Shown: piece by piece, positions 1-64,000 of the stretch
Layout of the letters: each line of letters begins with the position of its first letter
Numbering within the stretch: position 1 is the first letter of the stretch
Assembly (NCBI GenBank): GCA_937863565.1
Contig: CALMGJ010000013.1
Coordinates: forward strand, 1-64,000
Origin: an uncultured bacterium
GTDB lineage: Bacteria > AUK180
Length of the DNA stretch: 64,000 bases
Reading direction: 5' to 3'
The notes under the pieces: model-generated
Told to the model about the DNA's origin: nothing
Database searches by the model: none
Seen by the model: the letters and a program-made list of their open reading frames with translations, nothing else
Translations under genes and position numbers: made by a program

Positions 1-1093
1 TCTCAGCGGAAGAGCTCGAGATCCTAAACGATGATTCCTTCATATTGCCGATGATCGTTTTCAGTTTATTGAAGTTGGAATTGAGAGCGCTCCCGAGATC
101 GCCTTTTTTAATATGTTCTGCAACACCGAATGTCAGATTCCCCCTCTCCTGCTCTTTCATCAGAGCGGAGAACGATATCAGACGTTCGATCATCATCTTG
201 AAACTGCCCGAAAGCGTGCCCTTAGTGTCCAATTTCTTATAATTAACGCTTTTAAAATCATCCCTTGCAATGCTCTCTGCAATGGTCGAAATATAAAGCA
301 GCTGATCTTTCATCTTGGAGAAGGCGGCGCCGAAATCGCCCTTGAAATCCTGTGAAAGGACATCACTGGTCAGTTGATCCGCAGCAATGGCGTTCGCCTG
401 TTCCTTGGCCGTATTCAATCCTCTCAGCATTTCATTGAAGCTCTCGGAAAGGTATCCGAACTCATCCTTTTCTTCTATGTGTAGGCTGACGCCGAGATCG
501 CCTTCGCTCACCTGGAACATCGCTTCCCTCACTTTCCTCACTTTCTTCAGGGCATTTTCTGCAAGAAGTCCCGAGACCATGCCTACATAGATGATGAAGA
601 TGCTCTTCAGGATCTCAAGATAGAGATTGATCTCCAGACCGGGATGCTGGCGCATATAAACCAGTACCATTACCATATAGATGACCGCGGAAAAGATGCT
701 GACATACATGCTCATCATAAAACCGAGGTCCATTGCATTATGGATGATGCCGAGGAAATATACGATGACGAAAGGACTGGAATTACCTCCCGTATAGTTC
801 ATTATCAGAGTAGCGCCTACCGCATCAGTAAGTGGAAAGATAAATTTATACCATCTCTTAAATTTCTTGAAAACGCCTATCGAAAGCTGAATGAAAATGT
901 TCTGGGCGATCTCAATCCCGGGGAGAATGATGAAGATATACCATGGCACATTGAAGAAATGGAATACCCATGTCCCAAGGCCGAGTAGGACGAGACCCAT
1001 CGCGACGAACATATAGCGATCTTTAACACCGAACAATGCCAGAGCTTTTTCTTTTTCCAGAAGTTCGTTCTCGAATTGCGAGCGGTATGACAT
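1..1093 (-). CDS. Membrane-anchored multi-HAMP signal transducer, probably a methyl-accepting chemotaxis protein; 3' end runs off the window
   Basis: Not in the ORF track; translated by hand from ATG at 1093 (MSYRSQFENELLEKEKALALFG...). About 5 TM helices including YTGGNSSPF, then a HAMP (VSEGDLGVSLHIEEKDEFGYLSESFNEML), further HAMP-like repeats, and ...ISSSSAE at the edge. Purine-rich RBS upstream. Confidence 0.75.
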   Translation of the reverse strand, partial: MSYRSQFENELLEKEKALALFGVKDRYMFVAMGLVLLGLGTWVFHFFNVPWYIFIILPGIEIAQNIFIQLSIGVFKKFKRWYKFIFPLTDAVGATLIMNYTGGNSSPFVIVYFLGIIHNAMDLGFMMSMYVSIFSAVIYMVMVLVYMRQHPGLEINLYLEILKSIFIIYVGMVSGLLAENALKKVRKVREAMFQVSEGDLGVSLHIEEKDEFGYLSESFNEMLRGLNTAKEQANAIAADQLTSDVLSQDFKGDFGAAFSKMKDQLLYISTIAESIARDDFKSVNYKKLDTKGTLSGSFKMMIERLISFSALMKEQERGNLTFGVAEHIKKGDLGSALNSNFNKLKTIIGNMKESSFRISSSSAE

Positions 1094-1137
1094 ATCAGCC
1101 CCCTGATCTTTCATTTTATGTATTTATTCTACAGTTT

Positions 1138-2043
1138 TTATTCTGATAATTCAAGCATTTTCTGAAGAGGGATGCGCGCGGATATCATCACATCTTCGGG
1201 AAGCTCGATGCCGTATTTATTCTCAAGAAGCGAAAGATACACATCCTTAAGCCCGATCTTCTTCATATTGCGGCATATGATGCGTGGTTGAAGCGGGTAG
1301 AATTCCTTTCCCGGGTTTTCATTCCTGAGGCGGTAGATAAGCCCCTCTTCGGTCCCTATGATAAATTCCTTCACGTCAGAATTTTTAACGAATTTCAGCA
1401 TTTCCCCGGTTCCCATAAGATGATCGGAAAGAGCGCTCACTTCTTCATTGGCTTCCGGATGCGTCAATATAAGGGCTGACGGATGGGCTTTTCTTATTTT
1501 AAGAAGCTCATCCTTTTCAAGGTCCTCATGAACATAACAATAACCTTCACTCAGAATGATCCTCTTCTTCGGGCATTTCTTCTGTATAAAACGTCCGAGG
1601 TTCTTATCGGGCAGGAAAATGATATCCTTTGAGGGCAGTTTAGAAGCGATCTTCACAGCATTGGCGGATGTGCATATAACATCGGTCAGCGCTTTTGTTC
1701 TTGCGTTCGTGTTGACATAGGCCATCACGGAAGCTTCCGGATACTTTTTTCTGAGCCTCGCGATCTCCTCTTCCCGGGCCATATCCGCCATGGGGCATCT
1801 TGCCTCCCTGACGGGATGTAGGACCGTTTTCATGGGGGCCAGGATCTTGGCGGTCTCTGCCATGAATGAGACTCCGCAAAATACTATCACTGAAGCGGAT
1901 ATTGAGGCTGCTTTCAGGGAAAGGTCATAGGAATCACCCAGATGGTCCGCAATATCCTGGACTTCAGGGCTTTGATAATTATGTACGAGGATGACCGCAT
2001 CACGTTCTTTCTTGAGCTTTTTTATCTCTTCCTTATACTGCAT
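1138..2043 (-). CDS. nadA: Quinolinate synthase
   Basis: Motifs HNYQ..EVQDIAD..GDS, FCGVSFMAETAKIL, CPMADM, YVNT, CTSANA, CYVHE, HPE, C..MK. Confidence 0.97.
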   Translation of the reverse strand: MQYKEEIKKLKKERDAVILVHNYQSPEVQDIADHLGDSYDLSLKAASISASVIVFCGVSFMAETAKILAPMKTVLHPVREARCPMADMAREEEIARLRKKYPEASVMAYVNTNARTKALTDVICTSANAVKIASKLPSKDIIFLPDKNLGRFIQKKCPKKRIILSEGYCYVHEDLEKDELLKIRKAHPSALILTHPEANEEVSALSDHLMGTGEMLKFVKNSDVKEFIIGTEEGLIYRLRNENPGKEFYPLQPRIICRNMKKIGLKDVYLSLLENKYGIELPEDVMISARIPLQKMLELSE

Positions 2044-2048
2044 GCTAC

Positions 2049-2077
2049 ATTAAAAGAAAAAAGACGGAAAAAGTCAA
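2049..2077 (-). promoter_or_regulatory. Sigma70-type promoter for nadA (TTGACT-17-TTTAAT), 5 nt upstream of the ATG
   Basis: Hexamers read at 2077-2072 and 2054-2049; no SD sequence. Confidence 0.55.
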
Positions 2078-2082
2078 ATGGA

Positions 2083-2111
2083 TTGCATATTTTCGGCAAA
2101 TGGATTATAAT
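2083..2111 (+). promoter_or_regulatory. Sigma70-type promoter for the flippase (TTGCAT-17-TATAAT), 6 nt upstream of ATG 2118
   Basis: Hexamers at 2083-2088 and 2106-2111. Confidence 0.6.
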
Positions 2112-2117
2112 CCAGTC

Positions 2118-3587
2118 ATGAATGAACGGCATGAAATGAAGTATATAGCGAAAAACAGCGGGATCAATATTTTTTTCGGGATACTCAATAAACTGCTTAC
2201 TTTCATTTGGGTGATCCTTTTTACGCGGCTTTTCAGCGAATCGGATGTAGGCCTGTTCTACTGGGCATTCGCGGTCATCTCTATCGTATCATCGATCTCG
2301 CTCTTCGGTTTGGATAAAGGTATTCTGAAATTGAATTCCGTTTTTTCCGCCGGGAAATATTTCGGAAAGTCCAGGAAGCTTCTCATCGATTCCGTGGAGA
2401 TATCTTCTGTCTTGCCCGTTATTTTCATTATCTTCTCCGCAGTTTTCCTGAGAAAGAAGGAACCCCTTCTTTTCCTTTTTTCCTTTTACCTTCTTCCCGT
2501 ATCGGCTCTCCGGATGCTCCAGAGTTATATCTGGTCGCTCGGGGATATGCTGTTCTATAATGTCTCTCTGATCGCAGAGACCGCCATTCATTTCCTTGTG
2601 GTTCTGGCCCTTGTCTTCAAATGCGGGGTCTGGCTCGCCGTAGCAGTGTACATCTTCTCCGCAAGCGCCTGTGCGCTTATCAGCCTAGCCCTTATCTGGA
2701 AAAGGAATCCCGAGATCTTCACTGCAAAGAACGAGGAGTACGGCAGAAAAGACCTTCTCAGCGTCTCTATCCCTCTTTTCTTTTCAGCAATAATATTCAT
2801 GACCCTGACAAATGTCGATACATTTATGATCGGACTTCTCAAACCGGATGAACTGGAGCAGGTCGCCTATTACCGTATCGCTGTCAGGGCTGCATTTTTC
2901 ATCCTGCTTCCTTCGCAGATGGTGCTGCGGGCCATTGCACCGACCGTGGCAAGAAAGGATCTGAAAGAGGACCCGGGGCATGGGACATACGATTCCTCTC
3001 AGATACTCATAGTATACCTTTCTGCACCCGTATTTTTCGTTTTTGCCGCATTTCCGGAAGCCGTTGCAGCGCTTTTCGGCAAGAATTATGCCGTCTTTTC
3101 CAAAGATATAATCTCGATCCTTGCCGCCGGGCTGGTATTGAATGTTCTTCTCGGGGCCTCCGCTCAGATCTTATCGTACGGGGAAAAACAGCGGTTGTAT
3201 CTTTATATCACAATGTTCATTTTATTTCTGAACATCATCTTGAATTATTTCCTCATCAGAGCTTACGGAGCTTCGGGCGCGGCCGTGGCGACTGCCATAA
3301 GTTACACACTCGGGACCGTGGTCTGCTCATTTTCCGTGCACAGATCATATAGAATAATCCCAATGAAACCGAGGGCCCTCATCGATCTTACCGTTCTTTT
3401 CGCATTAGGAATTGGAACGAGGGCTTTGTTCGCGGGGAACGGCTATCTGCCTTTACTTCTGGGCTCAGTTCTCTTCTGTATCGCCGAGATCCTCTATATC
3501 TTTCTTTTTAAAAAGGACAGCGCCGAACATTTCGTATTAATAAAAACTTTTAATTTCCTTTTTCGCCCCGGGAAGATCAATAAATAA
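2118..3587 (+). CDS. Wzx/MOP-family oligosaccharide flippase (polysaccharide biosynthesis protein)
   Basis: 12-14 TM helices; N-terminal IAKNSGINIF; C-terminal LNIILNYFLIRAYGASGAAVATAISY. Start placed at ATG 2118 (ORF track begins at 2100). Confidence 0.85.
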   Translation: MNERHEMKYIAKNSGINIFFGILNKLLTFIWVILFTRLFSESDVGLFYWAFAVISIVSSISLFGLDKGILKLNSVFSAGKYFGKSRKLLIDSVEISSVLPVIFIIFSAVFLRKKEPLLFLFSFYLLPVSALRMLQSYIWSLGDMLFYNVSLIAETAIHFLVVLALVFKCGVWLAVAVYIFSASACALISLALIWKRNPEIFTAKNEEYGRKDLLSVSIPLFFSAIIFMTLTNVDTFMIGLLKPDELEQVAYYRIAVRAAFFILLPSQMVLRAIAPTVARKDLKEDPGHGTYDSSQILIVYLSAPVFFVFAAFPEAVAALFGKNYAVFSKDIISILAAGLVLNVLLGASAQILSYGEKQRLYLYITMFILFLNIILNYFLIRAYGASGAAVATAISYTLGTVVCSFSVHRSYRIIPMKPRALIDLTVLFALGIGTRALFAGNGYLPLLLGSVLFCIAEILYIFLFKKDSAEHFVLIKTFNFLFRPGKINK

Positions 3588-3648
3588 GACCGGTGTAAAT
3601 TCAGCGATATTAAATACGGGATACCCGTCGAGCGGCAGTTCTCATTTA

Positions 3649-3856
3649 CTTTCAAGATACATTTGTATGAAAACGAAAGCTTCACTTTCGCGGACCGGAT
3701 ACGCGCGTTCAGCGATTACGGGCTGTCTTTTTCCTTCTTTCAAGATACATTTGTATGAAAACGAAAGCTTCACTTTCGCGGACCGGATACGCGCGTTCAG
3801 CGATTACGGGCTGTCTTTTTCCTTCTTTCAAGATACATTTGTATGAAAACGAAAGC
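3649..3856. repeat. Exact tandem duplication, 88-bp period, about 2.4 copies
   Basis: CTTTCAAGATACATTTGTATGAAAACGAAAGC starts at 3649, 3737 and 3825; the two intervening 56-bp segments are identical. Confidence 0.95.
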
Positions 3857-5002
3857 ATTGACTATCATCATCGGCTCCAAGGGGAACCTGTATCTTGTTT
3901 TACCTGCAACGACCGAATAGATCCCTAAAAAGTATAAGAAAGCCAAGTGAAGAATTAGAAGTTCAGGTTTGCGGCAAATGAACAAGGAAAGGACCAAAGC
4001 AATAAAAAGAGGAAGATAGAATACGAAAAAAACGGCTCTTGAAAGCTCTTCCTTAAGGCCGGAATTCACGCTGAGATCCCTGTTCGGCGCAGGTTTCAGG
4101 AATTGCCAGGCCCTGCCCAGGCACAATGCTATGAAACGGCCGGGATTATTGATTATAAATTCCTTCCCGAGGTTCAGGTAGTAATCCGATCTTCCGGTCT
4201 CGGAAAGTCCTTTATACGCCTCGAGATCAAAATTATCCGGGGCCCGGTATCCTTTTCCGGGCGAAGAACCTTTATGATTCTCCCAATACAGCGTAATACC
4301 CCCCTCAGTTGACATCGGCACGAATCTTTTAAGGACTATCGTGTTCCTTATGGACCACGGCGCGAGAACTGCGAAAAAAACTGAGAGAAAGACCAGGGTT
4401 CCCTTTACGGGCTTTTTCATAATAAGTGCTTCGACGGCGATGACCCCGGGAAACAGCAGCATCATGCTCTTTACATAACAGGACAACGCGAAAAAAACAG
4501 CTGATACCGCACTATTAGATACATAGCTGCCCTGTTCGCGCTTTATAAGAAAAAAGAATCCCGCGGTGAAAAGCGCCGTGAAAAGCATTTCCGTAATGAG
4601 CGTCGAAGGATAATAAACCAAAGGAGGATATAAAACGGAAAAAAGCGCGGCCGGAAGCGCCAACTTTCCTCCTGTAAGCCTTTTTACGCTTAGAAAAACA
4701 AAGAACGAACAAAGAAGGCTCAGAAGGATCTGAAGAAAGATGAACTGTCCCTTTCGGAATGTTCCGTTCTTGATAAAAAGCGATAGCAAAAGCGGGAATA
4801 AAGGCGGACGGAAAGATCTTACTTCAAGGCCGTCCTTGTCTATTGCCGAATAAGTGCCTGTGTTGCTTATGTGTTCTGCGAACGACATGTACAAGGATGT
4901 GTCATTGTAAGTGATCCCTTTGGTCATGAAGGCATATCCCGCCCTTATGACCGATCCCAAGATAAGAATTGCAATAAAATATCTGAACTCCCTGTTCTTC
5001 AT
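3797..5002 (-). CDS. GT-C fold membrane glycosyltransferase (ArnT/PMT, GT39/83-like)
   Basis: Polytopic membrane protein; ND..Y...A, FRPPLFP, L.TE.LF, APW.IRN, RYRFPLEP motifs. Confidence 0.8.
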   Translation of the reverse strand: MKNREFRYFIAILILGSVIRAGYAFMTKGITYNDTSLYMSFAEHISNTGTYSAIDKDGLEVRSFRPPLFPLLLSLFIKNGTFRKGQFIFLQILLSLLCSFFVFLSVKRLTGGKLALPAALFSVLYPPLVYYPSTLITEMLFTALFTAGFFFLIKREQGSYVSNSAVSAVFFALSCYVKSMMLLFPGVIAVEALIMKKPVKGTLVFLSVFFAVLAPWSIRNTIVLKRFVPMSTEGGITLYWENHKGSSPGKGYRAPDNFDLEAYKGLSETGRSDYYLNLGKEFIINNPGRFIALCLGRAWQFLKPAPNRDLSVNSGLKEELSRAVFFVFYLPLFIALVLSLFICRKPELLILHLAFLYFLGIYSVVAGKTRYRFPLEPMMIVNAFVFIQMYLERRKKTARNR

Positions 5003-5087
5003 TCGCGCGTAAGCCCCTTTTTACTTTTTATTGCCGGCGATCCTGGCTAAGGGTATCTTCAGATCATCCGGAGGTGCGGCGGGATTC

Positions 5088-5561
5088 TCAGAAGCGGTAT
5101 CTTATTCCGCAACCGCCGAACCAGGTTATCTCGAAAACAGGTACGAAGTATATTCCGGGACCCGTTTCGATGAAGATCTCGAACGGAGAATTCTCGAAGA
5201 AATACGACCAGCCCACCTTCGCTCTTGCGCCGAGATAGATATCCGTTTTCGTAACTACTCTCCAATATGGATCGTAATCCCAGGTCTCGTATGACCACAT
5301 TCCCACTACTATGCCCGGGCCGTAGAACATCATCAGAGGGAGTCCTTCGATTTTATTGAAAGGGGTCTTTATGACATAATCGCAGAACACCTCCAAAAAT
5401 GACCAGTTGGACCCCAGAGTGAGGTCCAGAGCGTTCTTCTCGCTGAGATCCAGTCTTAATGTCAAAGCGCTGGGATAGCCCCCGACGATACCTGCGGATA
5501 CGTTCCCGCTGGAAGCGAGCACGGCAAGCGAAAGTAGAACGAACAGAACCATTCTTTTCAT
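5088..5561 (-). CDS. Small outer-membrane beta-barrel protein (DUF3996-like)
   Basis: Signal peptide; G..GYPSALT start, alternating aromatic strands, C-terminal GIRYRF; GGAGG RBS. Confidence 0.65.
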   Translation of the reverse strand: MKRMVLFVLLSLAVLASSGNVSAGIVGGYPSALTLRLDLSEKNALDLTLGSNWSFLEVFCDYVIKTPFNKIEGLPLMMFYGPGIVVGMWSYETWDYDPYWRVVTKTDIYLGARAKVGWSYFFENSPFEIFIETGPGIYFVPVFEITWFGGCGIRYRF

Positions 5562-5578
5562 CCGTTACCTCCTATTTA

Positions 5579-6742
5579 TTATTTTTTTTTTATAATGAGT
5601 CCTACAAGGATCTTGGCGGCCTTTTCCTTCGTGATCCCCTCAAGGTGAACGGTCCTCTTCCCGTAGGAGATGAATCCTTTCACGGGAAGATCACCGAAAC
5701 CCGATCTTTCCGAGATCAGATTGGCAAAAAGGATATCCACGGGTTTATTCGAGAATTTTCTTTTCAGAGCATTGATGTTCAATTCGGTCTCTGCGGCGAA
5801 ACCGACAATGAACGGGCGCTTCTTTCTTCCCGAGACCCATTCGAGGATGTCCGGGCCCTTTTTAAGTTCAAGGGAACCGCCGAAGGAATCTTTTTTTATC
5901 TTTTTCGGATTGTAAGCAGGGATAAAATCCGCTATTGCAGCGGCCGATACGAAAATATCGCAACCGTGAATATGCTCTTTTACTGCAGATAAGAATTCCG
6001 CTGAACTCGAAGCTTTAATGATCTCAATCCCGCAAGGCAGATTCAATGCTGCAGAAGTGATCATTTTCACCAGGGCTCCTTTTCTGTAGAAAGAAAGTGC
6101 GATCTGTCCTGCTGTTTCTCCGCTTGAAGAATTCGAGATGTAGCGTACGGGATCTATGCGTTCCTTTGTCCCGCCGGCCGTTATCAGAACCGTCTTTCCG
6201 GCAAGTTCATTGCCGTATTCATGAGCATTTAACGTTTCGGTCTCGATCACTTCAATATTCTCCATTGCGCCGCGGCCTTTACGGTATGAGGCTAAAGCCG
6301 CAGTGCGGGGAGGTATCTGGATCACATTCATCCTTTTAAGCTTTTCCAGATTCTCCTGCAGGGCAGGATGTTCGTACATATTAGTGTTCATTGCCGGAGC
6401 AACAAGGACTGGGCCCTTAAAGGCGAAATAGATATCTGTAAGAAGATCTCCCGAAATACCATTGGCCATCTGACCTATGATATCCAGGGTAGCCGGAGCG
6501 ATAATGAGCACATCTCCCCATGAAGCGATCGCGATATGCACAGGCTGCGGAATGCCGGCAGGGAAACGTTCGCAGTACAGACCTCCTTTGGCGAAAGTAG
6601 CCGCCGACAGAGGCGTAATGAATTGGGCAGCATTGGAAGAAAGGACTGCCTTTACGGTATGTCCGCCCTGTTCGAATCTTCTTATGAGGTCAAGTGACCT
6701 GTACGCTGCGATCGACCCCGTTATTCCAAGTATTATCTTCAT
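5579..6742 (-). CDS. coaBC: Bifunctional phosphopantothenoylcysteine decarboxylase/synthase
   Basis: GITGSIAAY, APAMNTNMY, ITAGGTKERIDPVRYISN.SSG, AAAIADF, KIKK, GFAAET. Confidence 0.95.
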   Translation of the reverse strand: MKIILGITGSIAAYRSLDLIRRFEQGGHTVKAVLSSNAAQFITPLSAATFAKGGLYCERFPAGIPQPVHIAIASWGDVLIIAPATLDIIGQMANGISGDLLTDIYFAFKGPVLVAPAMNTNMYEHPALQENLEKLKRMNVIQIPPRTAALASYRKGRGAMENIEVIETETLNAHEYGNELAGKTVLITAGGTKERIDPVRYISNSSSGETAGQIALSFYRKGALVKMITSAALNLPCGIEIIKASSSAEFLSAVKEHIHGCDIFVSAAAIADFIPAYNPKKIKKDSFGGSLELKKGPDILEWVSGRKKRPFIVGFAAETELNINALKRKFSNKPVDILFANLISERSGFGDLPVKGFISYGKRTVHLEGITKEKAAKILVGLIIKKK

Positions 6743-7347
6743 TTAAGATATCCTTTTATGAATCTCTCATGCCGCTTTATCTTCATCTGCTCTGATCGTA
6801 TCAGTGTTTCCACGCAGGAAACGGCGTTCTTGATCTCGTCGTTTATAACGAGATAGTCATAATATTTAATGAGCTTTATTTCCTTTTCGGCGTTCTTAAG
6901 TCTCAATGCGATGGTCTTCTCGTCATCTGTCGCCCTTTCACGAAGCCTCTTCCTGAGCACTTTAAAGCTGGGAGGCAGAATGAATACGAAGACTGCGGAG
7001 GGGAACATTTTCTTAATATTGATACCGCCTTTGATATCTATGTCCAAAAGTATGATCTTACCTTTTAACATCATATCGTTCAGGTACTTTTTCGGGGTTC
7101 CGTAAAAGTTCGAATGCACCTTTTGCCACTCGATCAGCTCTCCCCTGTCGATCATGTTACCGAATTTCCTTTCGGAGACGAAGAAATAATCCCTTCCGTT
7201 CCGTTCGTTCCCCCGGGGTTTTCTGGTGGTGGCAGAAATGGAATAGCAGAAATCGGGGTGTTTTTTCAGGATCGCGTCCCTGATAGTCGTCTTCCCTGCC
7301 CCCGAAGGCGCAGTAAGTACGACAAGGAAACCCTTGCCTTTCATCAC
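6739..7347 (-). CDS. gmk: Guanylate kinase
   Basis: APSGAGKTT, SISATTRKPR..E..GRDYFF, YGTP, FILPPS. Confidence 0.97.
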   Translation of the reverse strand: MMKGKGFLVVLTAPSGAGKTTIRDAILKKHPDFCYSISATTRKPRGNERNGRDYFFVSERKFGNMIDRGELIEWQKVHSNFYGTPKKYLNDMMLKGKIILLDIDIKGGINIKKMFPSAVFVFILPPSFKVLRKRLRERATDDEKTIALRLKNAEKEIKLIKYYDYLVINDEIKNAVSCVETLIRSEQMKIKRHERFIKGYLK

Positions 7348-8195
7348 AGGATCCTGTCCACTTCCCTATGTCTGTTAGGGATGAGCACACGGCTGCGGCA
7401 TTCCATCAATTCCCCTGCTGCCGAACAAGCTGCATTAAGGGCGCTTTCGGTCTCGCTCAGAGTTCCCGTGAATCCTGCCGATATCAGCGTTGAGCCTGTT
7501 TTATAGATACCGGTCAATTCAGTTGCTCCTTTTTTCAGTCCAGCATCGACACCACGCATCAAAGCGGCGAAAGAACGCGTTTCAAAAAAACCGATGGCGG
7601 GGCCTGCTGAAGATCTCTGGCCGTGCCCCGTTCTGATCTCAAGGCGTTTTTCGTCAATATCCTGATGCGGATTGTCTATCACGAGATGCCGGTATTTATA
7701 TGGTTCGGGAACTCCGGCTTCTGAATGTTCCACAGCGGAGCGCACCGATGCCACATCCCCTCTAACGGTAAAACTCGTTATACCGCCGCCTATCGTTATC
7801 CATGTGCGTGCCGTGACGAAGCCGCTTTTTAACGCATCATCGGCAGCAACGGCCATAGGAACGAAACCTTTCGTTTCCACTATTCCCAGGGCAGCACTCG
7901 ATTCCGGATACTCGATCTTTTCCTTTTTAATGAACCCGTACAGGTCCGGATGAGGACCTTTAATGATCGATGCGGCGTGCAGTTCCGGCAATTTCTTAAG
8001 TTCGTCCAGATTGCGTTCATAAGCATAGATAAGTTCTGCAACAGGGCCCTGGAAAACGGTGATGGCATGGCCGCCGCCGAGCAGGATGAAATGGAAGAAC
8101 TCGACATCCGATGTCTTTGGTATCCTGTCCTGTGCATCGACAAGGCCGCACATCCCTTTCGTTTCAATAAGAAGCAGTGCGTTATTTCCTGTCAT
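7344..8195 (-). CDS. Bacterial microcompartment shell protein with three tandem BMC domains
   Basis: Three ~90-aa repeats: LLLIETKG...GGG...QGPV; ALGIVETKG...AAD.ALK...GGG...RGDVASVRSAV; AIGFFETRS...VD..LK...G.....ESALNAA. Each ends in an I..PH-like motif. Confidence 0.88.
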   Translation of the reverse strand: MTGNNALLLIETKGMCGLVDAQDRIPKTSDVEFFHFILLGGGHAITVFQGPVAELIYAYERNLDELKKLPELHAASIIKGPHPDLYGFIKKEKIEYPESSAALGIVETKGFVPMAVAADDALKSGFVTARTWITIGGGITSFTVRGDVASVRSAVEHSEAGVPEPYKYRHLVIDNPHQDIDEKRLEIRTGHGQRSSAGPAIGFFETRSFAALMRGVDAGLKKGATELTGIYKTGSTLISAGFTGTLSETESALNAACSAAGELMECRSRVLIPNRHREVDRIL

Positions 8196-9975
8196 ATCCG
8201 CTCAACTCTTTAAGCTGTTCGAGATTATCCTTGATCATTTCGAAACTTTTCTGCCAGAAGGCCGTATGTCCTATATCTATGCCGCACGATTTGAGTATTT
8301 CGCGGGGTTTCTTCACGCTTCCCATCGAGAGGATCTTCTCCAGAACTGGTATGAAGCTCTTGCCCTGTTCTTTATACATACCGTATAAAGACATGGACAG
8401 AAGCTGTCCGAAACTGTAGGCGTAGCAGTAAAAAGGAGTGGAGAAGATATGACTAATGTATGCCCATTCATATTTGAACATCTCGTCCAGCAGTATCGAA
8501 TCGCCGAACTGGGAGCGGAGGTTCTTCATGTATACTTCGTTGAGTTCCTTCGATGTCGCGCCGTTCTTGACATGGCAGAAAGCCTCTTTCTCGAACTTCA
8601 CGAAGAAGGCCTGCCGCATGATCGTCGCGTATGTATCGTTCAGTGAATTGGATAGAAGCGCGATCTTCTGTTTATTCGATTTAGAGACCTTGAGGATCTC
8701 ATCGAACATGAGCATCTCGGCAAAAGTAGAGGCTGTTTCCGCGAGCGTAAGGGAGGAGTGGGAGACGACAGAAGGAAGTCGCGACGAATAGAGCGAATGC
8801 ACTCCGTGACCGAGCTCATGAGCCATAGTGAATACCGAATCCATGTCTCCCGTGAAATTTAAAAGAACATAGGGCGTTATCTTCGGGCTCAAGGTCGAGC
8901 AGAAAGCCCCCGATCTTTTACCTACTCGGGGATGTGAATCGACATGGTCCTCTTCGAATATCTTTTTTGCGAAAACATAGAATTTTTCATTGAAACTTTT
9001 GAAGATGCTGAGAACATAGGCCTTCGCATCCGTGAAATCCCATTTTTCGCCCGATTGGCCGGCGGGGGCGTTAATATCCGTACGGGATAGCTTTGGAAGT
9101 CCCAGAAGACGGGCCTTTACCCCGAAGTATTCGCGGAAAATATCCTTATTCTTGTCGCAAACATCAAGAAGCGTCTCTATCGTACCGTCATCCACATCAT
9201 TTGAAAAATTCCTTATCGAGATCGGCGAATCGAAATGTCTGAACTCGCATTTCGAATGCCAATCCATTACGACCGCGCGGTAGATAGTGAATATCTTCTC
9301 TACATTCTTCTCGCATTGCGTCAGAAGGGCCGTGTATGCAGCTTTCCTTTCCTCGGTCTTTGAACTGCGGAAATATGAGGAGAGCTCGCCGAGCGTTTTT
9401 ACCGTTTTGACCGGTTTCCCCTTTATTCTCATTTCGAAGGTCAGGCCATCGAAGATCATTCCGTACAGTTTTAGAACAGGGCCTTTCAGATTGATATCCT
9501 TTACTGTCCAGATCTTCTCTTCCTCCATTGAAAGACCGTGTTTGGACGATTCCCTTATATGTTCGAAATAGAAATGCAGTTCGGGGATATAAGCAAAAAG
9601 CCTTTTTGCATTCTTTCCGTCGAGATGTTTGAGTCCTTTTACGGCTTTGCCCTCGATCCATAATTTTATCGTAAGCTCGATATCGGCATATTGCTTGGCG
9701 ATATCGGACGATCTGGAAGCATAGTAGGCGGATTCGCTCGCAGAGACATTCACGGCCTGAAATAAAGAGGCAAAACCTATCACGCGGCTCACCTGATGCT
9801 CGAGCTCAAGGTATTTTCTGACGAACTCCTTGAACTCCTTTTCACGGATAGAAGGTTTAAGCGACATAAGAGTGCTTTTGAACGCTTCTATCCTCGAGCA
9901 TGTTCTTTTGTATTCTTTCTCGAAATCGTTCTTCCTTATAAGAGAATCAAGGTCCCAGAGATTTTCCTGCTTCAT
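8182..9975 (-). CDS. pepF: M3B-family oligoendopeptidase F
   Basis: WDL start, GKRSGAFC, TMAHELGHGVH zinc motif, LAETASTFAE, HIF.TPFYCYAYSFG. ATG 9975 follows a GAGGTG RBS. Confidence 0.92.
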   Translation of the reverse strand: MKQENLWDLDSLIRKNDFEKEYKRTCSRIEAFKSTLMSLKPSIREKEFKEFVRKYLELEHQVSRVIGFASLFQAVNVSASESAYYASRSSDIAKQYADIELTIKLWIEGKAVKGLKHLDGKNAKRLFAYIPELHFYFEHIRESSKHGLSMEEEKIWTVKDINLKGPVLKLYGMIFDGLTFEMRIKGKPVKTVKTLGELSSYFRSSKTEERKAAYTALLTQCEKNVEKIFTIYRAVVMDWHSKCEFRHFDSPISIRNFSNDVDDGTIETLLDVCDKNKDIFREYFGVKARLLGLPKLSRTDINAPAGQSGEKWDFTDAKAYVLSIFKSFNEKFYVFAKKIFEEDHVDSHPRVGKRSGAFCSTLSPKITPYVLLNFTGDMDSVFTMAHELGHGVHSLYSSRLPSVVSHSSLTLAETASTFAEMLMFDEILKVSKSNKQKIALLSNSLNDTYATIMRQAFFVKFEKEAFCHVKNGATSKELNEVYMKNLRSQFGDSILLDEMFKYEWAYISHIFSTPFYCYAYSFGQLLSMSLYGMYKEQGKSFIPVLEKILSMGSVKKPREILKSCGIDIGHTAFWQKSFEMIKDNLEQLKELSGYDRK

Positions 9976-10146
9976 TTTCACCTCGTGTTTTTGTATATTA
10001 CATTTTTTTTCTTTTTTTTCAATGATATTGGATAATATTTTTAGATAAGCGGGGCTGAAACATTGTTTTTATACCCAACAACACTGACATTAAGCATTTA
10101 TCATCCTTTGATTGGTAAAAAGCGGGGTTATTCCGGCCCGGATGGC

Positions 10147-10815
10147 TCAAAACGTGAAATTGGAGAACAGCGCCCTAGTCAACATGAGCATGACCACGCT
10201 TACCCATGGGGAGGCCTTTTTCAGATCGGAAAAAGCTTTGTCCGCTACTTTATTGGAGATCGAGAAGATCGTTTTGAATATGTATTTGAAATAAAGCGCA
10301 TTGCTTCTTTTTCTTACCCACATCATGTCCCAGATGAATTTCTCTTCCGCCGAGGAATAGTAATCCCCTTCAATTTGGGCAGGTCCCGAAAGGCCCGGTT
10401 TTACTTCCAGGCGCTGCTCCCAGCCTTCGATTCTTTTAATATGTTCGAAAAATCTTACAGGCCGTTCAGGTCGGGGGCCGATGAAAGACATATCCCCTTT
10501 AACGATATTGATGAGCTGAGGCAGTTCATCCAATTTTGTGAACCTGAGCAGTTTGCCAAGGGTCGTTTCGAGATTCTGACCTTCACGGAAAAGATTTGCG
10601 CCGATCATTTGCTCGGCTCCTCTCTTTAATGTCCTGAACTTGTACATGACAAAACGCCGTCCGGACATGCCGATCCTCGTTCCCTTGTAAATAACAGGGT
10701 TCTTGGGATCAAGAACAAGCGAGGCGATGGCGATGATAAGCATTAAAGGCGAAAAGACTATAAGGAATAATAAGGCTGCTATTCTTTCTGCAGTACCATT
10801 CATGGTAATGAGCAA
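10147..10815 (-). CDS. Bacterial sugar transferase (priming phosphoglycosyl transferase, WcaJ/PglC catalytic domain)
   Basis: F.MYKFRT, LRFTKLDELPQLINIVKGDMSFIGPRPE, VKPGLSGPAQ; start codon uncertain. Confidence 0.88.
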   Translation of the reverse strand: MLITMNGTAERIAALLFLIVFSPLMLIIAIASLVLDPKNPVIYKGTRIGMSGRRFVMYKFRTLKRGAEQMIGANLFREGQNLETTLGKLLRFTKLDELPQLINIVKGDMSFIGPRPERPVRFFEHIKRIEGWEQRLEVKPGLSGPAQIEGDYYSSAEEKFIWDMMWVRKRSNALYFKYIFKTIFSISNKVADKAFSDLKKASPWVSVVMLMLTRALFSNFTF

Positions 10816-10900
10816 TGCAATCTTCGTGCCACTTGCTAATTACTTTATTATAGGGATATATTGCGAAGATAGCGGCGGGTTTGAACGCCGATGTGCAGGT

Positions 10901-12322
10901 TTATACTTCTTCTGTACCGGCAATATCCTTTTTGTTGATCCCGTATTTTTTCATCCTTAGTTCCAGTATCCTGCGGTTCGTTGCGAGAAAATCTGCGATC
11001 TCCTGATTGGAGAACCGTGGATACTTCGCTATCGTTTTCAGTATGAGCTCCTTTTCTCCTTTTTCGTATATCCTCAAGATATGTTCGAATCCTCTTTCTA
11101 TCGGGAGAAGGCACTGGATCTTGATTATATCCTCTTCCCCCTCCTCTTCCCCAGGACTAATGCCGATGGATTCTATCTCGATGTGTTTTGCGGTTATATA
11201 TTCGCTTTTTTCGAGTATAACGGCCTTTTCGATGATATTCTCCAGTTCGCGCACATTGCCGTTGAAATCGTAGTTCATCAGTTTAAAGAGGGCTTCATTG
11301 GACAAGCCCTTTATGTTCTTAGAGTTCTTCCGGGAGAATTTCCTTATGAAATAACTGGATAGAAGTGAAATATCCTCCTTTCTTTCCCGAAGGGCAGGAA
11401 GATGTATCCGTATCACGTTCAGCCGGTAGTAAAGGTCTTCACGAAACCTTTTCTCCTGAACTTCCTTTTCAATGTTCTTATTGGAACTGGCAATGAAGCG
11501 CACATCGATCTTTATGCTCTTGATGCCGCCCACGCGTCTTATTTCCCTGTTCTGGATCGCATTGAGGAGTTTGGCTTGGAGTTTCGATGACATTTCGGAT
11601 ATTTCGTCAAGGAATATCGTCCCTCCGTTCGCAACCTCGAAAAGACCCGGCTTATCCGAAAGCGCACTGGTGAAGGCGCCCTTCTCGTAACCGAATAATT
11701 CCGCTTCAAGAAGGTCTTCGGGCAATGCCGCGCAGTTTATTACTATAAAGGCTCCGCTCTTGCGGCTGCTCAGAAAGTGTATCGTTCTTGCAATGAGGTC
11801 CTTTCCCGTCCCCGATTCTCCCGTTATAAAAACATTGGCATTTGAATACGAGATGTCGGCGATAATGTCAAAGATCTCCTTCATCTTCTTATTCTTACCG
11901 ACAACGCCCGGGAAAGCCCTTTCTATTTCGCTTGTCAAGTATGATTTTTCATTCCTTATGACCTGATACATCTCGATCGCTTCTTTGACCAGTTTATGCA
12001 GCACTTCGAAATCAAAAGGTTTTGCTATAAAATCGTAAGCTCCCATTTTCACGGCATTTATGGCGCTTTCTACCGATCCGTAAGCGGTAATGAGTATTAC
12101 TGGTACATCATAATCGGCGGTCTTGATCTCCTTGAGCACCTCAAGGCCGTTGATATCGGGCATTTTAAGATCAGTCAGCACACAGGTCGGTGCGAATTTC
12201 GCGAATTCCTCTATTCCGCTCCTACCGGTATACGCCGTTCTCACTTCGTAGCCTTTCTTTTCGAAATTGATCTTCATTACATTGACGAGATTCTCTTCAT
12301 CATCGATTATAAGTATCTTCAT
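10901..12322 (-). CDS. Sigma54-dependent response regulator (NtrC/AtoC family: REC-AAA+-HTH)
   Basis: ILIIDDE, DLKMP, GESGTGK, ELFGYEKGAFTSA, FLDEI, FREDLYYRLNV, GNVRELEN. Confidence 0.95.
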   Translation of the reverse strand: MKILIIDDEENLVNVMKINFEKKGYEVRTAYTGRSGIEEFAKFAPTCVLTDLKMPDINGLEVLKEIKTADYDVPVILITAYGSVESAINAVKMGAYDFIAKPFDFEVLHKLVKEAIEMYQVIRNEKSYLTSEIERAFPGVVGKNKKMKEIFDIIADISYSNANVFITGESGTGKDLIARTIHFLSSRKSGAFIVINCAALPEDLLEAELFGYEKGAFTSALSDKPGLFEVANGGTIFLDEISEMSSKLQAKLLNAIQNREIRRVGGIKSIKIDVRFIASSNKNIEKEVQEKRFREDLYYRLNVIRIHLPALRERKEDISLLSSYFIRKFSRKNSKNIKGLSNEALFKLMNYDFNGNVRELENIIEKAVILEKSEYITAKHIEIESIGISPGEEEGEEDIIKIQCLLPIERGFEHILRIYEKGEKELILKTIAKYPRFSNQEIADFLATNRRILELRMKKYGINKKDIAGTEEV

Positions 12323-12323
12323 A

Positions 12324-13691
12324 TCACTGCTCCAGGATTATCTTGAAATCCGTGCGGTCCTCTTCACTACGGGCTTCTATTCTCCCTCCGTGGAGTTCCG
12401 CGATCTTCTTGCTTATGGCAAGTCCCAGGCCGAATCCTTTTGTATCCGTCGTATAGAAGGGATCGAAGATCCTCCCGATATTGCCGCTTATTTTGATGCC
12501 GTTATTGGATATCTCTATAATGATGCGTCCGCCTTTCCGGTAGGCGGAGATGTTAACAATGCCTTTTTTTCCTTTCAAAGCAATCGCTTTCGATGCATTT
12601 TCGCAGATGTTCATAACGATCACTTTGAAAAGCGCCTCATCTATATCAGCGTAGATCACGGGGTCTTTGAAGCTGAAGTTCAGCTCATTATCCTGCCCGA
12701 TGGCGTTCTCGATCACATCTCTCATATTGAGGAGCATCTGTTTGATATCAGTTCTCTGCCTGTTCAGAGATATATCCCTTGAGAAGTTCAGCATTTTATC
12801 CACAAGATTCGAAAGCCGTTCCGTCTCCTGGATGATATAATCGAGCAGTTTCAGATTCTCCTCAAGGTCCTCATATTCCCTGATCGTAGAAGCCGAAGCC
12901 TTTATCGTACCCAATGGATTCCGCAGCTCGTGCGCGATCATGGAGGAGAACTCTCCCATCGTCGAGAGAATGCTGTTTTTCAGGATCTCGTTCTTCAGGA
13001 AACGCTCCTTTGTAAGGTCCTTCATGAAAATATAGTAGAAACCCCTCTCGTATTTGAGTTCTATATTGTAGTTCCTTCCGTTGAAGATCACATTATCATA
13101 GAACCTTTTCTGGTCCTCTTTTATCTTACCGAGATCGTTAATGATCTCCTCGGAAACTTCCGGTATCTTATGCATGAGGGTTTCAAGTCCGCCTTTCAGG
13201 TCGGGATCGTTCGAATATACGATCTGTCTTCTGCTGTCGCTGATGACGAGTATCCCGCTCAAATATTCCTCGTATTTATCAGGCAGCGCCTTTGGGGCCG
13301 TCAGCTCCGCGAAAATGAACAGGAAACCTCCGGTAACGACCATGTGCAAAAGAAACATGAGCGGGAACAGAGGATATCCCGGATCATAATAGATAATGGC
13401 CTGTTTAATATTGACAATATCTCCCTTGTTGAGGGAGAAGATCTTTTTCTTCGAAGAAGGCCGGCCTGCGGTCTTAAGAGGCCCCTGTTCGAAGATATCG
13501 TGTATCTCGAAACCCGTGACCGGAGGATACTTCTCTATTTGTATCGAATCGTAGTCGCCATTTCTGATCTCTTTGAGCATTTTATTGATATTCCCGTTGC
13601 GAATGACCGTTCTTACGGATAGGACGGATATCGAGAAGATCAAACCGGCGCAGGCAGAAAGGACGATCAATGCAGCAATACGTTTTTTCAT
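12324..13691 (-). CDS. Membrane sensor histidine kinase
   Basis: Two TM helices; H-box IAHELRNPL, N-box NICENA, F-box IFDPFYTT, G-box GFGLGL. Start placed at ATG 13691 (ATGA overlap with the asnB stop). Confidence 0.92.
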   Translation of the reverse strand: MKKRIAALIVLSACAGLIFSISVLSVRTVIRNGNINKMLKEIRNGDYDSIQIEKYPPVTGFEIHDIFEQGPLKTAGRPSSKKKIFSLNKGDIVNIKQAIIYYDPGYPLFPLMFLLHMVVTGGFLFIFAELTAPKALPDKYEEYLSGILVISDSRRQIVYSNDPDLKGGLETLMHKIPEVSEEIINDLGKIKEDQKRFYDNVIFNGRNYNIELKYERGFYYIFMKDLTKERFLKNEILKNSILSTMGEFSSMIAHELRNPLGTIKASASTIREYEDLEENLKLLDYIIQETERLSNLVDKMLNFSRDISLNRQRTDIKQMLLNMRDVIENAIGQDNELNFSFKDPVIYADIDEALFKVIVMNICENASKAIALKGKKGIVNISAYRKGGRIIIEISNNGIKISGNIGRIFDPFYTTDTKGFGLGLAISKKIAELHGGRIEARSEEDRTDFKIILEQ

Positions 13692-15538
13692 AATCCGTTC
13701 TTTTGCCCCCAGAGAAAGAAAACATAAAGAGCCCATATAAGCCTGGAATTATCCTTTGCTCTGGCCTTGTGTTCATTAAGAAGGCGGTCGATGCCTTCTC
13801 TGTTCACAAACGCAGCGGCAGTACCTGAATTCATGAAAAACGCCCTCATATGACCGTACAGCTCCTTCTCCATCCATAATGCGAGAGGCAGCGAAAAACC
13901 TTTTTTTGTTTTATTGATGATGCTTGCGGGAAGCCTGCCCGAGGCGATCTTTTTCAGGATCTTCTTCGTTTTAAAAAGATCTGCCTTTAAAGAGCCGCCT
14001 AAGGAGAACATATATGAAGCAAGTTCTTTATCCAGAAACGGCATCCTCCCCTCGATCGAATTCAGCATCGAAGCCCTGTCTATCTTCACGAGAAGGTCAT
14101 CGGGGAGATATAAAGTGCGGTCAAGGAACATGGCCTTATTGAGCGTAGAGGATATGTCCCCTTCCGATGAAGGTATATTGTACATGTTCCGAAGTGATGT
14201 AACGGGTTCAATTCCCGGGAAGATCTCCCTTACTTGAGACGGGGAGAAAAAGCCTTTCCATAGAAGGTGGCTTAAAAGTACATCGTTGCCCGAGGCCTCC
14301 GAGAATTTCTTGATCTTATAGCTCATCGACAGGGTCCTGTTCTGCACCTTAATGCTCCGGGCAAAGATATCGATAACGCTTCTGAAGAAAGGCGGCATCC
14401 GGGAAAGGTAATGGTTCAAAGCTGTTGCCGTATACGTATGATAGCCTCCGAATGTTTCATCACCGCCTTCCCCGGAAAGCAGCACTTTCACTTTGCCGCT
14501 CGTGAATTTTGTTATCAGATACACATTAAGGAAGGCAGAGTCCGCAAAGGGTTCGTCAAAACCGTCGAAATTCCTGATCGTATCGAGGATGTCTCCCGAT
14601 GTGATCTCTATCCTTTCGTTCTTCAGCCCCAATAAAGCGGCAACTCGCGCCGCATCTCCGCTCTCGTTGAACCCCTTTTCCGGAAAAGCCACGGTGTAAG
14701 TGGTCATGTCCGTTCCCATTTCCTTTACGTAATAAGCTATTATTGATGAATCGAGGCCGCCGGAAAGTAGAAGTCCGAGCGGTGCATCCGAAATAAGTCT
14801 TTTCCGTACCGACTCCCTCATGAGTTCATCTATCCTGGCAAGATCGCAGCGTTTGGCCGATCCGCATTCGATGTTCCAGAATGTCTCCCTTTTCGATTCA
14901 CGGCCGTTTTTAAAAACCGCATAGGTGGCAGGAGGGATCTTTTTGATTTCTTTGAAGATCGAACGTTCTCCCGCTATATATCCAAGTGCAAGATAGCTGC
15001 TGAACGATCTCTCATCGAAAGAGAATTGGCCGGGATATTTTTTTAACGCCCTGAGCTCGGATGCGAAAATGAGTTTCCCTTTATCCTCGTAATAATATAA
15101 TGGCCTGATCCCGTTATGGTCGCGGGCGAGGATAAGGGACTTGGATTTCCCGATCCAGAGTGCGATTGCGAATTGCCCGTCCAGAAGCTCGAACATACTC
15201 CCTTCGAACTCCTCCCACATGTGAGGAATGATCTCCGTATCGCAGCTGGTTCTGAAAATATGTCCCTTTCCGATCAGATACTCCCTCAAGGTCCTGTAGT
15301 TGTAGATCTCTCCGTTAAAGACGCACGCGATATCCCCTGTCTCATTGTAGAAAGGCTGATTCCCTCCTTCGATATCTATGATGGAAAGACGCACATTGCC
15401 GAGTGTTACCTCATCATCCTCATGCACGCCTGTGCCATCCGGACCGCGATAACGGATCTCCTCGAGCATCGCTCTGGCGATCTTTCCTCTTTCATTTTTC
15501 TTAAGTCCCGGTTCCCAGATCCCGGCTATTCCACACAT
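13688..15538 (-). CDS. asnB: Asparagine synthase (glutamine-hydrolysing) family amidotransferase
   Basis: MCGIAG N-terminus, RGPD, RLSIID, NGEIYN, LSGGLDSS, SGEGGDE, DRASM..SIE.R.PFLD, KKGF. Confidence 0.92.
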   Translation of the reverse strand: MCGIAGIWEPGLKKNERGKIARAMLEEIRYRGPDGTGVHEDDEVTLGNVRLSIIDIEGGNQPFYNETGDIACVFNGEIYNYRTLREYLIGKGHIFRTSCDTEIIPHMWEEFEGSMFELLDGQFAIALWIGKSKSLILARDHNGIRPLYYYEDKGKLIFASELRALKKYPGQFSFDERSFSSYLALGYIAGERSIFKEIKKIPPATYAVFKNGRESKRETFWNIECGSAKRCDLARIDELMRESVRKRLISDAPLGLLLSGGLDSSIIAYYVKEMGTDMTTYTVAFPEKGFNESGDAARVAALLGLKNERIEITSGDILDTIRNFDGFDEPFADSAFLNVYLITKFTSGKVKVLLSGEGGDETFGGYHTYTATALNHYLSRMPPFFRSVIDIFARSIKVQNRTLSMSYKIKKFSEASGNDVLLSHLLWKGFFSPSQVREIFPGIEPVTSLRNMYNIPSSEGDISSTLNKAMFLDRTLYLPDDLLVKIDRASMLNSIEGRMPFLDKELASYMFSLGGSLKADLFKTKKILKKIASGRLPASIINKTKKGFSLPLALWMEKELYGHMRAFFMNSGTAAAFVNREGIDRLLNEHKARAKDNSRLIWALYVFFLWGQKNGL

Positions 15539-15539
15539 A

Positions 15540-15570
15540 AATAAGGTACCTGGTCTTTACATTTTACGGA
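15540..15570 (-). repeat. 31-bp repeat copy A (inverted relative to B and C)
   Basis: Reverse complement is TCCGTAAAATGTAAAGACCAGGTACCTTATT, one mismatch to copy B; contains the transposase stop codon. Confidence 0.95.
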
Positions 15571-16501
15571 ATTCAGCACGATCGATCCTCTCTAATCTTT
15601 TGAAGAAAGCATTGTCCTTCTTCATTGAGAAACGTAGTCTGAAGAGTCTTTGGCCCACTGCGTTCGCTGAGCTCAGACCAAGCTTTTCAGCCATCTGCTG
15701 TTGCGTCAGATCACAATACTTGCTCATAAAATAGACCGCAATATCCTTGAAACGGTCTTCTTTTTTAAATTTCTGCATGATCCGCCATATCTTTTCATTT
15801 CTGGTATCTATGATTTTCATCTTTTTACCTAGGGCAGTTTCAGGAAGCGCACCGGATTTCGATGTATGTTTTTCCCTCATGCATTCCGTCCATTTAGATG
15901 ACCCTAACAGATACTTGTACGTTTGAAGCTCGAAGTATGGCAGTCGGTGTTCCGTGTCAAGCCATTCTACGATCTTCGCAGGTGTGGAGATACCCACCCT
16001 TTCCTTTACGCCTTTCCAGTATATCAGGTCTTTTATCTTATTTTTCAATGCCCCGTCGCATTTACCTGAAAGGTATCTCCAGATACCTCCGGGATATGAT
16101 GCAACGCTTTCCGATATTCCTCCTCGAACCGCATTTTTGTTAACATAGCTGAACACATTAAGGAAATATTTTTCCTGTTCGATCAGTATGGCCTTGTATC
16201 TTGCTCGGAACACGGCACCTTCTCTTCTAATGGCTTTGTTGAAAGTCCTGGCCAGCTCACGGTTCAAATAGAGCATGCCGCGGCTTAAATTGGGAAGAGG
16301 CGTTTCGATGAGGATGTGATAGTGGTTTCTCATCAATATAAAAGCATAGATGCGGAACCCGTATTTTATCCTTACAGCATCAAGAAGACCTACGAAAGCG
16401 CTGAAGTTCCTCGGTGTTTTATACAGCCATAAAAGTCCCGTCCCGCGGCTTATTACATGATAGAAAGCGCCGGGATATTCTATTCTAAGAGGTCTTGTCA
16501 T
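15557..16501 (-). CDS. REP-associated tyrosine transposase-like protein (Y1_Tnp/HUH) with C-terminal HTH
   Basis: MTRPLRIEYPGAFYHVISRG start, LMRNHYHILIET (HUH), VFRARYK..LIE, Y...NAVR.G catalytic Tyr region, C-terminal LTQQQMAEKLG HTH. Confidence 0.9.
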   Translation of the reverse strand: MTRPLRIEYPGAFYHVISRGTGLLWLYKTPRNFSAFVGLLDAVRIKYGFRIYAFILMRNHYHILIETPLPNLSRGMLYLNRELARTFNKAIRREGAVFRARYKAILIEQEKYFLNVFSYVNKNAVRGGISESVASYPGGIWRYLSGKCDGALKNKIKDLIYWKGVKERVGISTPAKIVEWLDTEHRLPYFELQTYKYLLGSSKWTECMREKHTSKSGALPETALGKKMKIIDTRNEKIWRIMQKFKKEDRFKDIAVYFMSKYCDLTQQQMAEKLGLSSANAVGQRLFRLRFSMKKDNAFFKRLERIDRAEFRKM

Positions 16502-16506
16502 ATTTT

Positions 16507-16535
16507 ATTATATTCTTTTTTCCGTAAAAAGTAAA
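16507..16535 (-). promoter_or_regulatory. Putative transposase promoter TTTACT-17-TATAAT, with the -35 box inside repeat B
   Basis: -35 at 16535-16530, -10 at 16512-16507, ATG 5 nt downstream. Confidence 0.55.
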
Positions 16536-16552
16536 GACCAGGTACCTTATTG
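16521..16552 (+). repeat. 31-bp repeat copy B
   Basis: TCCGTAAAAAGTAAAGACCAGGTACCTTATTG; overlaps the TAA stop of ORF 16547-17227. Confidence 0.95.
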
Positions 16553-17227
16553 TACGATTTCCGATAATCGTTTTATGAACTCATCGAATTCCTTATCTGA
16601 AAAGGCATCGTTCACGATCCGTATTCTGGGCCCCCGAAAGAAAGTGATTCCCGGAACAGGCTTCAATGCTTCTCCGCCTATCATTATATTGACTACTTGC
16701 CTTGAGAGTTTTCTGAACCGGTCTATGCTCCTGATACTTTCAAGAGGGATCCTGCTCACATAGGATCCATGCCCTCTGTAAATATCCAAGGTTTTATCCG
16801 TGAGCTCCAATTTTCTGATCCCTCTTTTAAGCCATATGAAAAAGTCGGCCGTGAAGTAGATAGCAAGACAGAGCACGACCGTTACGAAGACAGCAGGGCC
16901 GAGAAAAATGGAGCATACTCCTCCGATTACGCTGCCTCCGATGAAACCTCCCACATTGACCCATATCAGGGAGGATCTCGATGCCGATATAGAAAATACC
17001 CTGTTCTCTATAAGTCCGTTTGCACGCAGGAATGCGGGATAATCTTCCGCTTCACCCTGAAGCACCTCGAAATCGTTTCTCGGATACCGTTCTTCTATTT
17101 TAGACAGAACCGCTTTGGAAAGGATCTCCATTTGAGAACGGACATCCCCGCTCAGATCGGCGTTGTCGATCTCATTCTTATCAATGATATTGCCGCTTTT
17201 TCTATCTTTCACAACGATGAAATACAT
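16547..17227 (-). CDS. Hypothetical membrane protein (soluble N-terminus, two TM helices, possible PH-like C-terminal domain)
   Basis: 226-aa ORF with GGAGA RBS; lies between direct repeats B and C. Confidence 0.7.
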   Translation of the reverse strand: MYFIVVKDRKSGNIIDKNEIDNADLSGDVRSQMEILSKAVLSKIEERYPRNDFEVLQGEAEDYPAFLRANGLIENRVFSISASRSSLIWVNVGGFIGGSVIGGVCSIFLGPAVFVTVVLCLAIYFTADFFIWLKRGIRKLELTDKTLDIYRGHGSYVSRIPLESIRSIDRFRKLSRQVVNIMIGGEALKPVPGITFFRGPRIRIVNDAFSDKEFDEFIKRLSEIVQ

Positions 17228-17290
17228 ATTCTCCCCCTTTTCAAATCAGGATCATGATTTACACTATTACACGACTTCTTAAGATCACGC

Positions 17291-17321
17291 CCGTAAAAAG
17301 TAAAGACCAGGTACCTTATTG
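17291..17321 (+). repeat. 31-bp repeat copy C
   Basis: Identical to 16522-16552; overlaps the TAA stop of the ychF-like gene. Confidence 0.95.
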
Positions 17322-18299
17322 GAATTTGACGACCATGATATCGCCGTCCTTCATCCGGTATTCCTTCCCTTCAAGACGGAAGCAGTTGTTCTTCTTGGCC
17401 TCATGCTCCCCTCCGAACGCTATAACATCGGATGCGTTCACAACATCAGCCTTGATGAAACCCTTCATGATATCCGTATGGATAACGCCGGCTGCCTCGA
17501 CTGCTGTCTGGCCATTTCTCAGCTGCCATGCCCTGATCTCTTTTTCCGAACATGAAAAGAACGTTATCAGATGCATGTAAGAATACAGCTCCGCCGTGAA
17601 TTTCTTAAAAAAAGGCGTTTCGATGCCCATGAGTGAAAGATATTCCTTCTTCTCCTCCTCAGGAAGAAGGGAGATCTCAAGTTCGACCTTGCCGAGAATA
17701 TCAAAAACGGGAAAACCCCGTATATCCCTAAGTCCGCTCCCGGAACTGCCCTCAGCACCGTTCACGATGCAGAATACAGGTTTTGTCAAGAATAGCTGAA
17801 ACCCTTTCAGTATCCTGTATCTCTCTTCGGCGGCAGTTTCTTTGTATAGCGATCTTTCCGGGGCATACGATTCGAGAAGGGAGGCGATCGTCCGGGCTTC
17901 ATTGTCATGCTCAGATTCCTTCTTCCCCTTGGTAAGTACGCCATGCCTCTTTTGGAGTATCGTGATATCGTTGAGGTACATGTCCTCAAAAACGGAACCG
18001 ATCTCTTTCCCGGGCTCGCTCCCTTCATTGAATCCGTCGGTTACAATGATATAACCGTCCATCTCCTTGACCTCACGGTCGGTCAGGTCATAACCCGGGA
18101 AATCATAGAAAACGAAAGTATTGTAGATCTTTTTTTTCGTATTGTAGAGAACGGCGAGCTTCTCCACTCGATCATCGTGAACGTCAACTGTAGTGAAGAA
18201 TACTTTTTTCTCGAAATCCTGCGAAGTGTCTCTTCCGCAGAGTGCACCGTATATCACCGATTTCCCCGAGCCTTTTCTCCCTATTATCCCTATCTTCAT
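17316..18299 (-). CDS. YchF/OLA1-like P-loop NTPase with TGS (DUF933) domain, divergent
   Basis: GIIGRKGSGKS, V.V.DDRVEKL, DFPG, LITFF, AVEAAGVIHTD..KGFIKA, GKEY.MKDGDI. Confidence 0.85.
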   Translation of the reverse strand: MKIGIIGRKGSGKSVIYGALCGRDTSQDFEKKVFFTTVDVHDDRVEKLAVLYNTKKKIYNTFVFYDFPGYDLTDREVKEMDGYIIVTDGFNEGSEPGKEIGSVFEDMYLNDITILQKRHGVLTKGKKESEHDNEARTIASLLESYAPERSLYKETAAEERYRILKGFQLFLTKPVFCIVNGAEGSSGSGLRDIRGFPVFDILGKVELEISLLPEEEKKEYLSLMGIETPFFKKFTAELYSYMHLITFFSCSEKEIRAWQLRNGQTAVEAAGVIHTDIMKGFIKADVVNASDVIAFGGEHEAKKNNCFRLEGKEYRMKDGDIMVVKFQ

Positions 18300-18670
18300 C
18301 AGCAGATCGGTCCCGAAGTATCGCCTTTCATTTTCTTCGCTTCAATTGAAGCCTCTATGTAACGCTCTACCGCTGCGATGAAGGTATTCCGCGGGACATG
18401 TTTCACTTCCCGGCCGTTCTCTGAGTATGTTCGTGACTCCGATCTGTATTCCTTGTCCGAACGTTCCTCAATATCTTCGCCGTTGATCTTGACGGTGATG
18501 TGGCCGTAATACCTGTATTTCTCCTCCTCGCCTGTAGGCACAGCGATCACGCCTATTTCAAGCGTTTTGAACTTGTATTTTTCCGAGAAATCCGCTACAA
18601 CATCCCTGATCATGCGGTAACTTCTTAAAAAAACTTCATCTTTCCGGGAAATGTATATCTGGACATTCAT
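18299..18670 (-). CDS. Hypothetical thioredoxin-fold-like protein lacking the redox cysteines
   Basis: Pattern G..TVKINGEDIE...SRTY...G....P resembles small Trx-like proteins; overlaps both neighbours. Confidence 0.55.
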   Translation of the reverse strand: MNVQIYISRKDEVFLRSYRMIRDVVADFSEKYKFKTLEIGVIAVPTGEEEKYRYYGHITVKINGEDIEERSDKEYRSESRTYSENGREVKHVPRNTFIAAVERYIEASIEAKKMKGDTSGPIC

Positions 18671-19068
18671 TCATCACCCTCCGCTATCTCGTAAATGATC
18701 ACTTTGCTTTTTCCGGAAAACAGAAGCATCAGCACAAAAGAAATCGTAAAAAAGACACTGCCCAGAATAATACCAAGCCCGCCGCCCGGTTTAATGAACT
18801 CACCGGCGAAAATTCCGGCAAAGAGCATTGTCAGAGGAACGATGAAGATCAGCACTTGATATAGTATCTTCCTTGCCGCATGTACGCGGACACGGACCGT
18901 ATCATTAAGGGCATATCTTCCGGCCGAAGGTTGTTTGAACTCAATTTCGTCCGTTTTACACGCATCTTTCATTGCACAGTGCGCACATTCCGAAGCATCC
19001 TCGTGAATGGCTATCCGGAAAATATATTCGTCAGCATACGTAACATCCGCGTATTCAATCCTTCCCAT
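18667..19068 (-). CDS. RseC/MucC-family (SoxR-reducing system) membrane protein
   Basis: CAHC....AC motif, then D.V.V and two TM helices with IVPL; AGGAG RBS. Confidence 0.75.
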   Translation of the reverse strand: MGRIEYADVTYADEYIFRIAIHEDASECAHCAMKDACKTDEIEFKQPSAGRYALNDTVRVRVHAARKILYQVLIFIVPLTMLFAGIFAGEFIKPGGGLGIILGSVFFTISFVLMLLFSGKSKVIIYEIAEGDE

Positions 19069-20488
19069 GTACTATTTCTCCTCCTAATACCGTCATCTCG
19101 GGTTCCAAAGACCTTTCACCGATATGCTTTGAGGGGTTCGAGCAGAAAATGAGCGTATCGGTGTTCCGTCCGACTTCGAGAAATGAAGGTCTGTATCCGC
19201 TCATTTCATATGCACTGAAAGTTTAGGCTGAGATCGCATCTGAAAAGGAAATGCGTTCATTCCTGTCCGGATGGTTCATAGACCAGAATATCCCGTAGGA
19301 AGGGCTGAAGGGCATACCGTCGGAGCCGAATGCCGTAAGGCCGGCATGGGCCATAATGGAATGTACGGGATTGTTCTTTTTATATACCGGGCCGAATTTT
19401 TTTTCGTACATGCCGCCTTTAACTCCCCACATACCGATGAAATTGGGCTGGAGGGAAACGCGCAAACCCATGTTCTTCAATGAACGCAATATCACCGCGT
19501 CAACGAACTCAAGATGTTCGAGTCTGATTTTCTTCTTCTCTTTTCCCAATGTGGAAACCCCGTTCAGCACCGAGCGCACCGTGATATCCCCGATGGCATG
19601 TATCGAGATCTCCGGACAAGCCGGGGCATACCTGCCCAATAATGACGTTAAACGGGATGACGGAAGCAGAATCCGCGGACTGTCTTTACCTGAAAGGTAC
19701 GGGAAACTCATGCAGGCAGTATCAGCGCCGATGGAACCGTCCGCAAAAAGTTTGATGCCTTTATACCTGAAATGTTCCGTTACTGCAGGCTCCTTTTTAA
19801 AAAAAGGGTGCATGGTAAAATATGAAATATCGAAATCCCGTACATGATCGATGATCTTTCGGTAGAACCTGTAATAATTTCCGGAAAGGTAATCCGTGCT
19901 TCCCGTTATACCCAAACGGTACGCCTCCGCCCGGGCCTTGATGAACCCTTTCATTATCGTCTCTTCTTGAAAATCAAAATAATTATATATATTGAGCGCG
20001 TACTTCTCCTTGATAATGCCGTCCGAAGGAACGGGGATCCTTCTTGCGGCGAGATATGTTCCCGCGGCCGAATTGCAGACGAGGACATGACCGTCAAGGC
20101 GACGCGCTATGACAGGTATCCTGCGCGAGATCCTGTCAAGGTCCTCCCTGCGGATATATCGTTTGTCTTTCAGATAGTTCTCATCCCATCTCTCGGCGAT
20201 AATGAACCGGGACCTGTTACGCGTCATGTGGTCCGTGCAAGAGGCAACGATATCTTCAATTGAACACAATCCCAAGCAGTCGACTGACATTTTAAGAAGC
20301 GCATATCCCATGAAATGCATGTGGGTATCGTAAAAAGGCGGGAAGAAATGAAAACCTTTTCTGCCTTGTCCGGACGGTTTCTTCTTGATCAGAATACCGC
20401 CGGAGAATTCGAGATCGAAATAACCTTCATTAAAAACAAAGGCCTTCTCGAATTTACCGTTAAGACGGTTTTGCGCCTTTAAGTTCAT
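19055..20488 (-). pseudogene. Amidohydrolase family 3 (YtcJ-like) interrupted by a single in-frame TAA at 19225-19223
   Basis: D.H.H, RRLDGH, GIKLFADGSIG, HAIGD, RLEH, GSD.P motifs; the frame stays open for 55 codons after the TAA, to TGA at 19057-19055. Confidence 0.75.
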
Positions 20489-20723
20489 TCAGGATCTGTG
20501 TTTTTACTTTCTTTACTTCTGCAGCAGCCCTGATATAGGCATCGTCATCGTCGTCGATCTGGCGTGTAAAATCCTCTACAGCCTTTTCCACAAGGGATTC
20601 GGCTTTCCGCAGAGTTTCGGCCGGAACAGCCGCCTGCCTGTTCACGCGGCCCATGAACACTTCATCCTCGAGGATCAGTTCGACGGCTCTTTTCTTCCTT
20701 TCCTTGAGTTTTTGATCGTCCAT
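20460..20723 (-). CDS. Small hypothetical helical protein (87 aa)
   Basis: Fills the gap between two co-oriented genes, starting 1 nt after the upstream stop. Confidence 0.55.
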   Translation of the reverse strand: MDDQKLKERKKRAVELILEDEVFMGRVNRQAAVPAETLRKAESLVEKAVEDFTRQIDDDDDAYIRAAAEVKKVKTQILNELKGAKPS

Positions 20724-20724
20724 T

Positions 20725-22011
20725 TTACAACTTCACGCCTATACTGAATACTGCTTTCAGTTTGACCTGCTGGACTCTGTCCGGAGACAGCCTGTCCTCT
20801 GCACCGGAAAGGAACGCAGAGTATGCGCCGTCGGGAAAAAGATCGTACGCTTCATATGTGAGGGGAGCATATCTGATCCCCATATCGATATTTATCCTCT
20901 CCCCTATCCTGAAACCTGTTCCGAGCGTCATACCTACCTCGGCCAGGTCTTCAACAGCCGCGTATTCCTTGTAGAAGACGCCGAATCTCATAACCGCCCC
21001 GGTATCGAAGATATGTTCAACGGCAAGATTGAAGTCATCTGTATCGTAAAGCCCGGTATAATCGGGATCGGCCGTATTCTCGAACTTAGACCAGTATGTT
21101 CTGATATATGATACATAGATCGTAGAAAAAAGACCGGCACGAGGGCGGTATACGGCGTTCAATGAAAGAGAGGACGGATATTTTAAACTGAATTCATCTC
21201 CCTTCATCGTTGTTGACTCTGTTTCTCCATTGCTTATCGTGGTTAAAGAATCTGCAAGATCGCCGACCGTATTGTAAGAAAAAGAGACACCGAATCTTTT
21301 AAAATTGATGCCGGCATTGAGACAATGGGCCATACCTTTCATCGTTATGCTCATATCCTCATAGAATGTCGGGTCCGGGCTGGGGCTCAGGCCTTCGCCA
21401 TAGGGTGTAAGAGAGATCTCTTTGACATAATCATATTCACCCGACAGCATTGCCGCACTGTATCCCAGGAATGCGAATTTCCTGAAATTTGCACCGAGAC
21501 TGATATTGAAGGAATTCAATGCCGATGAGATCTCATACGTGTTGATCGCATATTTATTCGGTTCGGGATTATCGATATTCCTTATTTCCTCGTAGTACTT
21601 GTAATTGAAATCCGCATAGGGCAGACTTGAAACGGCGAACCCGACGCCGAACTCGCCGGCATCGAGACCTAGAGAAACTACAAACGGATAACTCCCAAAG
21701 AAATTGATATTATCCACATATGACTGATAGCCTATAAGGTTATCGAAGAAGGAATATGCAGGAAAAGCCCTCGATTCCGCAAAGCGTTCGATACCGGCGC
21801 AGACCTGGATATTAATGCTCTTTTCTAAAGAGAAAGCTCCCGGCATCTGAAATACGGCCTCAGGCGAGATATCGAAGATATTCGCGCCGGAAAGAGCGAT
21901 GCCCTTGCCGGAATAAGTTCTGTCGAAAGACCCGTAATATTCAAGATAACTTGCCGAGAAAACAAGATTCGCGGCGCATAAGAATACGATCGCTATGATG
22001 TGCTTTTTCAT
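20725..22011 (-). CDS. Outer-membrane beta-barrel, FadL/OmpP1-like
   Basis: Signal peptide, S.KGIALSGA plug-like motif, amphipathic strands, C-terminal FSIGVKL. Confidence 0.65.
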   Translation of the reverse strand: MKKHIIAIVFLCAANLVFSASYLEYYGSFDRTYSGKGIALSGANIFDISPEAVFQMPGAFSLEKSINIQVCAGIERFAESRAFPAYSFFDNLIGYQSYVDNINFFGSYPFVVSLGLDAGEFGVGFAVSSLPYADFNYKYYEEIRNIDNPEPNKYAINTYEISSALNSFNISLGANFRKFAFLGYSAAMLSGEYDYVKEISLTPYGEGLSPSPDPTFYEDMSITMKGMAHCLNAGINFKRFGVSFSYNTVGDLADSLTTISNGETESTTMKGDEFSLKYPSSLSLNAVYRPRAGLFSTIYVSYIRTYWSKFENTADPDYTGLYDTDDFNLAVEHIFDTGAVMRFGVFYKEYAAVEDLAEVGMTLGTGFRIGERINIDMGIRYAPLTYEAYDLFPDGAYSAFLSGAEDRLSPDRVQQVKLKAVFSIGVKL

Positions 22012-22020
22012 AAAGCCCCC

Positions 22021-24609
22021 TTAATAAAGAAAAGTAATGTGCAGCCGGACTGCCGTCTGCGTCTTAGTTACATTGGAGAGATAAGGATATTTACCCGCTT
22101 CATAATCGGTATAATCCGTGGGATCATCCAAGGCATCGTTCCACCATGTTCTTACATAATGCTCCTGTGGCACATAGGATTTGTACCAGAACTTCAATTT
22201 CAGATTTATGTTCGCAGAGAGCCAATTTGTGATCACGAACCATACCTTATGCCCCTTTCGGCTCATGAAATCTATCCTCGTATCCTCCCAGTCCCAAACG
22301 GAAGATTGCTCCGTATCCCAGAGCGTATAGTCCATCTGCATTTCCAAGGTTTTAGTGAAATTCCTTCTATAGGATACTGTATATGCAGAACCCAGCATTT
22401 TTCCGGTGCCCACGGCAAGATTATCGATATTGGATTCGGCATTGTTCGAGAGATAGGGATAAGGAGGAAGGTTCACGCTCGTGAAAAAGCATTCGAATCC
22501 GAGGGAATCGTAATTGCTGAGATTCGCCCTGAACCTCAGGGTTGTTTCGGCGGAATTCGAAATGCTTCTGGCATCGCTGTTATCCATCTTGTTCCATAGG
22601 AATTTTTGCTTCACATTTATCCTTACCGGAAAGATCGGCCTGTATTCAAGTTCACCTTGGAACCTCATCGTAGGACGTCCGTCCGCCTTCCTTTGGAAGA
22701 GATCGATGTAAGCCCGGGTCAGGGTCAGATTGCGGGCAAATTGGTATCTCGTTTCGAAATAGACGCCTCTTTCGGGCTGGGAATACGGCGACTGGAAATA
22801 AAGATCTCCGTTCAGCGGATTTGCCAGCTGATAATTGTATTTCTCGAAGAAAGTATCATTGTAGCGCTTATTCTCCGCGAACGGCCGCGCATAAGGATTA
22901 TCGTAATCCACGTCGATATCCCGGTACAGAACGAGCAGATTGAGAGAATTGAACTGGATGTAACTCGTTAACAGAAGTGCATCCCCGCCGCCGAGGAGTT
23001 TCCCGTATTCACCGCTCAGGTTCACGTTCGCGAAATTGAAGGCGAACTCGCCGCCGAGTACCGTTCTTTTGCTCGAACTCTCTCCGGTATTGTCGTAAAG
23101 ATAGAAATATTCGTTATTGATGATATAGGCCATATCCTCTTCCCAATCGGCATAATAGTTTGGGTCGATGTTCTTTACGAACTCCGTCCTTGAAAGAGGA
23201 TGGAAATACTTGTCATACTCGGAGCTGTAACCTGTGAAAGCTATATAATTCCCCGGGAAGAACTCGTACTTCAATTGGCCTCCGTAAGTCTTCTCGTTGA
23301 GCACATCACGGGCATCGGGGATAGGCGTTGTTGTCATCCAAGTGTTGGTATTCGTTATAGAAAGGTCGTTCAGGATTTCGAGCGATTCATTGGAAAGGGC
23401 CGGTTTGTTCACTATGAGGCTCTGCACGCTTCCGTCATCGTTCAGGACCGCATCCTTATCATCATCAGAGTAGAACGCCACAGCGGTCATTCCGCCTGTA
23501 TGGAACTCCCCTGCAACCCCTCGCAGCCTGAATTCTTCAGTTCTCGAAGTGTCGCCGATTATGCCCGTTATCCTCTTTGAGAAACCGAAGCCCGTTTTCC
23601 TCGGTGAAAAATAATCCGAGTTCTCCATTATTATACCATGCCCGAGAGTGAGCCTGTAGTCCCCGATGATGATCTTATTGAAATCGTTCAGCCTGTATTC
23701 CGCGAAGAGTTTTGACGTTCTCGTTATAGGGAAATCATCTCCGTACTGCTTGGAAAGAAGGCCTCCGAGTTTTATTTCCTTGCCGAACTTTTTCAGGTCC
23801 TTTCTCATTCTGAACTTCAGCATCATTGCCGGATTCGTGTTCATATAATTAGAAAGAAAGTCCGCGCCGAGATTCAGGTATTTTTGAACAAGGGAGGCGA
23901 ATTTATCCTCATCATCCTCTGTATATGGTGAATTATCGAAATAGAGCTGGGCGTAGCAATGGATCTTATTATCATATTCCGCGTCAGTGTATGAAACATA
24001 GTTGCGCAGATTTCTGTAGCCGTAGGATGAAAGGCCCTGAATGTCGCGAAGCGATCTCACCGAGGAGATCCCTCCCGAATCCCTGAGTTTCATCGAGATC
24101 GCGTAGGCGTCTACAGGTGAAACGTTAGGCATGTTTAAAAACTGAGTGTAGATGCCGCGGTTGATATTGAAGGGCGAAAGAAGGACATCCGTCCATTCAT
24201 CCGTGACACCTTCCTGAATGCCCTCTTCATCCGATTGTCTTGACAAGATATAATAAAGGGAGTTCAGACGTTGTGTCGTCAGGTCCGTTTCGGCGAATTT
24301 CCTCACATATATCAGGTTCTTCAGCTGCTTGAAAGTCTCCGCATCCATCCCTTTTACTTTCATGAGATCATAATATGAATCGAAATAAGAATGGAATTCC
24401 CTGAAATTATAAATGTTCAGAGCAAGTTCGGAACCGATAGGAAGGATATAAAAATCTTCAAGTGGAGCCGCATTGATGTCAAGAAGCCCTCCAACGGCAG
24501 AGACCTTCACTTGGTCCCCGTAATTGAAATCGGGCTCATAATCCTCATCCGCGCAGAATATCAGAGCCGAGATCAGCAGTACCGCAATTAGAAAAAACCG
24601 CTTTATCAT
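22021..24609 (-). CDS. Helix-hairpin-helix (ComEA-like) domain protein with a C-terminal outer-membrane barrel
   Basis: Signal peptide; LDINAAPLEDF...DLMKVKGM and PFNIN...FLNMPNVS...LRDIQGL; IIGDYRLTLGHG; C-terminal barrel strands ending in Y. Confidence 0.8.
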   Translation of the reverse strand: MIKRFFLIAVLLISALIFCADEDYEPDFNYGDQVKVSAVGGLLDINAAPLEDFYILPIGSELALNIYNFREFHSYFDSYYDLMKVKGMDAETFKQLKNLIYVRKFAETDLTTQRLNSLYYILSRQSDEEGIQEGVTDEWTDVLLSPFNINRGIYTQFLNMPNVSPVDAYAISMKLRDSGGISSVRSLRDIQGLSSYGYRNLRNYVSYTDAEYDNKIHCYAQLYFDNSPYTEDDEDKFASLVQKYLNLGADFLSNYMNTNPAMMLKFRMRKDLKKFGKEIKLGGLLSKQYGDDFPITRTSKLFAEYRLNDFNKIIIGDYRLTLGHGIIMENSDYFSPRKTGFGFSKRITGIIGDTSRTEEFRLRGVAGEFHTGGMTAVAFYSDDDKDAVLNDDGSVQSLIVNKPALSNESLEILNDLSITNTNTWMTTTPIPDARDVLNEKTYGGQLKYEFFPGNYIAFTGYSSEYDKYFHPLSRTEFVKNIDPNYYADWEEDMAYIINNEYFYLYDNTGESSSKRTVLGGEFAFNFANVNLSGEYGKLLGGGDALLLTSYIQFNSLNLLVLYRDIDVDYDNPYARPFAENKRYNDTFFEKYNYQLANPLNGDLYFQSPYSQPERGVYFETRYQFARNLTLTRAYIDLFQRKADGRPTMRFQGELEYRPIFPVRINVKQKFLWNKMDNSDARSISNSAETTLRFRANLSNYDSLGFECFFTSVNLPPYPYLSNNAESNIDNLAVGTGKMLGSAYTVSYRRNFTKTLEMQMDYTLWDTEQSSVWDWEDTRIDFMSRKGHKVWFVITNWLSANINLKLKFWYKSYVPQEHYVRTWWNDALDDPTDYTDYEAGKYPYLSNVTKTQTAVRLHITFLY

Positions 24610-24619
24610 ATCCTACCTT

Positions 24620-25477
24620 TCAATAATTCAGCGTGAAGCCGAAGTGATGAGTTATTCCCAGTGTATTGTGATACTCGAACGCATAATCGATCCCCACGAT
24701 AGAATATTTCACGGTAAGCCCGGCATTCATTACCGTAGGATTTGTCCCTATGCCGGCACGAAGGATCAAATATTCCATAATGCCGAATTCCGCTCCGGCA
24801 TGTATGCGTGCCGGTTCGAACTCGTTCTTCTCGATCTCTATCAGGGTCTTTGTTCCGTAATAGGGTTCGTATGCCACTCCGAAATTCATTTTAACCGGTA
24901 TCCTTTCGGTTATATCCTTGCCGAATTCCGGGGAATTGAAATCCTGGAGTGAAAATCCGAGATATGTGTTCTTCCCGACTTTCGCCATGATCCCGAGATC
25001 TATCGAAAAATTCGATGCGGATCCGTAATCCTTGAACATAAGGCCAAGATATTTCACGCTAAAACCTGCATTGAAGGTAGCGGATCTGTCACTGTAGAAT
25101 GAATTGGCATAACTTAAGATCAATGTCTGTTCACTGGTAAGGGTATCACCGTCAAGACCTACGCTCATTCCATTGTAACCGAAGGCAACAACTCCCATTT
25201 TCCCGAGATCATATGATACGGCGCCAATGCTTTCATTAATAAAATCAAGGGAGAAAGGCTTTTTATATGAAAGGAAAAGTCCCCATTTCTCTGTGCCGAG
25301 GATGCCGGCGGGATTGTAGAAAACGCTTTCCGCACCGCCGTTCAAGGACACGAAAGAGCCCCCCATTCCTACTGCCTTTGCCGAAGGGTGGGTATTGTCG
25401 AATATCGTTGCAGACAGTGCCGCGCAGAAAAGAAGCAACGCCAGCAGAAAGACCAGTTTGTTTATTTTCATTTTCAT
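24620..25477 (-). CDS. PorV/PorQ-family outer-membrane protein
   Basis: SAKAVGMGG.F...G.AESVFYNPAG, DLG, G.E......LRAG, DYA......LG.TH.F motifs. Confidence 0.8.
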   Translation of the reverse strand: MKMKINKLVFLLALLLFCAALSATIFDNTHPSAKAVGMGGSFVSLNGGAESVFYNPAGILGTEKWGLFLSYKKPFSLDFINESIGAVSYDLGKMGVVAFGYNGMSVGLDGDTLTSEQTLILSYANSFYSDRSATFNAGFSVKYLGLMFKDYGSASNFSIDLGIMAKVGKNTYLGFSLQDFNSPEFGKDITERIPVKMNFGVAYEPYYGTKTLIEIEKNEFEPARIHAGAEFGIMEYLILRAGIGTNPTVMNAGLTVKYSIVGIDYAFEYHNTLGITHHFGFTLNY

Positions 25478-25482
25478 CCTCC

Positions 25483-28400
25483 TTATTTCAAAGGTATTGC
25501 GATGATCACAGGAAAGTTCTTCACTGTTATCCCTTCATCGTCGGCCGTGTAAACATTCACGATATATGTTCCTATTCTCAGGGGTTTTCCCTCATCGTCC
25601 TTGCCGTCGAACGCTATGCTGCCTGAACCCATATTCGCATCTATCAGAGTTCTTACGACCTTTCCTCTCAGATCGTATATCCTGATCGTTGTTGTGCTTC
25701 CCGGCACGGCATTGAAATTGATATTTGTCGTTTCATCTTCATAAGGGTTGATAATATTGTCCGCAGGACCTTCTCTATCGAACTCGTATCCCGAGAGTAT
25801 CACCATATCTGAAGCATAGCGCGGTTTTAACTCGTACCCTGACGTATACGGAGTCGTTTTGTCATACTGAAGAAGGATCCCCGTCACTTCAACGAGCATT
25901 CCCATTTTAAAGATATTAAGATCGATATCGGTGCTGTCGTAATCGGAACAGTAGACCTCCACTTTCCCGAAGCCGTCTGTGATATAGAAATAACCCGAAT
26001 TGGGGGCGTAGATCTTTATCTTGTCGCATATATATCCACGCATCGTGATAAGAGTTCCCTCTATTTCTTCGAGATCTGTGCCGAATATCTGGGTCTCGGC
26101 AGGTTCCATCACGGCTGTCCCTATTTTCGTCACGTCCCCGTCGCCGCTGACTACTATTTCCGTTGTACCGTTATATGCAGTGATCTGTCCGCTTACGCTG
26201 ATGATATCCCCTACATCATACGAAGTTGCAAGTTCGCTGTAACCGAATATATTCACTCCGTAACCGTCCTGTTCGAAGAAGAATGAACATTTTCCCGTCT
26301 GGAAAATGCCTGTCGGCACATTGACTACGCCGATGATGTCATCCACATTTTGATTATTTAAAAGCGGCATGCCATTGTCGTCATGTGCCCTGATATCTTT
26401 AAGAGTATATGTGAGGGGTGAAGCTGAAGCGCTGTCATCGGCTTTCTTTGAAAGTCCGAAGCAGTTTTCCGCTTCAATATAATAGTAATAAACATTGTCC
26501 TTGGAAACCGCATTATCGGAATATGTATCCCCCATGACCCCGGTCGCAATCGGGCTGTAGCTTGCCGTGTCGTTCACCGAGCGGTAAAGCGTATATTCGA
26601 GCGTATTCTCGGCATCCGAAGCTGCACCCCATGAGATAAGAATGCGGTAATAATCGCCCACGGCAGCGATATCTGACATTCCGCTCGTCGGCCAGTCCGG
26701 AGCAGTCGTGTCGTAATTGCAGTCAGGGATGTTCTTGAAGCCCTTGGAATCGTCCTGACAAATGATATTGGAAGTGAAAACGTTATAACCGTTATGTAGC
26801 CAACCCGCTACATCGTCGTCATCCCTCTGATATGAATTATTCGTAAAGGAACATGCCGCTTCCCAGCCGATCTGGTCGATCCTGACGCCGGTATCGTCAT
26901 ACATGTATATATTGCTGTGCGTCTGTCCGTCGACACTTGTCAGGTTAAAACCAGCCGGGAATGAGGACTGTTCTATCACATAAAATGAATAAGAATTCAC
27001 CGTAGTGGAAGCCGGGATGGCGAGTATGCTGTCGCAGATGATCTTAAAACCGCTGATATCCGCTGCCGAGGCCGAATTGTTGTAGATCTCGATGAAAGCC
27101 GCGCCGGGGTGCGGATTCACTTCATTCACCGTAACCGTATTACCAAGAACGGGAACAGGAGCATCATTCGCCGCACCGGGAGTGGGCGTAAAGTCTACTG
27201 TCCAATCCGAAGAAGCGGTGCCCGTCGCCTGCACTTTAGCCAGTGAATAATCTTTGAGAAGATCGGGTGCACCGCCGGTGTATCCGTAACTGAATGAATA
27301 GATGCCCGCATCGAAAGCATTCTTAAGAGCGATCGTTCCGCTCCCGGCCGTGATATACGTATTGTCCAGTGTATCGGTGAAATCCGTGGAATAGAACACT
27401 TTGTAAGCCCCTGCCTCGATGATCGTTCCTGTTTTGAAAAGGTCATTGTTCACTTTGAACGAACTGATATTGATATCGTATGCCTGATTGTTCCTTATCT
27501 CCAATTCGATAAGTCCCCCGGTCTTCAGGAAGACTTCGGAAAGGGTCAGCGCCGTAAGCGGCACATTGAAAGAACCTTTTGTATTGCCTGAAGAAGCGGC
27601 GATCTTGAAGCCGCATGTAGACCGATTAAAACCATCGTAATAACCGCCGTATCCGTCAGACACTCTGGAGAAGTTCTCCCCGGAAGCGGAAAGCGCTTCC
27701 CATCCTATCTGGTCGTGCCGTCGGCCGTTATTGTCTATCAAGTATATCGTTGAGGTATCGAAACTCGTTTCACCGCTGCCTTCCTGATAAAGGGCGAAAT
27801 CCTTGGTGACCGTGGTCAGGGAATATGCGGCGAGATATGTGCCGGTAGGGAATGTATTGGCGACAGTATCCACGAGTATCCTCCATCCGGATATATTGAT
27901 CGTAGAGGATGTGATATTGAGAAGTTCTATATATGAAGTTGAGTCACCTGATTTCAGGTACGCTTCGTTAATAATGACCCCCTGGCCCAGAAGCGGAACG
28001 CTTCTGTTATTCGCGGAACCGAATGTCGGGGTTTTCTGCCACTCCCAGTCCTTCGCATGATCTCCGGTCGTTCCTACCCTCTCGCAGGAGAAAGGATTAA
28101 GGGTCGCCGAGGTGCGGACACCCGGGTCGGGCGCTCCGCCCGCCGTTCCGTAATATACTTCATCTATGAGATTTGATAACCCGTCATAGAGTTTAATATA
28201 CCCGCCGCCTTCTGCAAGAGAGCCGCCGTATGTGCCGTCCAGCATATCGAAGGAGACCAGAGCACCGGAAGCGAGAGTGCCTAAAGACGTAAGGTCCTGT
28301 ACATATTCCCCGCCGCCATATCCGGCAATCGAGATCGGGAAAGCGATATACCATCCTGCGAAATCGACCGTAGCGCCGGTATTGTTCTTGAGTTCCAATT

Positions 28401-28533
28401 TCCCGTCCACGCCCCCCATAGAAGAACCCCAGAGCACTTCCGTATTGAACTCGTTGATCAGAACATCATGAAAAGTTGCCGAACATATAAGAATCGTTGA
28501 TAGAAAGAAGACCGTAAGAAAATACCGTTTCAC
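25483..28533 (-). CDS. Secreted multi-lamin-tail-domain protein with FN3, OB-fold-like repeats and a FlgD-Ig/T9SS-like C-terminal domain
   Basis: Repeated INE...ELxN...xSGW/F motifs; LKDIR...G.V...G.......Q.G..G and GD.I.V.G.I..YNG.TEI OB-like motifs; YELKPR..SD; C-terminal IRIYDLRGKVVRTL...FDGKD..G..L..GTY. GTG 28533 follows GGAGG. Confidence 0.8.
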   Translation of the reverse strand: MKRYFLTVFFLSTILICSATFHDVLINEFNTEVLWGSSMGGVDGKLELKNNTGATVDFAGWYIAFPISIAGYGGGEYVQDLTSLGTLASGALVSFDMLDGTYGGSLAEGGGYIKLYDGLSNLIDEVYYGTAGGAPDPGVRTSATLNPFSCERVGTTGDHAKDWEWQKTPTFGSANNRSVPLLGQGVIINEAYLKSGDSTSYIELLNITSSTINISGWRILVDTVANTFPTGTYLAAYSLTTVTKDFALYQEGSGETSFDTSTIYLIDNNGRRHDQIGWEALSASGENFSRVSDGYGGYYDGFNRSTCGFKIAASSGNTKGSFNVPLTALTLSEVFLKTGGLIELEIRNNQAYDINISSFKVNNDLFKTGTIIEAGAYKVFYSTDFTDTLDNTYITAGSGTIALKNAFDAGIYSFSYGYTGGAPDLLKDYSLAKVQATGTASSDWTVDFTPTPGAANDAPVPVLGNTVTVNEVNPHPGAAFIEIYNNSASAADISGFKIICDSILAIPASTTVNSYSFYVIEQSSFPAGFNLTSVDGQTHSNIYMYDDTGVRIDQIGWEAACSFTNNSYQRDDDDVAGWLHNGYNVFTSNIICQDDSKGFKNIPDCNYDTTAPDWPTSGMSDIAAVGDYYRILISWGAASDAENTLEYTLYRSVNDTASYSPIATGVMGDTYSDNAVSKDNVYYYYIEAENCFGLSKKADDSASASPLTYTLKDIRAHDDNGMPLLNNQNVDDIIGVVNVPTGIFQTGKCSFFFEQDGYGVNIFGYSELATSYDVGDIISVSGQITAYNGTTEIVVSGDGDVTKIGTAVMEPAETQIFGTDLEEIEGTLITMRGYICDKIKIYAPNSGYFYITDGFGKVEVYCSDYDSTDIDLNIFKMGMLVEVTGILLQYDKTTPYTSGYELKPRYASDMVILSGYEFDREGPADNIINPYEDETTNINFNAVPGSTTTIRIYDLRGKVVRTLIDANMGSGSIAFDGKDDEGKPLRIGTYIVNVYTADDEGITVKNFPVIIAIPLK

Positions 28534-28666
28534 ATCAACCTCCATTAAATAATATTGTATGATATTTTTCCTTTTGATTCAACATTTTTATTCGGCTGAA
28601 TGTGTATAATAAAAGCGTCGCGCATTTTTGCACGATGCCCGGAATATTGCGAAAACCTAGAAACGT

Positions 28667-31600
28667 CTACTTGATCACAGCGAGCTTCTTGAACGTTTCC
28701 TCCCCTGCCGCATCCTTGACAACGATAATGTAAATACCGGAAGCCACACTTTCGAGATCGTCATTCTTCACATCCCATCTTGCCAATCCGCCTTCATATG
28801 CGAGCCCGGAATAATCTGAATGGAGAAGGACTGATTGATCTTCAGTCGACGGAAGGTATTCTAAGGCAAGTCCCGTGCCTTCATTCCAATCGGCTACAAG
28901 TTCGCCGGCGATATTGTATATCGAGATCCTCTCTACAGAATCGGAAAGCCTGTCGATCATTATACCGCCCGAAGCGGATCCCGTACCCGAGTTACCGTCA
29001 GAAGGCCGGTACGGATTGGGAACTATCCTGAACTCGCCGCTTTTAGCCGGAGCTTTCTTCAGCATGAAGATCCCGTAGGTCGAGAAATGATCAGTTTGTA
29101 TCGTTATCGATCCGCCGTTATTAATTGCGCCGCCCGTGATCACTTTCCCGCCGATCTGTTCCCAGGCTCCGTTATTGTAATACCAGATCTTCAGGTTCTC
29201 CTCATCCGCGGTCGAATTTACGCCATTGCCCGAATTATCCACAGCAGCGGTATAATTGATCGTCATCGTAACGGGTTTTTCAAACGTGATGCCGCCGCCG
29301 TCGGCATAGAATTCCCTTACTTCTCCCATCGAGATAAGATTGCTGCCGTTGGAATCCGAAGGCGGATCGGTGATAGGTGCATTTATCGTGATCTCCACAT
29401 CAGACGCCAGCGCGCCCTCCGGTACATCAACATATGTGCCGGAATTATCATGGAGGATGCCGCCAATGCCTGAAACCGATCCTCCAACCTGAACAGAAAG
29501 GAGTGACAGCGCATATGTGTCCGAAGAAATGCCGTGCGTCATAGAAACATACGACATTTTATCCCCGCCCGAGGGGGCGAGTACGGCAAAAGCCTCATTG
29601 AACGGATTATTTGCGATGAGCGCAGCAGGAGTATTAGTGAATGTACCCGTTACATTCCTCATAAAGATATCAAAATTGGTATCTGCAAGTACAATGTCCG
29701 GCGCGGATACCCATAGAAGCGCATTATCGAAGCGGGATGCGGCATCCTCTATATAAGAGATCACATCTCCGTTTATCGTCCATGAAGGGCACCAGGACGG
29801 AAGGTTCGTACCGGTCACTGCGACAAGGTCGGATGATGACCACGAAACGACCGGGGTTCCCGAGGCGAGAACGGCCTGCACATCGGCAAGGATATAGATA
29901 TCGCTTCTGTTCGATGCCGGATAATCACGGACAAAGGTTATTTTTGTTCCGTCCGGAGACCATTTGGGCTGGAGGAGTTTATCCCGGAGCGACGTACTTT
30001 CGTTCGTATCCGTATAAAGGGAGAAATCTGTCAAAGCCTTCGTCCCTTTGTCCGGCGCGGTGCTGTACGGATCGAAGACCCACAGATCGCCGTCTATGGA
30101 TACCGCAATGGAGTCACCTCTATCTGGCGTTCCCGGATTGAAATCGTACCAGTCCGGATCGAGCCAGTTGCCCCAATCGGTCGTCGAGACGGGGGAGATC
30201 CTCGTCCGTCCCGGTCTGGAACCGTCGGAAGGCTCCGTAAAGATGTGTGACCTTCCGAAGCCGTCAATGGCAGCAAAAGCAATGAGCGTACTGTCGGGAG
30301 ACCACGTGAACTGTGAAAGATAAGTAACAAGGTCGGCGTTCAGCGTCACTGAAACGGGCACGGCCGAAGTGTCCGTTCCCGAGATCACGTAGATATTGGA
30401 TTCCGTTGAAGACGTACCCTTCATAAAAGCGATCCTGGGAGTTACCTCTTTGGACCATACCGAATACAGCAACCAATCTCCCGCTCCGTTGAATGTCGCA
30501 TTGGAATAATCGCCTTTGGCGTAGACAGCGAGGTCCACTTTGGATTTCACGGGAAGAGTGAAATAGTAGTCCTGAGGGTTAGGCGATATGAGGTTGCCGC
30601 CGCCTAAAGCTTCATAATTATCCCTTTGCGAATATATCCTTATGAAAAAAGGCGCTCCGGGCGTCAGCCGTGACGCGGTAAAATCAAGTTTATCCGTTCT
30701 TTCATCGGAAAGAAGAGTTGCCCTGTTCGGATAATTGTTCAGTGCACCGTTCAAGCGGAAAAGTGTCAGCGTCTCGGCTGCCGTTTCATACATATCCTCG
30801 TTCCATTTGATGTATATCTCGGCCGTATTTCCGGTGGAATCCCACTGTATCCAGTAATCCTCGACCCGGGGCCTTACATAATCGCCGGGTTTTGCCGTGG
30901 CCGTATCGGATTTCACGCTCGAGACGGACCTGGAGTCGACGGCCTCTACGGCATAATAATAAGGGACATTGTATTCCAGCGCGCTGTCCGTATCGTAGTA
31001 TGTCGTATAAGGATGGAGCGATTTCAATAAAGTCCAGTCACCGGACCCTCCTCCGCCGCCGTCAGGCGGGCACGTTATGGAGAAATCGTCTATGTGCATC
31101 CTTTCGGCATATGTCGTCGTTACTCTTACTTTGATATTATCGCTCGTATTATTCAAAGCGTATGACCATTGCTGGTATGTCGTGTTCGCGCATGCGACCG
31201 TTGCGATATCTACGTATGCCCCGCCATCCACGCTGTAGGATACTGTAAAATTGAATGATGGATTACCGTCCCAGCTTCTGTACCAGAACGATATCGTCCC
31301 TACCCCTCCGTCCTTGCCGTTGCCGTCGGCGCCTATATATTCCAGGCTCGGCTGAGGCGTTGCGTTCCTCAGTCTGACATCGCTCGGTGAAGAATACGGA
31401 TAGGTAGTATCCCTCAATCCATTCGTTATCTGGAAGCCGTTATACGTGTAATCGCCGTATGCTGTCGCACCCGTCCAGCCATCGAAGTTCTCGAACACTT
31501 CCGTGCAGTCCCCTCCTCCCCCTCCTCCGTCAGAAGGATTGGAGGAAGTAGATCTGTAGATATTGTATCCCTTTACGGTAAGGCCGTGCTCTTCCCCGTC

Positions 31601-34600
31601 CCCATAATGCGAAGGCGCCGTCCAGTTAAGGTATATGCTCTTATCAAGTCCGGTGTTCGAAGCGAGCAAAGCCGTCGGGGAATCGGGCAGAGTGTCCGTG
31701 TCGAAAGTGCTTGCCGCCGGGCTTCCCGTCTGATTGTAAAGAGCGTTTCCCCAGATGTACTTGTAGTTCTGGAAGAAGATATTGGCAAGGTTCGCGTCGT
31801 GGATGACGACCATGTTCTCGTCATTCTGATTATGTGTGCCGTCTGTCCATTCAGTGGAGGATGAATCCGCTGCGGCGGACCAGTTCGGGGAACCCGTGAT
31901 CACGGTGGGATCGGAAGCGGGATATTCGGGATCGATGACCATGTATTTATTGTGGCAATAGTAGGTCCCTCCGCCGTTATCCACGGCCACGTTCATACCG
32001 TAGTTCTGGCAATCGTAATACCTCCCTGTCGTCCAGCTGCTCGAGGAGAACACTCCCTCGATATACACTCCCCTGTCATATGCATCCTGCAAGTGATACA
32101 TTGTTGTGTAATCGGTAAACGACGAGATCGCCAGATATATGGTATGATCGGCATTTGCGATCTGATCGCCGATGATATCCGACATGTCGTTAAAGCCCAG
32201 CATATAGGCCTCGATATTGTTCTCCCCTCCGCCGATCGAATGATAGTTCACTCCTCCCGGTGCGGGGTCGTAATACGGGCTTTGTAGAGCGCCCATATAG
32301 AGGTTCGGCGATTTACACCAGCCGTCCCCCGAATACCCGAGGTCCCACATAAGATGATGCTGATTATAATACTGCTTTGCGATGTCGGGATGCCTGAAGT
32401 ATATCTGATTCTGCATCTGCTGCGCGGTGCCGGTCGAGGACCAGTTCCAGGAACCCGTGCAGACAAGGTCGCCGACCGTTGAGGAACCGTAGTATCCCAC
32501 GTCAAGAACATAGAACTTGTTGTGGGATGCGCAGAAATCTCCCCCCATGTTCGAGGAGCCGTCGCAACCGTTGCTGTAATCGTTCCTGCAGTTGTTCACG
32601 CCGAAATTCGACCTTATACCCCAGCTCGTATTGCCGGAGGTCCCTCCCTCATGCCATAGGCGCTTCACGCTCCCGGCAAAGCCGGAAACGGCATTATCGA
32701 TGGTCGTTCCCGCCGTTTGGTCCACATAGGCCGTGGCATAGAGATTATACCGGCCCTGCGTTATCAGATATGCAAGTACATCATCAAGGTTGGAATCGCA
32801 GAAATGCTTTCCTGCCGAATAGATGCCGGACATATCCCCGGTCCCCGTCCAGGCCCCGCCATAGGCCTTGAGCCAGGCCGTCCGCCCGTAACTCGCATCA
32901 AGAGGTTCCGTGAAATACGCATGGAACCACGGTATTGCCGTCATGCCGACAGTCACCGGCGATCCCGTACATGCCGTATAATCAGGATTCAATTCAGTTT
33001 TCGTTTGGACAATAAAACCGTTCTCGGCAACATTGTCTGATGATATGAGATCGTAGAAGATGAATGCCACCGTTTCTCCGGGAGCGAGCGTATTGGACAG
33101 ATCGACATATGTCTGGTTAAAATCGCAGTAAATATCCCAATCCTCGTACTCGGGGAGTTTTTTTACGGATACCGTGGAGTTCGAGATGCCGGACCATCCG
33201 GAAGGCAGATAGACCCTTATCCCGGTAAGAGCATCCTTGAGCGAGGCCACATCGATCGAAATATAATTACCGATAGAATCGGCCAAGATGGGGTTCGCCG
33301 GCCCGTCGCCCGAACCTCTTGCGGTATAAAGGGATGCTTCACCGCCTGCCGAATATATCGTAAGCAAGGCCCGAGGGAATTTTATGATCGAGTATGAGTC
33401 GAAATTCGGCGGATTGACGCCGTCCGTCGGCGAATTGCCGTCGGTATATATCTTGAATTCGTATTCGCCGGAAGCGGGAGCCGTTGCAAGCTCAAAGGTG
33501 ATATTAATGTCGGCATTGGAGGAAGTAAGGACGGGAGTTCCGTCGATCTTGTAGAATATCACCCTGTTGTCACGCGTGGCCTGAGCGCAGCCGGCGTCAT
33601 TCTCGAACATCGTGGCCAAAAGTTTTCCCCCATTGGCCGCGATCCACGCAGGAGGCACCTCGATCTGGATCTCGCTGATATCCGAGGCTTCTTTCGTAAT
33701 GAGGAAAGTGAACTCGTTCCCTTCGGTGTTCTCGATGATATAATTCGAACTTTTAGTGAAAGTGGTCAGAACGCCTGTGCCGTACGGGCCGCACTTGATA
33801 GGAACGGTATTGGAGAAAAGCGAAGAAAGATCCCCGTCGTCAACTGTCTTCAGAGCATAATAATACAGCGTGCCGATGCCGATCCCGGACAATGAAGCCG
33901 TATCGCCCGATGTCGTACCGATAAGGACCGCTCCGGACATATCAGAGTTCACGCTCTGATAGATATCGTAATGGTCCGGAATATTGCAGCCGGTCGGCGC
34001 TGCCGTGAACGCGAGGTAGATGCTGCCCGAGCTTCCCACATCGTACCCCGAAAGAGCGGACGCTGCGGAAGGGATCGTTCCGTTCGTTCCCGAAGCACAT
34101 CCCGGAGATGCCGGGTCGGAGATCGCAAAATCGGAAGAAGGATCGTCGGTATCCACCCATACGGGAGATCTCACAAGGGTCTGCCCCGATGCGGTGACGC
34201 CCGGGTGAGGGATGTGGCCGTGCATCGCGTTCTGGCCGTAATTCATGAAGTCCACTATCCTGTCGCTCCCGTCAAGGATCAGCACTTCGTCTCCGAAATC
34301 GGCCGAATTGCCCAAAGAGACGAAATTGTAACCTTGAACGGTCCATGTATTGTATTGGATCATATTGGGAACGGCGGGATCATCCTCGCCGTGCACTTGG
34401 GAAGCATCGGACCAGCAGAACTCGTAATTCGGTTTGAAGCCGTAAAGGTCCTCGAAATGGTAGGAATAATTGGCGATCACCTGAGTCTGTCCCGCTGCGA
34501 TCGTTGCGCCGACGGGGAACTGGTACATTCCTTCCTTGTAGGAAGTGTCCATCTTCCTTTCTTCATCCCCTATCTTGTAATTCGTAAGCGTTATGGAAGA

Positions 34601-36802
34601 GGATGTGGGATTGTAGATCTCTATGAATTCATATGGCGTGTCCGGGCCGTCCACGTCATAATATACTTCGGAAATGACAAGGTGCTGGAACGGACATACG
34701 GAGGTCACCGTAACTGATATCTCGTCCGAAAGCATAGAAAGGACCGAGTCATAGTAAATGCCTACGCGGTAATAATACGTATTGCCGAGCGCAACGCCCG
34801 TATCCGTGAAACTCGGCGTATAACCTGCAACGGTTTGATACAGATCCGCCGTGGTCACTCCTGCGGAGGTCTTCCTGTATATCCTCGTTTCGGCAACGCA
34901 TTTCTGGCAGTACCAGCCGAGGCCGATAGCGGGGCAGACCCCGGATGAAGCATCCCACCCCGTGAAGAAGACCGGTTTGCTCACCACCCTCGTTCTTGCC
35001 GTATTATTGGCTGCCTTGGGAGTACCGGTGGCATATTTGTAAAAATCGGCACAGGTCCAGGAATCGAAGTCTCCCGGAGTAGTATCATAATCGTAGCTCA
35101 CATTATTGCGCCCTATGGATACATTGAAAGGAATAGGGTCCATATCCCAGATGAAAGGCATGGAGTCGAATACTGTCTCATTGCAACCGCCGAAAGCATT
35201 GTATGCGATCTGATCTATTATCGTCCCCGCGCCGTCAACAAGTTGTATGCCGTCGCCGTAGCAGCCGTATGTAAGCGAACAGTCATTGTCATATGTGCTG
35301 GATAGTGAGATCCCGTCCTCATAAGAATCCTGATCGTTCCATCTGTAGAGGTCCGGAACGGTATAGCAGTCGGCATCGTACTGATCAGTATCATCGAAGA
35401 TCTCGAAATCGGGTGTAGGGGCCGAAGGGTAAACATTGATATAATCGTCCGTTCCTCCGCTGCATGCGGTTCGTGCAACGAGAAGATATCCGCCGGCGGG
35501 TATAATAGTATCCGGTGGGAATGCCCACCAATTGTAATAATATTCCGGTTCATCCCTGAAACGCCAGCCGCTGAGATCGATATCGCCCGCCGTCCTGTTG
35601 TAGAACTCGAAATATTCCGCCTCATCATAATCAGAACCGGCCGCGGCCTGGGGGTTGATCATAACCTCGTTTATCAGAACAGAACCGGCAGCACCCGTAT
35701 TGTACGAATAAGTCGTGGCGCCGGTGATCTGATCCGTCTGAGCGTATAATCCCGCGCAGTTATAAGCCCTGATCCTGTAATAATAGGTTTTATCCTCTTC
35801 GAGAGGATGGTCAAGATATGACGTATCGGTAACGGTTTCGACAAGATTCCCTTCCTCCGGTGTGAAACCGTCTGTCCCGGACCTGTATATCTTGTACTGT
35901 ATGCCCATCGGATTCTCCGGGTCGGTCGCTGCCGTCCAGGAAAGAAGAAGTGTTATTTTGTCGCCGCCGTTCTTTATCGTAAAAGTCGAGCCGAAAACAG
36001 GGGCCGTCGAATCACCGTTATTGCAGCAGAAATTCGCGGAAAGAGGAGTGGCTTGAGAAACTATGGCTTTCTTGAAATCCGCCGACGGATCGTTCGTATC
36101 ATTACCATTCGGGCACCTTTGCAGTATAGTATCGCCCGAAGTTTGAACGTCCAGCAGTATCGCCGAACCTCCTACGGTGCATTCGCTCCCCGTACAGATA
36201 TCTATGTCCGCCCAATCCATCTCGTCGATGATCGTACCCGTAGTGCTCCCCACTCTCAGGATGATCTGGTCGTACATATTGTAGGTCGTGCCGCAGGCCT
36301 TTCCGTATCCGCTCCCGCCGCCGATCAGAACAATCTGATCGTCATAGGTGGACTGGGCGGTGGCAAGTATCATATTGGGAACCGAGGCATGGTCATATTC
36401 GAAACTCTGATCGGCATCGTACATTTCGTATATATTTTGCCAGTCGGAACAGGCGGAACACGAAGGGAACACATCGCAGAATCCGTCACCATCGGCAACA
36501 TCTTTCACTACTATCACATAACCGTATGCCGGGATCTGAGAACCGGCGGGAAACCGCCATACATCCTCCCCTCCGCAAGTCCCGTCATATTCGGTACCCA
36601 TTATATAGACATTCTGAAGGTCAATAGCTGATGCTGTTTTATTGTAGATCTCTATGTATTCCGAGCCGTCATAATCGCTTGTGGATGCGGTCCCTACGAA
36701 TACTTCGTTTATGACCAGCTGACCGGCGGTCGGGTCCGCAGCATCGATATAGGAGAAAAAAAGAAAAAGAGAATAGAGCGCGATCAAGATCTTCTTTTTC
36801 AT
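28667..36802 (-). CDS. Giant secreted protein (~2,711 aa): 3 lamin-tail domains, FN3 repeats, 2 phospholipase-D/Nuc HKD domains, TolB-like propeller, ZU5-like domain, T9SS-like C-terminal domain
   Basis: Signal peptide from ATG 36802 (GAGGTG RBS); LVINEV...YIEIYN three times; SHNKFYVLD...TGSWNWS and CHNKYMVID...TGSPNWS; WSPD repeats; VDVPEGAL...TDHFSTYGI; IVPNPY...IYNIAGELV...WD.KN...VASGIY. Confidence 0.85.
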   Translation of the reverse strand: MKKKILIALYSLFLFFSYIDAADPTAGQLVINEVFVGTASTSDYDGSEYIEIYNKTASAIDLQNVYIMGTEYDGTCGGEDVWRFPAGSQIPAYGYVIVVKDVADGDGFCDVFPSCSACSDWQNIYEMYDADQSFEYDHASVPNMILATAQSTYDDQIVLIGGGSGYGKACGTTYNMYDQIILRVGSTTGTIIDEMDWADIDICTGSECTVGGSAILLDVQTSGDTILQRCPNGNDTNDPSADFKKAIVSQATPLSANFCCNNGDSTAPVFGSTFTIKNGGDKITLLLSWTAATDPENPMGIQYKIYRSGTDGFTPEEGNLVETVTDTSYLDHPLEEDKTYYYRIRAYNCAGLYAQTDQITGATTYSYNTGAAGSVLINEVMINPQAAAGSDYDEAEYFEFYNRTAGDIDLSGWRFRDEPEYYYNWWAFPPDTIIPAGGYLLVARTACSGGTDDYINVYPSAPTPDFEIFDDTDQYDADCYTVPDLYRWNDQDSYEDGISLSSTYDNDCSLTYGCYGDGIQLVDGAGTIIDQIAYNAFGGCNETVFDSMPFIWDMDPIPFNVSIGRNNVSYDYDTTPGDFDSWTCADFYKYATGTPKAANNTARTRVVSKPVFFTGWDASSGVCPAIGLGWYCQKCVAETRIYRKTSAGVTTADLYQTVAGYTPSFTDTGVALGNTYYYRVGIYYDSVLSMLSDEISVTVTSVCPFQHLVISEVYYDVDGPDTPYEFIEIYNPTSSSITLTNYKIGDEERKMDTSYKEGMYQFPVGATIAAGQTQVIANYSYHFEDLYGFKPNYEFCWSDASQVHGEDDPAVPNMIQYNTWTVQGYNFVSLGNSADFGDEVLILDGSDRIVDFMNYGQNAMHGHIPHPGVTASGQTLVRSPVWVDTDDPSSDFAISDPASPGCASGTNGTIPSAASALSGYDVGSSGSIYLAFTAAPTGCNIPDHYDIYQSVNSDMSGAVLIGTTSGDTASLSGIGIGTLYYYALKTVDDGDLSSLFSNTVPIKCGPYGTGVLTTFTKSSNYIIENTEGNEFTFLITKEASDISEIQIEVPPAWIAANGGKLLATMFENDAGCAQATRDNRVIFYKIDGTPVLTSSNADINITFELATAPASGEYEFKIYTDGNSPTDGVNPPNFDSYSIIKFPRALLTIYSAGGEASLYTARGSGDGPANPILADSIGNYISIDVASLKDALTGIRVYLPSGWSGISNSTVSVKKLPEYEDWDIYCDFNQTYVDLSNTLAPGETVAFIFYDLISSDNVAENGFIVQTKTELNPDYTACTGSPVTVGMTAIPWFHAYFTEPLDASYGRTAWLKAYGGAWTGTGDMSGIYSAGKHFCDSNLDDVLAYLITQGRYNLYATAYVDQTAGTTIDNAVSGFAGSVKRLWHEGGTSGNTSWGIRSNFGVNNCRNDYSNGCDGSSNMGGDFCASHNKFYVLDVGYYGSSTVGDLVCTGSWNWSSTGTAQQMQNQIYFRHPDIAKQYYNQHHLMWDLGYSGDGWCKSPNLYMGALQSPYYDPAPGGVNYHSIGGGENNIEAYMLGFNDMSDIIGDQIANADHTIYLAISSFTDYTTMYHLQDAYDRGVYIEGVFSSSSWTTGRYYDCQNYGMNVAVDNGGGTYYCHNKYMVIDPEYPASDPTVITGSPNWSAAADSSSTEWTDGTHNQNDENMVVIHDANLANIFFQNYKYIWGNALYNQTGSPAASTFDTDTLPDSPTALLASNTGLDKSIYLNWTAPSHYGDGEEHGLTVKGYNIYRSTSSNPSDGGGGGGDCTEVFENFDGWTGATAYGDYTYNGFQITNGLRDTTYPYSSPSDVRLRNATPQPSLEYIGADGNGKDGGVGTISFWYRSWDGNPSFNFTVSYSVDGGAYVDIATVACANTTYQQWSYALNNTSDNIKVRVTTTYAERMHIDDFSITCPPDGGGGGSGDWTLLKSLHPYTTYYDTDSALEYNVPYYYAVEAVDSRSVSSVKSDTATAKPGDYVRPRVEDYWIQWDSTGNTAEIYIKWNEDMYETAAETLTLFRLNGALNNYPNRATLLSDERTDKLDFTASRLTPGAPFFIRIYSQRDNYEALGGGNLISPNPQDYYFTLPVKSKVDLAVYAKGDYSNATFNGAGDWLLYSVWSKEVTPRIAFMKGTSSTESNIYVISGTDTSAVPVSVTLNADLVTYLSQFTWSPDSTLIAFAAIDGFGRSHIFTEPSDGSRPGRTRISPVSTTDWGNWLDPDWYDFNPGTPDRGDSIAVSIDGDLWVFDPYSTAPDKGTKALTDFSLYTDTNESTSLRDKLLQPKWSPDGTKITFVRDYPASNRSDIYILADVQAVLASGTPVVSWSSSDLVAVTGTNLPSWCPSWTINGDVISYIEDAASRFDNALLWVSAPDIVLADTNFDIFMRNVTGTFTNTPAALIANNPFNEAFAVLAPSGGDKMSYVSMTHGISSDTYALSLLSVQVGGSVSGIGGILHDNSGTYVDVPEGALASDVEITINAPITDPPSDSNGSNLISMGEVREFYADGGGITFEKPVTMTINYTAAVDNSGNGVNSTADEENLKIWYYNNGAWEQIGGKVITGGAINNGGSITIQTDHFSTYGIFMLKKAPAKSGEFRIVPNPYRPSDGNSGTGSASGGIMIDRLSDSVERISIYNIAGELVADWNEGTGLALEYLPSTEDQSVLLHSDYSGLAYEGGLARWDVKNDDLESVASGIYIIVVKDAAGEETFKKLAVIK

Positions 36803-36913
36803 CTGGCACCTCATTACATTATTTTTTAAAAAGTGTGCAATTTTCATACCTGGTTATAAATATTGATATATTGGAATATAAGCGAGATGAATTTTCCAAA
36901 TTATTGGAATTTT

Positions 36914-37852
36914 TTAATATGTTCCAAATGCAGAATATTTTCCCTGATGAGAGCATCTGCTTTTCAGGACCGTATCTATTCTTTGGGTAACGGACCGGGC
37001 ATTCCTCGCCCAATCCGGGGCTATATGCTCTTCTCCCAGGGCACGGCCGCCTATTCTTAAGATCACAAGATCTTTCCGTAGATTCTCGAGGAATAAAGCG
37101 CATGACAGAGCGAATTCCTCCGCAGTTTGAAGTTGTATCCTGCCGGCTTCATATAATCCCCTGATCCTTGCACTTGAAGGGATGAAAAGATTGTGGACCT
37201 TGATCCCATCCGCCGGTAACGCATTGATATACCGGGCGAGTTCGATCTCATATCCTTCCTTCTCATGCGGCAGGCCGAGTATTACATGGATCCCTATGAA
37301 GATGCGTTCGAACTCCGCCGTCATCTTCACGCTCTTTTCGAATATCTCAAGGGGTTCTCCCCTTTCCATGAATGTCCGCGTTTCCGGCCCTATCGATTGA
37401 AGACCGAATTCCAGTGAAACGAAACGGTCTCCGGCAAAAGAATCTATAAGCGCTAGTTTCTCTCTATCCACGGTATCGGCCCTTGTACCGATAATGAGGC
37501 CTTTGATGCGCGGGAATCTCCTTACGATATCGAATTTCGTCTTCAGAGTGTCCGCATTTGCATAAGTGTTCGAAAAAGCCTGGAAATATAAAAGCATGTC
37601 CCCGGCCGTTCTTTCAAGAGCCGATCCTATCAGTGTTTCAAGATCGCCCCCGGCGCTGCCGCTTCCCTTTTCATCGCAGTATATGCAGCCCGAAGATCCC
37701 AGAGTCCCGTCCCTGTTCGGACAGGTGAATCCCGCATTGATGCTGATCTTATTCAGCCGCTTTCCGAAATACTGCTTCAGAAAGCAGGAATACTTGAAAT
37801 AATTACCCGAGCAATTCTTTCCTTTTAAGAACCTGTTCGTAAAATCTGCCAT
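36914..37852 (-). CDS. TIGR01212 (YhcC-like) radical SAM protein
   Basis: GFTCPNRDGT....GCIYC, YFQAFSNTY, IGTRAD, EFGLQS, HVILGLP, GIKVHNL; start uncertain (ATG 37852 chosen). Confidence 0.88.
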   Translation of the reverse strand: MADFTNRFLKGKNCSGNYFKYSCFLKQYFGKRLNKISINAGFTCPNRDGTLGSSGCIYCDEKGSGSAGGDLETLIGSALERTAGDMLLYFQAFSNTYANADTLKTKFDIVRRFPRIKGLIIGTRADTVDREKLALIDSFAGDRFVSLEFGLQSIGPETRTFMERGEPLEIFEKSVKMTAEFERIFIGIHVILGLPHEKEGYEIELARYINALPADGIKVHNLFIPSSARIRGLYEAGRIQLQTAEEFALSCALFLENLRKDLVILRIGGRALGEEHIAPDWARNARSVTQRIDTVLKSRCSHQGKYSAFGTY

Positions 37853-38084
37853 CCGGTCCGAATTCCCCGATATATTGATCGTAGTACTCAAGCGCTCTAT
37901 CTTTATCCGAGAAAATTTCAAGATACGTGTCTCCGGCCTTGAACATCGCATCCTCCCGTTCGTATCTTGAGCGGCAGTTCAGGAGCAGCTGCCCGAGGGC
38001 TGAAGTGAAAGACACCTCATCGTATTTCCATATGGCATCATAAAGTTTTCTCCAGACCACGCACTTCCTTTTATACATCCTCAC
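37803..38084 (-). CDS. Small hypothetical TPR-like protein
   Basis: AMFKAGDTY......DRALEYY..YI..F.P resembles a TPR helix pair; GTGA overlap with the upstream gene. Confidence 0.55.
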   Translation of the reverse strand: MRMYKRKCVVWRKLYDAIWKYDEVSFTSALGQLLLNCRSRYEREDAMFKAGDTYLEIFSDKDRALEYYDQYIGEFGPDGRFYEQVLKRKELLG

Positions 38085-38377
38085 TCACCATGTTTGAAAA
38101 TATGAGCTTCAGGGTCGTATTCATAGGCTTTGCCGGCCGGCCCCATAAGGGAAGCTCCGCGGAGATAAGGTTTTAATTCATCGGCTGATGAGGGATAAAA
38201 ACCCTTGTCATTATAATAATCGAGCACTTTGCCGTTAAGTATCCCGAGATCCGTTTCGATCCTCACCAGCTTCGCCTTATCAAGCTGTTTGCCATAATTC
38301 AGTTCAGTTCCTTTGTATTTGCATTGCGAGAAAATAATAAGGACCAGAACGGTCACGAGACCGAGCGATGTTCTCAT
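38081..38377 (-). CDS. Small exported/lipoprotein with a pseudopilin (GspG-like) C-terminal motif
   Basis: Hydrophobic N-terminus ending FSQC; YYNDKGFYPSS.DEL..YL...G.AYEYDP; GGAGG RBS before ATG 38377. Confidence 0.55.
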   Translation of the reverse strand: MRTSLGLVTVLVLIIFSQCKYKGTELNYGKQLDKAKLVRIETDLGILNGKVLDYYNDKGFYPSSADELKPYLRGASLMGPAGKAYEYDPEAHIFKHGE

Positions 38378-38381
38378 TGCC

Positions 38382-39500
38382 TTACCTCCCATGGACGGAC
38401 CGTATGATTTCACTGTGTGCGTTCATCTTCAAATTGAAATATTCCCAAAAAGTGTTCCTGAAGCGGTCCCTGGAAAAGTGCGATACCGAAGATACTATCC
38501 CGGTCTCTTCCAAGGATGAGGATTCGAGCTCATCGAGAGCTGCGTTCAATGAACCCTCATCTGCCTTCGGGAAAAGAATGCCGTTTCTTCCGTTCAATAT
38601 CTCAGGCGCGGCGCCGGCATTCAAGGCGATCACAGGGGTCCCGCAGGCGGCGGCTTCCGCTAAATGCAATCCGATGTCCTCAGCACCGGGGCTGATAAAG
38701 GCCTTTGCCTTTCCGTAAAGCGCCAGATCGTTTAAACCGGGGTCTTTGATAAAACGGATATTGGGGGAATTTACGGCTTTCTTCAGGATATATTCGTCGA
38801 CATGATCGGTCCGTGTGACCAGAAGAGGCTTCCCGTTCGCAGCAAAAGTTCTCAGAGCATATCTCAGATCCTTTTGTCTTATCAAAGCTGACCTTATCAG
38901 GTAGTATTCGCCTTCGCCTGCCGGACCCGCCTTTCCGAATCGTTCCGTATCAACGGGAGGCAGAATGGTGTCAGCATTGATGTCGTAGTATTTAGCGATC
39001 TTTTCTTTGATATATCCGGATGATGCGATCATATAATCGCATCTTTTCGTACTTACAGTATCCCAAAGTCTCAAGTATGTACCGGTCATTGACCTTATAA
39101 TACCTTTTATTCCGGAATATATTCCCGGAGCATTCCCGTATTCCCATGCGCAGTTCATTAGTCCGATGATATATGTGAAATGCACCGTTTTGGGCATGGT
39201 GATCACGCCTTTAGCGGCGAATTCCGAAATAGAGATCACTGCATCATATCCGCTGAGCTCGAAAAGTTCGGATGCCCAGGGCATAAGAGCACGGTATTTT
39301 AAGGGATCATGCCGCCAAAAAGGTAATTTCTGCAACACGCTCACTTGCTTTACCCTTCCAACGATCCTTTCAGGGACGGCCGACGGGAGCAGGAAGAAAG
39401 TGAAGATATCGGCATCGGGAAAGATATCAAGGAAACAGTCAATTATCCTGCTCTGCTCACCGTAACCGGTAAGTTGATCGCAGATCAAAGCGGTCTTCAT
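38382..39500 (-). CDS. Glycosyltransferase family 4
   Basis: MKTALICDQL...GE, E.FELSGYD.VIS.S..AKGV, PPVD, EDIGL..AEA.ACGTPVIA. Confidence 0.88.
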   Translation of the reverse strand: MKTALICDQLTGYGEQSRIIDCFLDIFPDADIFTFFLLPSAVPERIVGRVKQVSVLQKLPFWRHDPLKYRALMPWASELFELSGYDAVISISEFAAKGVITMPKTVHFTYIIGLMNCAWEYGNAPGIYSGIKGIIRSMTGTYLRLWDTVSTKRCDYMIASSGYIKEKIAKYYDINADTILPPVDTERFGKAGPAGEGEYYLIRSALIRQKDLRYALRTFAANGKPLLVTRTDHVDEYILKKAVNSPNIRFIKDPGLNDLALYGKAKAFISPGAEDIGLHLAEAAACGTPVIALNAGAAPEILNGRNGILFPKADEGSLNAALDELESSSLEETGIVSSVSHFSRDRFRNTFWEYFNLKMNAHSEIIRSVHGR

Positions 39501-39505
39501 GATGG

Positions 39506-39534
39506 AATATATCCTTTTTCCCTGTTTAAATCAA
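39506..39534 (-). promoter_or_regulatory. Sigma70-type promoter TTGATT-17-TATATT, 5 nt upstream of the GT4 ATG
   Basis: Hexamers at 39534-39529 and 39511-39506. Confidence 0.5.
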
Positions 39535-39554
39535 GACATTCCCTAAAGATGATC

Positions 39555-40340
39555 TCAATGAAGTCTTTTAACTTTCTTCCATATGATCTTCCTGAGCTTT
39601 TCATATGACGGTGGCGGTCCGGTCATTATCTGTTTTCCGTCTATGAAAAGAGCGTCCCGTATCCCCCATTCAAGAAAAGTCTCACGCACAGAAGTATCGA
39701 TCTTCACGAAATCCACTTTTCCCTCGAATTCATTTGCGGCTTTCAAGGCACGCTCAAAAACGATATTCTGGGCCGGACAGCCTCCGTGTATGAATGCGGT
39801 CACAACGACACGCCCCTTTTCTCCGGAAGGTTTTTTCCTCTGCCTGATCCATTTGGGAGGCACGGCCCCGTCTTTGAACCTTTTCCAGAGAAGGACCGCC
39901 ATGCCGTCCGAATCCGTTTTCACATAACCGTGTTTTTTATACCATGCGGCACGCATCCAGAAGGGAAGCCATAACCCCCAGGCTGCGATAGCTGAAGCGC
40001 CGGACCCGGCAGCATCCTCTTCTGCCGCGGTGAGAAGCGCTTCTCCCATACCCTTTCCCTGATAATTCCCCCGGCCCTCCTTATGACCGTGCACCCATAT
40101 GCAGCTTATGAAATACATATCCTTTCCGTCCGTATTGGAATACTCTGCCGGGTAATACTGGATCATCCCGCCTGCTGAGCCGCTGTCATCGAAGGCGAGT
40201 TTGACCTTGAGCCCTTTATCTTTCATATTCGAATACCAGTTGCGCTTGTGATCGCCCGCTTCCTTCATCTGTTCTGACCAATCCTCGAGACAATTGAAGT
40301 AAAGGTCTTCATGTTCGATGTCGAGATCCATTATTTTCAT
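39555..40340 (-). CDS. GNAT acetyltransferase (YoaP-like) fused to a C-terminal thioredoxin-like domain
   Basis: GMIQYYP.E, I.CIWV, YQGKGMGEALL acetyl-CoA motif; C-terminal GCP...WGI.DALFIDGK....GPPP. ATG 40340 follows GGAGGA. Confidence 0.8.
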   Translation of the reverse strand: MKIMDLDIEHEDLYFNCLEDWSEQMKEAGDHKRNWYSNMKDKGLKVKLAFDDSGSAGGMIQYYPAEYSNTDGKDMYFISCIWVHGHKEGRGNYQGKGMGEALLTAAEEDAAGSGASAIAAWGLWLPFWMRAAWYKKHGYVKTDSDGMAVLLWKRFKDGAVPPKWIRQRKKPSGEKGRVVVTAFIHGGCPAQNIVFERALKAANEFEGKVDFVKIDTSVRETFLEWGIRDALFIDGKQIMTGPPPSYEKLRKIIWKKVKRLH

Positions 40341-40359
40341 CGTTTCCTCCGATATTTTG

Positions 40360-40388
40360 ATTATACCATCTCTTTGAAACGCCGTCAA
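40360..40388 (-). promoter_or_regulatory. Sigma70-type promoter TTGACG-17-TATAAT for the GNAT gene
   Basis: Near-consensus hexamers at 40388-40383 and 40365-40360. Confidence 0.65.
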
Positions 40389-40459
40389 GGCTCAACATCT
40401 GCTCCGGGTGCCGAAAAAAAATATTATTAATTTTCTTTTTTCCTGTATAATAGATCAGA

Positions 40460-42304
40460 ATGGACCTTAAAAAGAAACTTAATTCCCTCGATATTTTCGC
40501 CATCTCATCGGGCGCGATGATCTCTTCCGGGATATTCATTCTTCCCGGCCTGGCCTATGCGAAAACAGGGGCCGGCGTTTTTCTCTCATATGGCATTGCG
40601 GGCATTGTAGCTTTGATAGGACTTCTCGATATAGTGGAACTTGCCACAGCAATGCCGAAAGCCGGTGGTGACTATTATTTTATAACAAGAAGCATGGGAC
40701 CGCTCATAGGGACATTGGCCGGCGTACTCAGTTATTCCGCTCTTATTTTGAAAACTTCTTTCGCGATTTTCGGAGCAGCAGAGATCTGTCATATCCTTTC
40801 CGGGATCAATGTGTTATATTTTTCGTTCTTTTTTTGCATTATATTCACCTTCATCAATATTAAAGGAATTAAGGAGGCAAGCGGCTTCCAGGTATTCCTT
40901 GTTCTTGCGCTTCTTATTATTATGCTGATGTTCATACTACGCGGAACAGGCATGATATCAATCGCGAACTTCACTCCGTTGAGTACCGGCGGTTTTTCCT
41001 CGATCTTCAGAACTGCGGGTTTTGTTTTTATCTCTTACGGAGGGCTTCTCAAGGCGGCCAGCGTTGCAGAAGAAGTAAAAAATCCCAAAAAGAACATCCC
41101 GCCCGGATTATTGCTATCAATCGTTGTCGTAAGTGTCCTGTATACTTTGATCACGTGCATACTTGTCGGAGTAATGAAGCCCTATACACTTGCCGGTTCT
41201 CTTACTCCGATCGCCGATGCCTCACGCGTCCTTTTCGGGAATATCGGATATATCATTATTATTATCGCTTCGTTCTTTGCTTTTTTTACTACCGCCAATG
41301 CCGGTATAATGGCCGCTTCCAGATATCCTTTCGCCCTGGCCCGAGACGGTCTTTTCCCCGGTTTTCTTATGAATGTGAGCAAAAAGACGCATACCCCTAT
41401 TCTTACGATCTCCGTAACGGGAGTGTTTATTTTCGCTTCGCTCTTTCTCGATCTCGAAACCCTTGTTAAAGCCGCTTCCGCGGTCGTACTCGCCTCTTAT
41501 GCTCTTTCTGCTGCCGCTGTTATCATTCTCCACGAGAGCCGCGTACATGCATACAAACCTTCTTTTAAAGTTCCGTTCTATCCTTTCATTCAGATCGGTG
41601 CTATAATCATCTTCGGCATACTTGCGGTCGAAATGGGGAGAGGTACTCCTAAGATCATCTTTGCGGTGATGGGAGCTGCTCTGATCATCTACCTTTTATA
41701 CGGATCAAGAAAATATAAGAAGGACTATGCGCTACTTTATATCGTAGAAAAGGTCGTAAACAGGAAGCTCACCTCCCAAGACCTGGAGACGGAACTTCTG
41801 GAGATCATCCATATAAGGGATGACGTCACAAAGGACCGAGTGGACCATATCCTGCAGGAAGCCGAGATCATCGATCTGGCAGAATTTCTGACGCATGACG
41901 AATTCTTCCATTTCATTTCAGATAGGATCAGGAACAGCGGATGCGACGCCGTGAATATCTCAGAGCTCCTTATGGAGCGAGAGAAGGAAAGTTCGACCGT
42001 GATCACTCCTTTCGTGGCCGTACCTCATCTCGTCCTGCCCGGCAAGGGATTTTTTAAACTTCTGATAATCAGAAGCCGCGAAGGTATCCACTTTTCCGAT
42101 GAATACAGAAAAGTAAAAGCGATATTCATGCCTTTGGGCACTTTCGACGAGAGGAATACTCATCTCAGAACTCTTACCGCCATCGCGCAGATCATCCAAC
42201 AATCTGATTTCGAGAAGAAGTGGTCCGGTGCACGCAATGCCGATGAACTCAGAAGTCTGCTTCTTTCTTCATCGAGAAAGAGGCAAAAGGGATCAAAGGG
42301 GTGA
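40460..42304 (+). CDS. APC-family amino-acid permease fused to a PTS EIIA-type domain
   Basis: GAMISSGIF.LPG, ELATAMPKAGG.Y, AEEVKNP.KNIP, SRYPFALARD; C-terminal EREKESSTVI...VAVPH and HLR.L.AIAQ. Confidence 0.9.
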   Translation: MDLKKKLNSLDIFAISSGAMISSGIFILPGLAYAKTGAGVFLSYGIAGIVALIGLLDIVELATAMPKAGGDYYFITRSMGPLIGTLAGVLSYSALILKTSFAIFGAAEICHILSGINVLYFSFFFCIIFTFINIKGIKEASGFQVFLVLALLIIMLMFILRGTGMISIANFTPLSTGGFSSIFRTAGFVFISYGGLLKAASVAEEVKNPKKNIPPGLLLSIVVVSVLYTLITCILVGVMKPYTLAGSLTPIADASRVLFGNIGYIIIIIASFFAFFTTANAGIMAASRYPFALARDGLFPGFLMNVSKKTHTPILTISVTGVFIFASLFLDLETLVKAASAVVLASYALSAAAVIILHESRVHAYKPSFKVPFYPFIQIGAIIIFGILAVEMGRGTPKIIFAVMGAALIIYLLYGSRKYKKDYALLYIVEKVVNRKLTSQDLETELLEIIHIRDDVTKDRVDHILQEAEIIDLAEFLTHDEFFHFISDRIRNSGCDAVNISELLMEREKESSTVITPFVAVPHLVLPGKGFFKLLIIRSREGIHFSDEYRKVKAIFMPLGTFDERNTHLRTLTAIAQIIQQSDFEKKWSGARNADELRSLLLSSSRKRQKGSKG

Positions 42305-42312
42305 GGCCCCGG

Positions 42313-42412
42313 TATAAAGTGTATAGTATGAAGTGTGAAGTGCAGGGTGAAACAAGGAACTTGTTCAATTTTGACCGTTCATTATTCATTTTTCTTTATT
42401 CACTGTTTTATA
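42313..42412. repeat. Degenerate 7-bp-phased inverted repeat between convergent genes; possible bidirectional terminator
   Basis: Left arm TATAAAG TGTATAG TATGAAG TGTGAAG TGCAGGG; right arm TTCAATT TTGACCG TTCATTA TTCATTT TTCTTTA TTCACTG TTTTATA. Confidence 0.55.
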
Positions 42413-42423
42413 CGTTCCGGCCG

Positions 42424-43518
42424 CTATTCCAGAAAACTCAGCGAGATGTCCCTGAAATAATAATCGATGATATATTTGAAAGAATTGCCGGCATCCGCAA
42501 GCGTCTTTGCGCCCCATTGACACATACCTACTCCGTGCCCGAATCCGCGGCCGCGGAAAATGATATTGAACCCGTCGATATCGATAGATTCGATGAAAAG
42601 GCTCTTGAGGTTCATCGGATCAAGGACTTCTCTGAGCTTTTTTCCCGATATCGAATAACGTGTGTCCATTTCTTCGTTGTAGAATTCGAAATTCTTTATC
42701 CTTCCCGAAGCGGTCCGGTCAATGACTCCTACGTCGGTGAAATAATCCACACCGTCACCGGACAGCGTAATGAGGCCGGCCAATTCCTCCATCGGTATTG
42801 CATATTCCCATTCGTATGAGGGTGATTGGGTGCAATGTCCGCATTCCACGGACGCGAGGTAAGGGAACCCGGTCCCCCAAAGGTCCACGGGATCCTCGGT
42901 CAATCCGCCGCAAGTGGAGGAGTAGAATATCTCGATCGGATAGTTCTCATAAGTCGCTACAATATCCTTAGTTTCTTCTACCGCCTGTTTGACCCTTTCA
43001 TATTCGGCGGCATTACCGGTGAATATCTGATATGTATTATCGCTTCCCAGATCATAATATTTCCTATGCTTCAGTATTTGAAAATACCCGTAGGTGCGTG
43101 CAAGAACAGCCTGAGCTTTCAGAGCTTCTTTAGGCCAGTCCACGGGCATCTCTCCGGGCAGGACGCCTTTAACATATTCCTCCAGGTCAAGGTGGAGAAC
43201 AGCACACACCTTTCCTTCAAGATTATATAAAAAGAACGCTCCTCTGTACGCATTACCGTTGATCTTGATGTAGGAAGCGGTCATCTTGAAGCTCTTGAAA
43301 ACACGCGTTCTTTCATTGTAGTATACGGAAAGCCCTGCGGAACTCTTCGAAACCGCGAAGGGCCCCTTGATATTGAGGACCTTGTCGTTAGCCATTATCT
43401 TCACGTCCGTACCTTCGCATTTCAGCACATTGTCCGATTCGGCCAGAACCCTTATGTTCACGGAATAAGCACTGAATAAGACCGTAAAAATGAGAAAAGC
43501 AAGGGCTGTTCTTTTCAA
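42424..43518 (-). CDS. SpoIID/LytB-domain lytic transglycosylase
   Basis: YRG, LEEYVKGVLPGEMP..WP.EALKAQAV.ARTY, YSSTCGG.TE, GRGFGHGVGMCQWGA. Confidence 0.93.
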   Translation of the reverse strand: MKRTALAFLIFTVLFSAYSVNIRVLAESDNVLKCEGTDVKIMANDKVLNIKGPFAVSKSSAGLSVYYNERTRVFKSFKMTASYIKINGNAYRGAFFLYNLEGKVCAVLHLDLEEYVKGVLPGEMPVDWPKEALKAQAVLARTYGYFQILKHRKYYDLGSDNTYQIFTGNAAEYERVKQAVEETKDIVATYENYPIEIFYSSTCGGLTEDPVDLWGTGFPYLASVECGHCTQSPSYEWEYAIPMEELAGLITLSGDGVDYFTDVGVIDRTASGRIKNFEFYNEEMDTRYSISGKKLREVLDPMNLKSLFIESIDIDGFNIIFRGRGFGHGVGMCQWGAKTLADAGNSFKYIIDYYFRDISLSFLE

Positions 43519-44549
43519 TGTCTTGATCGGCTCCTTTTTATTTTCTCGATGATACCTGCAGCTTCAGGTGAGTCGAGGAATTCATACGTGGAAGAAGGCA
43601 CCAGGTCTTTCACCTTCGATATCTCTCCGGCTTTCAGTAATTCCCTAACCTTCGAAGCCGAGATCGCTGTGCCTAAGGTCTCTTTTCTGGCCACTTCCAC
43701 AAGCTCTATCCCGAAAACCGGGAGTATTCTTTTCATAGTATCGTTATATTTTGAAGTCGTGCCGCAGTACGGTTCCGTCCCTACGAATCTTTTCCTGATT
43801 CCGAGATGCGGAGCGATATAACGGGCGAAAATCCTGATATCCATCTCCGTTTGCGCCGCAACGATACCGTCGTCCGTTTCATTTCTTAAGAAATACGTGG
43901 GGAATGTAGAACTTGAAATAATATATTTCCCGCCATTGAGGACGGTCACATTTTTAAGGTCCGCGGTCCCCTTGCGGATCAGGATCAGGCGCTCCTTGAA
44001 CGGGAATAGAGAAAGGTCCTCTTCAACGACGAACACATAAAGTTGAGCACAGGAGGCTGCGGCGGTCTTTATAAGATATCTGTGTCCGAGAGTGAAGGGA
44101 TTACAATTCACTACAACAGCCCCGTTCTCTCCCTCCTTCCGGTATATATTGAGCGTATCAAGGTACTTCTCTATAGATCCGGTCCCGATCTCCATAAGCA
44201 CTGCTTTTCCGGCACGTTCGATTTCTTTGAACCCCAATGCCGAAAATATGAAGGCATTGTCCGGTTTAGTGAAAAGGAACAGATGACTTCTGCCCAGTTC
44301 ATGCTCTTTTTTAAGAAGGGCCGTGATCACTCTTGATGTCAAACCGCCTTCCTGAACGCTTTCATCAACGGCTATACATTTCAGGATATCTTTGGAGAAA
44401 GATCCCGTCGCGAGCATCTTCCCGCCTTCCACAAGCGCAACCGTATATTCGATGTCGTCTTCGTAACCCAGACCGGACTTTTCGAGAAAAGCCCTGATCC
44501 GCGGTATTTCTTTCTTCCCTGTTTCGATGATCTTTATATCGTCAAACAT
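43515..44549 (-). CDS. citC: [Citrate (pro-3S)-lyase] ligase
   Basis: N-terminal GNAT-like ILKCIAV, LFTKP, VVNCNPFTLGHRYL, FVVEED.S.F, YIISSSTFPTYF, RFVGTEP, ISASKVR. Confidence 0.93.
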   Translation of the reverse strand: MFDDIKIIETGKKEIPRIRAFLEKSGLGYEDDIEYTVALVEGGKMLATGSFSKDILKCIAVDESVQEGGLTSRVITALLKKEHELGRSHLFLFTKPDNAFIFSALGFKEIERAGKAVLMEIGTGSIEKYLDTLNIYRKEGENGAVVVNCNPFTLGHRYLIKTAAASCAQLYVFVVEEDLSLFPFKERLILIRKGTADLKNVTVLNGGKYIISSSTFPTYFLRNETDDGIVAAQTEMDIRIFARYIAPHLGIRKRFVGTEPYCGTTSKYNDTMKRILPVFGIELVEVARKETLGTAISASKVRELLKAGEISKVKDLVPSSTYEFLDSPEAAGIIEKIKRSRSRH

Positions 44550-45549
44550 CCCATTCTCCGTAGATCGAATAGCCGCAATAAGGACATTTGCCTTCCTTGA
44601 GCGTATTTTTTACCGTATAGCCTTTTCTTGTAATGACAGTTTTGCCGCATGACGGGCATATGGTATCTGAAGTTCCTGGCATCATCGTATTCCCGAGATA
44701 TACGAAATTCAAGTTTTTCATAGCAGCTTTTCCGAAATGGACGAGTTGTTCTTCGGGGGTGGGCGGAGCGGTTTCCTTGTACTGGGGAAAATATCTTGAG
44801 ATGTGAAATGGGATCTCCTTTGAGATCGAGGAGATCCATTCCGTCATTTTCATGAACTCGCTCATGTCGTCATTTTTGCCGGGGATCAGAAGAAAGGTCA
44901 GTTCGAGATGCTTTCCTGCTTTGAATATCCGTTCTGCAGTGGTCTTGGCCGTTTTAAGGTCCCCACCCGCGTACCGCGAATAGAAATCGCTTTTAAAGGA
45001 CTTTATATCAATATTCGCGGCCGAGATCCAGGGAAGAAGCTCGTCAAGGGGTTCCGCGGAGATCTGGCCATTGGATACTATGACATTTTTTATCCCTCTT
45101 CCGGAAAGGAGCTTGGCCGAATCAAGCATGAATTCGAAGAAAACAACGGGTTCATTGTAAGTAAAAGCGGCATAGCCGGAACCCGTTTTTTCGGCATTCT
45201 CCAGAATATCCCGAGGGGTGGCTTCAAAATAGTTACCGGCGTATTCTATCCGCGAGATCGTGTAGTTCTGGCAGAACGGGCAATGCATATTGCATCCGTA
45301 AGAACCGATGGATAAGATCCCGGATCCGGGATGAAAATGATAGAGCGGTTTCTTTTCCACGGGATCTATCCCCAGGGATGTTACATGGCCGTAATTCAGC
45401 GAGATCAAAGTGCCCTTATCATTCATCCTGACGCCGCAGAATCCCCTGCGGCCTTCCCCTATTATGCAATAATGGGGGCAGAGAAGGCATTTCACGCCAT
45501 TATCGGTAAGGTGTTCAAAGTAAAGTGCTTTAGTGCTTTTCTTTGGCAT
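44542..45549 (-). CDS. amrS: AmmeMemoRadiSAM system radical SAM enzyme
   Basis: CLLCPHYC...G.CGVR.N, DPVEKKPLYHF.PG, GCNMHCPFCQN, FTYNEP, C-terminal CP.C pairs; start placed at ATG 45549. Confidence 0.9.
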   Translation of the reverse strand: MPKKSTKALYFEHLTDNGVKCLLCPHYCIIGEGRRGFCGVRMNDKGTLISLNYGHVTSLGIDPVEKKPLYHFHPGSGILSIGSYGCNMHCPFCQNYTISRIEYAGNYFEATPRDILENAEKTGSGYAAFTYNEPVVFFEFMLDSAKLLSGRGIKNVIVSNGQISAEPLDELLPWISAANIDIKSFKSDFYSRYAGGDLKTAKTTAERIFKAGKHLELTFLLIPGKNDDMSEFMKMTEWISSISKEIPFHISRYFPQYKETAPPTPEEQLVHFGKAAMKNLNFVYLGNTMMPGTSDTICPSCGKTVITRKGYTVKNTLKEGKCPYCGYSIYGEWDV

Positions 45550-46054
45550 AAAAATGCTCCCTTGCCTTCTGAACAAAAGCCCTGACATCGGGCAGCTTAT
45601 AGTCGGGATATGTCCACGGAAAAGCTTCAAAGTGCTTATCCTTATAGAATAAAGTGACCTCTGCATAGATCCCGCCGCCGAGATGTATGCGGTGATAGAA
45701 ATTCTTGGTGGATGCCAGGATAAGCTTGGACAGTTCAATACAGCCAATATCGAAGTTAACGGTCCTCTTTCCCGATCTTTTCATTCCGTCCTCTATTCTA
45801 TTGGAGATCATTTTATCGTTTTTCAGATCTGAAGGGTCGATGATCCTGTTAAAATACGCGTAATATTTCCTTATCCCCGCCCCCATCTCTTCATCATAGT
45901 ATTTCGAGATCGACGAGAAATCGACGGGGCCGAATATTTCAACAGGGGCGCCGAAGGCATCTTCGAATGAAGAGAGGTTGTCCAAAGGGATTCCGGGAGC
46001 AAGCATTATACCGGCAAAGGATAAGGCTTTTTCCGGGTTCCTTATCTCTCCCAC
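45530..46054 (-). CDS. DUF4416-family protein
   Basis: YY.EEMG, L...K..SN.IE, R.VN.D.G, LASTKN..HRI.L..GIYAEVTL, PWTYPDY. Confidence 0.85.
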   Translation of the reverse strand: MGEIRNPEKALSFAGIMLAPGIPLDNLSSFEDAFGAPVEIFGPVDFSSISKYYDEEMGAGIRKYYAYFNRIIDPSDLKNDKMISNRIEDGMKRSGKRTVNFDIGCIELSKLILASTKNFYHRIHLGGGIYAEVTLFYKDKHFEAFPWTYPDYKLPDVRAFVQKAREHFYAKEKH

Positions 46055-46075
46055 AGGGCTCCCCCCGGTCCGTAT

Positions 46076-46624
46076 TCATTTTTTTCTTTCATTTCCGCTG
46101 AGTTCCTCTATTGTAAAAACGCCATTGGTATAGACGCATATTTCAGATGCTATCTTGAGCGATCTTTCAACGATCTCTCGTGCGGTCAGTCCGGTTTCCT
46201 GATACAAAGCTATTGCCGCAGCCTGAGCGTAAGGAGCTCCCGAACCTATTGCGAGAATATTATCCTCTCTTGTCAGGACATCTCCCGTACCCGATATCAT
46301 AAGGGATATCTCCGGATTGACGGCTATTATCATTGCTTCCAACCTTCTTAGCATGCGGTCGGTCCGCCACAGTTTGGCAAGCTCCACGGAGGCCTTGAGA
46401 AGATTATCCGGATAGTTCTTGAGGAATTCCTGGAGTTTTTCGAAAAGCGTGAACGCATCGGCCGTGGCTCCCGCAAAACCGATAAGCACATTGTATTCGG
46501 GCAGGACCCTGATCTTTTTCGCATCGCTTTTGATAACCGTATCGCCGAAAGTCACCTGGCCGTCTCCGCCCAGTACTACTGAACTACCCTTTCTAACCGA
46601 AAGTATGGTGGTCCCTTTAAACAT
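46076..46624 (-). CDS. hslV: ATP-dependent protease peptidase subunit
   Basis: [49 protein letters not shown]. Confidence 0.97.
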
Positions 46625-47705
46625 CCTTCGCCTCCAGAATATTTCTTAAGTGTTTTGAGGCATTCACGGCATAATCCTCCTGCCCCAGCATCCCGGCCAG
46701 TGTTTCGCTCGCATTCCCGTATCCTTCAAGGGACTTGATCTGCTCCATTATATGAGCACGGATCGCATCCGGTTCGGCAGCGCTTTGGATGAACTCCCTG
46801 TATGCCTCCCTTCCCAGCACTATATTGGGAAGACCTATATGTTCGATCCTTGATACGGTCCTGCCTATTATATAACTCATCAAGCTCACTTTATATATTA
46901 TTACAAAAGGTATGCCAAGAAGCGCAGCTTCAAGAGTGGCTGTACCCGATGATATCATCGCAAAAACACATCTATCCGCTGTTTCATAATATTTTCCCGT
47001 TTCGATCCGGCAATCAAAGCCTTGTGAAGAAACGATCTCACGCGCCGCAGGAAGGAGGGCTGAGGGTATATTCATGACGAACCTGAACCCTTTTAAAAGT
47101 TCGGCGGTCTTCATCATGACCGGCAAGTTCTTCTTCAATTCATTGAGCCGGCTCCCCGGGAAAAGCCCTATCATGTCTTTTTCCACCACCCGTTCGGGGT
47201 GATCGCTCCTGAAGGTTTTTATCTTTTTTACTACCGGATGTCCTATATAGTGACATTTTTCCCCGTAGATGGCCTGTTCGAAAGGAAGAATGGAAAGCAG
47301 AATATCTGAAGAACCGAGTATGCGTTCTTTTCGGTCCATACCCCAGGCCCAGATCTGCGGAAGGATGTAATAACATGTCCTGAATCCTTTGGCATGCGCC
47401 CATGACAGGAACGGAATATTGAAACCCGGGTAATCAACCGCAATGACGAGGTCGGGAGACTCCCTCAGAACGCTTCTTTTTAATTCTTCCCTTATTCTTA
47501 GTAGACGTGGTAAATGCGCCAGGACTTCAGTAAAACCCACTACGGACATCTGTGATATATCCTGTACGATCCTGCATCCGGCAGCCCTCAAATGCCCGCC
47601 GCCGCAAGCAATGAATTCCGCACGGGTATCCTTCATCAGCGCTTCAACAAGGTCGGCAGCTCTAAGGTCGCCGGATTCCTCTCCCGCAATGATGAAGATC
47701 TTCAT
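46617..47705 (-). CDS. lpxB: Lipid-A-disaccharide synthase
   Basis: [50 protein letters not shown]. Confidence 0.95.
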
Positions 47706-48286
47706 CCGAACAGGCCCTTAATGAATTCCGATACAGTTTCTTTGAGCCCTGTTCTGAGAAGGCACACTACAATGAGAGGTAAAAGCGAGGCCAGAAATTC
47801 CCCTGTCGAAAGAAGAGAAACTTCATTCTCTCTTCTAAGAAAGTCGCCGATGCCTACCGTGAAATTCGGGAAAAGGAACGGAACGCTTAACTTATAAGTA
47901 TTGTAGGCCGGGAAACGCTCTTTGTACAAACTGTCTTTCTGAAGGAAAATGACGAAGAACATAATGATGATAAGCGAGAACATGAAAAGCGCAGAAATTA
48001 CTGTGGGCATGAAAAGAAGCGCGCTCAGCATCTGCACGGCATAACCCGATTCATACGGATTCCTCACCACTTTAAAGAAGAACTCGGGTTTGCTTACCGC
48101 AGTGAACACCATACGCGGCTTGCTTATCGATCTGATAAGACTGCCGGCGGCCAACAGCAGCAGCGCGAAGATGAAAATAAATCCGCTCCCCCGGTCTTTC
48201 CCTATGATGAATATCAGTATGAAATAAGCTATGAATACCGCTTTTAAGGCATGTATTCCCCTGTAGATCCTTTTATCCCGGGACAT
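47702..48286 (-). CDS. Membrane protein, divergent ICMT/phospholipid-methyltransferase-like
   Basis: TM helices; FKVVRNPY..G and L..RFP.Y..YK..VP.LFP patterns. Confidence 0.55.
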   Translation of the reverse strand: MSRDKRIYRGIHALKAVFIAYFILIFIIGKDRGSGFIFIFALLLLAAGSLIRSISKPRMVFTAVSKPEFFFKVVRNPYESGYAVQMLSALLFMPTVISALFMFSLIIIMFFVIFLQKDSLYKERFPAYNTYKLSVPFLFPNFTVGIGDFLRRENEVSLLSTGEFLASLLPLIVVCLLRTGLKETVSEFIKGLFG

Positions 48287-48291
48287 GATCC

Positions 48292-49875
<1,584 letters not shown>

Positions 49876-49883
49876 ATCTTATT

Positions 49884-51725
49884 ATGTTTTTGATACCTAT
49901 AGGGACGGACCAGAAATTCAGAAAATTCCCGGTGATCTCCGTTGTTCTGATCTTCCTTATGATAGTGACTTTCTTTATCACTTCATCCCAAAGGCGCGAA
50001 TTGATCGAAAGGGAGAATTTCCTGATCGCGAAGATCCGGACGATGATCTCGGATCATCTTATGCAGCAGGACGGATACCTGAAAGGTTACTGGACGGATA
50101 TCGAAGAGCGCATCGAATCTCTTACACAGGAAGTTCTAAAAGGCGAGTTCGGGAATATAAACGACGAAAGAACGGCAGAAAAAATCGGGGATGCGGTCGC
50201 AGAGATATCCGGGATCATTTCCCGGGACCCTTACAGAAGGTTCGGATTCCTGCCCGGAAGGCCTAGCCTGCTCGGAGCTGTCACTTGCGCTTTTCTTCAT
50301 GCCGACATCATGCATCTTGCCTCGAATCTGTATTTCCTTTTCCTTTTCGGGGCTTTTATCGAGGATTTTCTCGGGAAGAAGAGATATCTTATCTATTTTC
50401 TCGTTTGTTCGATCGCCGCATCGTATTTCCACGGAATGCTCGCACCGACCGGCATGAAGGATATCCCGCTGATAGGAGCATCGGGAGCGATCTCGGGCTT
50501 GATGTCGGGTTTTCTTATCTTCTTCTTAAGCGCCAAGATCAGATATTTTCTTTTTCTGTTCCTCTTTTTTCGATTTTATACGAAGACCTTCTTCCTTCCG
50601 TCCTTTGTCGCTCTGCCGGTATGGTTTTTAATGGAAGTGTTCAATCACATAGCCTCCAAAGGAGAATCGGACGTAGCGCATTCCGGACATATCGGAGGTT
50701 TTCTGGCGGGACTTCTGATCACTGCCGTGATAAGGCTGTCTCCTCTCTACGAAAAATTCAAGGACGATTATTTCAGGGAGGCGACAATAGAGAATCCGGA
50801 CAGTTACCTTGATGACATTGACGATCTTATCGCAGAACAGAAATACCGTGAAGCGCTCAATATCGCCCGGGAAGGACTCCGCGTAAGACCGGATTACATG
50901 CCTCTGATCAGACAGAAACTCCGGATCTACAAGCTCATGGAGGATAAACCTTCGATCTTAAGCGTTTACAAAGATATCTTCCGTATCACGGCGGCGAACG
51001 GAGAGATGAATGCGGGTGATTTCATTGATGCTTATAGTCAATTCGGTCTGAATGTAACGGAAAAGAAATATTTTCCCGAGATCTTAAGACAGCTGAACCA
51101 CGAGTATAATTTCGAAGGGACCGAAAATTTCGCCGGGATCTTCCTCAAGGAAATAAAGGACAAAGGCTCGAAACTATATTCGATGTGCCTGCTTTACCTC
51201 ATAAGGGCTTATATCGCATCCCATAAATTCTACGAGGCCGTGATAAAGATCAGCGAAGGTTTGCTGCTTTATTCTGGCGATAAACAGGAATCCGACAAAT
51301 ACCTTGAACTTCAGAGAGAAGTCTTCTTCAAAATGATGCCCGGAGAACCGCCTTACATTGAGAAACTGCTCGCCCTGGAGGAGTGCAGAATAAAAAAGAA
51401 CAGGACGGGCTTCATTGCGCTTTATGATGAAATTTCAAGAACCGCCGCGCCGGCCTTCACATTTGAGCAGCTTCTCTACCGTTCCGAACTTATAGATGAG
51501 ACTACATCATACCGCGAGATCGTCGGCATATACAAGAAACTTTCCACTTCATTTGAGCAACACCCGCTGATCCATATCGTCTATTTCCGTATGGGAGAAT
51601 TGATCCTGAAGATAAAGAAGGACAGGACAACGGCGCTGAAATATCTCTCCGAAGCTCAGATCATGTGCAAGAACGCAGAACATTCGGAGAAGATAAGGCT
51701 CAGGATCAAGGAGCTTGAGAAATGA
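49884..51725 (+). CDS. Rhomboid-family intramembrane serine protease with a long C-terminal helical/TPR region
   Basis: FLHADIMHL..N, FG..IED..G, IGASGAISG, VAHSGHIGGF; helical C-terminal half. Confidence 0.9.
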   Translation: MFLIPIGTDQKFRKFPVISVVLIFLMIVTFFITSSQRRELIERENFLIAKIRTMISDHLMQQDGYLKGYWTDIEERIESLTQEVLKGEFGNINDERTAEKIGDAVAEISGIISRDPYRRFGFLPGRPSLLGAVTCAFLHADIMHLASNLYFLFLFGAFIEDFLGKKRYLIYFLVCSIAASYFHGMLAPTGMKDIPLIGASGAISGLMSGFLIFFLSAKIRYFLFLFLFFRFYTKTFFLPSFVALPVWFLMEVFNHIASKGESDVAHSGHIGGFLAGLLITAVIRLSPLYEKFKDDYFREATIENPDSYLDDIDDLIAEQKYREALNIAREGLRVRPDYMPLIRQKLRIYKLMEDKPSILSVYKDIFRITAANGEMNAGDFIDAYSQFGLNVTEKKYFPEILRQLNHEYNFEGTENFAGIFLKEIKDKGSKLYSMCLLYLIRAYIASHKFYEAVIKISEGLLLYSGDKQESDKYLELQREVFFKMMPGEPPYIEKLLALEECRIKKNRTGFIALYDEISRTAAPAFTFEQLLYRSELIDETTSYREIVGIYKKLSTSFEQHPLIHIVYFRMGELILKIKKDRTTALKYLSEAQIMCKNAEHSEKIRLRIKELEK

Positions 51726-51765
51726 TCTCCCGGTTCATGTGGAAAGGCCCTTACGGGCATGCGGT

Positions 51766-53241
51766 TCACCTGATATAATAAACCTTTTTCCGTTTTCTCA
51801 GAAGAAAGATCAGATAGAAGATAATGAATCCCGCCCAGATCGGAGTATAACCGAATTTCTGCCATAAGGTCTTTGAACAGCGCGGATAGGCCTCGAAGGT
51901 CTTCACTTCAGGAACGAAAAGAGATGTTCTGAAATGTATCTTTCCTCTGGCGTCCGCATAAAATGATATTCCGCAGTTTGAGACTTTTATGAAATCCCTT
52001 CTATTCTCAACCGCCCTGAACACGGAGAGGGCGTTGATCTCTTTCGAGACCGGTTTATCGAGGAACCAGGCTTCATTGGAGATATTGATAAGTATGTCCG
52101 CACCATTGTTTGCAAAACCGCGTGACAGTTCCGGATATGCCGCTTCGAGACAGATATTCACGCCCATCGAGGCGTATACGGTGTTGAAGATCGTATATTC
52201 CCGGGACGGCTCCGTCCCCTTGCCAAGCACAAGTTTCTTGAGGAAACGAAGCGGAGAATACTCTGCAAAAGGCGCCGGTTTGAGTTTGAAGTAAGATTGG
52301 ATGATCCGTCCCTTATGCAGGAGAAAAGCGGCGTTCTTCTTCCGTGAATGTTCATAACAGTAGAAATAACTGAAGTCAAAATACTCGCTTCCGAGAAGCA
52401 GGAACTTGCCCCGCGACGCATTTGAGAAGGTCTCGTATGTCCTGGGGTATTTGGTCATATCATTGGGCGTGGCGGTTTCGGGAAGCAGAAATATTTCCGT
52501 GCGCTCATCCGCTGAAGATATCAAGTCCGCACTTTTCTTGAGGTTGCGCAGAAGAAAGTCCGAATTCCATTTAAGATGCTGTTCGATACATGGTTGTATG
52601 AGAGTGAACCTGACGGGAACGGTATTCTGCCTGAACATATGAAGCCGTGCTGCGCCATAGAGCATATTCCCGGCGAAAACGAGAACCAGTAGGCTCAGGA
52701 TCTGAGGTTTATCGCTTGCAGGTTCCACAAAGAAAGAGAAAAGGCAGATATTGACGCACACGATCAAAGCGGATACAAAATACATCGAACCGAGGTCGGC
52801 GGATTGAATGAACGGAAGGAACCTGTAAAGTGCCGAAGAAAAGGAACACCCGTTGTAGCCGCCTAAAAGAGTTCCCCTTGCGATCTCGAGGAGTGCAAAA
52901 AGAAAAGAAGCGGCAAGGATCTCGGGGATGGATGCGAAACGGATGCGCAGTACTTTGCAGAGAAATCCCCACAATCCCGTATAAAAAGCAAGATAAGCCG
53001 TCATCACGGCAAGTACTTTCCATGACCAGATCATTCTGAGCCAGAGATATTGAGGAACATAGAAAAGGACTGCGGAGAGCGTGAAGTAGAAAAAAGCCTC
53101 CGCGGTATTGGTCCTCCTGTATATGTAAAGCAAAGGAATGAGAGCAAAAAAGATCAAAAAGGATATCTCTCTCGGATAGAATGCGAAAAACATTAATATC
53201 GAGGAAAGAAGTGAAAGAAGGATTTTATTTAAGGTCTTCAT
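51766..53241 (-). CDS. lnt: Apolipoprotein N-acyltransferase
   Basis: TM N-terminus, IQP.I.Q..KW, LPETA, Y.K....PFAEY.P, ICLE..YP, NISNEAWF, RAVENRR, N.GIS. Confidence 0.92.
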   Translation of the reverse strand: MKTLNKILLSLLSSILMFFAFYPREISFLIFFALIPLLYIYRRTNTAEAFFYFTLSAVLFYVPQYLWLRMIWSWKVLAVMTAYLAFYTGLWGFLCKVLRIRFASIPEILAASFLFALLEIARGTLLGGYNGCSFSSALYRFLPFIQSADLGSMYFVSALIVCVNICLFSFFVEPASDKPQILSLLVLVFAGNMLYGAARLHMFRQNTVPVRFTLIQPCIEQHLKWNSDFLLRNLKKSADLISSADERTEIFLLPETATPNDMTKYPRTYETFSNASRGKFLLLGSEYFDFSYFYCYEHSRKKNAAFLLHKGRIIQSYFKLKPAPFAEYSPLRFLKKLVLGKGTEPSREYTIFNTVYASMGVNICLEAAYPELSRGFANNGADILINISNEAWFLDKPVSKEINALSVFRAVENRRDFIKVSNCGISFYADARGKIHFRTSLFVPEVKTFEAYPRCSKTLWQKFGYTPIWAGFIIFYLIFLLRKRKKVYYIR

Positions 53242-54640
53242 ATGAACAGATCATGATGTTGCGGTATATTTCCATTATTATCGCCGACTGAGTAAAGAAA
53301 GCGTTAGCATCGGCAAAGGAAAGAGAGGTCCTCTCGAAGATACCTCCCTTCATTCTCAGGACGCCGGCGCCGTATGCGCCGATATATAATATGCCATCCT
53401 TGACCGTGTAGGAGTTTATCGCACCGGAGAAGATCTTTTTCACACCCCGCTCTTCATATGAATAAAGGCCGTCATTGGCTATTAAATAAAGCCGTTCGTT
53501 ATGAACGAACATTTCCTTTACGCCTTTCTCAAAACCGGATATCTTTTCAAGTTTGTCCCCTTTTACGGTGAACAGACCGAACTTCAATGATGAAGCCACC
53601 ATCCGCTGCAGATCGAAACCAGAGAAATACATGTTCTCTTTCCGCAAGGCCTCTTTGAGGTCTTTAAAAAGTACGGCATTTCTTGTGAATATATATTCCC
53701 CGTTTATCCCGGTTATCTCATCAGTTACCGTATCGCCTGCAGGGCTGCGGATAAGGCCGGAACGCATATAAAGGGTCTCGCCCGAAACACCGGCCAGCAG
53801 GCCGTAAGGATCGATGGCCTGAAATGTATCCGCATCGATGACGCCTCTGTCGAAAGAGGAGATCACATGTCTCCCTTTAAGATCGAACACCCTGTGTACA
53901 AACGCCTTTCTTTCGGGAAGAGCTGTGATGAGAGCGTCTCCGCCGGGATACTCCCTTATTTCCTCACCGCAGGCAATAAGCGTTCCGTTCCTTTTCTCCA
54001 GGGATCTCACGCCGGAATACGGCAGTCTCTCACCTTCCCGCATCAGTCCGCCGGTCACGGTTATCCCGTAAAGGGTCCCGTCAAATACATAACATTTAAC
54101 AATATCATTATCGATAAGGGCTTTTTCCGCACGGGCGGCCAGAGCTGATCGCGGATCGTTTTTTTCGATCTTCTTCAGGTAGCCGTCCGCAACAAGATAA
54201 TATTCTCTTTTGCTTTTTTTCAATATAACGGCATCGCCTTCGACCAGGACCTCGTATCTTCCCCTGAACATCTTCGTCCTGTTCATCTTCTCGTCGAAGA
54301 ATTCCGTCATCCCGTAGGAAACGACGCAGACCGAATTCCCGCATTTTTCCGTAAGGTAGATGCAATCTTTATAATGTATGGAATTCCTGAATTTCAGATC
54401 ATGGTTCAGAACACAGATATTCTTCACGGCTCCTATGAAGAAACCTTCTTTCGTCCTGATGATCTTCCTGTAACCTATGAAACCGAGTTCTTTAAGTGAA
54501 ACGGTCCTGTCGTTGAAACGGATATCCGCTTCAGAAAGATAAATGTTCTCAGACGGAATGGTACTGTAGTACTGTCCCCAGGCGGACGCGAGAAAAAATA
54601 ATAACGGTAAAAAGCGGACTGCTATTTTACTGCGATGCAA
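53225..54640 (-). CDS. Hypothetical exported beta-rich (propeller-like) protein
   Basis: Signal-peptide-like N-terminus; repeated S...G.. and LYIGAYGAGV beta motifs; start uncertain. Confidence 0.6.
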   Translation of the reverse strand: MHRSKIAVRFLPLLFFLASAWGQYYSTIPSENIYLSEADIRFNDRTVSLKELGFIGYRKIIRTKEGFFIGAVKNICVLNHDLKFRNSIHYKDCIYLTEKCGNSVCVVSYGMTEFFDEKMNRTKMFRGRYEVLVEGDAVILKKSKREYYLVADGYLKKIEKNDPRSALAARAEKALIDNDIVKCYVFDGTLYGITVTGGLMREGERLPYSGVRSLEKRNGTLIACGEEIREYPGGDALITALPERKAFVHRVFDLKGRHVISSFDRGVIDADTFQAIDPYGLLAGVSGETLYMRSGLIRSPAGDTVTDEITGINGEYIFTRNAVLFKDLKEALRKENMYFSGFDLQRMVASSLKFGLFTVKGDKLEKISGFEKGVKEMFVHNERLYLIANDGLYSYEERGVKKIFSGAINSYTVKDGILYIGAYGAGVLRMKGGIFERTSLSFADANAFFTQSAIIMEIYRNIMICSYEDLK

Positions 54641-54852
54641 GTAACTGTTCTTGAGATACCGGGGATCTTCCTGATCTTGTTTATCATGATATCCGTGAGT
54701 TTCTCAAGGTTGGGTTCTTCTATGAAAACTATAATATCGTGGAGCCCGGTCACGATATGGGCGTTCGATACCTCTGGTAGTTTGGTCAATGCCTGCAATG
54801 CCAGCTCGTCCTGTTTCCCGTCGGTGTTGATCAGCAAATAAGCTCCTACCAT
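54622..54852 (-). CDS. Stand-alone Lrp/AsnC ligand-binding (RAM) domain protein
   Basis: AYLLIN, V..AHIVTG.HDII, I.KIPGI.RT.T; AGGAGG RBS. Confidence 0.88.
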   Translation of the reverse strand: MVGAYLLINTDGKQDELALQALTKLPEVSNAHIVTGLHDIIVFIEEPNLEKLTDIMINKIRKIPGISRTVTCIAVK

Positions 54853-54875
54853 ATTTTCCTCCTGTATGTTTGTTT

Positions 54876-57047
54876 TTAGTTCACCACGACCCTGTTCTTC
54901 CCGCCTTTTTTAGCCATATACAGCGCATTATCAGCGGCTGAGATGAGATCCTCGTCATTGATCGCCATTGCGGGAATGAACGTGGCGATGCCCATGCTCA
55001 CGGTAATGGTGATGAATTTGTCCTCTCTGTTCAAAAAGGGTACTTTGGTCTCGCTGATCGCCACTCTCAGCCGGTTCGCGGTTTCTTCCGCGAACTTCTT
55101 TTCCGTTTCAGGGAATATGATCACGAATTCTTCTCCGCCGTACCTTGCGACGATATCCGTATCTCGCGTGTAGTATTTCATCGTGTCGGCGAGCTTCTTG
55201 AGCACCAAGTCTCCTTGAGGATGCCCGTACGTGTCATTGATCGATTTAAAATTATCAATGTCCAGAATGACGAGAGAGAAGGGGTGGGAATACCTTTTCG
55301 CTCTGATCACTTCAGCCGTCAGAGCCGTTCTGAAATACCTGTAATTGAACAGTTTCGTCATCTCGTCGATCTTGGCCAGTTCCAGTGTCCTGTTGTACAG
55401 CTCATTGTTCTTCAGGGCTATTCCCAACTGGTTAGCGACCATGCTGAGAAGCTCCATATCCCGCGGAGTGAAGTAATTATACTTATCAGATTCGAAATCC
55501 ATCACGCCCATGATCTCGTTCACGCCGAATTTGATAGGAACAGCAAGCTCGCTTCTCGTATTCACAGCGCCCTTCACATACCGGGGGTCCTTCTCGACAT
55601 CATTCACGATCTGAGCCATTTTATTCGCAGCGACCCAGCCCGTTATCCCGTCCCGGCCAACTTTGAGCTGCCTGTCCTTTATTTCGTGTGTATTGTACCC
55701 TATGCTCGCGGCTATCTTTAAAAAATCGCCGTCCTTGAGAAGAATCGCCACATTCGTATACCCGAGGGATTCTTTGATGATCTTCACAACTTTATTTATA
55801 TAATCCTGCTCGTTGGATAATTTCGTTATCATCTCATTGACGGTGTATACGGTCCTCAGTTTCCGGTTCAGGTAATTGAGTTCCTGAAGGTCAAGAACGT
55901 TCTGGATAGCGAATCCCGCGGTATGTATGAAAATGATAAGTTCATTCAGGACATCATCGGAAGGTATCTTCCTGTTGAGCGGTTTGTCAACCGTAAAATA
56001 TCCCAGCATTTCGTCGCTTCTTCCAAGTATTGGGAAAAGAAGTATATCCTCGGGATGCCAATCACCTTCCTTAAGTTTCTCCACTTCGGCCTTCTCGCTC
56101 ACGGTAAGGACATATTCAGGATCGAATCTGTTCACGAAACTCCCGGGTATGAAATAACCGCCCCGTATCTTGAAATTATCATTGAGCATCTGATTAACGA
56201 AATCCATCGGGATCCTCTGTTCCTTGACCTTAGCCCATTCGCTGTCCGTCAAGCCGGCATATGTGGCTCTTTTGTAGATGCGCTCCTGTTTTTCGAACAG
56301 GGAAAGAAGGACCACTTCGCAGCGTAAAACGTTCTTTACTCCTTCCACAACGTTTTTCAGTATCTTTTCAATGCTCTGGGCTGAAACGATGTCCGCGGTG
56401 ATCTTCGTTAAAAATTCATACTGGGCATTGCGAAGCTCGTTCTGTTTGAGCATCTCCTCTTGGTCCTTCAGATGCTCGAATTCCTTATTATCGAAGAAAA
56501 TGGGTTTTATCAGGACTTCCACGGTGAAAATAAGGAGTATGCTTACAAAGAGATATATGATCAGGTAGAAGAAATAGTCATTCTGACTTGAGATGTTCGC
56601 GTATTTTAACGGTAGTTTATTTATGAAGAAAAGGAACTGAGCGAACAAGAATATCATCGCTCCTCCGATAGCATACTTGACATTGAATAAAACAGTGAGA
56701 ACGACAAGTTCCATTAAAAATACTATCGAGAATGGATTGTTCAATCCGCCTATATACGGGATCACAAAAGAGAGAAGAACGATGTCCAGGCCGATGTTCG
56801 CGAGATTGCATACTTTAAGTTCATGGACAAGCTGTTCCAGCCCTTTATTCTTGAGCTTCCTTCTTATGAGCATATAAAAAACGGTATTCACTGCCAAAGA
56901 AAGCGCAAGAGCGCTCCCGAGAAGCAGTATATCCAGATGGCCCGGGTTGATGCTGATATAGAAAAAATAAAGGAAGAAAAGGATAGGAATGGCCCAGAAC
57001 CTTACGGATAGATTCCGGAATAAGGATTGAAGTTTGATCCTGTTCAA
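54876..57047 (-). CDS. Membrane-anchored GAF-GAF-GGDEF diguanylate cyclase
   Basis: About 5 TM helices, two GAF domains (GITGWVA, SELAVPI, F...D.ELL), DEMTKLFN, DIDNFK.INDTYGH, RDTD I-site, RYGGEEF; start uncertain (TTG 57047; ORF open from 57119). Confidence 0.92.
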   Translation of the reverse strand: MNRIKLQSLFRNLSVRFWAIPILFFLYFFYISINPGHLDILLLGSALALSLAVNTVFYMLIRRKLKNKGLEQLVHELKVCNLANIGLDIVLLSFVIPYIGGLNNPFSIVFLMELVVLTVLFNVKYAIGGAMIFLFAQFLFFINKLPLKYANISSQNDYFFYLIIYLFVSILLIFTVEVLIKPIFFDNKEFEHLKDQEEMLKQNELRNAQYEFLTKITADIVSAQSIEKILKNVVEGVKNVLRCEVVLLSLFEKQERIYKRATYAGLTDSEWAKVKEQRIPMDFVNQMLNDNFKIRGGYFIPGSFVNRFDPEYVLTVSEKAEVEKLKEGDWHPEDILLFPILGRSDEMLGYFTVDKPLNRKIPSDDVLNELIIFIHTAGFAIQNVLDLQELNYLNRKLRTVYTVNEMITKLSNEQDYINKVVKIIKESLGYTNVAILLKDGDFLKIAASIGYNTHEIKDRQLKVGRDGITGWVAANKMAQIVNDVEKDPRYVKGAVNTRSELAVPIKFGVNEIMGVMDFESDKYNYFTPRDMELLSMVANQLGIALKNNELYNRTLELAKIDEMTKLFNYRYFRTALTAEVIRAKRYSHPFSLVILDIDNFKSINDTYGHPQGDLVLKKLADTMKYYTRDTDIVARYGGEEFVIIFPETEKKFAEETANRLRVAISETKVPFLNREDKFITITVSMGIATFIPAMAINDEDLISAADNALYMAKKGGKNRVVVN

Positions 57048-57054
57048 TCTTGAC

Positions 57055-58695
57055 TCACGGGATCCATATCCTGTCTTTTTTCGCCCGTTCGATAGCAAGA
57101 TCATAACCGGCGTCGGCATGTCTGACTACTCCCAGGCCGGGATCATTGTTCAATGCCCGTTCGATCTTTTCTGAGGCGAGTTTCGTTCCGTCAGCTACCA
57201 CTACTATCCCGGAATGTATGGAATAACCGATGCCCACGCCGCCTCCATGATGAACGGAGACCCAAGTCGCTCCTGAAGAGCTTGCCAGAAGAGCATTCAG
57301 CACGGGCCAGTCCGCTATCGCGTCTGAACCGTCCTTCATTGCCTCTGTTTCCCTGTTGGGGCTAGCTACCGAACCCGAATCATGATGGTCCCTGCCGATC
57401 ACGACAGGAGATATCCTATTTTTCTTTACGAGATGGTTTATCACCTCAGCCATTTCCGCCCTCTCGCCGTTCTCCAGCCAGCATATCCTCGCAGGGAGCC
57501 CCTGAAACGCTACGCGTTCCTTTGCCATATTGATCCATACGCGGAGATGTTCCTTTTCGGGGAACTGCTTCAGAAGGGCATCATCCGTCTCAAAAATATC
57601 TTTCGGATCGCCTGAAAGCGCAGCCCATCTGAACGGTCCGCTGCCGATGGAGAAGAATTTCCTTATGTATTTCGGGACATACCCTACTATCTTGAAGGCA
57701 TCGCTTACTCCGGCCTTCTGTGCCTGTGCCCTGATATTATTGCCGTAATCGAAAACGGACGCTCCCGAATCCTGAAATCCGATAAGAGCCGTCATATGTT
57801 TTGCGACGGTCTCGTAAGATTCCTTCATATACCTTTCAGGGTCCTTTTCCCTCAAAGCTACCGCTTCATCATATGTGTAATTCTCGGGATAGTAGCCGTA
57901 CATCATATCATGCGCGGCGGTCTGGTCTGTAACGATATCCGGTACGATGCCTCTGTCGGTCATCTCCTTGCAAACGGTAGCGGCATTCCCCAGAAGTCCT
58001 ATCGAGACGGCTTTCCCATCCTTTATCGCCTCGTCTTTCATCTGGAGGGCCTTGTCGAGCGAATCAGTCCAAGTATCGAGATATCTGTCCTTTATCCTTC
58101 TTTCTATGGCCCATTTATTGATTTCAATAACGATGGCAACACCGCCGTTCATGGTCACAGCAAGAGGTTGAGCACCGCCCATCTCTCCCAGACCGGCGCT
58201 CAAGACCCATTTTCCTTTGAGAGAACCGCCGTAAGAATCGGCTACTGCGCGGAGTACTTCATACGTCCCTTGCAATATCCCCTGTGTTCCGATATAGATC
58301 CACGAGCCTGCGGTCATCTGACCGTACATCGTAAGCCCCTTGTCCTCAAGCTCTCTGAAATATTCATAAGTTGCCCAATGAGGAACGATAAGCGAATTGG
58401 CGATGAGAACGCGTGGAGCCCATTCGTTCGTCTTGAACACGGCAACGGGTTTACCCGATTGAACGAGAAGCGTGTCATCCCGGTCCATCTTCTGAAGAGT
58501 TCCTACAATGCGGTCAAAGCATTGCCAGTTCCGGGCAGCACGGCCGGTGCCGCCGTATACGATCAGATTATCCGGATCTTTTGCCACATCAGGGTCAAGA
58601 TTGTTCATCAGCATGCGCATAGGTGCTTCAAGCTGCCAGTTCTTGCAGGTCAATTTCATTCCCCGCGGCGCCCTGATCACTCTTTTTTCCATCAT
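57055..58695 (-). CDS. hutU: Urocanate hydratase
   Basis: [76 protein letters not shown]. Confidence 0.97.
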
Positions 58696-58743
58696 TATGC
58701 TCTCCCAAAATTATATTTTATTATAACAAAAAACTTTTTTTTT

Positions 58744-59937
58744 TCAATTTTCCGGGCGTGGTTTTAATATTCCGGAGATCTCCTTGCGGATCGATTGCAA
58801 TTGAGGTCCGAAATTATACTTCAGAGCCAGTTTTTCTGCTTTTTCCAGGACTTCCAGCGCTTTTTCAGGGCAGCCGAGTTTTTTTTCAATATCGGCCCTG
58901 TTCAAAAGGCAGAGCACTGTTCCATACGAATTGGGCACGTTGCGGAAAGTTCTCTCCGCAAATGAGCTGCATTCCAATGCTTTCCTATATTCACCTTTGT
59001 TTAAATAAATGCTGGCCATATTGAGATTCACTTCGGCCATGCCGTTCCTGTTCTTCAGCATCTTGTCGACCTTAAGGGCCTTTCCGTAATGCTCGAGCGC
59101 TTTTGCATTGTTCCCTTTGAAGTAGTATACGATCCCAATATTATTGTTGGCGTCTCCAATGGCTTTGGTCAGGCCGATCTCCTCGGAGATTGAGAGGAAA
59201 TGTCCGTAGCATTTCAGCGCGGCGGAATACCGGCCCTTATTCCTGTAAATCATCCCGAGAGAATTGTAGCATAGAGCGATCCCTCTTTTGTTCCCGACCT
59301 TTTCATAGATCCTTAATGTAAGCATGATATGGTCACGGGCATTTTCCAGGTCCCCTCTTTTGATCTCCAGTACGGAAAGGTTCGAATATCCCATTGCCTG
59401 GCTCTTGATATCATCCCGCTTCCGGGCTTCCCTGATGAACTCTTTGAAATACGCCGCCGCCTTTCCGAATTCACCGAGGGTCTGATAGGATAGTCCCATA
59501 TTACAGAGTAGGCCGATATCGGGTTTTAGCCGGGCACGGCGATTCAATGATGCCGCTCTCCGGTAATAGAAGAGGGCTTCCCTGCAGCCCCCCGTATTCC
59601 TCTCGATATTGCCCAGAAAAACAAGGCATGTCGAGCATAACTCCGGGTCAGCTCTGGCATTTCTTTTCTTGAGGAGCGCTTTAACGATCTTTTTTGCCGT
59701 TCCGAACTCCGTTCTGTTACCGAGATATCCTGCTTTTTTAAGGATGAGGGCATTTACAAGATCGGAGCACCCGGAAGAGGGTCTTCCGGCTATACCGGCC
59801 GCAGTTTCGATATCTTCAAGGCATTCTTTGTAAAGTCCCACTAGTTCATAGAGTTCCGCCCGCTTCTTTAGAACTTCTATGTAAGACCGGATCGCCGGAA
59901 CGATCCCCGGTAAGGTCTCAGGCGCAGTCATTCCCAT
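58744..59937 (-). CDS. Tetratricopeptide-repeat protein
   Basis: Repeated ~40-aa units N.G..Y...G.Y..AL..Y..AL.I. Confidence 0.88.
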   Translation of the reverse strand: MGMTAPETLPGIVPAIRSYIEVLKKRAELYELVGLYKECLEDIETAAGIAGRPSSGCSDLVNALILKKAGYLGNRTEFGTAKKIVKALLKKRNARADPELCSTCLVFLGNIERNTGGCREALFYYRRAASLNRRARLKPDIGLLCNMGLSYQTLGEFGKAAAYFKEFIREARKRDDIKSQAMGYSNLSVLEIKRGDLENARDHIMLTLRIYEKVGNKRGIALCYNSLGMIYRNKGRYSAALKCYGHFLSISEEIGLTKAIGDANNNIGIVYYFKGNNAKALEHYGKALKVDKMLKNRNGMAEVNLNMASIYLNKGEYRKALECSSFAERTFRNVPNSYGTVLCLLNRADIEKKLGCPEKALEVLEKAEKLALKYNFGPQLQSIRKEISGILKPRPEN

Positions 59938-59983
59938 TTTACGATATTCAAGTTACTTTTTTCAATTCCAGGGATTTAGCGGA

Positions 59984-60337
59984 TCACTGTTGGATCTTCT
60001 TCTCTTTTTTTCCCATCGTACACTGACCGTTGAAGATGGCACCTTTGTCTATCTGAAGAATATTTGAATTAATGTCTCCCTGAATATGGGCGGTCCCGTT
60101 CAATTCAAGATAGTCTTTTATATCGAGATTTCCGATGACCTTACCGCCGATCACGCCTTTATTGGCAATAACATTCCCGCTCACAGAGCCCTTATCGCCT
60201 ATCACGACCATGCCGCCACAGTTGACATCACCGTTCAGAGCGCCGTCTATCCTGATACTGCCTTTGGATTCAACATTTCCGTTTATCACAGTGCTTTCGC
60301 CTATGGTAAGGTCTATTTTTTCATCCAGTTCTTTCAC
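59984..60337 (-). CDS. Bactofilin (polymer-forming cytoskeletal protein)
   Basis: IG..T.I.G.V...G.IRIDG...G.V beta-helix repeats; GA.F.G.C.M. Confidence 0.93.
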   Translation of the reverse strand: MKELDEKIDLTIGESTVINGNVESKGSIRIDGALNGDVNCGGMVVIGDKGSVSGNVIANKGVIGGKVIGNLDIKDYLELNGTAHIQGDINSNILQIDKGAIFNGQCTMGKKEKKIQQ

Positions 60338-60340
60338 TGA

Positions 60341-61243
60341 TCACTCCAGATTGTATTCCAGTATGAAATTGATCGGGTTTACACATTTATTGTTGAGCCT
60401 TACTTCATAGTGCAGATGCGGACCGGTAGATCTACCCGTATTACCCCGCGTTCCTATTACCTGTCCTCTTTTTACAACCTGCCCCGTTTTGACCAGAAGC
60501 GAGTTCATATGAGCATATCTCGACGAATAACCGAATCCGTGCTTGATCTCGATGAGCTTGCCGTATCCGAACGGATTGTTCTCGCATCTTGTAATGATGC
60601 CGTCTGCAGTGGCAACTATTCCTGTTCCTAGAGGTCCCGCTATATCTATACCCTGATGGAATTCCACTCTTCCCGTCATCGGATTAAGTCGGGGCGCGAA
60701 GCCCGATGTGATATAACCTTTACAGGGCCAAAGCGAGGGTGTCGCGGCGATCAGCGAATTGTTCTTGTAGATGAAGTCCTTGATCCTGATGAAACTGTCT
60801 TCCTTGTCGTACAGTTCTGTTTTCAGACCGCTGATGATCTCTTCGCGGATCTTGTTCAGCCTTTCATTCCTGTTGTATTCATTGTAAAGGGTATTGCTGT
60901 CATAACCGCCCTTTGAATTGGGGTCCTCGTTATTGATGCCGAGAAGGGTAGCCACTTCTTCCTGGAAGATCTTGACCTTCTCGAATCTCTGGACGATCTT
61001 AACAAGGTTTGTGGACAGTTTTTCATTCTCGCCTCTCAGTACATGATTCTCTTCGATGATCTTGAGATAATCGGACATCTGGCTTCTAAGTGCCAGATAA
61101 TCAAAACCTATATAGCCGGTGGTCAAACCGAGAACTACAGCCAGCATGATGAGGACAGTTTGAAGATTTCTCGAGAAATTGATCTTCTTAATATTCCCCT
61201 TCGACTTGGGAATGATGAGGATTTCCTTATCTTTTAACTGCAT
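60341..61243 (-). CDS. M23-family metallopeptidase
   Basis: TM helix and coiled coil; PSLWP..G.ITS.F, FHQGIDIA, YAHM, GRSTGPHLHYEV. Confidence 0.93.
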   Translation of the reverse strand: MQLKDKEILIIPKSKGNIKKINFSRNLQTVLIMLAVVLGLTTGYIGFDYLALRSQMSDYLKIIEENHVLRGENEKLSTNLVKIVQRFEKVKIFQEEVATLLGINNEDPNSKGGYDSNTLYNEYNRNERLNKIREEIISGLKTELYDKEDSFIRIKDFIYKNNSLIAATPSLWPCKGYITSGFAPRLNPMTGRVEFHQGIDIAGPLGTGIVATADGIITRCENNPFGYGKLIEIKHGFGYSSRYAHMNSLLVKTGQVVKRGQVIGTRGNTGRSTGPHLHYEVRLNNKCVNPINFILEYNLE

Positions 61244-61251
61244 CTTTTAAC

Positions 61252-61280
61252 ATTATATTACAAAATCATTGCTTTGTCAA
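61252..61280 (-). promoter_or_regulatory. Perfect sigma70 consensus promoter TTGACA-17-TATAAT for M23-bactofilin
   Basis: Hexamers at 61280-61275 (inside the 3' end of tsaE) and 61257-61252; ATG 8 nt downstream. Confidence 0.75.
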
Positions 61281-61709
61281 GTTTTTTTTCACCTTTACGG
61301 TTCTTCCTTCAGGATGTCCCAACTTGCCGCTATTTATTTCGATGATCAGATCGAACGGTCCGTTCGATATACCAATTTTCTCCGCCCATTCAACGAGCAT
61401 GGCATCGGCTCTTTCGGCAAGCTCCCAGAACCCGAAGTCGTCAATGAAGCGTTGGTACCTGTACAGGTCTATATGCGCGTAGATTTTTTCGGCCAACTTG
61501 TATTCGTTCACGATCGTGAAACTTGGGGAAATAATATCCTCTTCGGAAATGCCGAAGAAAGAGAAAAAACCTTTCGCGAAAACGGTCTTACCGGCTCCAA
61601 GCGGTCCCGAGAGAGCTACCCGGCGGAAACCGGCTTTTGCCATGTTCCGGGCAAGTTCCTTCATTTCCGCTTCGCTGTTCAGTATATATTCATCTTTTAA
61701 AGTGGTCAT
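61266..61709 (-). CDS. tsaE: tRNA threonylcarbamoyladenosine biosynthesis ATPase
   Basis: LSGPLGAGKT.F.KG, SPSFTIVNEY, HIDLYR, VEWAE; start placed at ATG 61709. Confidence 0.93.
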   Translation of the reverse strand: MTTLKDEYILNSEAEMKELARNMAKAGFRRVALSGPLGAGKTVFAKGFFSFFGISEEDIISPSFTIVNEYKLAEKIYAHIDLYRYQRFIDDFGFWELAERADAMLVEWAEKIGISNGPFDLIIEINSGKLGHPEGRTVKVKKNLTKQ

Positions 61710-62604
61710 AACCCCCTGACACTTTTTTCCCGTTAAGACGGACACCCGTTCCATTTTCGGCTTTCCCGATCATTATCCCGAATGGAACTTCCGCTCTTGA
61801 TGTAAAGAGAAATGAATAATCATCGCCGCCGTTCAATACCGGACCGAAAGGATCGATGCCTTTACTGTTGCAGAATTTCCTAATATCGTTATCGACCGGT
61901 ATCATTGATCTAGTCAATGAGAGTCTGATCCCTGAACTTGATGCCAAACGGCCGGCATCCATCAGAAGTCCGTCTGAGATATCTATGCTCGATGTAATAC
62001 TGGGATTGTTTCGGAATTTTCGCAGAAAACCGGGCGATGGCAAGCGGTAGTTCAGGTACCTTTTCAGAAGGGAGGGAAAATCCTCATCCTTCATCTTAAA
62101 TGCATTTAATCCGCAGGCAGCGAATCCAGTCGGCCCCGAAAGATAGAGCAGGTCCCCGGGCCGGGCACCGTGTCTTGAGTAGAAGAACTTCTTCTCCACA
62201 GTGCCGATCAATGTCATGGACAGGTCGTCCGTTCCGGAGATGTTCGTATCGCCACCCAATATTTCAATACCGAATTTGCCTGCGTATTTCTCCATCATCT
62301 TCATATAACCGGGAAGATTCCTCTTTCTGACTGAGGCATATATGAAGCCGAATCTGGCTTCGCCTCCCTTGACAAGCACATCGGAAATATTCCTCACGAA
62401 GAGTTTCTCCATCACGCTCCCGGCAGGATCGCCCCGGAAGAAATGTATGCCTTCCCTTACTCCGTCGAGGGTAACGAGAAAATATGTTCTCTGATCTTTT
62501 TCAAAAGCAGCGCAGTCGTCGCCGATGCCGATATTTTTTCCTGAAGCCCTGAATTTTCTCTCCAGAAGAGAGATCAGGGCCGCTTCACTTTTCAATGATC
62601 TCAT
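61690..62604 (-). CDS. thiL: Thiamine-monophosphate kinase
   Basis: GIGDDCA, EGIHF, NISDV..KGG, GGDT, R.GARPGD, IDISDGL..D, GGDDY.LFT, GYDHF. Confidence 0.93.
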   Translation of the reverse strand: MRSLKSEAALISLLERKFRASGKNIGIGDDCAAFEKDQRTYFLVTLDGVREGIHFFRGDPAGSVMEKLFVRNISDVLVKGGEARFGFIYASVRKRNLPGYMKMMEKYAGKFGIEILGGDTNISGTDDLSMTLIGTVEKKFFYSRHGARPGDLLYLSGPTGFAACGLNAFKMKDEDFPSLLKRYLNYRLPSPGFLRKFRNNPSITSSIDISDGLLMDAGRLASSSGIRLSLTRSMIPVDNDIRKFCNSKGIDPFGPVLNGGDDYSFLFTSRAEVPFGIMIGKAENGTGVRLNGKKVSGGYDHFKR

Positions 62605-64000
62605 TTCCGGTCATCCCGAACCCTTCGATTATAGATGCCGCCGTGATGCCGAGCATGCCTTTTCTTCCGGCAAGCCGGACGGCCGTAGCCCCGATCAGAT
62701 ATAGGGCTATGTTGGAAGCGTCCAGCATCGAATATCCCTGCGCTAGAAAAGATGCGAGAACTCCGCTTAAGGCATCGCCCGTTCCCGCTTTCGCCATCCA
62801 GGGCGTACCATAGGCGGAGATATAGACCTTGCCGTTTGGGAAAGCCGCGTAGGCCAGGCCGCTTTTCAAGATGACCGGCAAACCGTTTTTAATCGAAAAA
62901 CGCCGGAGGTCCTGAAGCATATCCGGGCTTCGCATACCTCCCGCGGCGGCGAACTCGCCGGCATGCGGAGTGATAATAATGTTTTTCAGCCGCGTTCTTT
63001 TATGGAGAGAGAGAACGGGATCTATTCCGTCAGCATCAGCAACGATCTTTCCCGGGAACCCGACAAGAGCTTCCACCAGTGCATCCGGCAGTGCCCATCC
63101 CTTGCCGGCACCGCAACCAATAACGAGCGCATCACTTTTCATGATCTCGTCAAGGACCTTGTTCATTTTCCCTGCAGGAGTGCCGGCCAGACATTCCGGT
63201 AAAGTCCTGAAGATGATCTCTGAACCTGCGGGCAATTTCCCGAAATCGGGAGGAACAACGGTATAGACCATCCCCGCACCGCTTTTCAGTGCGGCTTTGG
63301 CGCTGAGCACGGGAGCGCCTTTGTACAGCCTGCTCCCGCCTATCACCGTGACCGTACCGTTATCGTACTTATGCCGTCCGATCTTTCTTTTCCTGATGAC
63401 AGGCGTTCTAAACAGAGCTGTATCGGAGATAAGCAGTTCGGGCGGTATGGAAACGTTCCTGACCACCGTTTTACCGAAGTACTCCGCCCCGTCGTTCTGG
63501 ACAAGGCCTTTTTTATATGCCCCGAAAGTGACGCAAAGGTCAGCATTCACGCAAACGGATTTTCGACCTGTTTCACCGGAAAGGCCGGAAGGTATATCCA
63601 GGGAAAGAACGAAATTCCCTGCACGCTTCAGTTGATTGATCCGTTTGACCGCCTTTTCGTATTCCGGCGCCAGTTCTCCGGAGAACCCCGTGCCCAAAAC
63701 GGCATCAACGATGCAGATGCCCTCCTGTTCCTCCAGTGATAATTTTCCGATGCCGTATTTCTCGATCCTCATTTTTTCGGCAGTTTTATAGTTCATATAA
63801 GCAGGCGTTCCTTCTTTCGGTATTCCCGTGTAATAAACTCTTACACTACCGCCGCCGTTCATTATATGTCTGGCAAGAGCCCATCCGTCGCCGCCGTTAT
63901 TTCCTTTTCCGCAAACCACGACGGCATCGCGGAATCCCCGTTCCGTCATGATCCTGTATGCCTCAATGGCGGCATTCTCCATAAGGACGATACCCGGTAT
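62585..64000 (-). CDS. nnr: Bifunctional NAD(P)H-hydrate epimerase/dehydratase (YjeF); 5' end lies beyond the window
   Basis: IP..VLMENA, CGKGNNGGDG, DAVLGTG, LDIPSG, HK...G, GAP.L.A.AAL.SGAG, DADG, TPH.GE, AGTGD.L.G. Confidence 0.93.
   Translation of the reverse strand: MPGIVLMENAAIEAYRIMTERGFRDAVVVCGKGNNGGDGWALARHIMNGGGSVRVYYTGIPKEGTPAYMNYKTAEKMRIEKYGIGKLSLEEQEGICIVDAVLGTGFSGELAPEYEKAVKRINQLKRAGNFVLSLDIPSGLSGETGRKSVCVNADLCVTFGAYKKGLVQNDGAEYFGKTVVRNVSIPPELLISDTALFRTPVIRKRKIGRHKYDNGTVTVIGGSRLYKGAPVLSAKAALKSGAGMVYTVVPPDFGKLPAGSEIIFRTLPECLAGTPAGKMNKVLDEIMKSDALVIGCGAGKGWALPDALVEALVGFPGKIVADADGIDPVLSLHKRTRLKNIIITPHAGEFAAAGGMRSPDMLQDLRRFSIKNGLPVILKSGLAYAAFPNGKVYISAYGTPWMAKAGTGDALSGVLASFLAQGYSMLDASNIALYLIGATAVRLAGRKGMLGITAASIIEGFGMTGNEIIEK

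Follow-up and report, generated by a model that had tools for sequence, protein, structure and literature searches.

A bacterial protein with three tandem BMC domains in one chain and its predicted assembly into a two-fold pseudohexamer

A 283-aa protein encoded in a genome fragment of an uncultured bacterium consists of three consecutive, non-permuted BMC (PF00936) domains, and two copies of it are predicted to form a closed two-fold pseudohexamer with the ring order D1-D2-D3-D1'-D2'-D3'. The available passages of two publications describe the standard shell components as BMC-H, which has one domain and forms a hexamer, and BMC-T, which has two domains and forms a trimer (PMC8217296; PMC4207490). 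If the model is true, a natural two-fold tile would represent a new symmetry class beside the six-fold hexamers and three-fold trimers. Such a tile, with three different edges and a pore built of three loops, could set orientation or position within a facet; it could also gate different metabolites, and shell engineers would obtain three independently addressable domains per chain.

Domain content, relatives and selection

The gene (P0001) occupies positions 7344..8195 on the minus strand of the window, by which we mean the whole 64-kb stretch of DNA that was analysed; its ORF begins with the ATG at 8195 and ends with the TGA at 7346-7344. The original prediction had placed a 283-aa ORF at this extent, which is right, had left its strand unstated, and had described the product as a single polypeptide with three tandem BMC domains. 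The Pfam search agrees with this description: the whole protein matched PF00936 in three stretches (127.4 bits, E 2e-37), and residues 1-95, 96-185 and 186-283, each scanned alone, scored 33.3 bits (E 4.9e-08), 58.9 bits (E 4.8e-16) and 43.9 bits (E 2.4e-11), respectively, so that the three matches expected in advance were obtained. Because all three pieces separately surpass the gathering score of PF00936 (24.5 bits) and align with this 75-position profile from position 1 or 2 up to 73-75, the three-fold repeat is far beyond chance and no domain is circularly permuted.

Domain 1 (7911..8195, minus strand) is the most diverged; domain 2 (7641..7910, minus strand) is canonical and aligns with profile positions 1-75 of 75; and domain 3 lies, together with its preceding linker, at 7347..7640 of the same strand. 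The pairwise identity among the three domains inside the chain is 18-26%, which indicates that the triplication is old. The usual R-G-D-V-A stretch is kept by domain 2 only, and the usual G-D and R-P-H positions are altered in domains 1 and 3, where tiling contacts could have been changed or lost. This stretch and the Pfam scores fit the earlier view of domain 2 as canonical and of domains 1 and 3 as diverged.

The chain has three PF00936 domains, and so differs both from BMC-H, with one domain per chain, and from BMC-T(s), with exactly two. In comparison with the NCBIfam equivalogs (score against cut-off), the protein reached 113.2 against 270 for CcmO, 88.5 against 133 for EutM, 60.7 against 166 for CsoS1, 55 against 250.3 for the PduT-type family (TIGR02526) and 35.9 against 218 for EutK. 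Because all these scores are far under the respective cut-offs, the protein is an ortholog of no named shell protein. Among the invariant columns of the five-sequence alignment there was no cysteine, and no Fe-S or other cofactor site was found.

A word-based search gave four relatives of full length; the identity was 44-46% for three of them (288-289 aa) and 30% for the fourth (293 aa). P0006 (183 aa, E 4.3e-4), which covered 60% of the query, was set aside as a weak match. An exhaustive profile search against 1.84 billion representative proteins yielded 6826 matches at E <=1e-3, including 30 at E <=1e-30, and the top matches within the best 150 of the 6826 span the whole three-domain profile in one stretch. 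When 40 long matches were passed through Pfam, 19 had three PF00936 stretches and one had four, the others having two or one. Our own single-domain HMM, applied to 154 proteins, assigned one, two, three and four domains to 56, 73, 24 and 1 of them, and 20 of the 24 three-domain proteins had a length of at least 270 aa. With approximately 20 three-domain proteins among the best 150 of the 6826 matches in the 1.84 billion representatives, three-domain BMC chains are rare but recurrent. A survey of this kind had been proposed with the original prediction, which called the architecture uncommon, and the term is apt: three-domain chains were rare in the profile search and absent from the PDB matches listed and from the available passages of the published classification. 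Whole-query matches in enterobacteria and planctomycetes were rejected, being actually three separate adjacent BMC-H genes. In the ESM Atlas, no three-domain cluster with at least 50 members surfaced, the leads there all lying below 0.9, and this result is not evidence of absence.

Public names of the three-domain relatives are generic ("BMC domain-containing protein", and "CcmO" in two cases), and their organism labels are Candidatus Calescamantes, Candidatus Atribacteria, Elusimicrobiota or just "bacterium". The tRNA-guanine transglycosylase encoded in the window has best matches of 64-69% identity, the one at 69% being labelled "[bacterium]". The window protein and its close relatives score lower in Pfam (totals of 127-147 bits) than the other three-domain proteins (195-237 bits). 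In a domain tree, read without support values, the first domains of this window clade group with the first domains of other three-domain proteins, and D2 and D3 are mixed; we do not take this tree to show that the three-domain proteins all arose once. P0021, P0028 and P0030 group in the same tree with a four-domain family, again without support values, and may be members of that family in which one domain was missed.

The two closest genomic relatives, L001 and L002, have 95% DNA identity and differ at 2 residues, and the dN/dS between them is 0.022 overall (0 for D1, 0.028 for D2 and 0.039 for D3). The low values in D1, D2 and D3 indicate that all three domains are under strong purifying selection. 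The dN/dS of a Sumerlaeota pair (L005 and L020; 1.17 for D3) was discarded, since it came from an ungapped comparison of sequences with indels and saturated synonymous sites.

Predicted fold and two-copy model

The AlphaFold2 model of the single chain, for which the five-sequence alignment (A1) was used as input, has a mean pLDDT of 83.7 and a pTM of 0.83. Its secondary structure repeats a beta-alpha-beta-beta-alpha-beta(-alpha) unit three times in the non-permuted order, domain 1 presenting beta-alpha-beta-beta-alpha-beta-alpha at residues 5-89. The linkers lie at approximately residues 90-101 and 186-199, and the second is of low confidence, with pLDDT below 50 at residues 188-195. In a Foldseek search against the PDB, only BMC shell proteins were found, with a probability of 1.00 for BMC-T and BMC-H structures. 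The best were two-domain BMC-T structures, namely 3nwg, PduT (3n79 and 3pac) and Haliangium BMC-T1 (6n06 and 5dii), with best E values of 6e-15 to 1e-12, about 185 of the 283 residues aligned and a query TM-score of at most 0.58. A profile search of PDB sequences matched 63 distinct sequences; no chain with three BMC domains was present among the 60 of these 63 that were listed or among the Foldseek matches listed. The longest all-BMC chain among the matches listed was the synthetic 213-residue tandem fusion 6ner, and the longer chain 3gv2, found in the same set, is a capsid-CcmK4 fusion.

The original prediction proposed that a three-domain chain could give a two-fold pseudohexamer as a dimer, and named an AlphaFold-type dimer prediction as one check. 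Folding was done for the two-copy state, and the mark was passed: ipSAE was 0.67, 0.71 and 0.68 in three runs (median 0.68), whereas the best of 3 controls gave 0.00; the runs had no less than 94% of their contacts in common, and the partner pLDDT was at least 86. In calibration this mark was attained by 20 of the 30 homo-pairs and by 1 of the 23 single chains among solved proteins, counts that hold only roughly here because a custom alignment was fed to the two-copy prediction. A strong caveat is that the pass may reflect the likeness of the protein to the many solved BMC hexamers and trimers, or the model's memory of them, rather than how the protein itself behaves. The modelled interface is symmetric, placing D1 residues 13-46 and 70-71 of each copy against D3 residues 201-282 of the other, and this D1-D3' interface is what the closure of a ring requires. 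The predicted six-domain ring is a flat, closed (pseudo)hexagon that has the pore loops at its centre.

According to the translation, these loops are G40-G41-G42-H43 in domain 1 (8067..8078), I135-G136-G137-G138 in domain 2 (7782..7793) and K232-T233-G234-S235-T236 in domain 3 (7488..7502), all on the minus strand. In the dimer model residues 40-42, 136-137 and 232-237 converge at the ring centre: residues 40-42 face residues 232-237 and 41 of the other chain, residues 136-137 face its residues 41 and 235, and the contacts include 41-41' and 235-235'. Each BMC domain would thus act as a 60-degree wedge and one chain as half a hexagon, and two chains would join head-to-tail into a flat pseudohexamer with two-fold symmetry. 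The proposed tile would have three different edge types, two of each, and a small central pore formed by the Gly-rich GGGH (domain 1) and IGGG (domain 2) and the Gly-Ser KTGST (domain 3). The model expects G41/G42, G137 and G234/S235 to line this pore, a hexagon of about 65 Å, which is the diameter given for BMC hexamers in PMC8217296, and a dimer mass near 62 kDa, as estimated from the number of residues. The pore had been expected to be asymmetric; it is indeed lined by three different loops in the model, and it is two-fold symmetric there, so that strict asymmetry does not hold.

Every domain of the window protein has the edge Asp-x-x-x-Lys motif, which across the three-domain proteins was found in D1 of 20/20, D2 of 19/20 and D3 of 19/20. 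In studies of PduA-type hexamers this motif reportedly makes the lateral tile-to-tile contacts. Its presence in all three domains suggests that the dimer should tile beside ordinary hexamers and trimers.

Genomic context and possible role

On the minus strand, the BMC gene is followed immediately by the guanylate kinase gene gmk (6739..7347; PF00625, 160 bits) and then by coaBC, for phosphopantothenoylcysteine synthetase/decarboxylase (5579..6742; PF04127 and PF02441 matches). The gene upstream codes for an oligoendopeptidase F-like peptidase M3 (8182..9981, minus strand; PF01432, 150.8 bits), and the last 14 nt of this gene overlap the start of the BMC gene. With the ATG at 7344 as its start codon, gmk overlaps the BMC stop as TGATG; with the GTG at 7347, the overlap is 4 nt. 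The order of the three-domain gene, gmk and coaBC, with a 1-nt stop/start overlap, is kept in both close relatives with context, L001 (labelled "bacterium") and L002 (Candidatus Atribacteria). Upstream of the BMC gene these two have FecCD and an ABC ATPase, the peptidase M3 neighbour not being conserved. The BMC gene appears to be translationally coupled to gmk and coaBC, two housekeeping genes with which it would also be co-transcribed.

A scan of 46 large ORFs of the window, which is 64 kb of a 124-kb contig (two giant ORFs were left out), gave no other PF00936 domain and no PF03319 (the pentamer domain, BMC-P), and likewise no core enzyme of a metabolosome, for example aldehyde dehydrogenase or phosphotransacylase. 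A single three-domain ORF was found in 7 of 81 sources (80 loci and the window), namely in the window, L001, L002 and four Sumerlaeota loci, and no other BMC-domain ORF was present in the stored flanks of these seven. Within the window and these flanks, the shell gene lies far from cargo enzymes and from any further shell gene. The Sumerlaeota three-domain genes have varied contexts, without gmk. This solitary occurrence in 7/7 loci and the link with a housekeeping operon in the window clade prompt the question whether a BMC-domain protein necessarily works in a microcompartment.

We favour, with moderate confidence, the view that the homodimeric two-fold pseudohexamer serves a microcompartment as a minor tile with a separate gene of its own, the main genes being located elsewhere. 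The protein would then be a satellite-type shell tile. The three domains, the confident fold, the conserved architecture and the purifying selection are shown here and the dimeric ring is predicted; that the protein enters a shell, and that there is a main locus, is what we infer. One rival reading takes the ORF for an artefact. Adjacent trios of BMC-H genes exist in other genomes and domains 1 and 3 are diverged, as would be the case if three single-domain genes had been merged by an error of sequencing, assembly or gene calling, or if the gene were a decaying pseudogene. This reading is contradicted by conservation, selection and fold confidence, and its probability is close to nil: the unbroken ORF recurs in independent assemblies, colinear and of similar length (283-289 aa), the linkers have 12-14 residues, unlike intergenic spacers, 49 columns are invariant across 5 sequences, the dN/dS between L001 and L002 is 0.022, and each of the three domains has a confident predicted fold. 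A real chain might also be a half-tile that completes the hexagon with a different partner, for example a trio of single-domain subunits or a second multi-domain chain whose gene is elsewhere. The homodimer prediction, which is strong and self-consistent, and the lack of a candidate partner gene near any of the 7 three-domain genes make this improbable, even with two kinds of loci in its favour. In Latescibacterota and Gemmatimonadota loci, a two-domain gene stands directly before a four-domain gene and overlaps it, suggesting that 2+4 hetero-assemblies can exist, and the three adjacent BMC-H genes of the enterobacterial and planctomycete loci match the query end to end.

It is also conceivable, and in our judgement unlikely, that the same dimeric pseudohexamer acts outside a classical microcompartment, as the sole BMC-domain protein of its genome, where it might build sheets, tubes or a scaffold, its expression being tied to the gmk-coaBC operon. 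The gene stands alone in each of the seven three-domain loci and, in 3/3 window-clade loci, is fixed directly upstream of gmk-coaBC with an overlapping stop and start; the window has neither another shell gene nor a metabolosome enzyme gene among its 46 large ORFs; and the clade, although its sequences have moved far from those of ordinary shell proteins, shows strong purifying selection. Against this role, the available part of one publication states that PF00936 proteins function exclusively in microcompartments (PMC9052549), and that of another documents scattered shell genes, the FRAG types (PMC8217296); moreover, all three domains have the Asp...Lys tiling motif, and the genomes are covered only in part. 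A bolder form of the idea, which we hold to be doubtful, is that the protein founds a sixth hexagonal tile class and is also the only BMC-domain protein of the genome, and that, being expressed together with gmk and coaBC, it forms sheets, tubes or a compartment lacking vertices, for a task outside the known chemistry of microcompartments. Our preference remains with the separately encoded tile of a microcompartment.

Comparison with known shell proteins

According to the available passages of PMC8217296 and PMC9052549, the current classification distinguishes five hexagonal building blocks, consisting of six-fold hexamers and several kinds of three-fold trimers. No mention of a three-domain chain occurs in the available passages of PMC8217296, PMC4207490, PMC9052549 and 10.1101/2021.01.18.427120. 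The phrase "three tandem BMC" in the accessible part of the bioRxiv article 10.1101/2021.01.18.427120 refers to three tandem-domain dimers, i.e., ordinary BMC-T, and "three BMC" in that of PMC4207490 to three BMC-T or BMC-P genes. Our full-text literature search gave no description of a natural three-domain BMC protein, in a dimeric pseudohexamer or another multi-domain form, with the reservation that the supplements of PMC8217296 could list such proteins; a literature search on microcompartments in Calescamantes or Sumerlaeota likewise gave no such multi-domain architecture.

As to the solitary gene, the nearest precedent is the satellite loci and FRAG types, for which the available passages of PMC8217296 (Sutter et al. 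2021) report shell genes scattered over up to six places of a genome, with examples in candidate phyla. These genes resemble the present one in being of shell type and far from enzymes and from other shell genes, whereas the three-domain type is not named in those passages. As to multi-domain composition, the nearest natural proteins are the four-domain BMC proteins of metabolosome-type loci in Latescibacterota and Gemmatimonadota (P0014; L003, 11866-13020), which also have more than two PF00936 domains and form the large ESM Atlas cluster nearest to the query (382 aa, 457 members, feature score 0.89, to be taken as a lead only). They differ in that their locus has an aldehyde dehydrogenase, a PduL-type phosphotransacylase, two BMC-T genes and a BMC-H gene, and in that the domain tree, as read without support values, separates their domains from the window-clade ones. 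The synthetic tandem fusion of BMC-H from the engineered Haliangium shell, 6ner, is the best sequence match among the solved structures listed (E 1.6e-46) and shows that covalently linked BMC domains are still able to build shells; unlike the window protein, it is man-made and has two domains (213 aa) with identical halves.

With the BMC-H hexamers (PduA, EutM, CcmK and CsoS1), the window protein shares the alignment of each domain over the whole PF00936 profile and the presence in each domain of the edge Asp...Lys and a Gly-rich pore loop. The difference is that it has three diverged copies on one polypeptide, with which a six-fold symmetric tile is impossible. The closest likeness is to the BMC-T(s) proteins, such as PduT, Haliangium ochraceum BMC-T1 and Desulfitobacterium 3nwg: in both, non-permuted PF00936 domains are fused head-to-tail by short linkers, these proteins are the best structural matches, and the packing of the domains is predicted to build a six-domain hexagon. 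No conserved cysteine able to bind a PduT-type Fe-S cluster is found among the invariant columns of the window protein's alignment, and with its three domains per chain, as against two, a tile would consist of two chains and have two-fold symmetry, where BMC-T(s) has three chains and three-fold symmetry. A protein that is predicted to build a pseudohexamer from fused domains like BMC-T, but that departs from the two-domain, three-chain definition of that class, is best filed as a variant BMC shell protein.

Four-domain BMC proteins and their locus

Four PF00936 domains within one ORF of 382-394 aa were found in 12 of the 80 fetched loci, and these 12 belong to Latescibacterota and Gemmatimonadota: L003 (L003:11866-13020) and, with equivalent ORFs, L007, L008, L013, L015, L024, L028, L029, L030, L031, L051, and L056. 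The nearest cluster in the ESM Atlas comprises 457 members, and our literature search found no description of four-domain BMC proteins.

The L003 ORF sits within a metabolosome-type locus, where it is accompanied by other shell genes (two BMC-T and one BMC-H) and by genes for aldehyde dehydrogenase, PduL-type phosphotransacylase, and DHDPS-family and DAO enzymes. Because the two-domain gene immediately upstream overlaps the four-domain ORF by 14 nt, it is conceivable that the two chains form a 2+4 heterodimeric pseudohexamer. Next to this microcompartment locus is a group of genes that looks like a defence island (L003:17426-19356), with three genes of the TIR or ThsB-like type plus one for an 8xMP membrane protein.

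Wider gene order and other ORFs of the window

Quinolinate synthase (nadA) is encoded on the minus strand both in the window (1138-2043) and in L001, the locus of a close genomic relative (L001:17902-18831). In each case no more than about 5-7 kb separates it from the 3xBMC-gmk-coaBC block, a hint that the two genomes share gene order more widely.

Elsewhere in the window, a single 614-aa ORF (40460-42304, plus strand) fuses an amino-acid permease with a PTS EIIA_2 domain, and two very large minus-strand ORFs of 1020 and 2726 aa (25483-28545 and 28667-36847) have repetitive, secreted-looking sequences. A 314-aa ORF (15557-16501, minus strand), flanked by asparagine synthase and YchF-like GTPase genes, weakly matches an IS200-like Y1 transposase (26.2 bits, with no single stretch passing).

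Apparent unfused three-gene counterparts

The three-domain window protein is matched end to end by three separate, adjacent single-domain BMC-H genes taken jointly in loci of Enterobacterales (L004, L010, L011, L019, L023, L026, and L040) and Planctomycetota (L014, L022, L035, L037, L038, L039, and L046), and these triplets resemble an unfused version of the three-domain architecture.

Follow-up and report, generated by a model that had tools for sequence, protein, structure and literature searches.

A probable TIRtron in an uncultured bacterium: a single-copy RAYT-like transposase gene between cognate terminal inverted repeats

The transposase locus described here lies in the window, a 64-kb stretch of DNA from an uncultured bacterium, and is likely to be a TIRtron: a single-copy, RAYT-like Y1/HUH transposase (TIRYT, TnpAY1 subclass 2.1) situated between cognate terminal inverted repeats (TIRs) of about 27-30 bp. 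A first-pass annotation had flagged the arrangement as an undescribed system. It already has a name: the TIRYT/TIRtron class was named in 2013 (Di Nocera, De Gregorio & Rocco 2013; PMC3733652) and equated with subclass 2.1 of TnpAY1 in 2018 (Quentin et al. 2018; PMC6006769), and the match to these published classes makes the TIR-flanked locus one of a known kind. The assignment to subclass 2.1 is a putative one, made from domain architecture and homologues. The locus is a further example of a mechanistically unstudied kind. TIRYTs are widespread, as a pattern scan of public genomes yielded at least 579 confirmed relatives, and the literature searched, in which the term TIRYT is itself rarely used, contained neither tests of mechanism nor biochemical work on any TIRYT.

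Results

Anatomy of the locus

The features of the locus are collected in Table 1. A degenerate, W-containing 30-mer matched the window three times, at 15540-15569 (-), 16522-16551 (+) and 17291-17320 (+), with 0 mismatches each, and gave no chance match in 100 dinucleotide-preserving shuffles. When extended by one base, the first two copies become 31-mers (15540-15570 (-) and 16521-16551 (+)) with a single A/T difference; these are the inverted repeats with one mismatch that had been reported on both sides of the transposase. The third, direct and exact copy was likewise found where it had been described, 16522-16552 being repeated at 17291-17321, and a single ORF (ORF226) does lie between the two direct copies. 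The junctions of the three copies are taken from a draft assembly of 38 contigs.

Table 1. Positions of features at the TIRYT locus and its flanks
Feature	Position in window	Strand	Description
asparagine synthase (asnB-like)	13688..15538	-	flanking gene
TIR1	15540..15570	-	downstream (gene 3') arm; outer AAGGTACC box toward asnB
TIRYT gene, 314 aa	15557..16501	-	N-terminal Y1/HUH domain, C-terminal helix-turn-helix
sigma-70-like promoter match	16507..16535	-	-35 TTTACT inside TIR2, 17-nt spacer, -10 TATAAT; consensus match only
TIR2	16521..16551	+	upstream arm, inverted relative to TIR1
ORF226	16547..17227	-	no Pfam/NCBIfam family; possible passenger or mere neighbouring gene
TIR3	17290..17321	+	orientation as TIR2, inverted relative to TIR1
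ychF-like GTPase	17316..18299	-	flanking core gene, outside element

In each TIR of the window, the outer box is followed by GGTC and then by tandem heptamers, TTTACNT TTTTACG. The repeats are closely fitted to the ends of genes. The transposase stop codon (15557-15559) falls within TIR1, the outer box of TIR2 holds the ORF226 TAA stop (16547-16549), and that of TIR3 holds the stop of the ychF-like gene (17316-17318). TIR1 is separated by 1 nt from the asnB ATG (15536-15538). The asnB-like gene begins 18 nt past the transposase stop, so that the two genes are probably transcribed together. The -10 element of the promoter match ends 5 nt from the transposase ATG. A similar promoter layout was seen by eye in many homologue loci.

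We inspected the repeat for a GTAG or CGTC tag and the ends of the unit for a direct target duplication; neither was seen in the sequence. The sole dyad is AGGTACCT, as the first-pass annotation had stated. Folding of six 41-nt repeat strands as ssDNA gave minimum free energies of 0 to -2.4 kcal/mol (z 0.0 to +1.3 relative to shuffles), and a hairpin or REP reading of the repeat was rejected because no strand folded better than its shuffles.

The transposase

The 314-aa protein matched Pfam Y1_Tnp at 26.2 bits (cutoff 23), with H60-Y61-H62 as the HUH motif and Y119 as the predicted catalytic tyrosine. Across 39 aligned homologues HUH, Y119, N123 and R126 were invariant or almost so, and HUH and the catalytic tyrosine were invariant in all 39. 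An AlphaFold model (pLDDT 87) had as its best PDB match the E. coli TnpA-REP bound to a REP hairpin (4er8; E 2.9e-6, TM 0.71 on target), followed by the IS200, IS608 and ISDra2 transposases. A phmmer search of PDB sequences with the full-length protein returned matches at chance level only.

A helix-turn-helix (HTH) of DnaA domain IV type was placed at about residues 250-300. A profile built from the C-terminal 119 residues matched DnaA domain IV (2hcb/1l8q) at E 3e-14, and 24 of 39 family members individually matched Pfam Bac_DnaA_C. The window protein by itself gave no Bac_DnaA_C match and only a weak one to Sigma70_r4_2 (E 2e-4 to 1e-3); Foldseek ranked DnaA first for the domain, at a weak E of 0.12-0.57. 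Judged by these profiles, the C-terminal domain is DnaA-domain-IV-like at the level of the family.

A single copy of the gene is present in the 2.27-Mb assembly, together with two paralogues at 30% identity, which have their own TIR families of about 9 and about 13 copies. Three TIRYT genes thus coexist in the genome, each associated with a small TIR family of its own.

A single-copy gene with a DnaA-type C-terminal domain, which in DnaA binds duplex DNA, might also be a domesticated regulator that no longer moves DNA and uses the TIRs as operators or portable -35s to control its own gene and those nearby. The best promoter match does have its -35 inside TIR2; the consensus TTGACA-type heptamers resemble -35 boxes, and in many loci -10-like hexamers were seen by eye 16-18 nt further on. 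We nevertheless consider such a role improbable. An HUH motif and tyrosine invariant in every aligned homologue would be superfluous for a pure regulator, and congeneric genomes differ in which whole units they carry. The solo copies, moreover, lie downstream of genes and, judged by eye, have no suitably spaced -10 of good quality. The idea that solo TIRs serve as portable promoters was rejected for the same reason, a good -10 at 17 nt being found solely for the copy upstream of the transposase (the flanks of the others were judged by eye).

Cognate repeats at homologous loci

Under the TIRtron reading, the TIRs should belong to the transposase next to them, and the homologous loci agree with this. 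Among orthologues at 39-47% identity, cognate inverted repeats flanked the gene at 4 of 6 loci, and the other 2 loci were truncated by contig ends. These repeats were 26-31 nt long, 97-100% complementary and 946-1033 nt apart, with clade-specific sequences, so that repeat and protein co-vary. Flanking inverted repeats with a score of at least 14 were present at 41 of 47 more distant, full-length homologue loci from public genomes; when the right-hand windows were shuffled, 20 times for each of the 47 loci, the top score was 13.

In an alignment of 41 rows of arms, the window TIR aligned column for column with the consensus GGGGTCAGgtCTTgAcAtgtGAc. Relatives mostly have GGGGTCAG as the outer box, followed by GGTC and the tandem heptamers TTGACAN TTGACA, and the window's AAGGTACC aligned at the position of GGGGTCAG. 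At most homologue loci, as at the present one, the final 13-25 nt of the gene lie within the downstream arm. The recurrence of cognate repeats at orthologue and homologue loci, and the separate families of the paralogues, make it very probable that the 31-mer is the cis site of the HUH enzyme encoded beside it. This part of the first-pass interpretation is supported; the integron-like use that it proposed for the site is not, for reasons given below.

Relation to known systems

Di Nocera, De Gregorio & Rocco (2013; PMC3733652) describe TIRYTs/TIRtrons as RAYT-like Y1 transposases with long TIRs that form moderately abundant dispersed families, the TIR belonging to a dispersed repeat family for some TIRYT members. 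The locus resembles that description in having a Y1 gene within long non-REP TIRs, at similar arm distances and with a downstream arm that overlaps the 3' end of the gene. It also resembles it in a TIR family dispersed as singles, dimers and clusters, and in the presence of several TIRYT genes with different TIRs in one genome, three in this case. According to the same source, a GGGGWSAS motif is common to most, not all, published TIRs; the locus differs in that its box is AAGGTACC, although this aligns at the GGGGWSAS position. Its host also differs, being of an unclassified lineage with few relatives.

According to Quentin et al. (2018; PMC6006769), subclass 2.1 consists of long Y1 proteins with a C-terminal HTH of Bac_DnaA_C, HTH_23 or HTH_28 type and without REP hairpins. 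The family of the window protein likewise has a Bac_DnaA_C-type C-terminal HTH and no REP hairpins. Automatic and manual searches described there gave no REP-like repeats near subclass 2.1 genes, whereas flanking repeats are plain here and at 41 of the 47 homologue loci.

REP/RAYT systems (REPtrons, REPINs) share with the locus a single-copy HUH/Y1 gene, a short inverted repeat dispersed between genes and mostly 3' of them, the occurrence of gene-less inverted doublets, and the TnpA-REP fold that gave the top structural match. Unlike REPs, the window repeat is non-palindromic, lacks the GTAG/CGTC tag and exists in about 12 copies rather than the hundreds that are typical. The protein carries an additional, predicted DNA-binding domain, and it scores below the cutoff of the NCBIfam RAYT model (REP_Tyr_transpos equivalog; 51.5 bits, cutoff 80).

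Elements of the IS200/IS605 family have subterminal hairpins, lack TIRs and occur in several identical copies. IS608 and ISDra2 share the Y1_Tnp fold with the window protein, including HUH and a predicted catalytic tyrosine, but the window unit has terminal inverted repeats in place of subterminal hairpins, a single-copy gene and no tnpB.

Genome-wide repeat family and stop-codon placement

The repeat is not unique to the locus, in keeping with the expectation of the first-pass annotation that it would recur in the genome and in relatives. There are 10 intact and 2-3 decayed copies in the genome, and nhmmer found 10 copies at E <= 7e-7 and 3 weaker ones. A 17-mer core was present in 5 of 61 genomes (G000, 10 copies; G001, 7; G004, 3; G006, 20; G007, 1), and the reversed pattern, used as a control, gave 0 matches in those five. 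Of these, G001, G004 and G006 are three related genomes. In a metagenome scan an 18-mer core was found at 15 loci, none of which had the heptamers, resembled this genome or carried a TIRYT. The third copy in the window is one of about 12 members of a TIR family that the enzyme presumably maintains in the genome, and TIR3 is most simply explained as another member that has settled at a stop codon.

For 7 of 8 TIR copies the distance to a stop codon is 0-9 nt, a number reached in 0 of 1,000,000 simulations. REPs, too, reportedly lie close to stop codons. The genes that precede TIRs are mostly lineage-specific. A simple TIRtron model leaves unexplained both this adjacency and the strong placement at stop codons. 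Genes directly followed by a TIR lacked a Pfam match (E <= 0.001) in 5 of 7 cases, compared with 6 of 20 controls (one-sided Fisher p 0.07); with the curated cutoff, 6 of 7 such genes lacked a match (p 0.016).

These features bear on the proposal, made in the first-pass annotation, that direct TIRs serve as integron-like recombination sites at which the HUH enzyme excises circles of a gene plus a TIR and re-inserts them at resident TIRs. Like attC sites, the TIRs adjoin stop codons, lying just past or overlapping the stops of single genes and at times in same-oriented rows, and the excess of TIR-followed genes without a Pfam match would suit cassettes. In two cases in the genome, direct copies tightly bracket a single gene: one is ORF226, the other an ORF of 132 aa at C20:2480-2878 (gaps 1 and 29 nt). 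On contig C7 of G006, a region absent from G004 has five copies in one orientation, with 1-2 genes between successive copies.

We regard integron-like capture as highly improbable all the same. Such bracketing is trivial if every copy settles past a stop codon in a row of co-directional genes, and the core gene ychF is among the TIR-followed genes. The hot spot on C7 of G006 also varies in G001, where it lacks a TIR. We found no excision product and, in the genomes compared, no empty sites or alternative cassette orders. At orthologous ychF loci, where varying cassettes had been anticipated, panC directly follows ychF in 5 of 5 family relatives, with no repeat, transposase or ORF226 between them. 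The window site has no attC-like fold and no platform, the adjacent enzyme is of HUH/Y1 type and not an IntI tyrosine recombinase, and the clearest presence/absence events concern gene-less doublets and the transposase unit.

An excision footprint was also sought as the palindrome AAGGTACCTT, formed from joined outer boxes. This 10-mer was found just twice in the genome, a count unremarkable relative to the 1024 palindromic 10-mers and to those of equal composition, and the footprint was rejected.

Presence and absence of TIR-bounded units

TIR-rich regions are variable within genus g2. An IR-gene-IR unit on contig C14 of G006, one of two such units in that genome, is missing from G004, which has 113 nt of unrelated sequence at the same site. 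G006 and G001 share an inverted doublet of 110 nt, in place of which G004 has 14 nt. Against the TIRtron reading, G004 has 3 TIR copies and no close orthologue of the transposase (best E 1.4e-21).

A unit of about 1 kb in the form IR-gene-IR, with two examples in G006 and an equivalent missing from an orthologous site, could be taken for an ordinary autonomous insertion sequence, with the remaining TIRs as solo ends of decayed elements. This is very unlikely, given that one gene is accompanied by 10 intact, highly conserved repeat copies, that the ends show no direct target duplication, and that each paralogue is again single-copy with a repeat family of its own.

Under the TIRtron reading, we infer that the enzyme binds, nicks and moves its repeats as follows. 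The HTH domain would bind the tandem heptamers in duplex DNA, and the HUH/Tyr119 domain would nick and reseal a single strand at the outer border of the box. The DNA that moves or disappears would be units between two TIRs with their boxes outward, that is, the gene itself and the gene-less doublets of about 110 nt, and new TIR copies would land in A-rich sequence at ORF ends. The heptamer of the upstream arm may also supply the -35 for transcription of the transposase, in which case binding would autoregulate the gene. With three TIRYTs, TIRs with a clear box and heptamers, presence/absence of units and strong stop-codon placement, the genome offers a compact test case.

ORF226 and the ychF junction

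A broader version of this mechanism would treat TIRs as interchangeable ends, so that the TIRYT moves any DNA between outward boxes, genes included, and delivers it exactly at ORF boundaries. At this locus the mobile unit would be 15540-17321, with TIR1 and TIR3 as its ends, TIR2 as an inner alternative end and ORF226 as cargo picked up through the outer end. If true, a single-copy 'domesticated' HUH transposase would drive accessory-gene flux in the lineage, a gene-shuffling role that would be new for RAYT-type enzymes. We consider both the general idea and its local form unlikely.

Several observations are compatible with nested ends. TIR1 and TIR3 are inverted with their boxes outward and abut ORF boundaries exactly, at the asnB ATG on one side and the ychF stop on the other. 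Synteny with all 5 relatives stops at the ychF stop and TIR3. ORF226, a possible passenger between nested ends, begins 63 nt from TIR3 and has no homologue in the 5 relatives; a search of a 5.8-billion-protein collection yielded ORF226 itself only. A second unit of the same geometry (TIR, DEAD-box helicase, TIR) lies elsewhere in this genome, at C14:77279-79062. In G006 a TIR and a 282-aa DUF4349 gene follow the helicase stop, and G001 and G004 have other DNA there. These three (ORF226, the helicase unit and the TIR with the DUF4349 gene) are the candidate cargo. At 5 of 5 further TIR sites in G006, homology with G001 and G004 ends at the TIR.

Against this, neither the 1.78-kb unit nor ORF226 has a second copy in the 2.27-Mb assembly, and synteny of the helicase gene is conserved within genus g2. 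Repeats accumulate in variable intergenic spots anyway; the spot on C7 of G006 is also variable in G001, where it has no TIR. A simple insertion would leave panC after the unit; asnB is found there, so at least one further rearrangement is required.

An inversion between TIRs was rejected as the cause of the break between ychF and panC, since the nearest TIR of the same family is about 2.9 kb from panC on contig C29 and none adjoins it. For asnB, the lone clear orthologue (in G003, 48%) begins at a contig end. ORF226 itself has hydrophobic segments in its central part, as judged by eye.

Repeat copies around the transposase gene

A degenerate 30-mer occurred three times in the 64-kb window and not once in 100 shuffles, which bears out the inverted 31-bp pair and third direct copy described in the first-pass annotation. 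When one base longer, the inverted pair TIR1/TIR2 consisted of 31-mers with a single A/T difference, and TIR3 was an exact 31-nt duplicate of TIR2. TIR1 contains the transposase stop codon, the ORF226 stop codon falls within the outer end of TIR2, and that of the ychF-like gene within the outer end of TIR3; the ATG of asnB is 1 nt away from TIR1. These junctions are known from a 38-contig draft assembly alone. By ssDNA folding, no TIR copy in the window was better than shuffled sequence.

Repeat copies and associated features. G000 is the window's own genome; G001, G006 and G008 are relatives; C, contig; L, individual locus compared
Feature	Location	Strand	Details
TIR1 (left copy)	window 15540-15569	-	30-mer pattern match
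TIR2 (middle copy)	window 16522-16551	+	30-mer pattern match
TIR3 (right copy)	window 17291-17320	+	30-mer pattern match
Transposase gene, 314 aa	window 15557-16501	-	between inverted TIR1/TIR2
ORF226	window 16547-17227	-	between direct copies TIR2/TIR3
Second TIRtron	G000 C30:61591-62536		Y1 gene, 288 aa; own inverted repeat AGGGACGATGGTTGACATTGTTGACAAA
Third TIRtron	G000 C29:77332-78274		Y1 gene, 284 aa; own inverted repeat AAAGAGGGACGTTGGTTGAAAAAGGTGAAATTTT
TIR-helicase-TIR unit	G000 C14:77279-79062		inverted TIRs, boxes outward
Orthologue inverted repeat	G006:C14		AAAAGTAAAAAGTAAAGACCAGGTACC
Orthologue inverted repeat	G001:C145, G006:C168		ATGTAAGATGTAAAGACCCGGTACCT
Orthologue inverted repeat	G008:C330		CATGTCATATGTCATGGGCCGGCACCTT
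Duplicated outer box	G000 C20:2464-2490; G006:C14, C168, C2; L106, L108, L128, L141, L178		

The transposase and its published class

Pfam Y1_Tnp matched the window protein with 26.2 bits (cutoff 23) and NCBIfam REP_Tyr_transpos with 51.5 bits, under its cutoff of 80. H60-Y61-H62 (HUH), Y119 and N123 were invariant in an alignment of 39 homologues, and R126 nearly so. The structure closest to the AlphaFold model (pLDDT 87) was E. coli TnpA-REP on a REP hairpin (4er8; E 2.9e-6, TM 0.71 on target, rmsd 2.5 A), followed by the IS200, IS608 and ISDra2 transposases. A profile from the C-terminal 119 residues matched DnaA domain IV (E 3e-14), and Pfam Bac_DnaA_C was matched individually by 24/39 family members; the window protein by itself gave only a weak Sigma70_r4_2 match. 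Foldseek ranked DnaA chains at the top for the C-terminal model, with weak E values. The gene is single-copy in its genome; its two paralogues there, 30% identical, are on other contigs.

RAYT-like genes with flanking long TIRs unrelated to GTAG REPs have been named TIRYTs, and the units TIRtrons (Di Nocera et al. 2013, PMC3733652). The accessible text of that paper describes a GGGGWSAS motif common to most of the published TIRs, "moderately abundant families of TIRs" found singly, as dimers or in clusters, and some genomes holding several TIRYT genes with differing TIRs. Twenty of 26 TIRYTs were assigned to TnpAY1 subclass 2.1, long proteins with a C-terminal domain like Bac_DnaA_C, HTH_23 or HTH_28 (Quentin et al. 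2018, PMC6006769), and the usual RAYT gene is described as single-copy, the 16-mers that flank it being over-represented (Bertels et al. 2017, PMC5581495). As the TIRtron/TIRYT class is already in print (PMC3733652, PMC6006769), the window locus belongs to a known kind, and the earlier suggestion of an undescribed system gives way to an arrangement named in 2013 (PMC3733652). Its one formal deviation from the TIRtrons described in the accessible text is the outer box, AAGGTACC rather than GGGGWSAS. We identify the locus, with good confidence, as a TIRtron whose enzyme has the TIR as its site. The accessible portions of PMC3733652 and PMC6006769, the sole users of the term in the literature searched, report no biochemistry on TIRYTs.

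Conservation of the arrangement

Among 61 genomes, close orthologues (39-47% identity) were confined to G001, G006 (two), G007 and G008 (two); the relatives are few, and through their kinship counts across them are mutually dependent. Four of the six loci had inverted repeats of 26-31 nt, perfect or nearly so, spaced 946-1033 nt, the remaining two being truncated by contig ends. The TIR sequences varied by clade, and the plan was common to all. A pattern scan of public genomes yielded at least 579 confirmed relatives of the window protein in many phyla. A flanking inverted repeat with a score of at least 14 was present at 41 of 47 full-length homologue loci with enough flank, the top score over all 47 being 13 when right-hand windows were shuffled 20 times per locus. 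The downstream arm overlaps the gene's final 13-25 nt in most of those loci, as in the window, and the window TIR AAGGTACCTGGTCTTTACTTTTTAC aligns with the upstream-arm consensus GGGGTCAGgtCTTgAcAtgtGAc position by position. The C30 and C29 TIRtrons have their own dispersed repeat families, of about 9 and 13 copies, respectively. Judged from these comparisons, the TIR sequence co-varies with the transposase protein and the arrangement is conserved.

In many unrelated family members the outer box is repeated in tandem, two or three times and at a period of 11-13 nt, which may be the mark of a cleavage or joining site. G002:C172 holds a Y1 paralogue distantly related to the window protein (30% identity; L072:3630-4049); it has the orf123 and ychF orthologues on either side and is one gene off the window's position.

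In the mechanism that we propose, the DnaA-type HTH would bind tandem heptamers in duplex DNA, the HUH/Tyr119 domain would cut and rejoin a single strand at the box's outer edge, and the mobile unit would be the DNA between two ends with boxes outward. A promoter match (TTTACT, 17-nt spacer, TATAAT; 10/12 positions) ends 5 nt before the ATG, and by eye the layout is alike in many homologue loci. The upstream arm's heptamer may double as the -35 of this transposase promoter, and binding would therefore autoregulate. Our confidence in the individual steps is much lower than in the TIRtron identity.

A dispersed repeat family

A search of the genome and its relatives, suggested by the first-pass annotation, recovered further copies of the repeat. 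The 25-nt core GTAAAAWRTAAAGACCAGGTACCTT had 12 matches (up to 5 mismatches) in the 2.27-Mb, 38-contig assembly, and an nhmmer profile gave 10 copies at E <= 7e-7 plus three decayed ones (E 0.009-0.8). A 17-mer core (up to 1 mismatch) was present in 5 of the 61 genomes, with 10 copies in G000, 7 in G001, 3 in G004, 20 in G006 and 1 in G007; the reversed pattern was found 0 times in those five and once in one other genome.

One TIR variant in genus g2 (relatives including G001, G004 and G006), CTAAAAAATAAAGACCAGGTACCTT, makes up one end of a larger repeat, about 170 nt in length, which is present in duplicate in G006:C7 (L085:1500-1765; L077:7177-7404, 9106-9261). Repeats of about 270 and 200 nt, unrelated to the TIR family, occur in dozens of copies in G001 and G004; those at L080:2400-3000 and 4500-4770 (G006:C156) had 60 and 70 matches. 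The 18-mer core of the TIR is also part of a repeat of about 40 nt, GGGGGAAAAG..GTTTGTAAAGACCAGGTACCTTCT, that is unrelated to the family (L216, L218, L223). One metagenomic genome has three or more copies of this repeat, two of them in inverted orientation about 2.2 kb from each other; L216 and L218 lie on one 2.27-Mb metagenome contig. No TIRYT was found near the repeat in the stretches inspected of these three loci.

One unit in G000 holds a DEAD-box helicase gene (446 aa, C14:77624-78964) in the same TIR geometry as the transposase. The helicase is 70-71% identical to its genus-g2 orthologues, compared with 30-57% for five genes near ychF. A TIR and a DUF4349 gene follow the helicase stop codon in G006; G001 and G004 are without both. 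A nested-end passenger model is the main rival worth testing, and we regard it as unlikely.

ORF226 as a possible cassette

The row amidohydrolase-orf133-orf123-ychF was kept in all five family relatives examined, and in all five panC (Pantoate_ligase, E 8e-94) starts 13-17 nt past ychF, with the repeat, transposase and ORF226 absent downstream of ychF. Synteny therefore stops exactly at the ychF stop codon, the place of TIR3. Simple insertion is not the whole story, because the unit is followed by asnB and not by panC, which in G000 is located on contig C29. The relatives compared here are all outside the host genus, so there is no empty site for the window locus. ORF226 matched no Pfam or NCBIfam family and had no homologue in the five relatives; in a 5.8-billion-protein collection it matched only itself.

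The first-pass annotation proposed integron-like capture or excision here, with two direct copies of the repeat bracketing a single gene. Tight bracketing does recur once in G000, around a 132-aa ORF (C20:2480-2878; gaps of 1 and 29 nt), and a stretch of G006:C7 that is absent from G004 has five same-oriented TIR copies interspersed with genes, one or two at a time. However, bracketing is automatic if each TIR copy directly follows a stop codon in a co-directional gene row, and the G006:C7 hot spot holds different DNA in G001 too, without a TIR there. The clearest cases of presence versus absence involve no gene: where G006 and G001 have a 110-nt inverted doublet, G004 has 14 nt. In G004 an unrelated 113 nt takes the place of the IR-transposase-IR unit of G006:C14. 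We consider the integron-like cassette model very improbable.

Placement at stop codons

Eight TIR copies have the outer box toward a gene's 3' end, and seven of these lie at -2 to 9 nt from the stop codon, with 30-334 nt to the following gene; uniform placement within the same spacers reached 7/8 in 0 of 1,000,000 simulations. The habit recurs at several sites in the other two TIR families of G000. Two copies are instead only a few nt away from a start codon, at asnB in the window and at a conserved gene of G006:C103 whose native upstream region, found in G001 and G004, was replaced. At five of five further G006 sites, homology to G001/G004 breaks at the TIR, on one or other side.

Genes preceding TIRs were without a Pfam match (E<=0.001) in 5/7 cases, compared to 6/20 controls, which were window genes of similar size (one-sided Fisher p 0.07); with curated Pfam cutoffs 6/7 were without a match (p 0.016). 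One of the control genes (window 7344-8195, -) encodes 283 aa with three domains of the BMC (bacterial microcompartment shell) type; the window also has an ORF of 2726 aa (28667-36847, -). Homologues of TIR-preceding genes were found in 0/5, 0/6, 0/6, 0/6, 1/6 and 1/6 (weak) family relatives, and in 5/5 for ychF, the sole comparator. The simple TIRtron model does not account for the placement at stop codons or for the unusual preceding genes. A 142-aa membrane ORF precedes the TIR at G000 C9:140981; its sole family homologue (G004:C34:140420-140833, 51% identity) contains an internal TAA.
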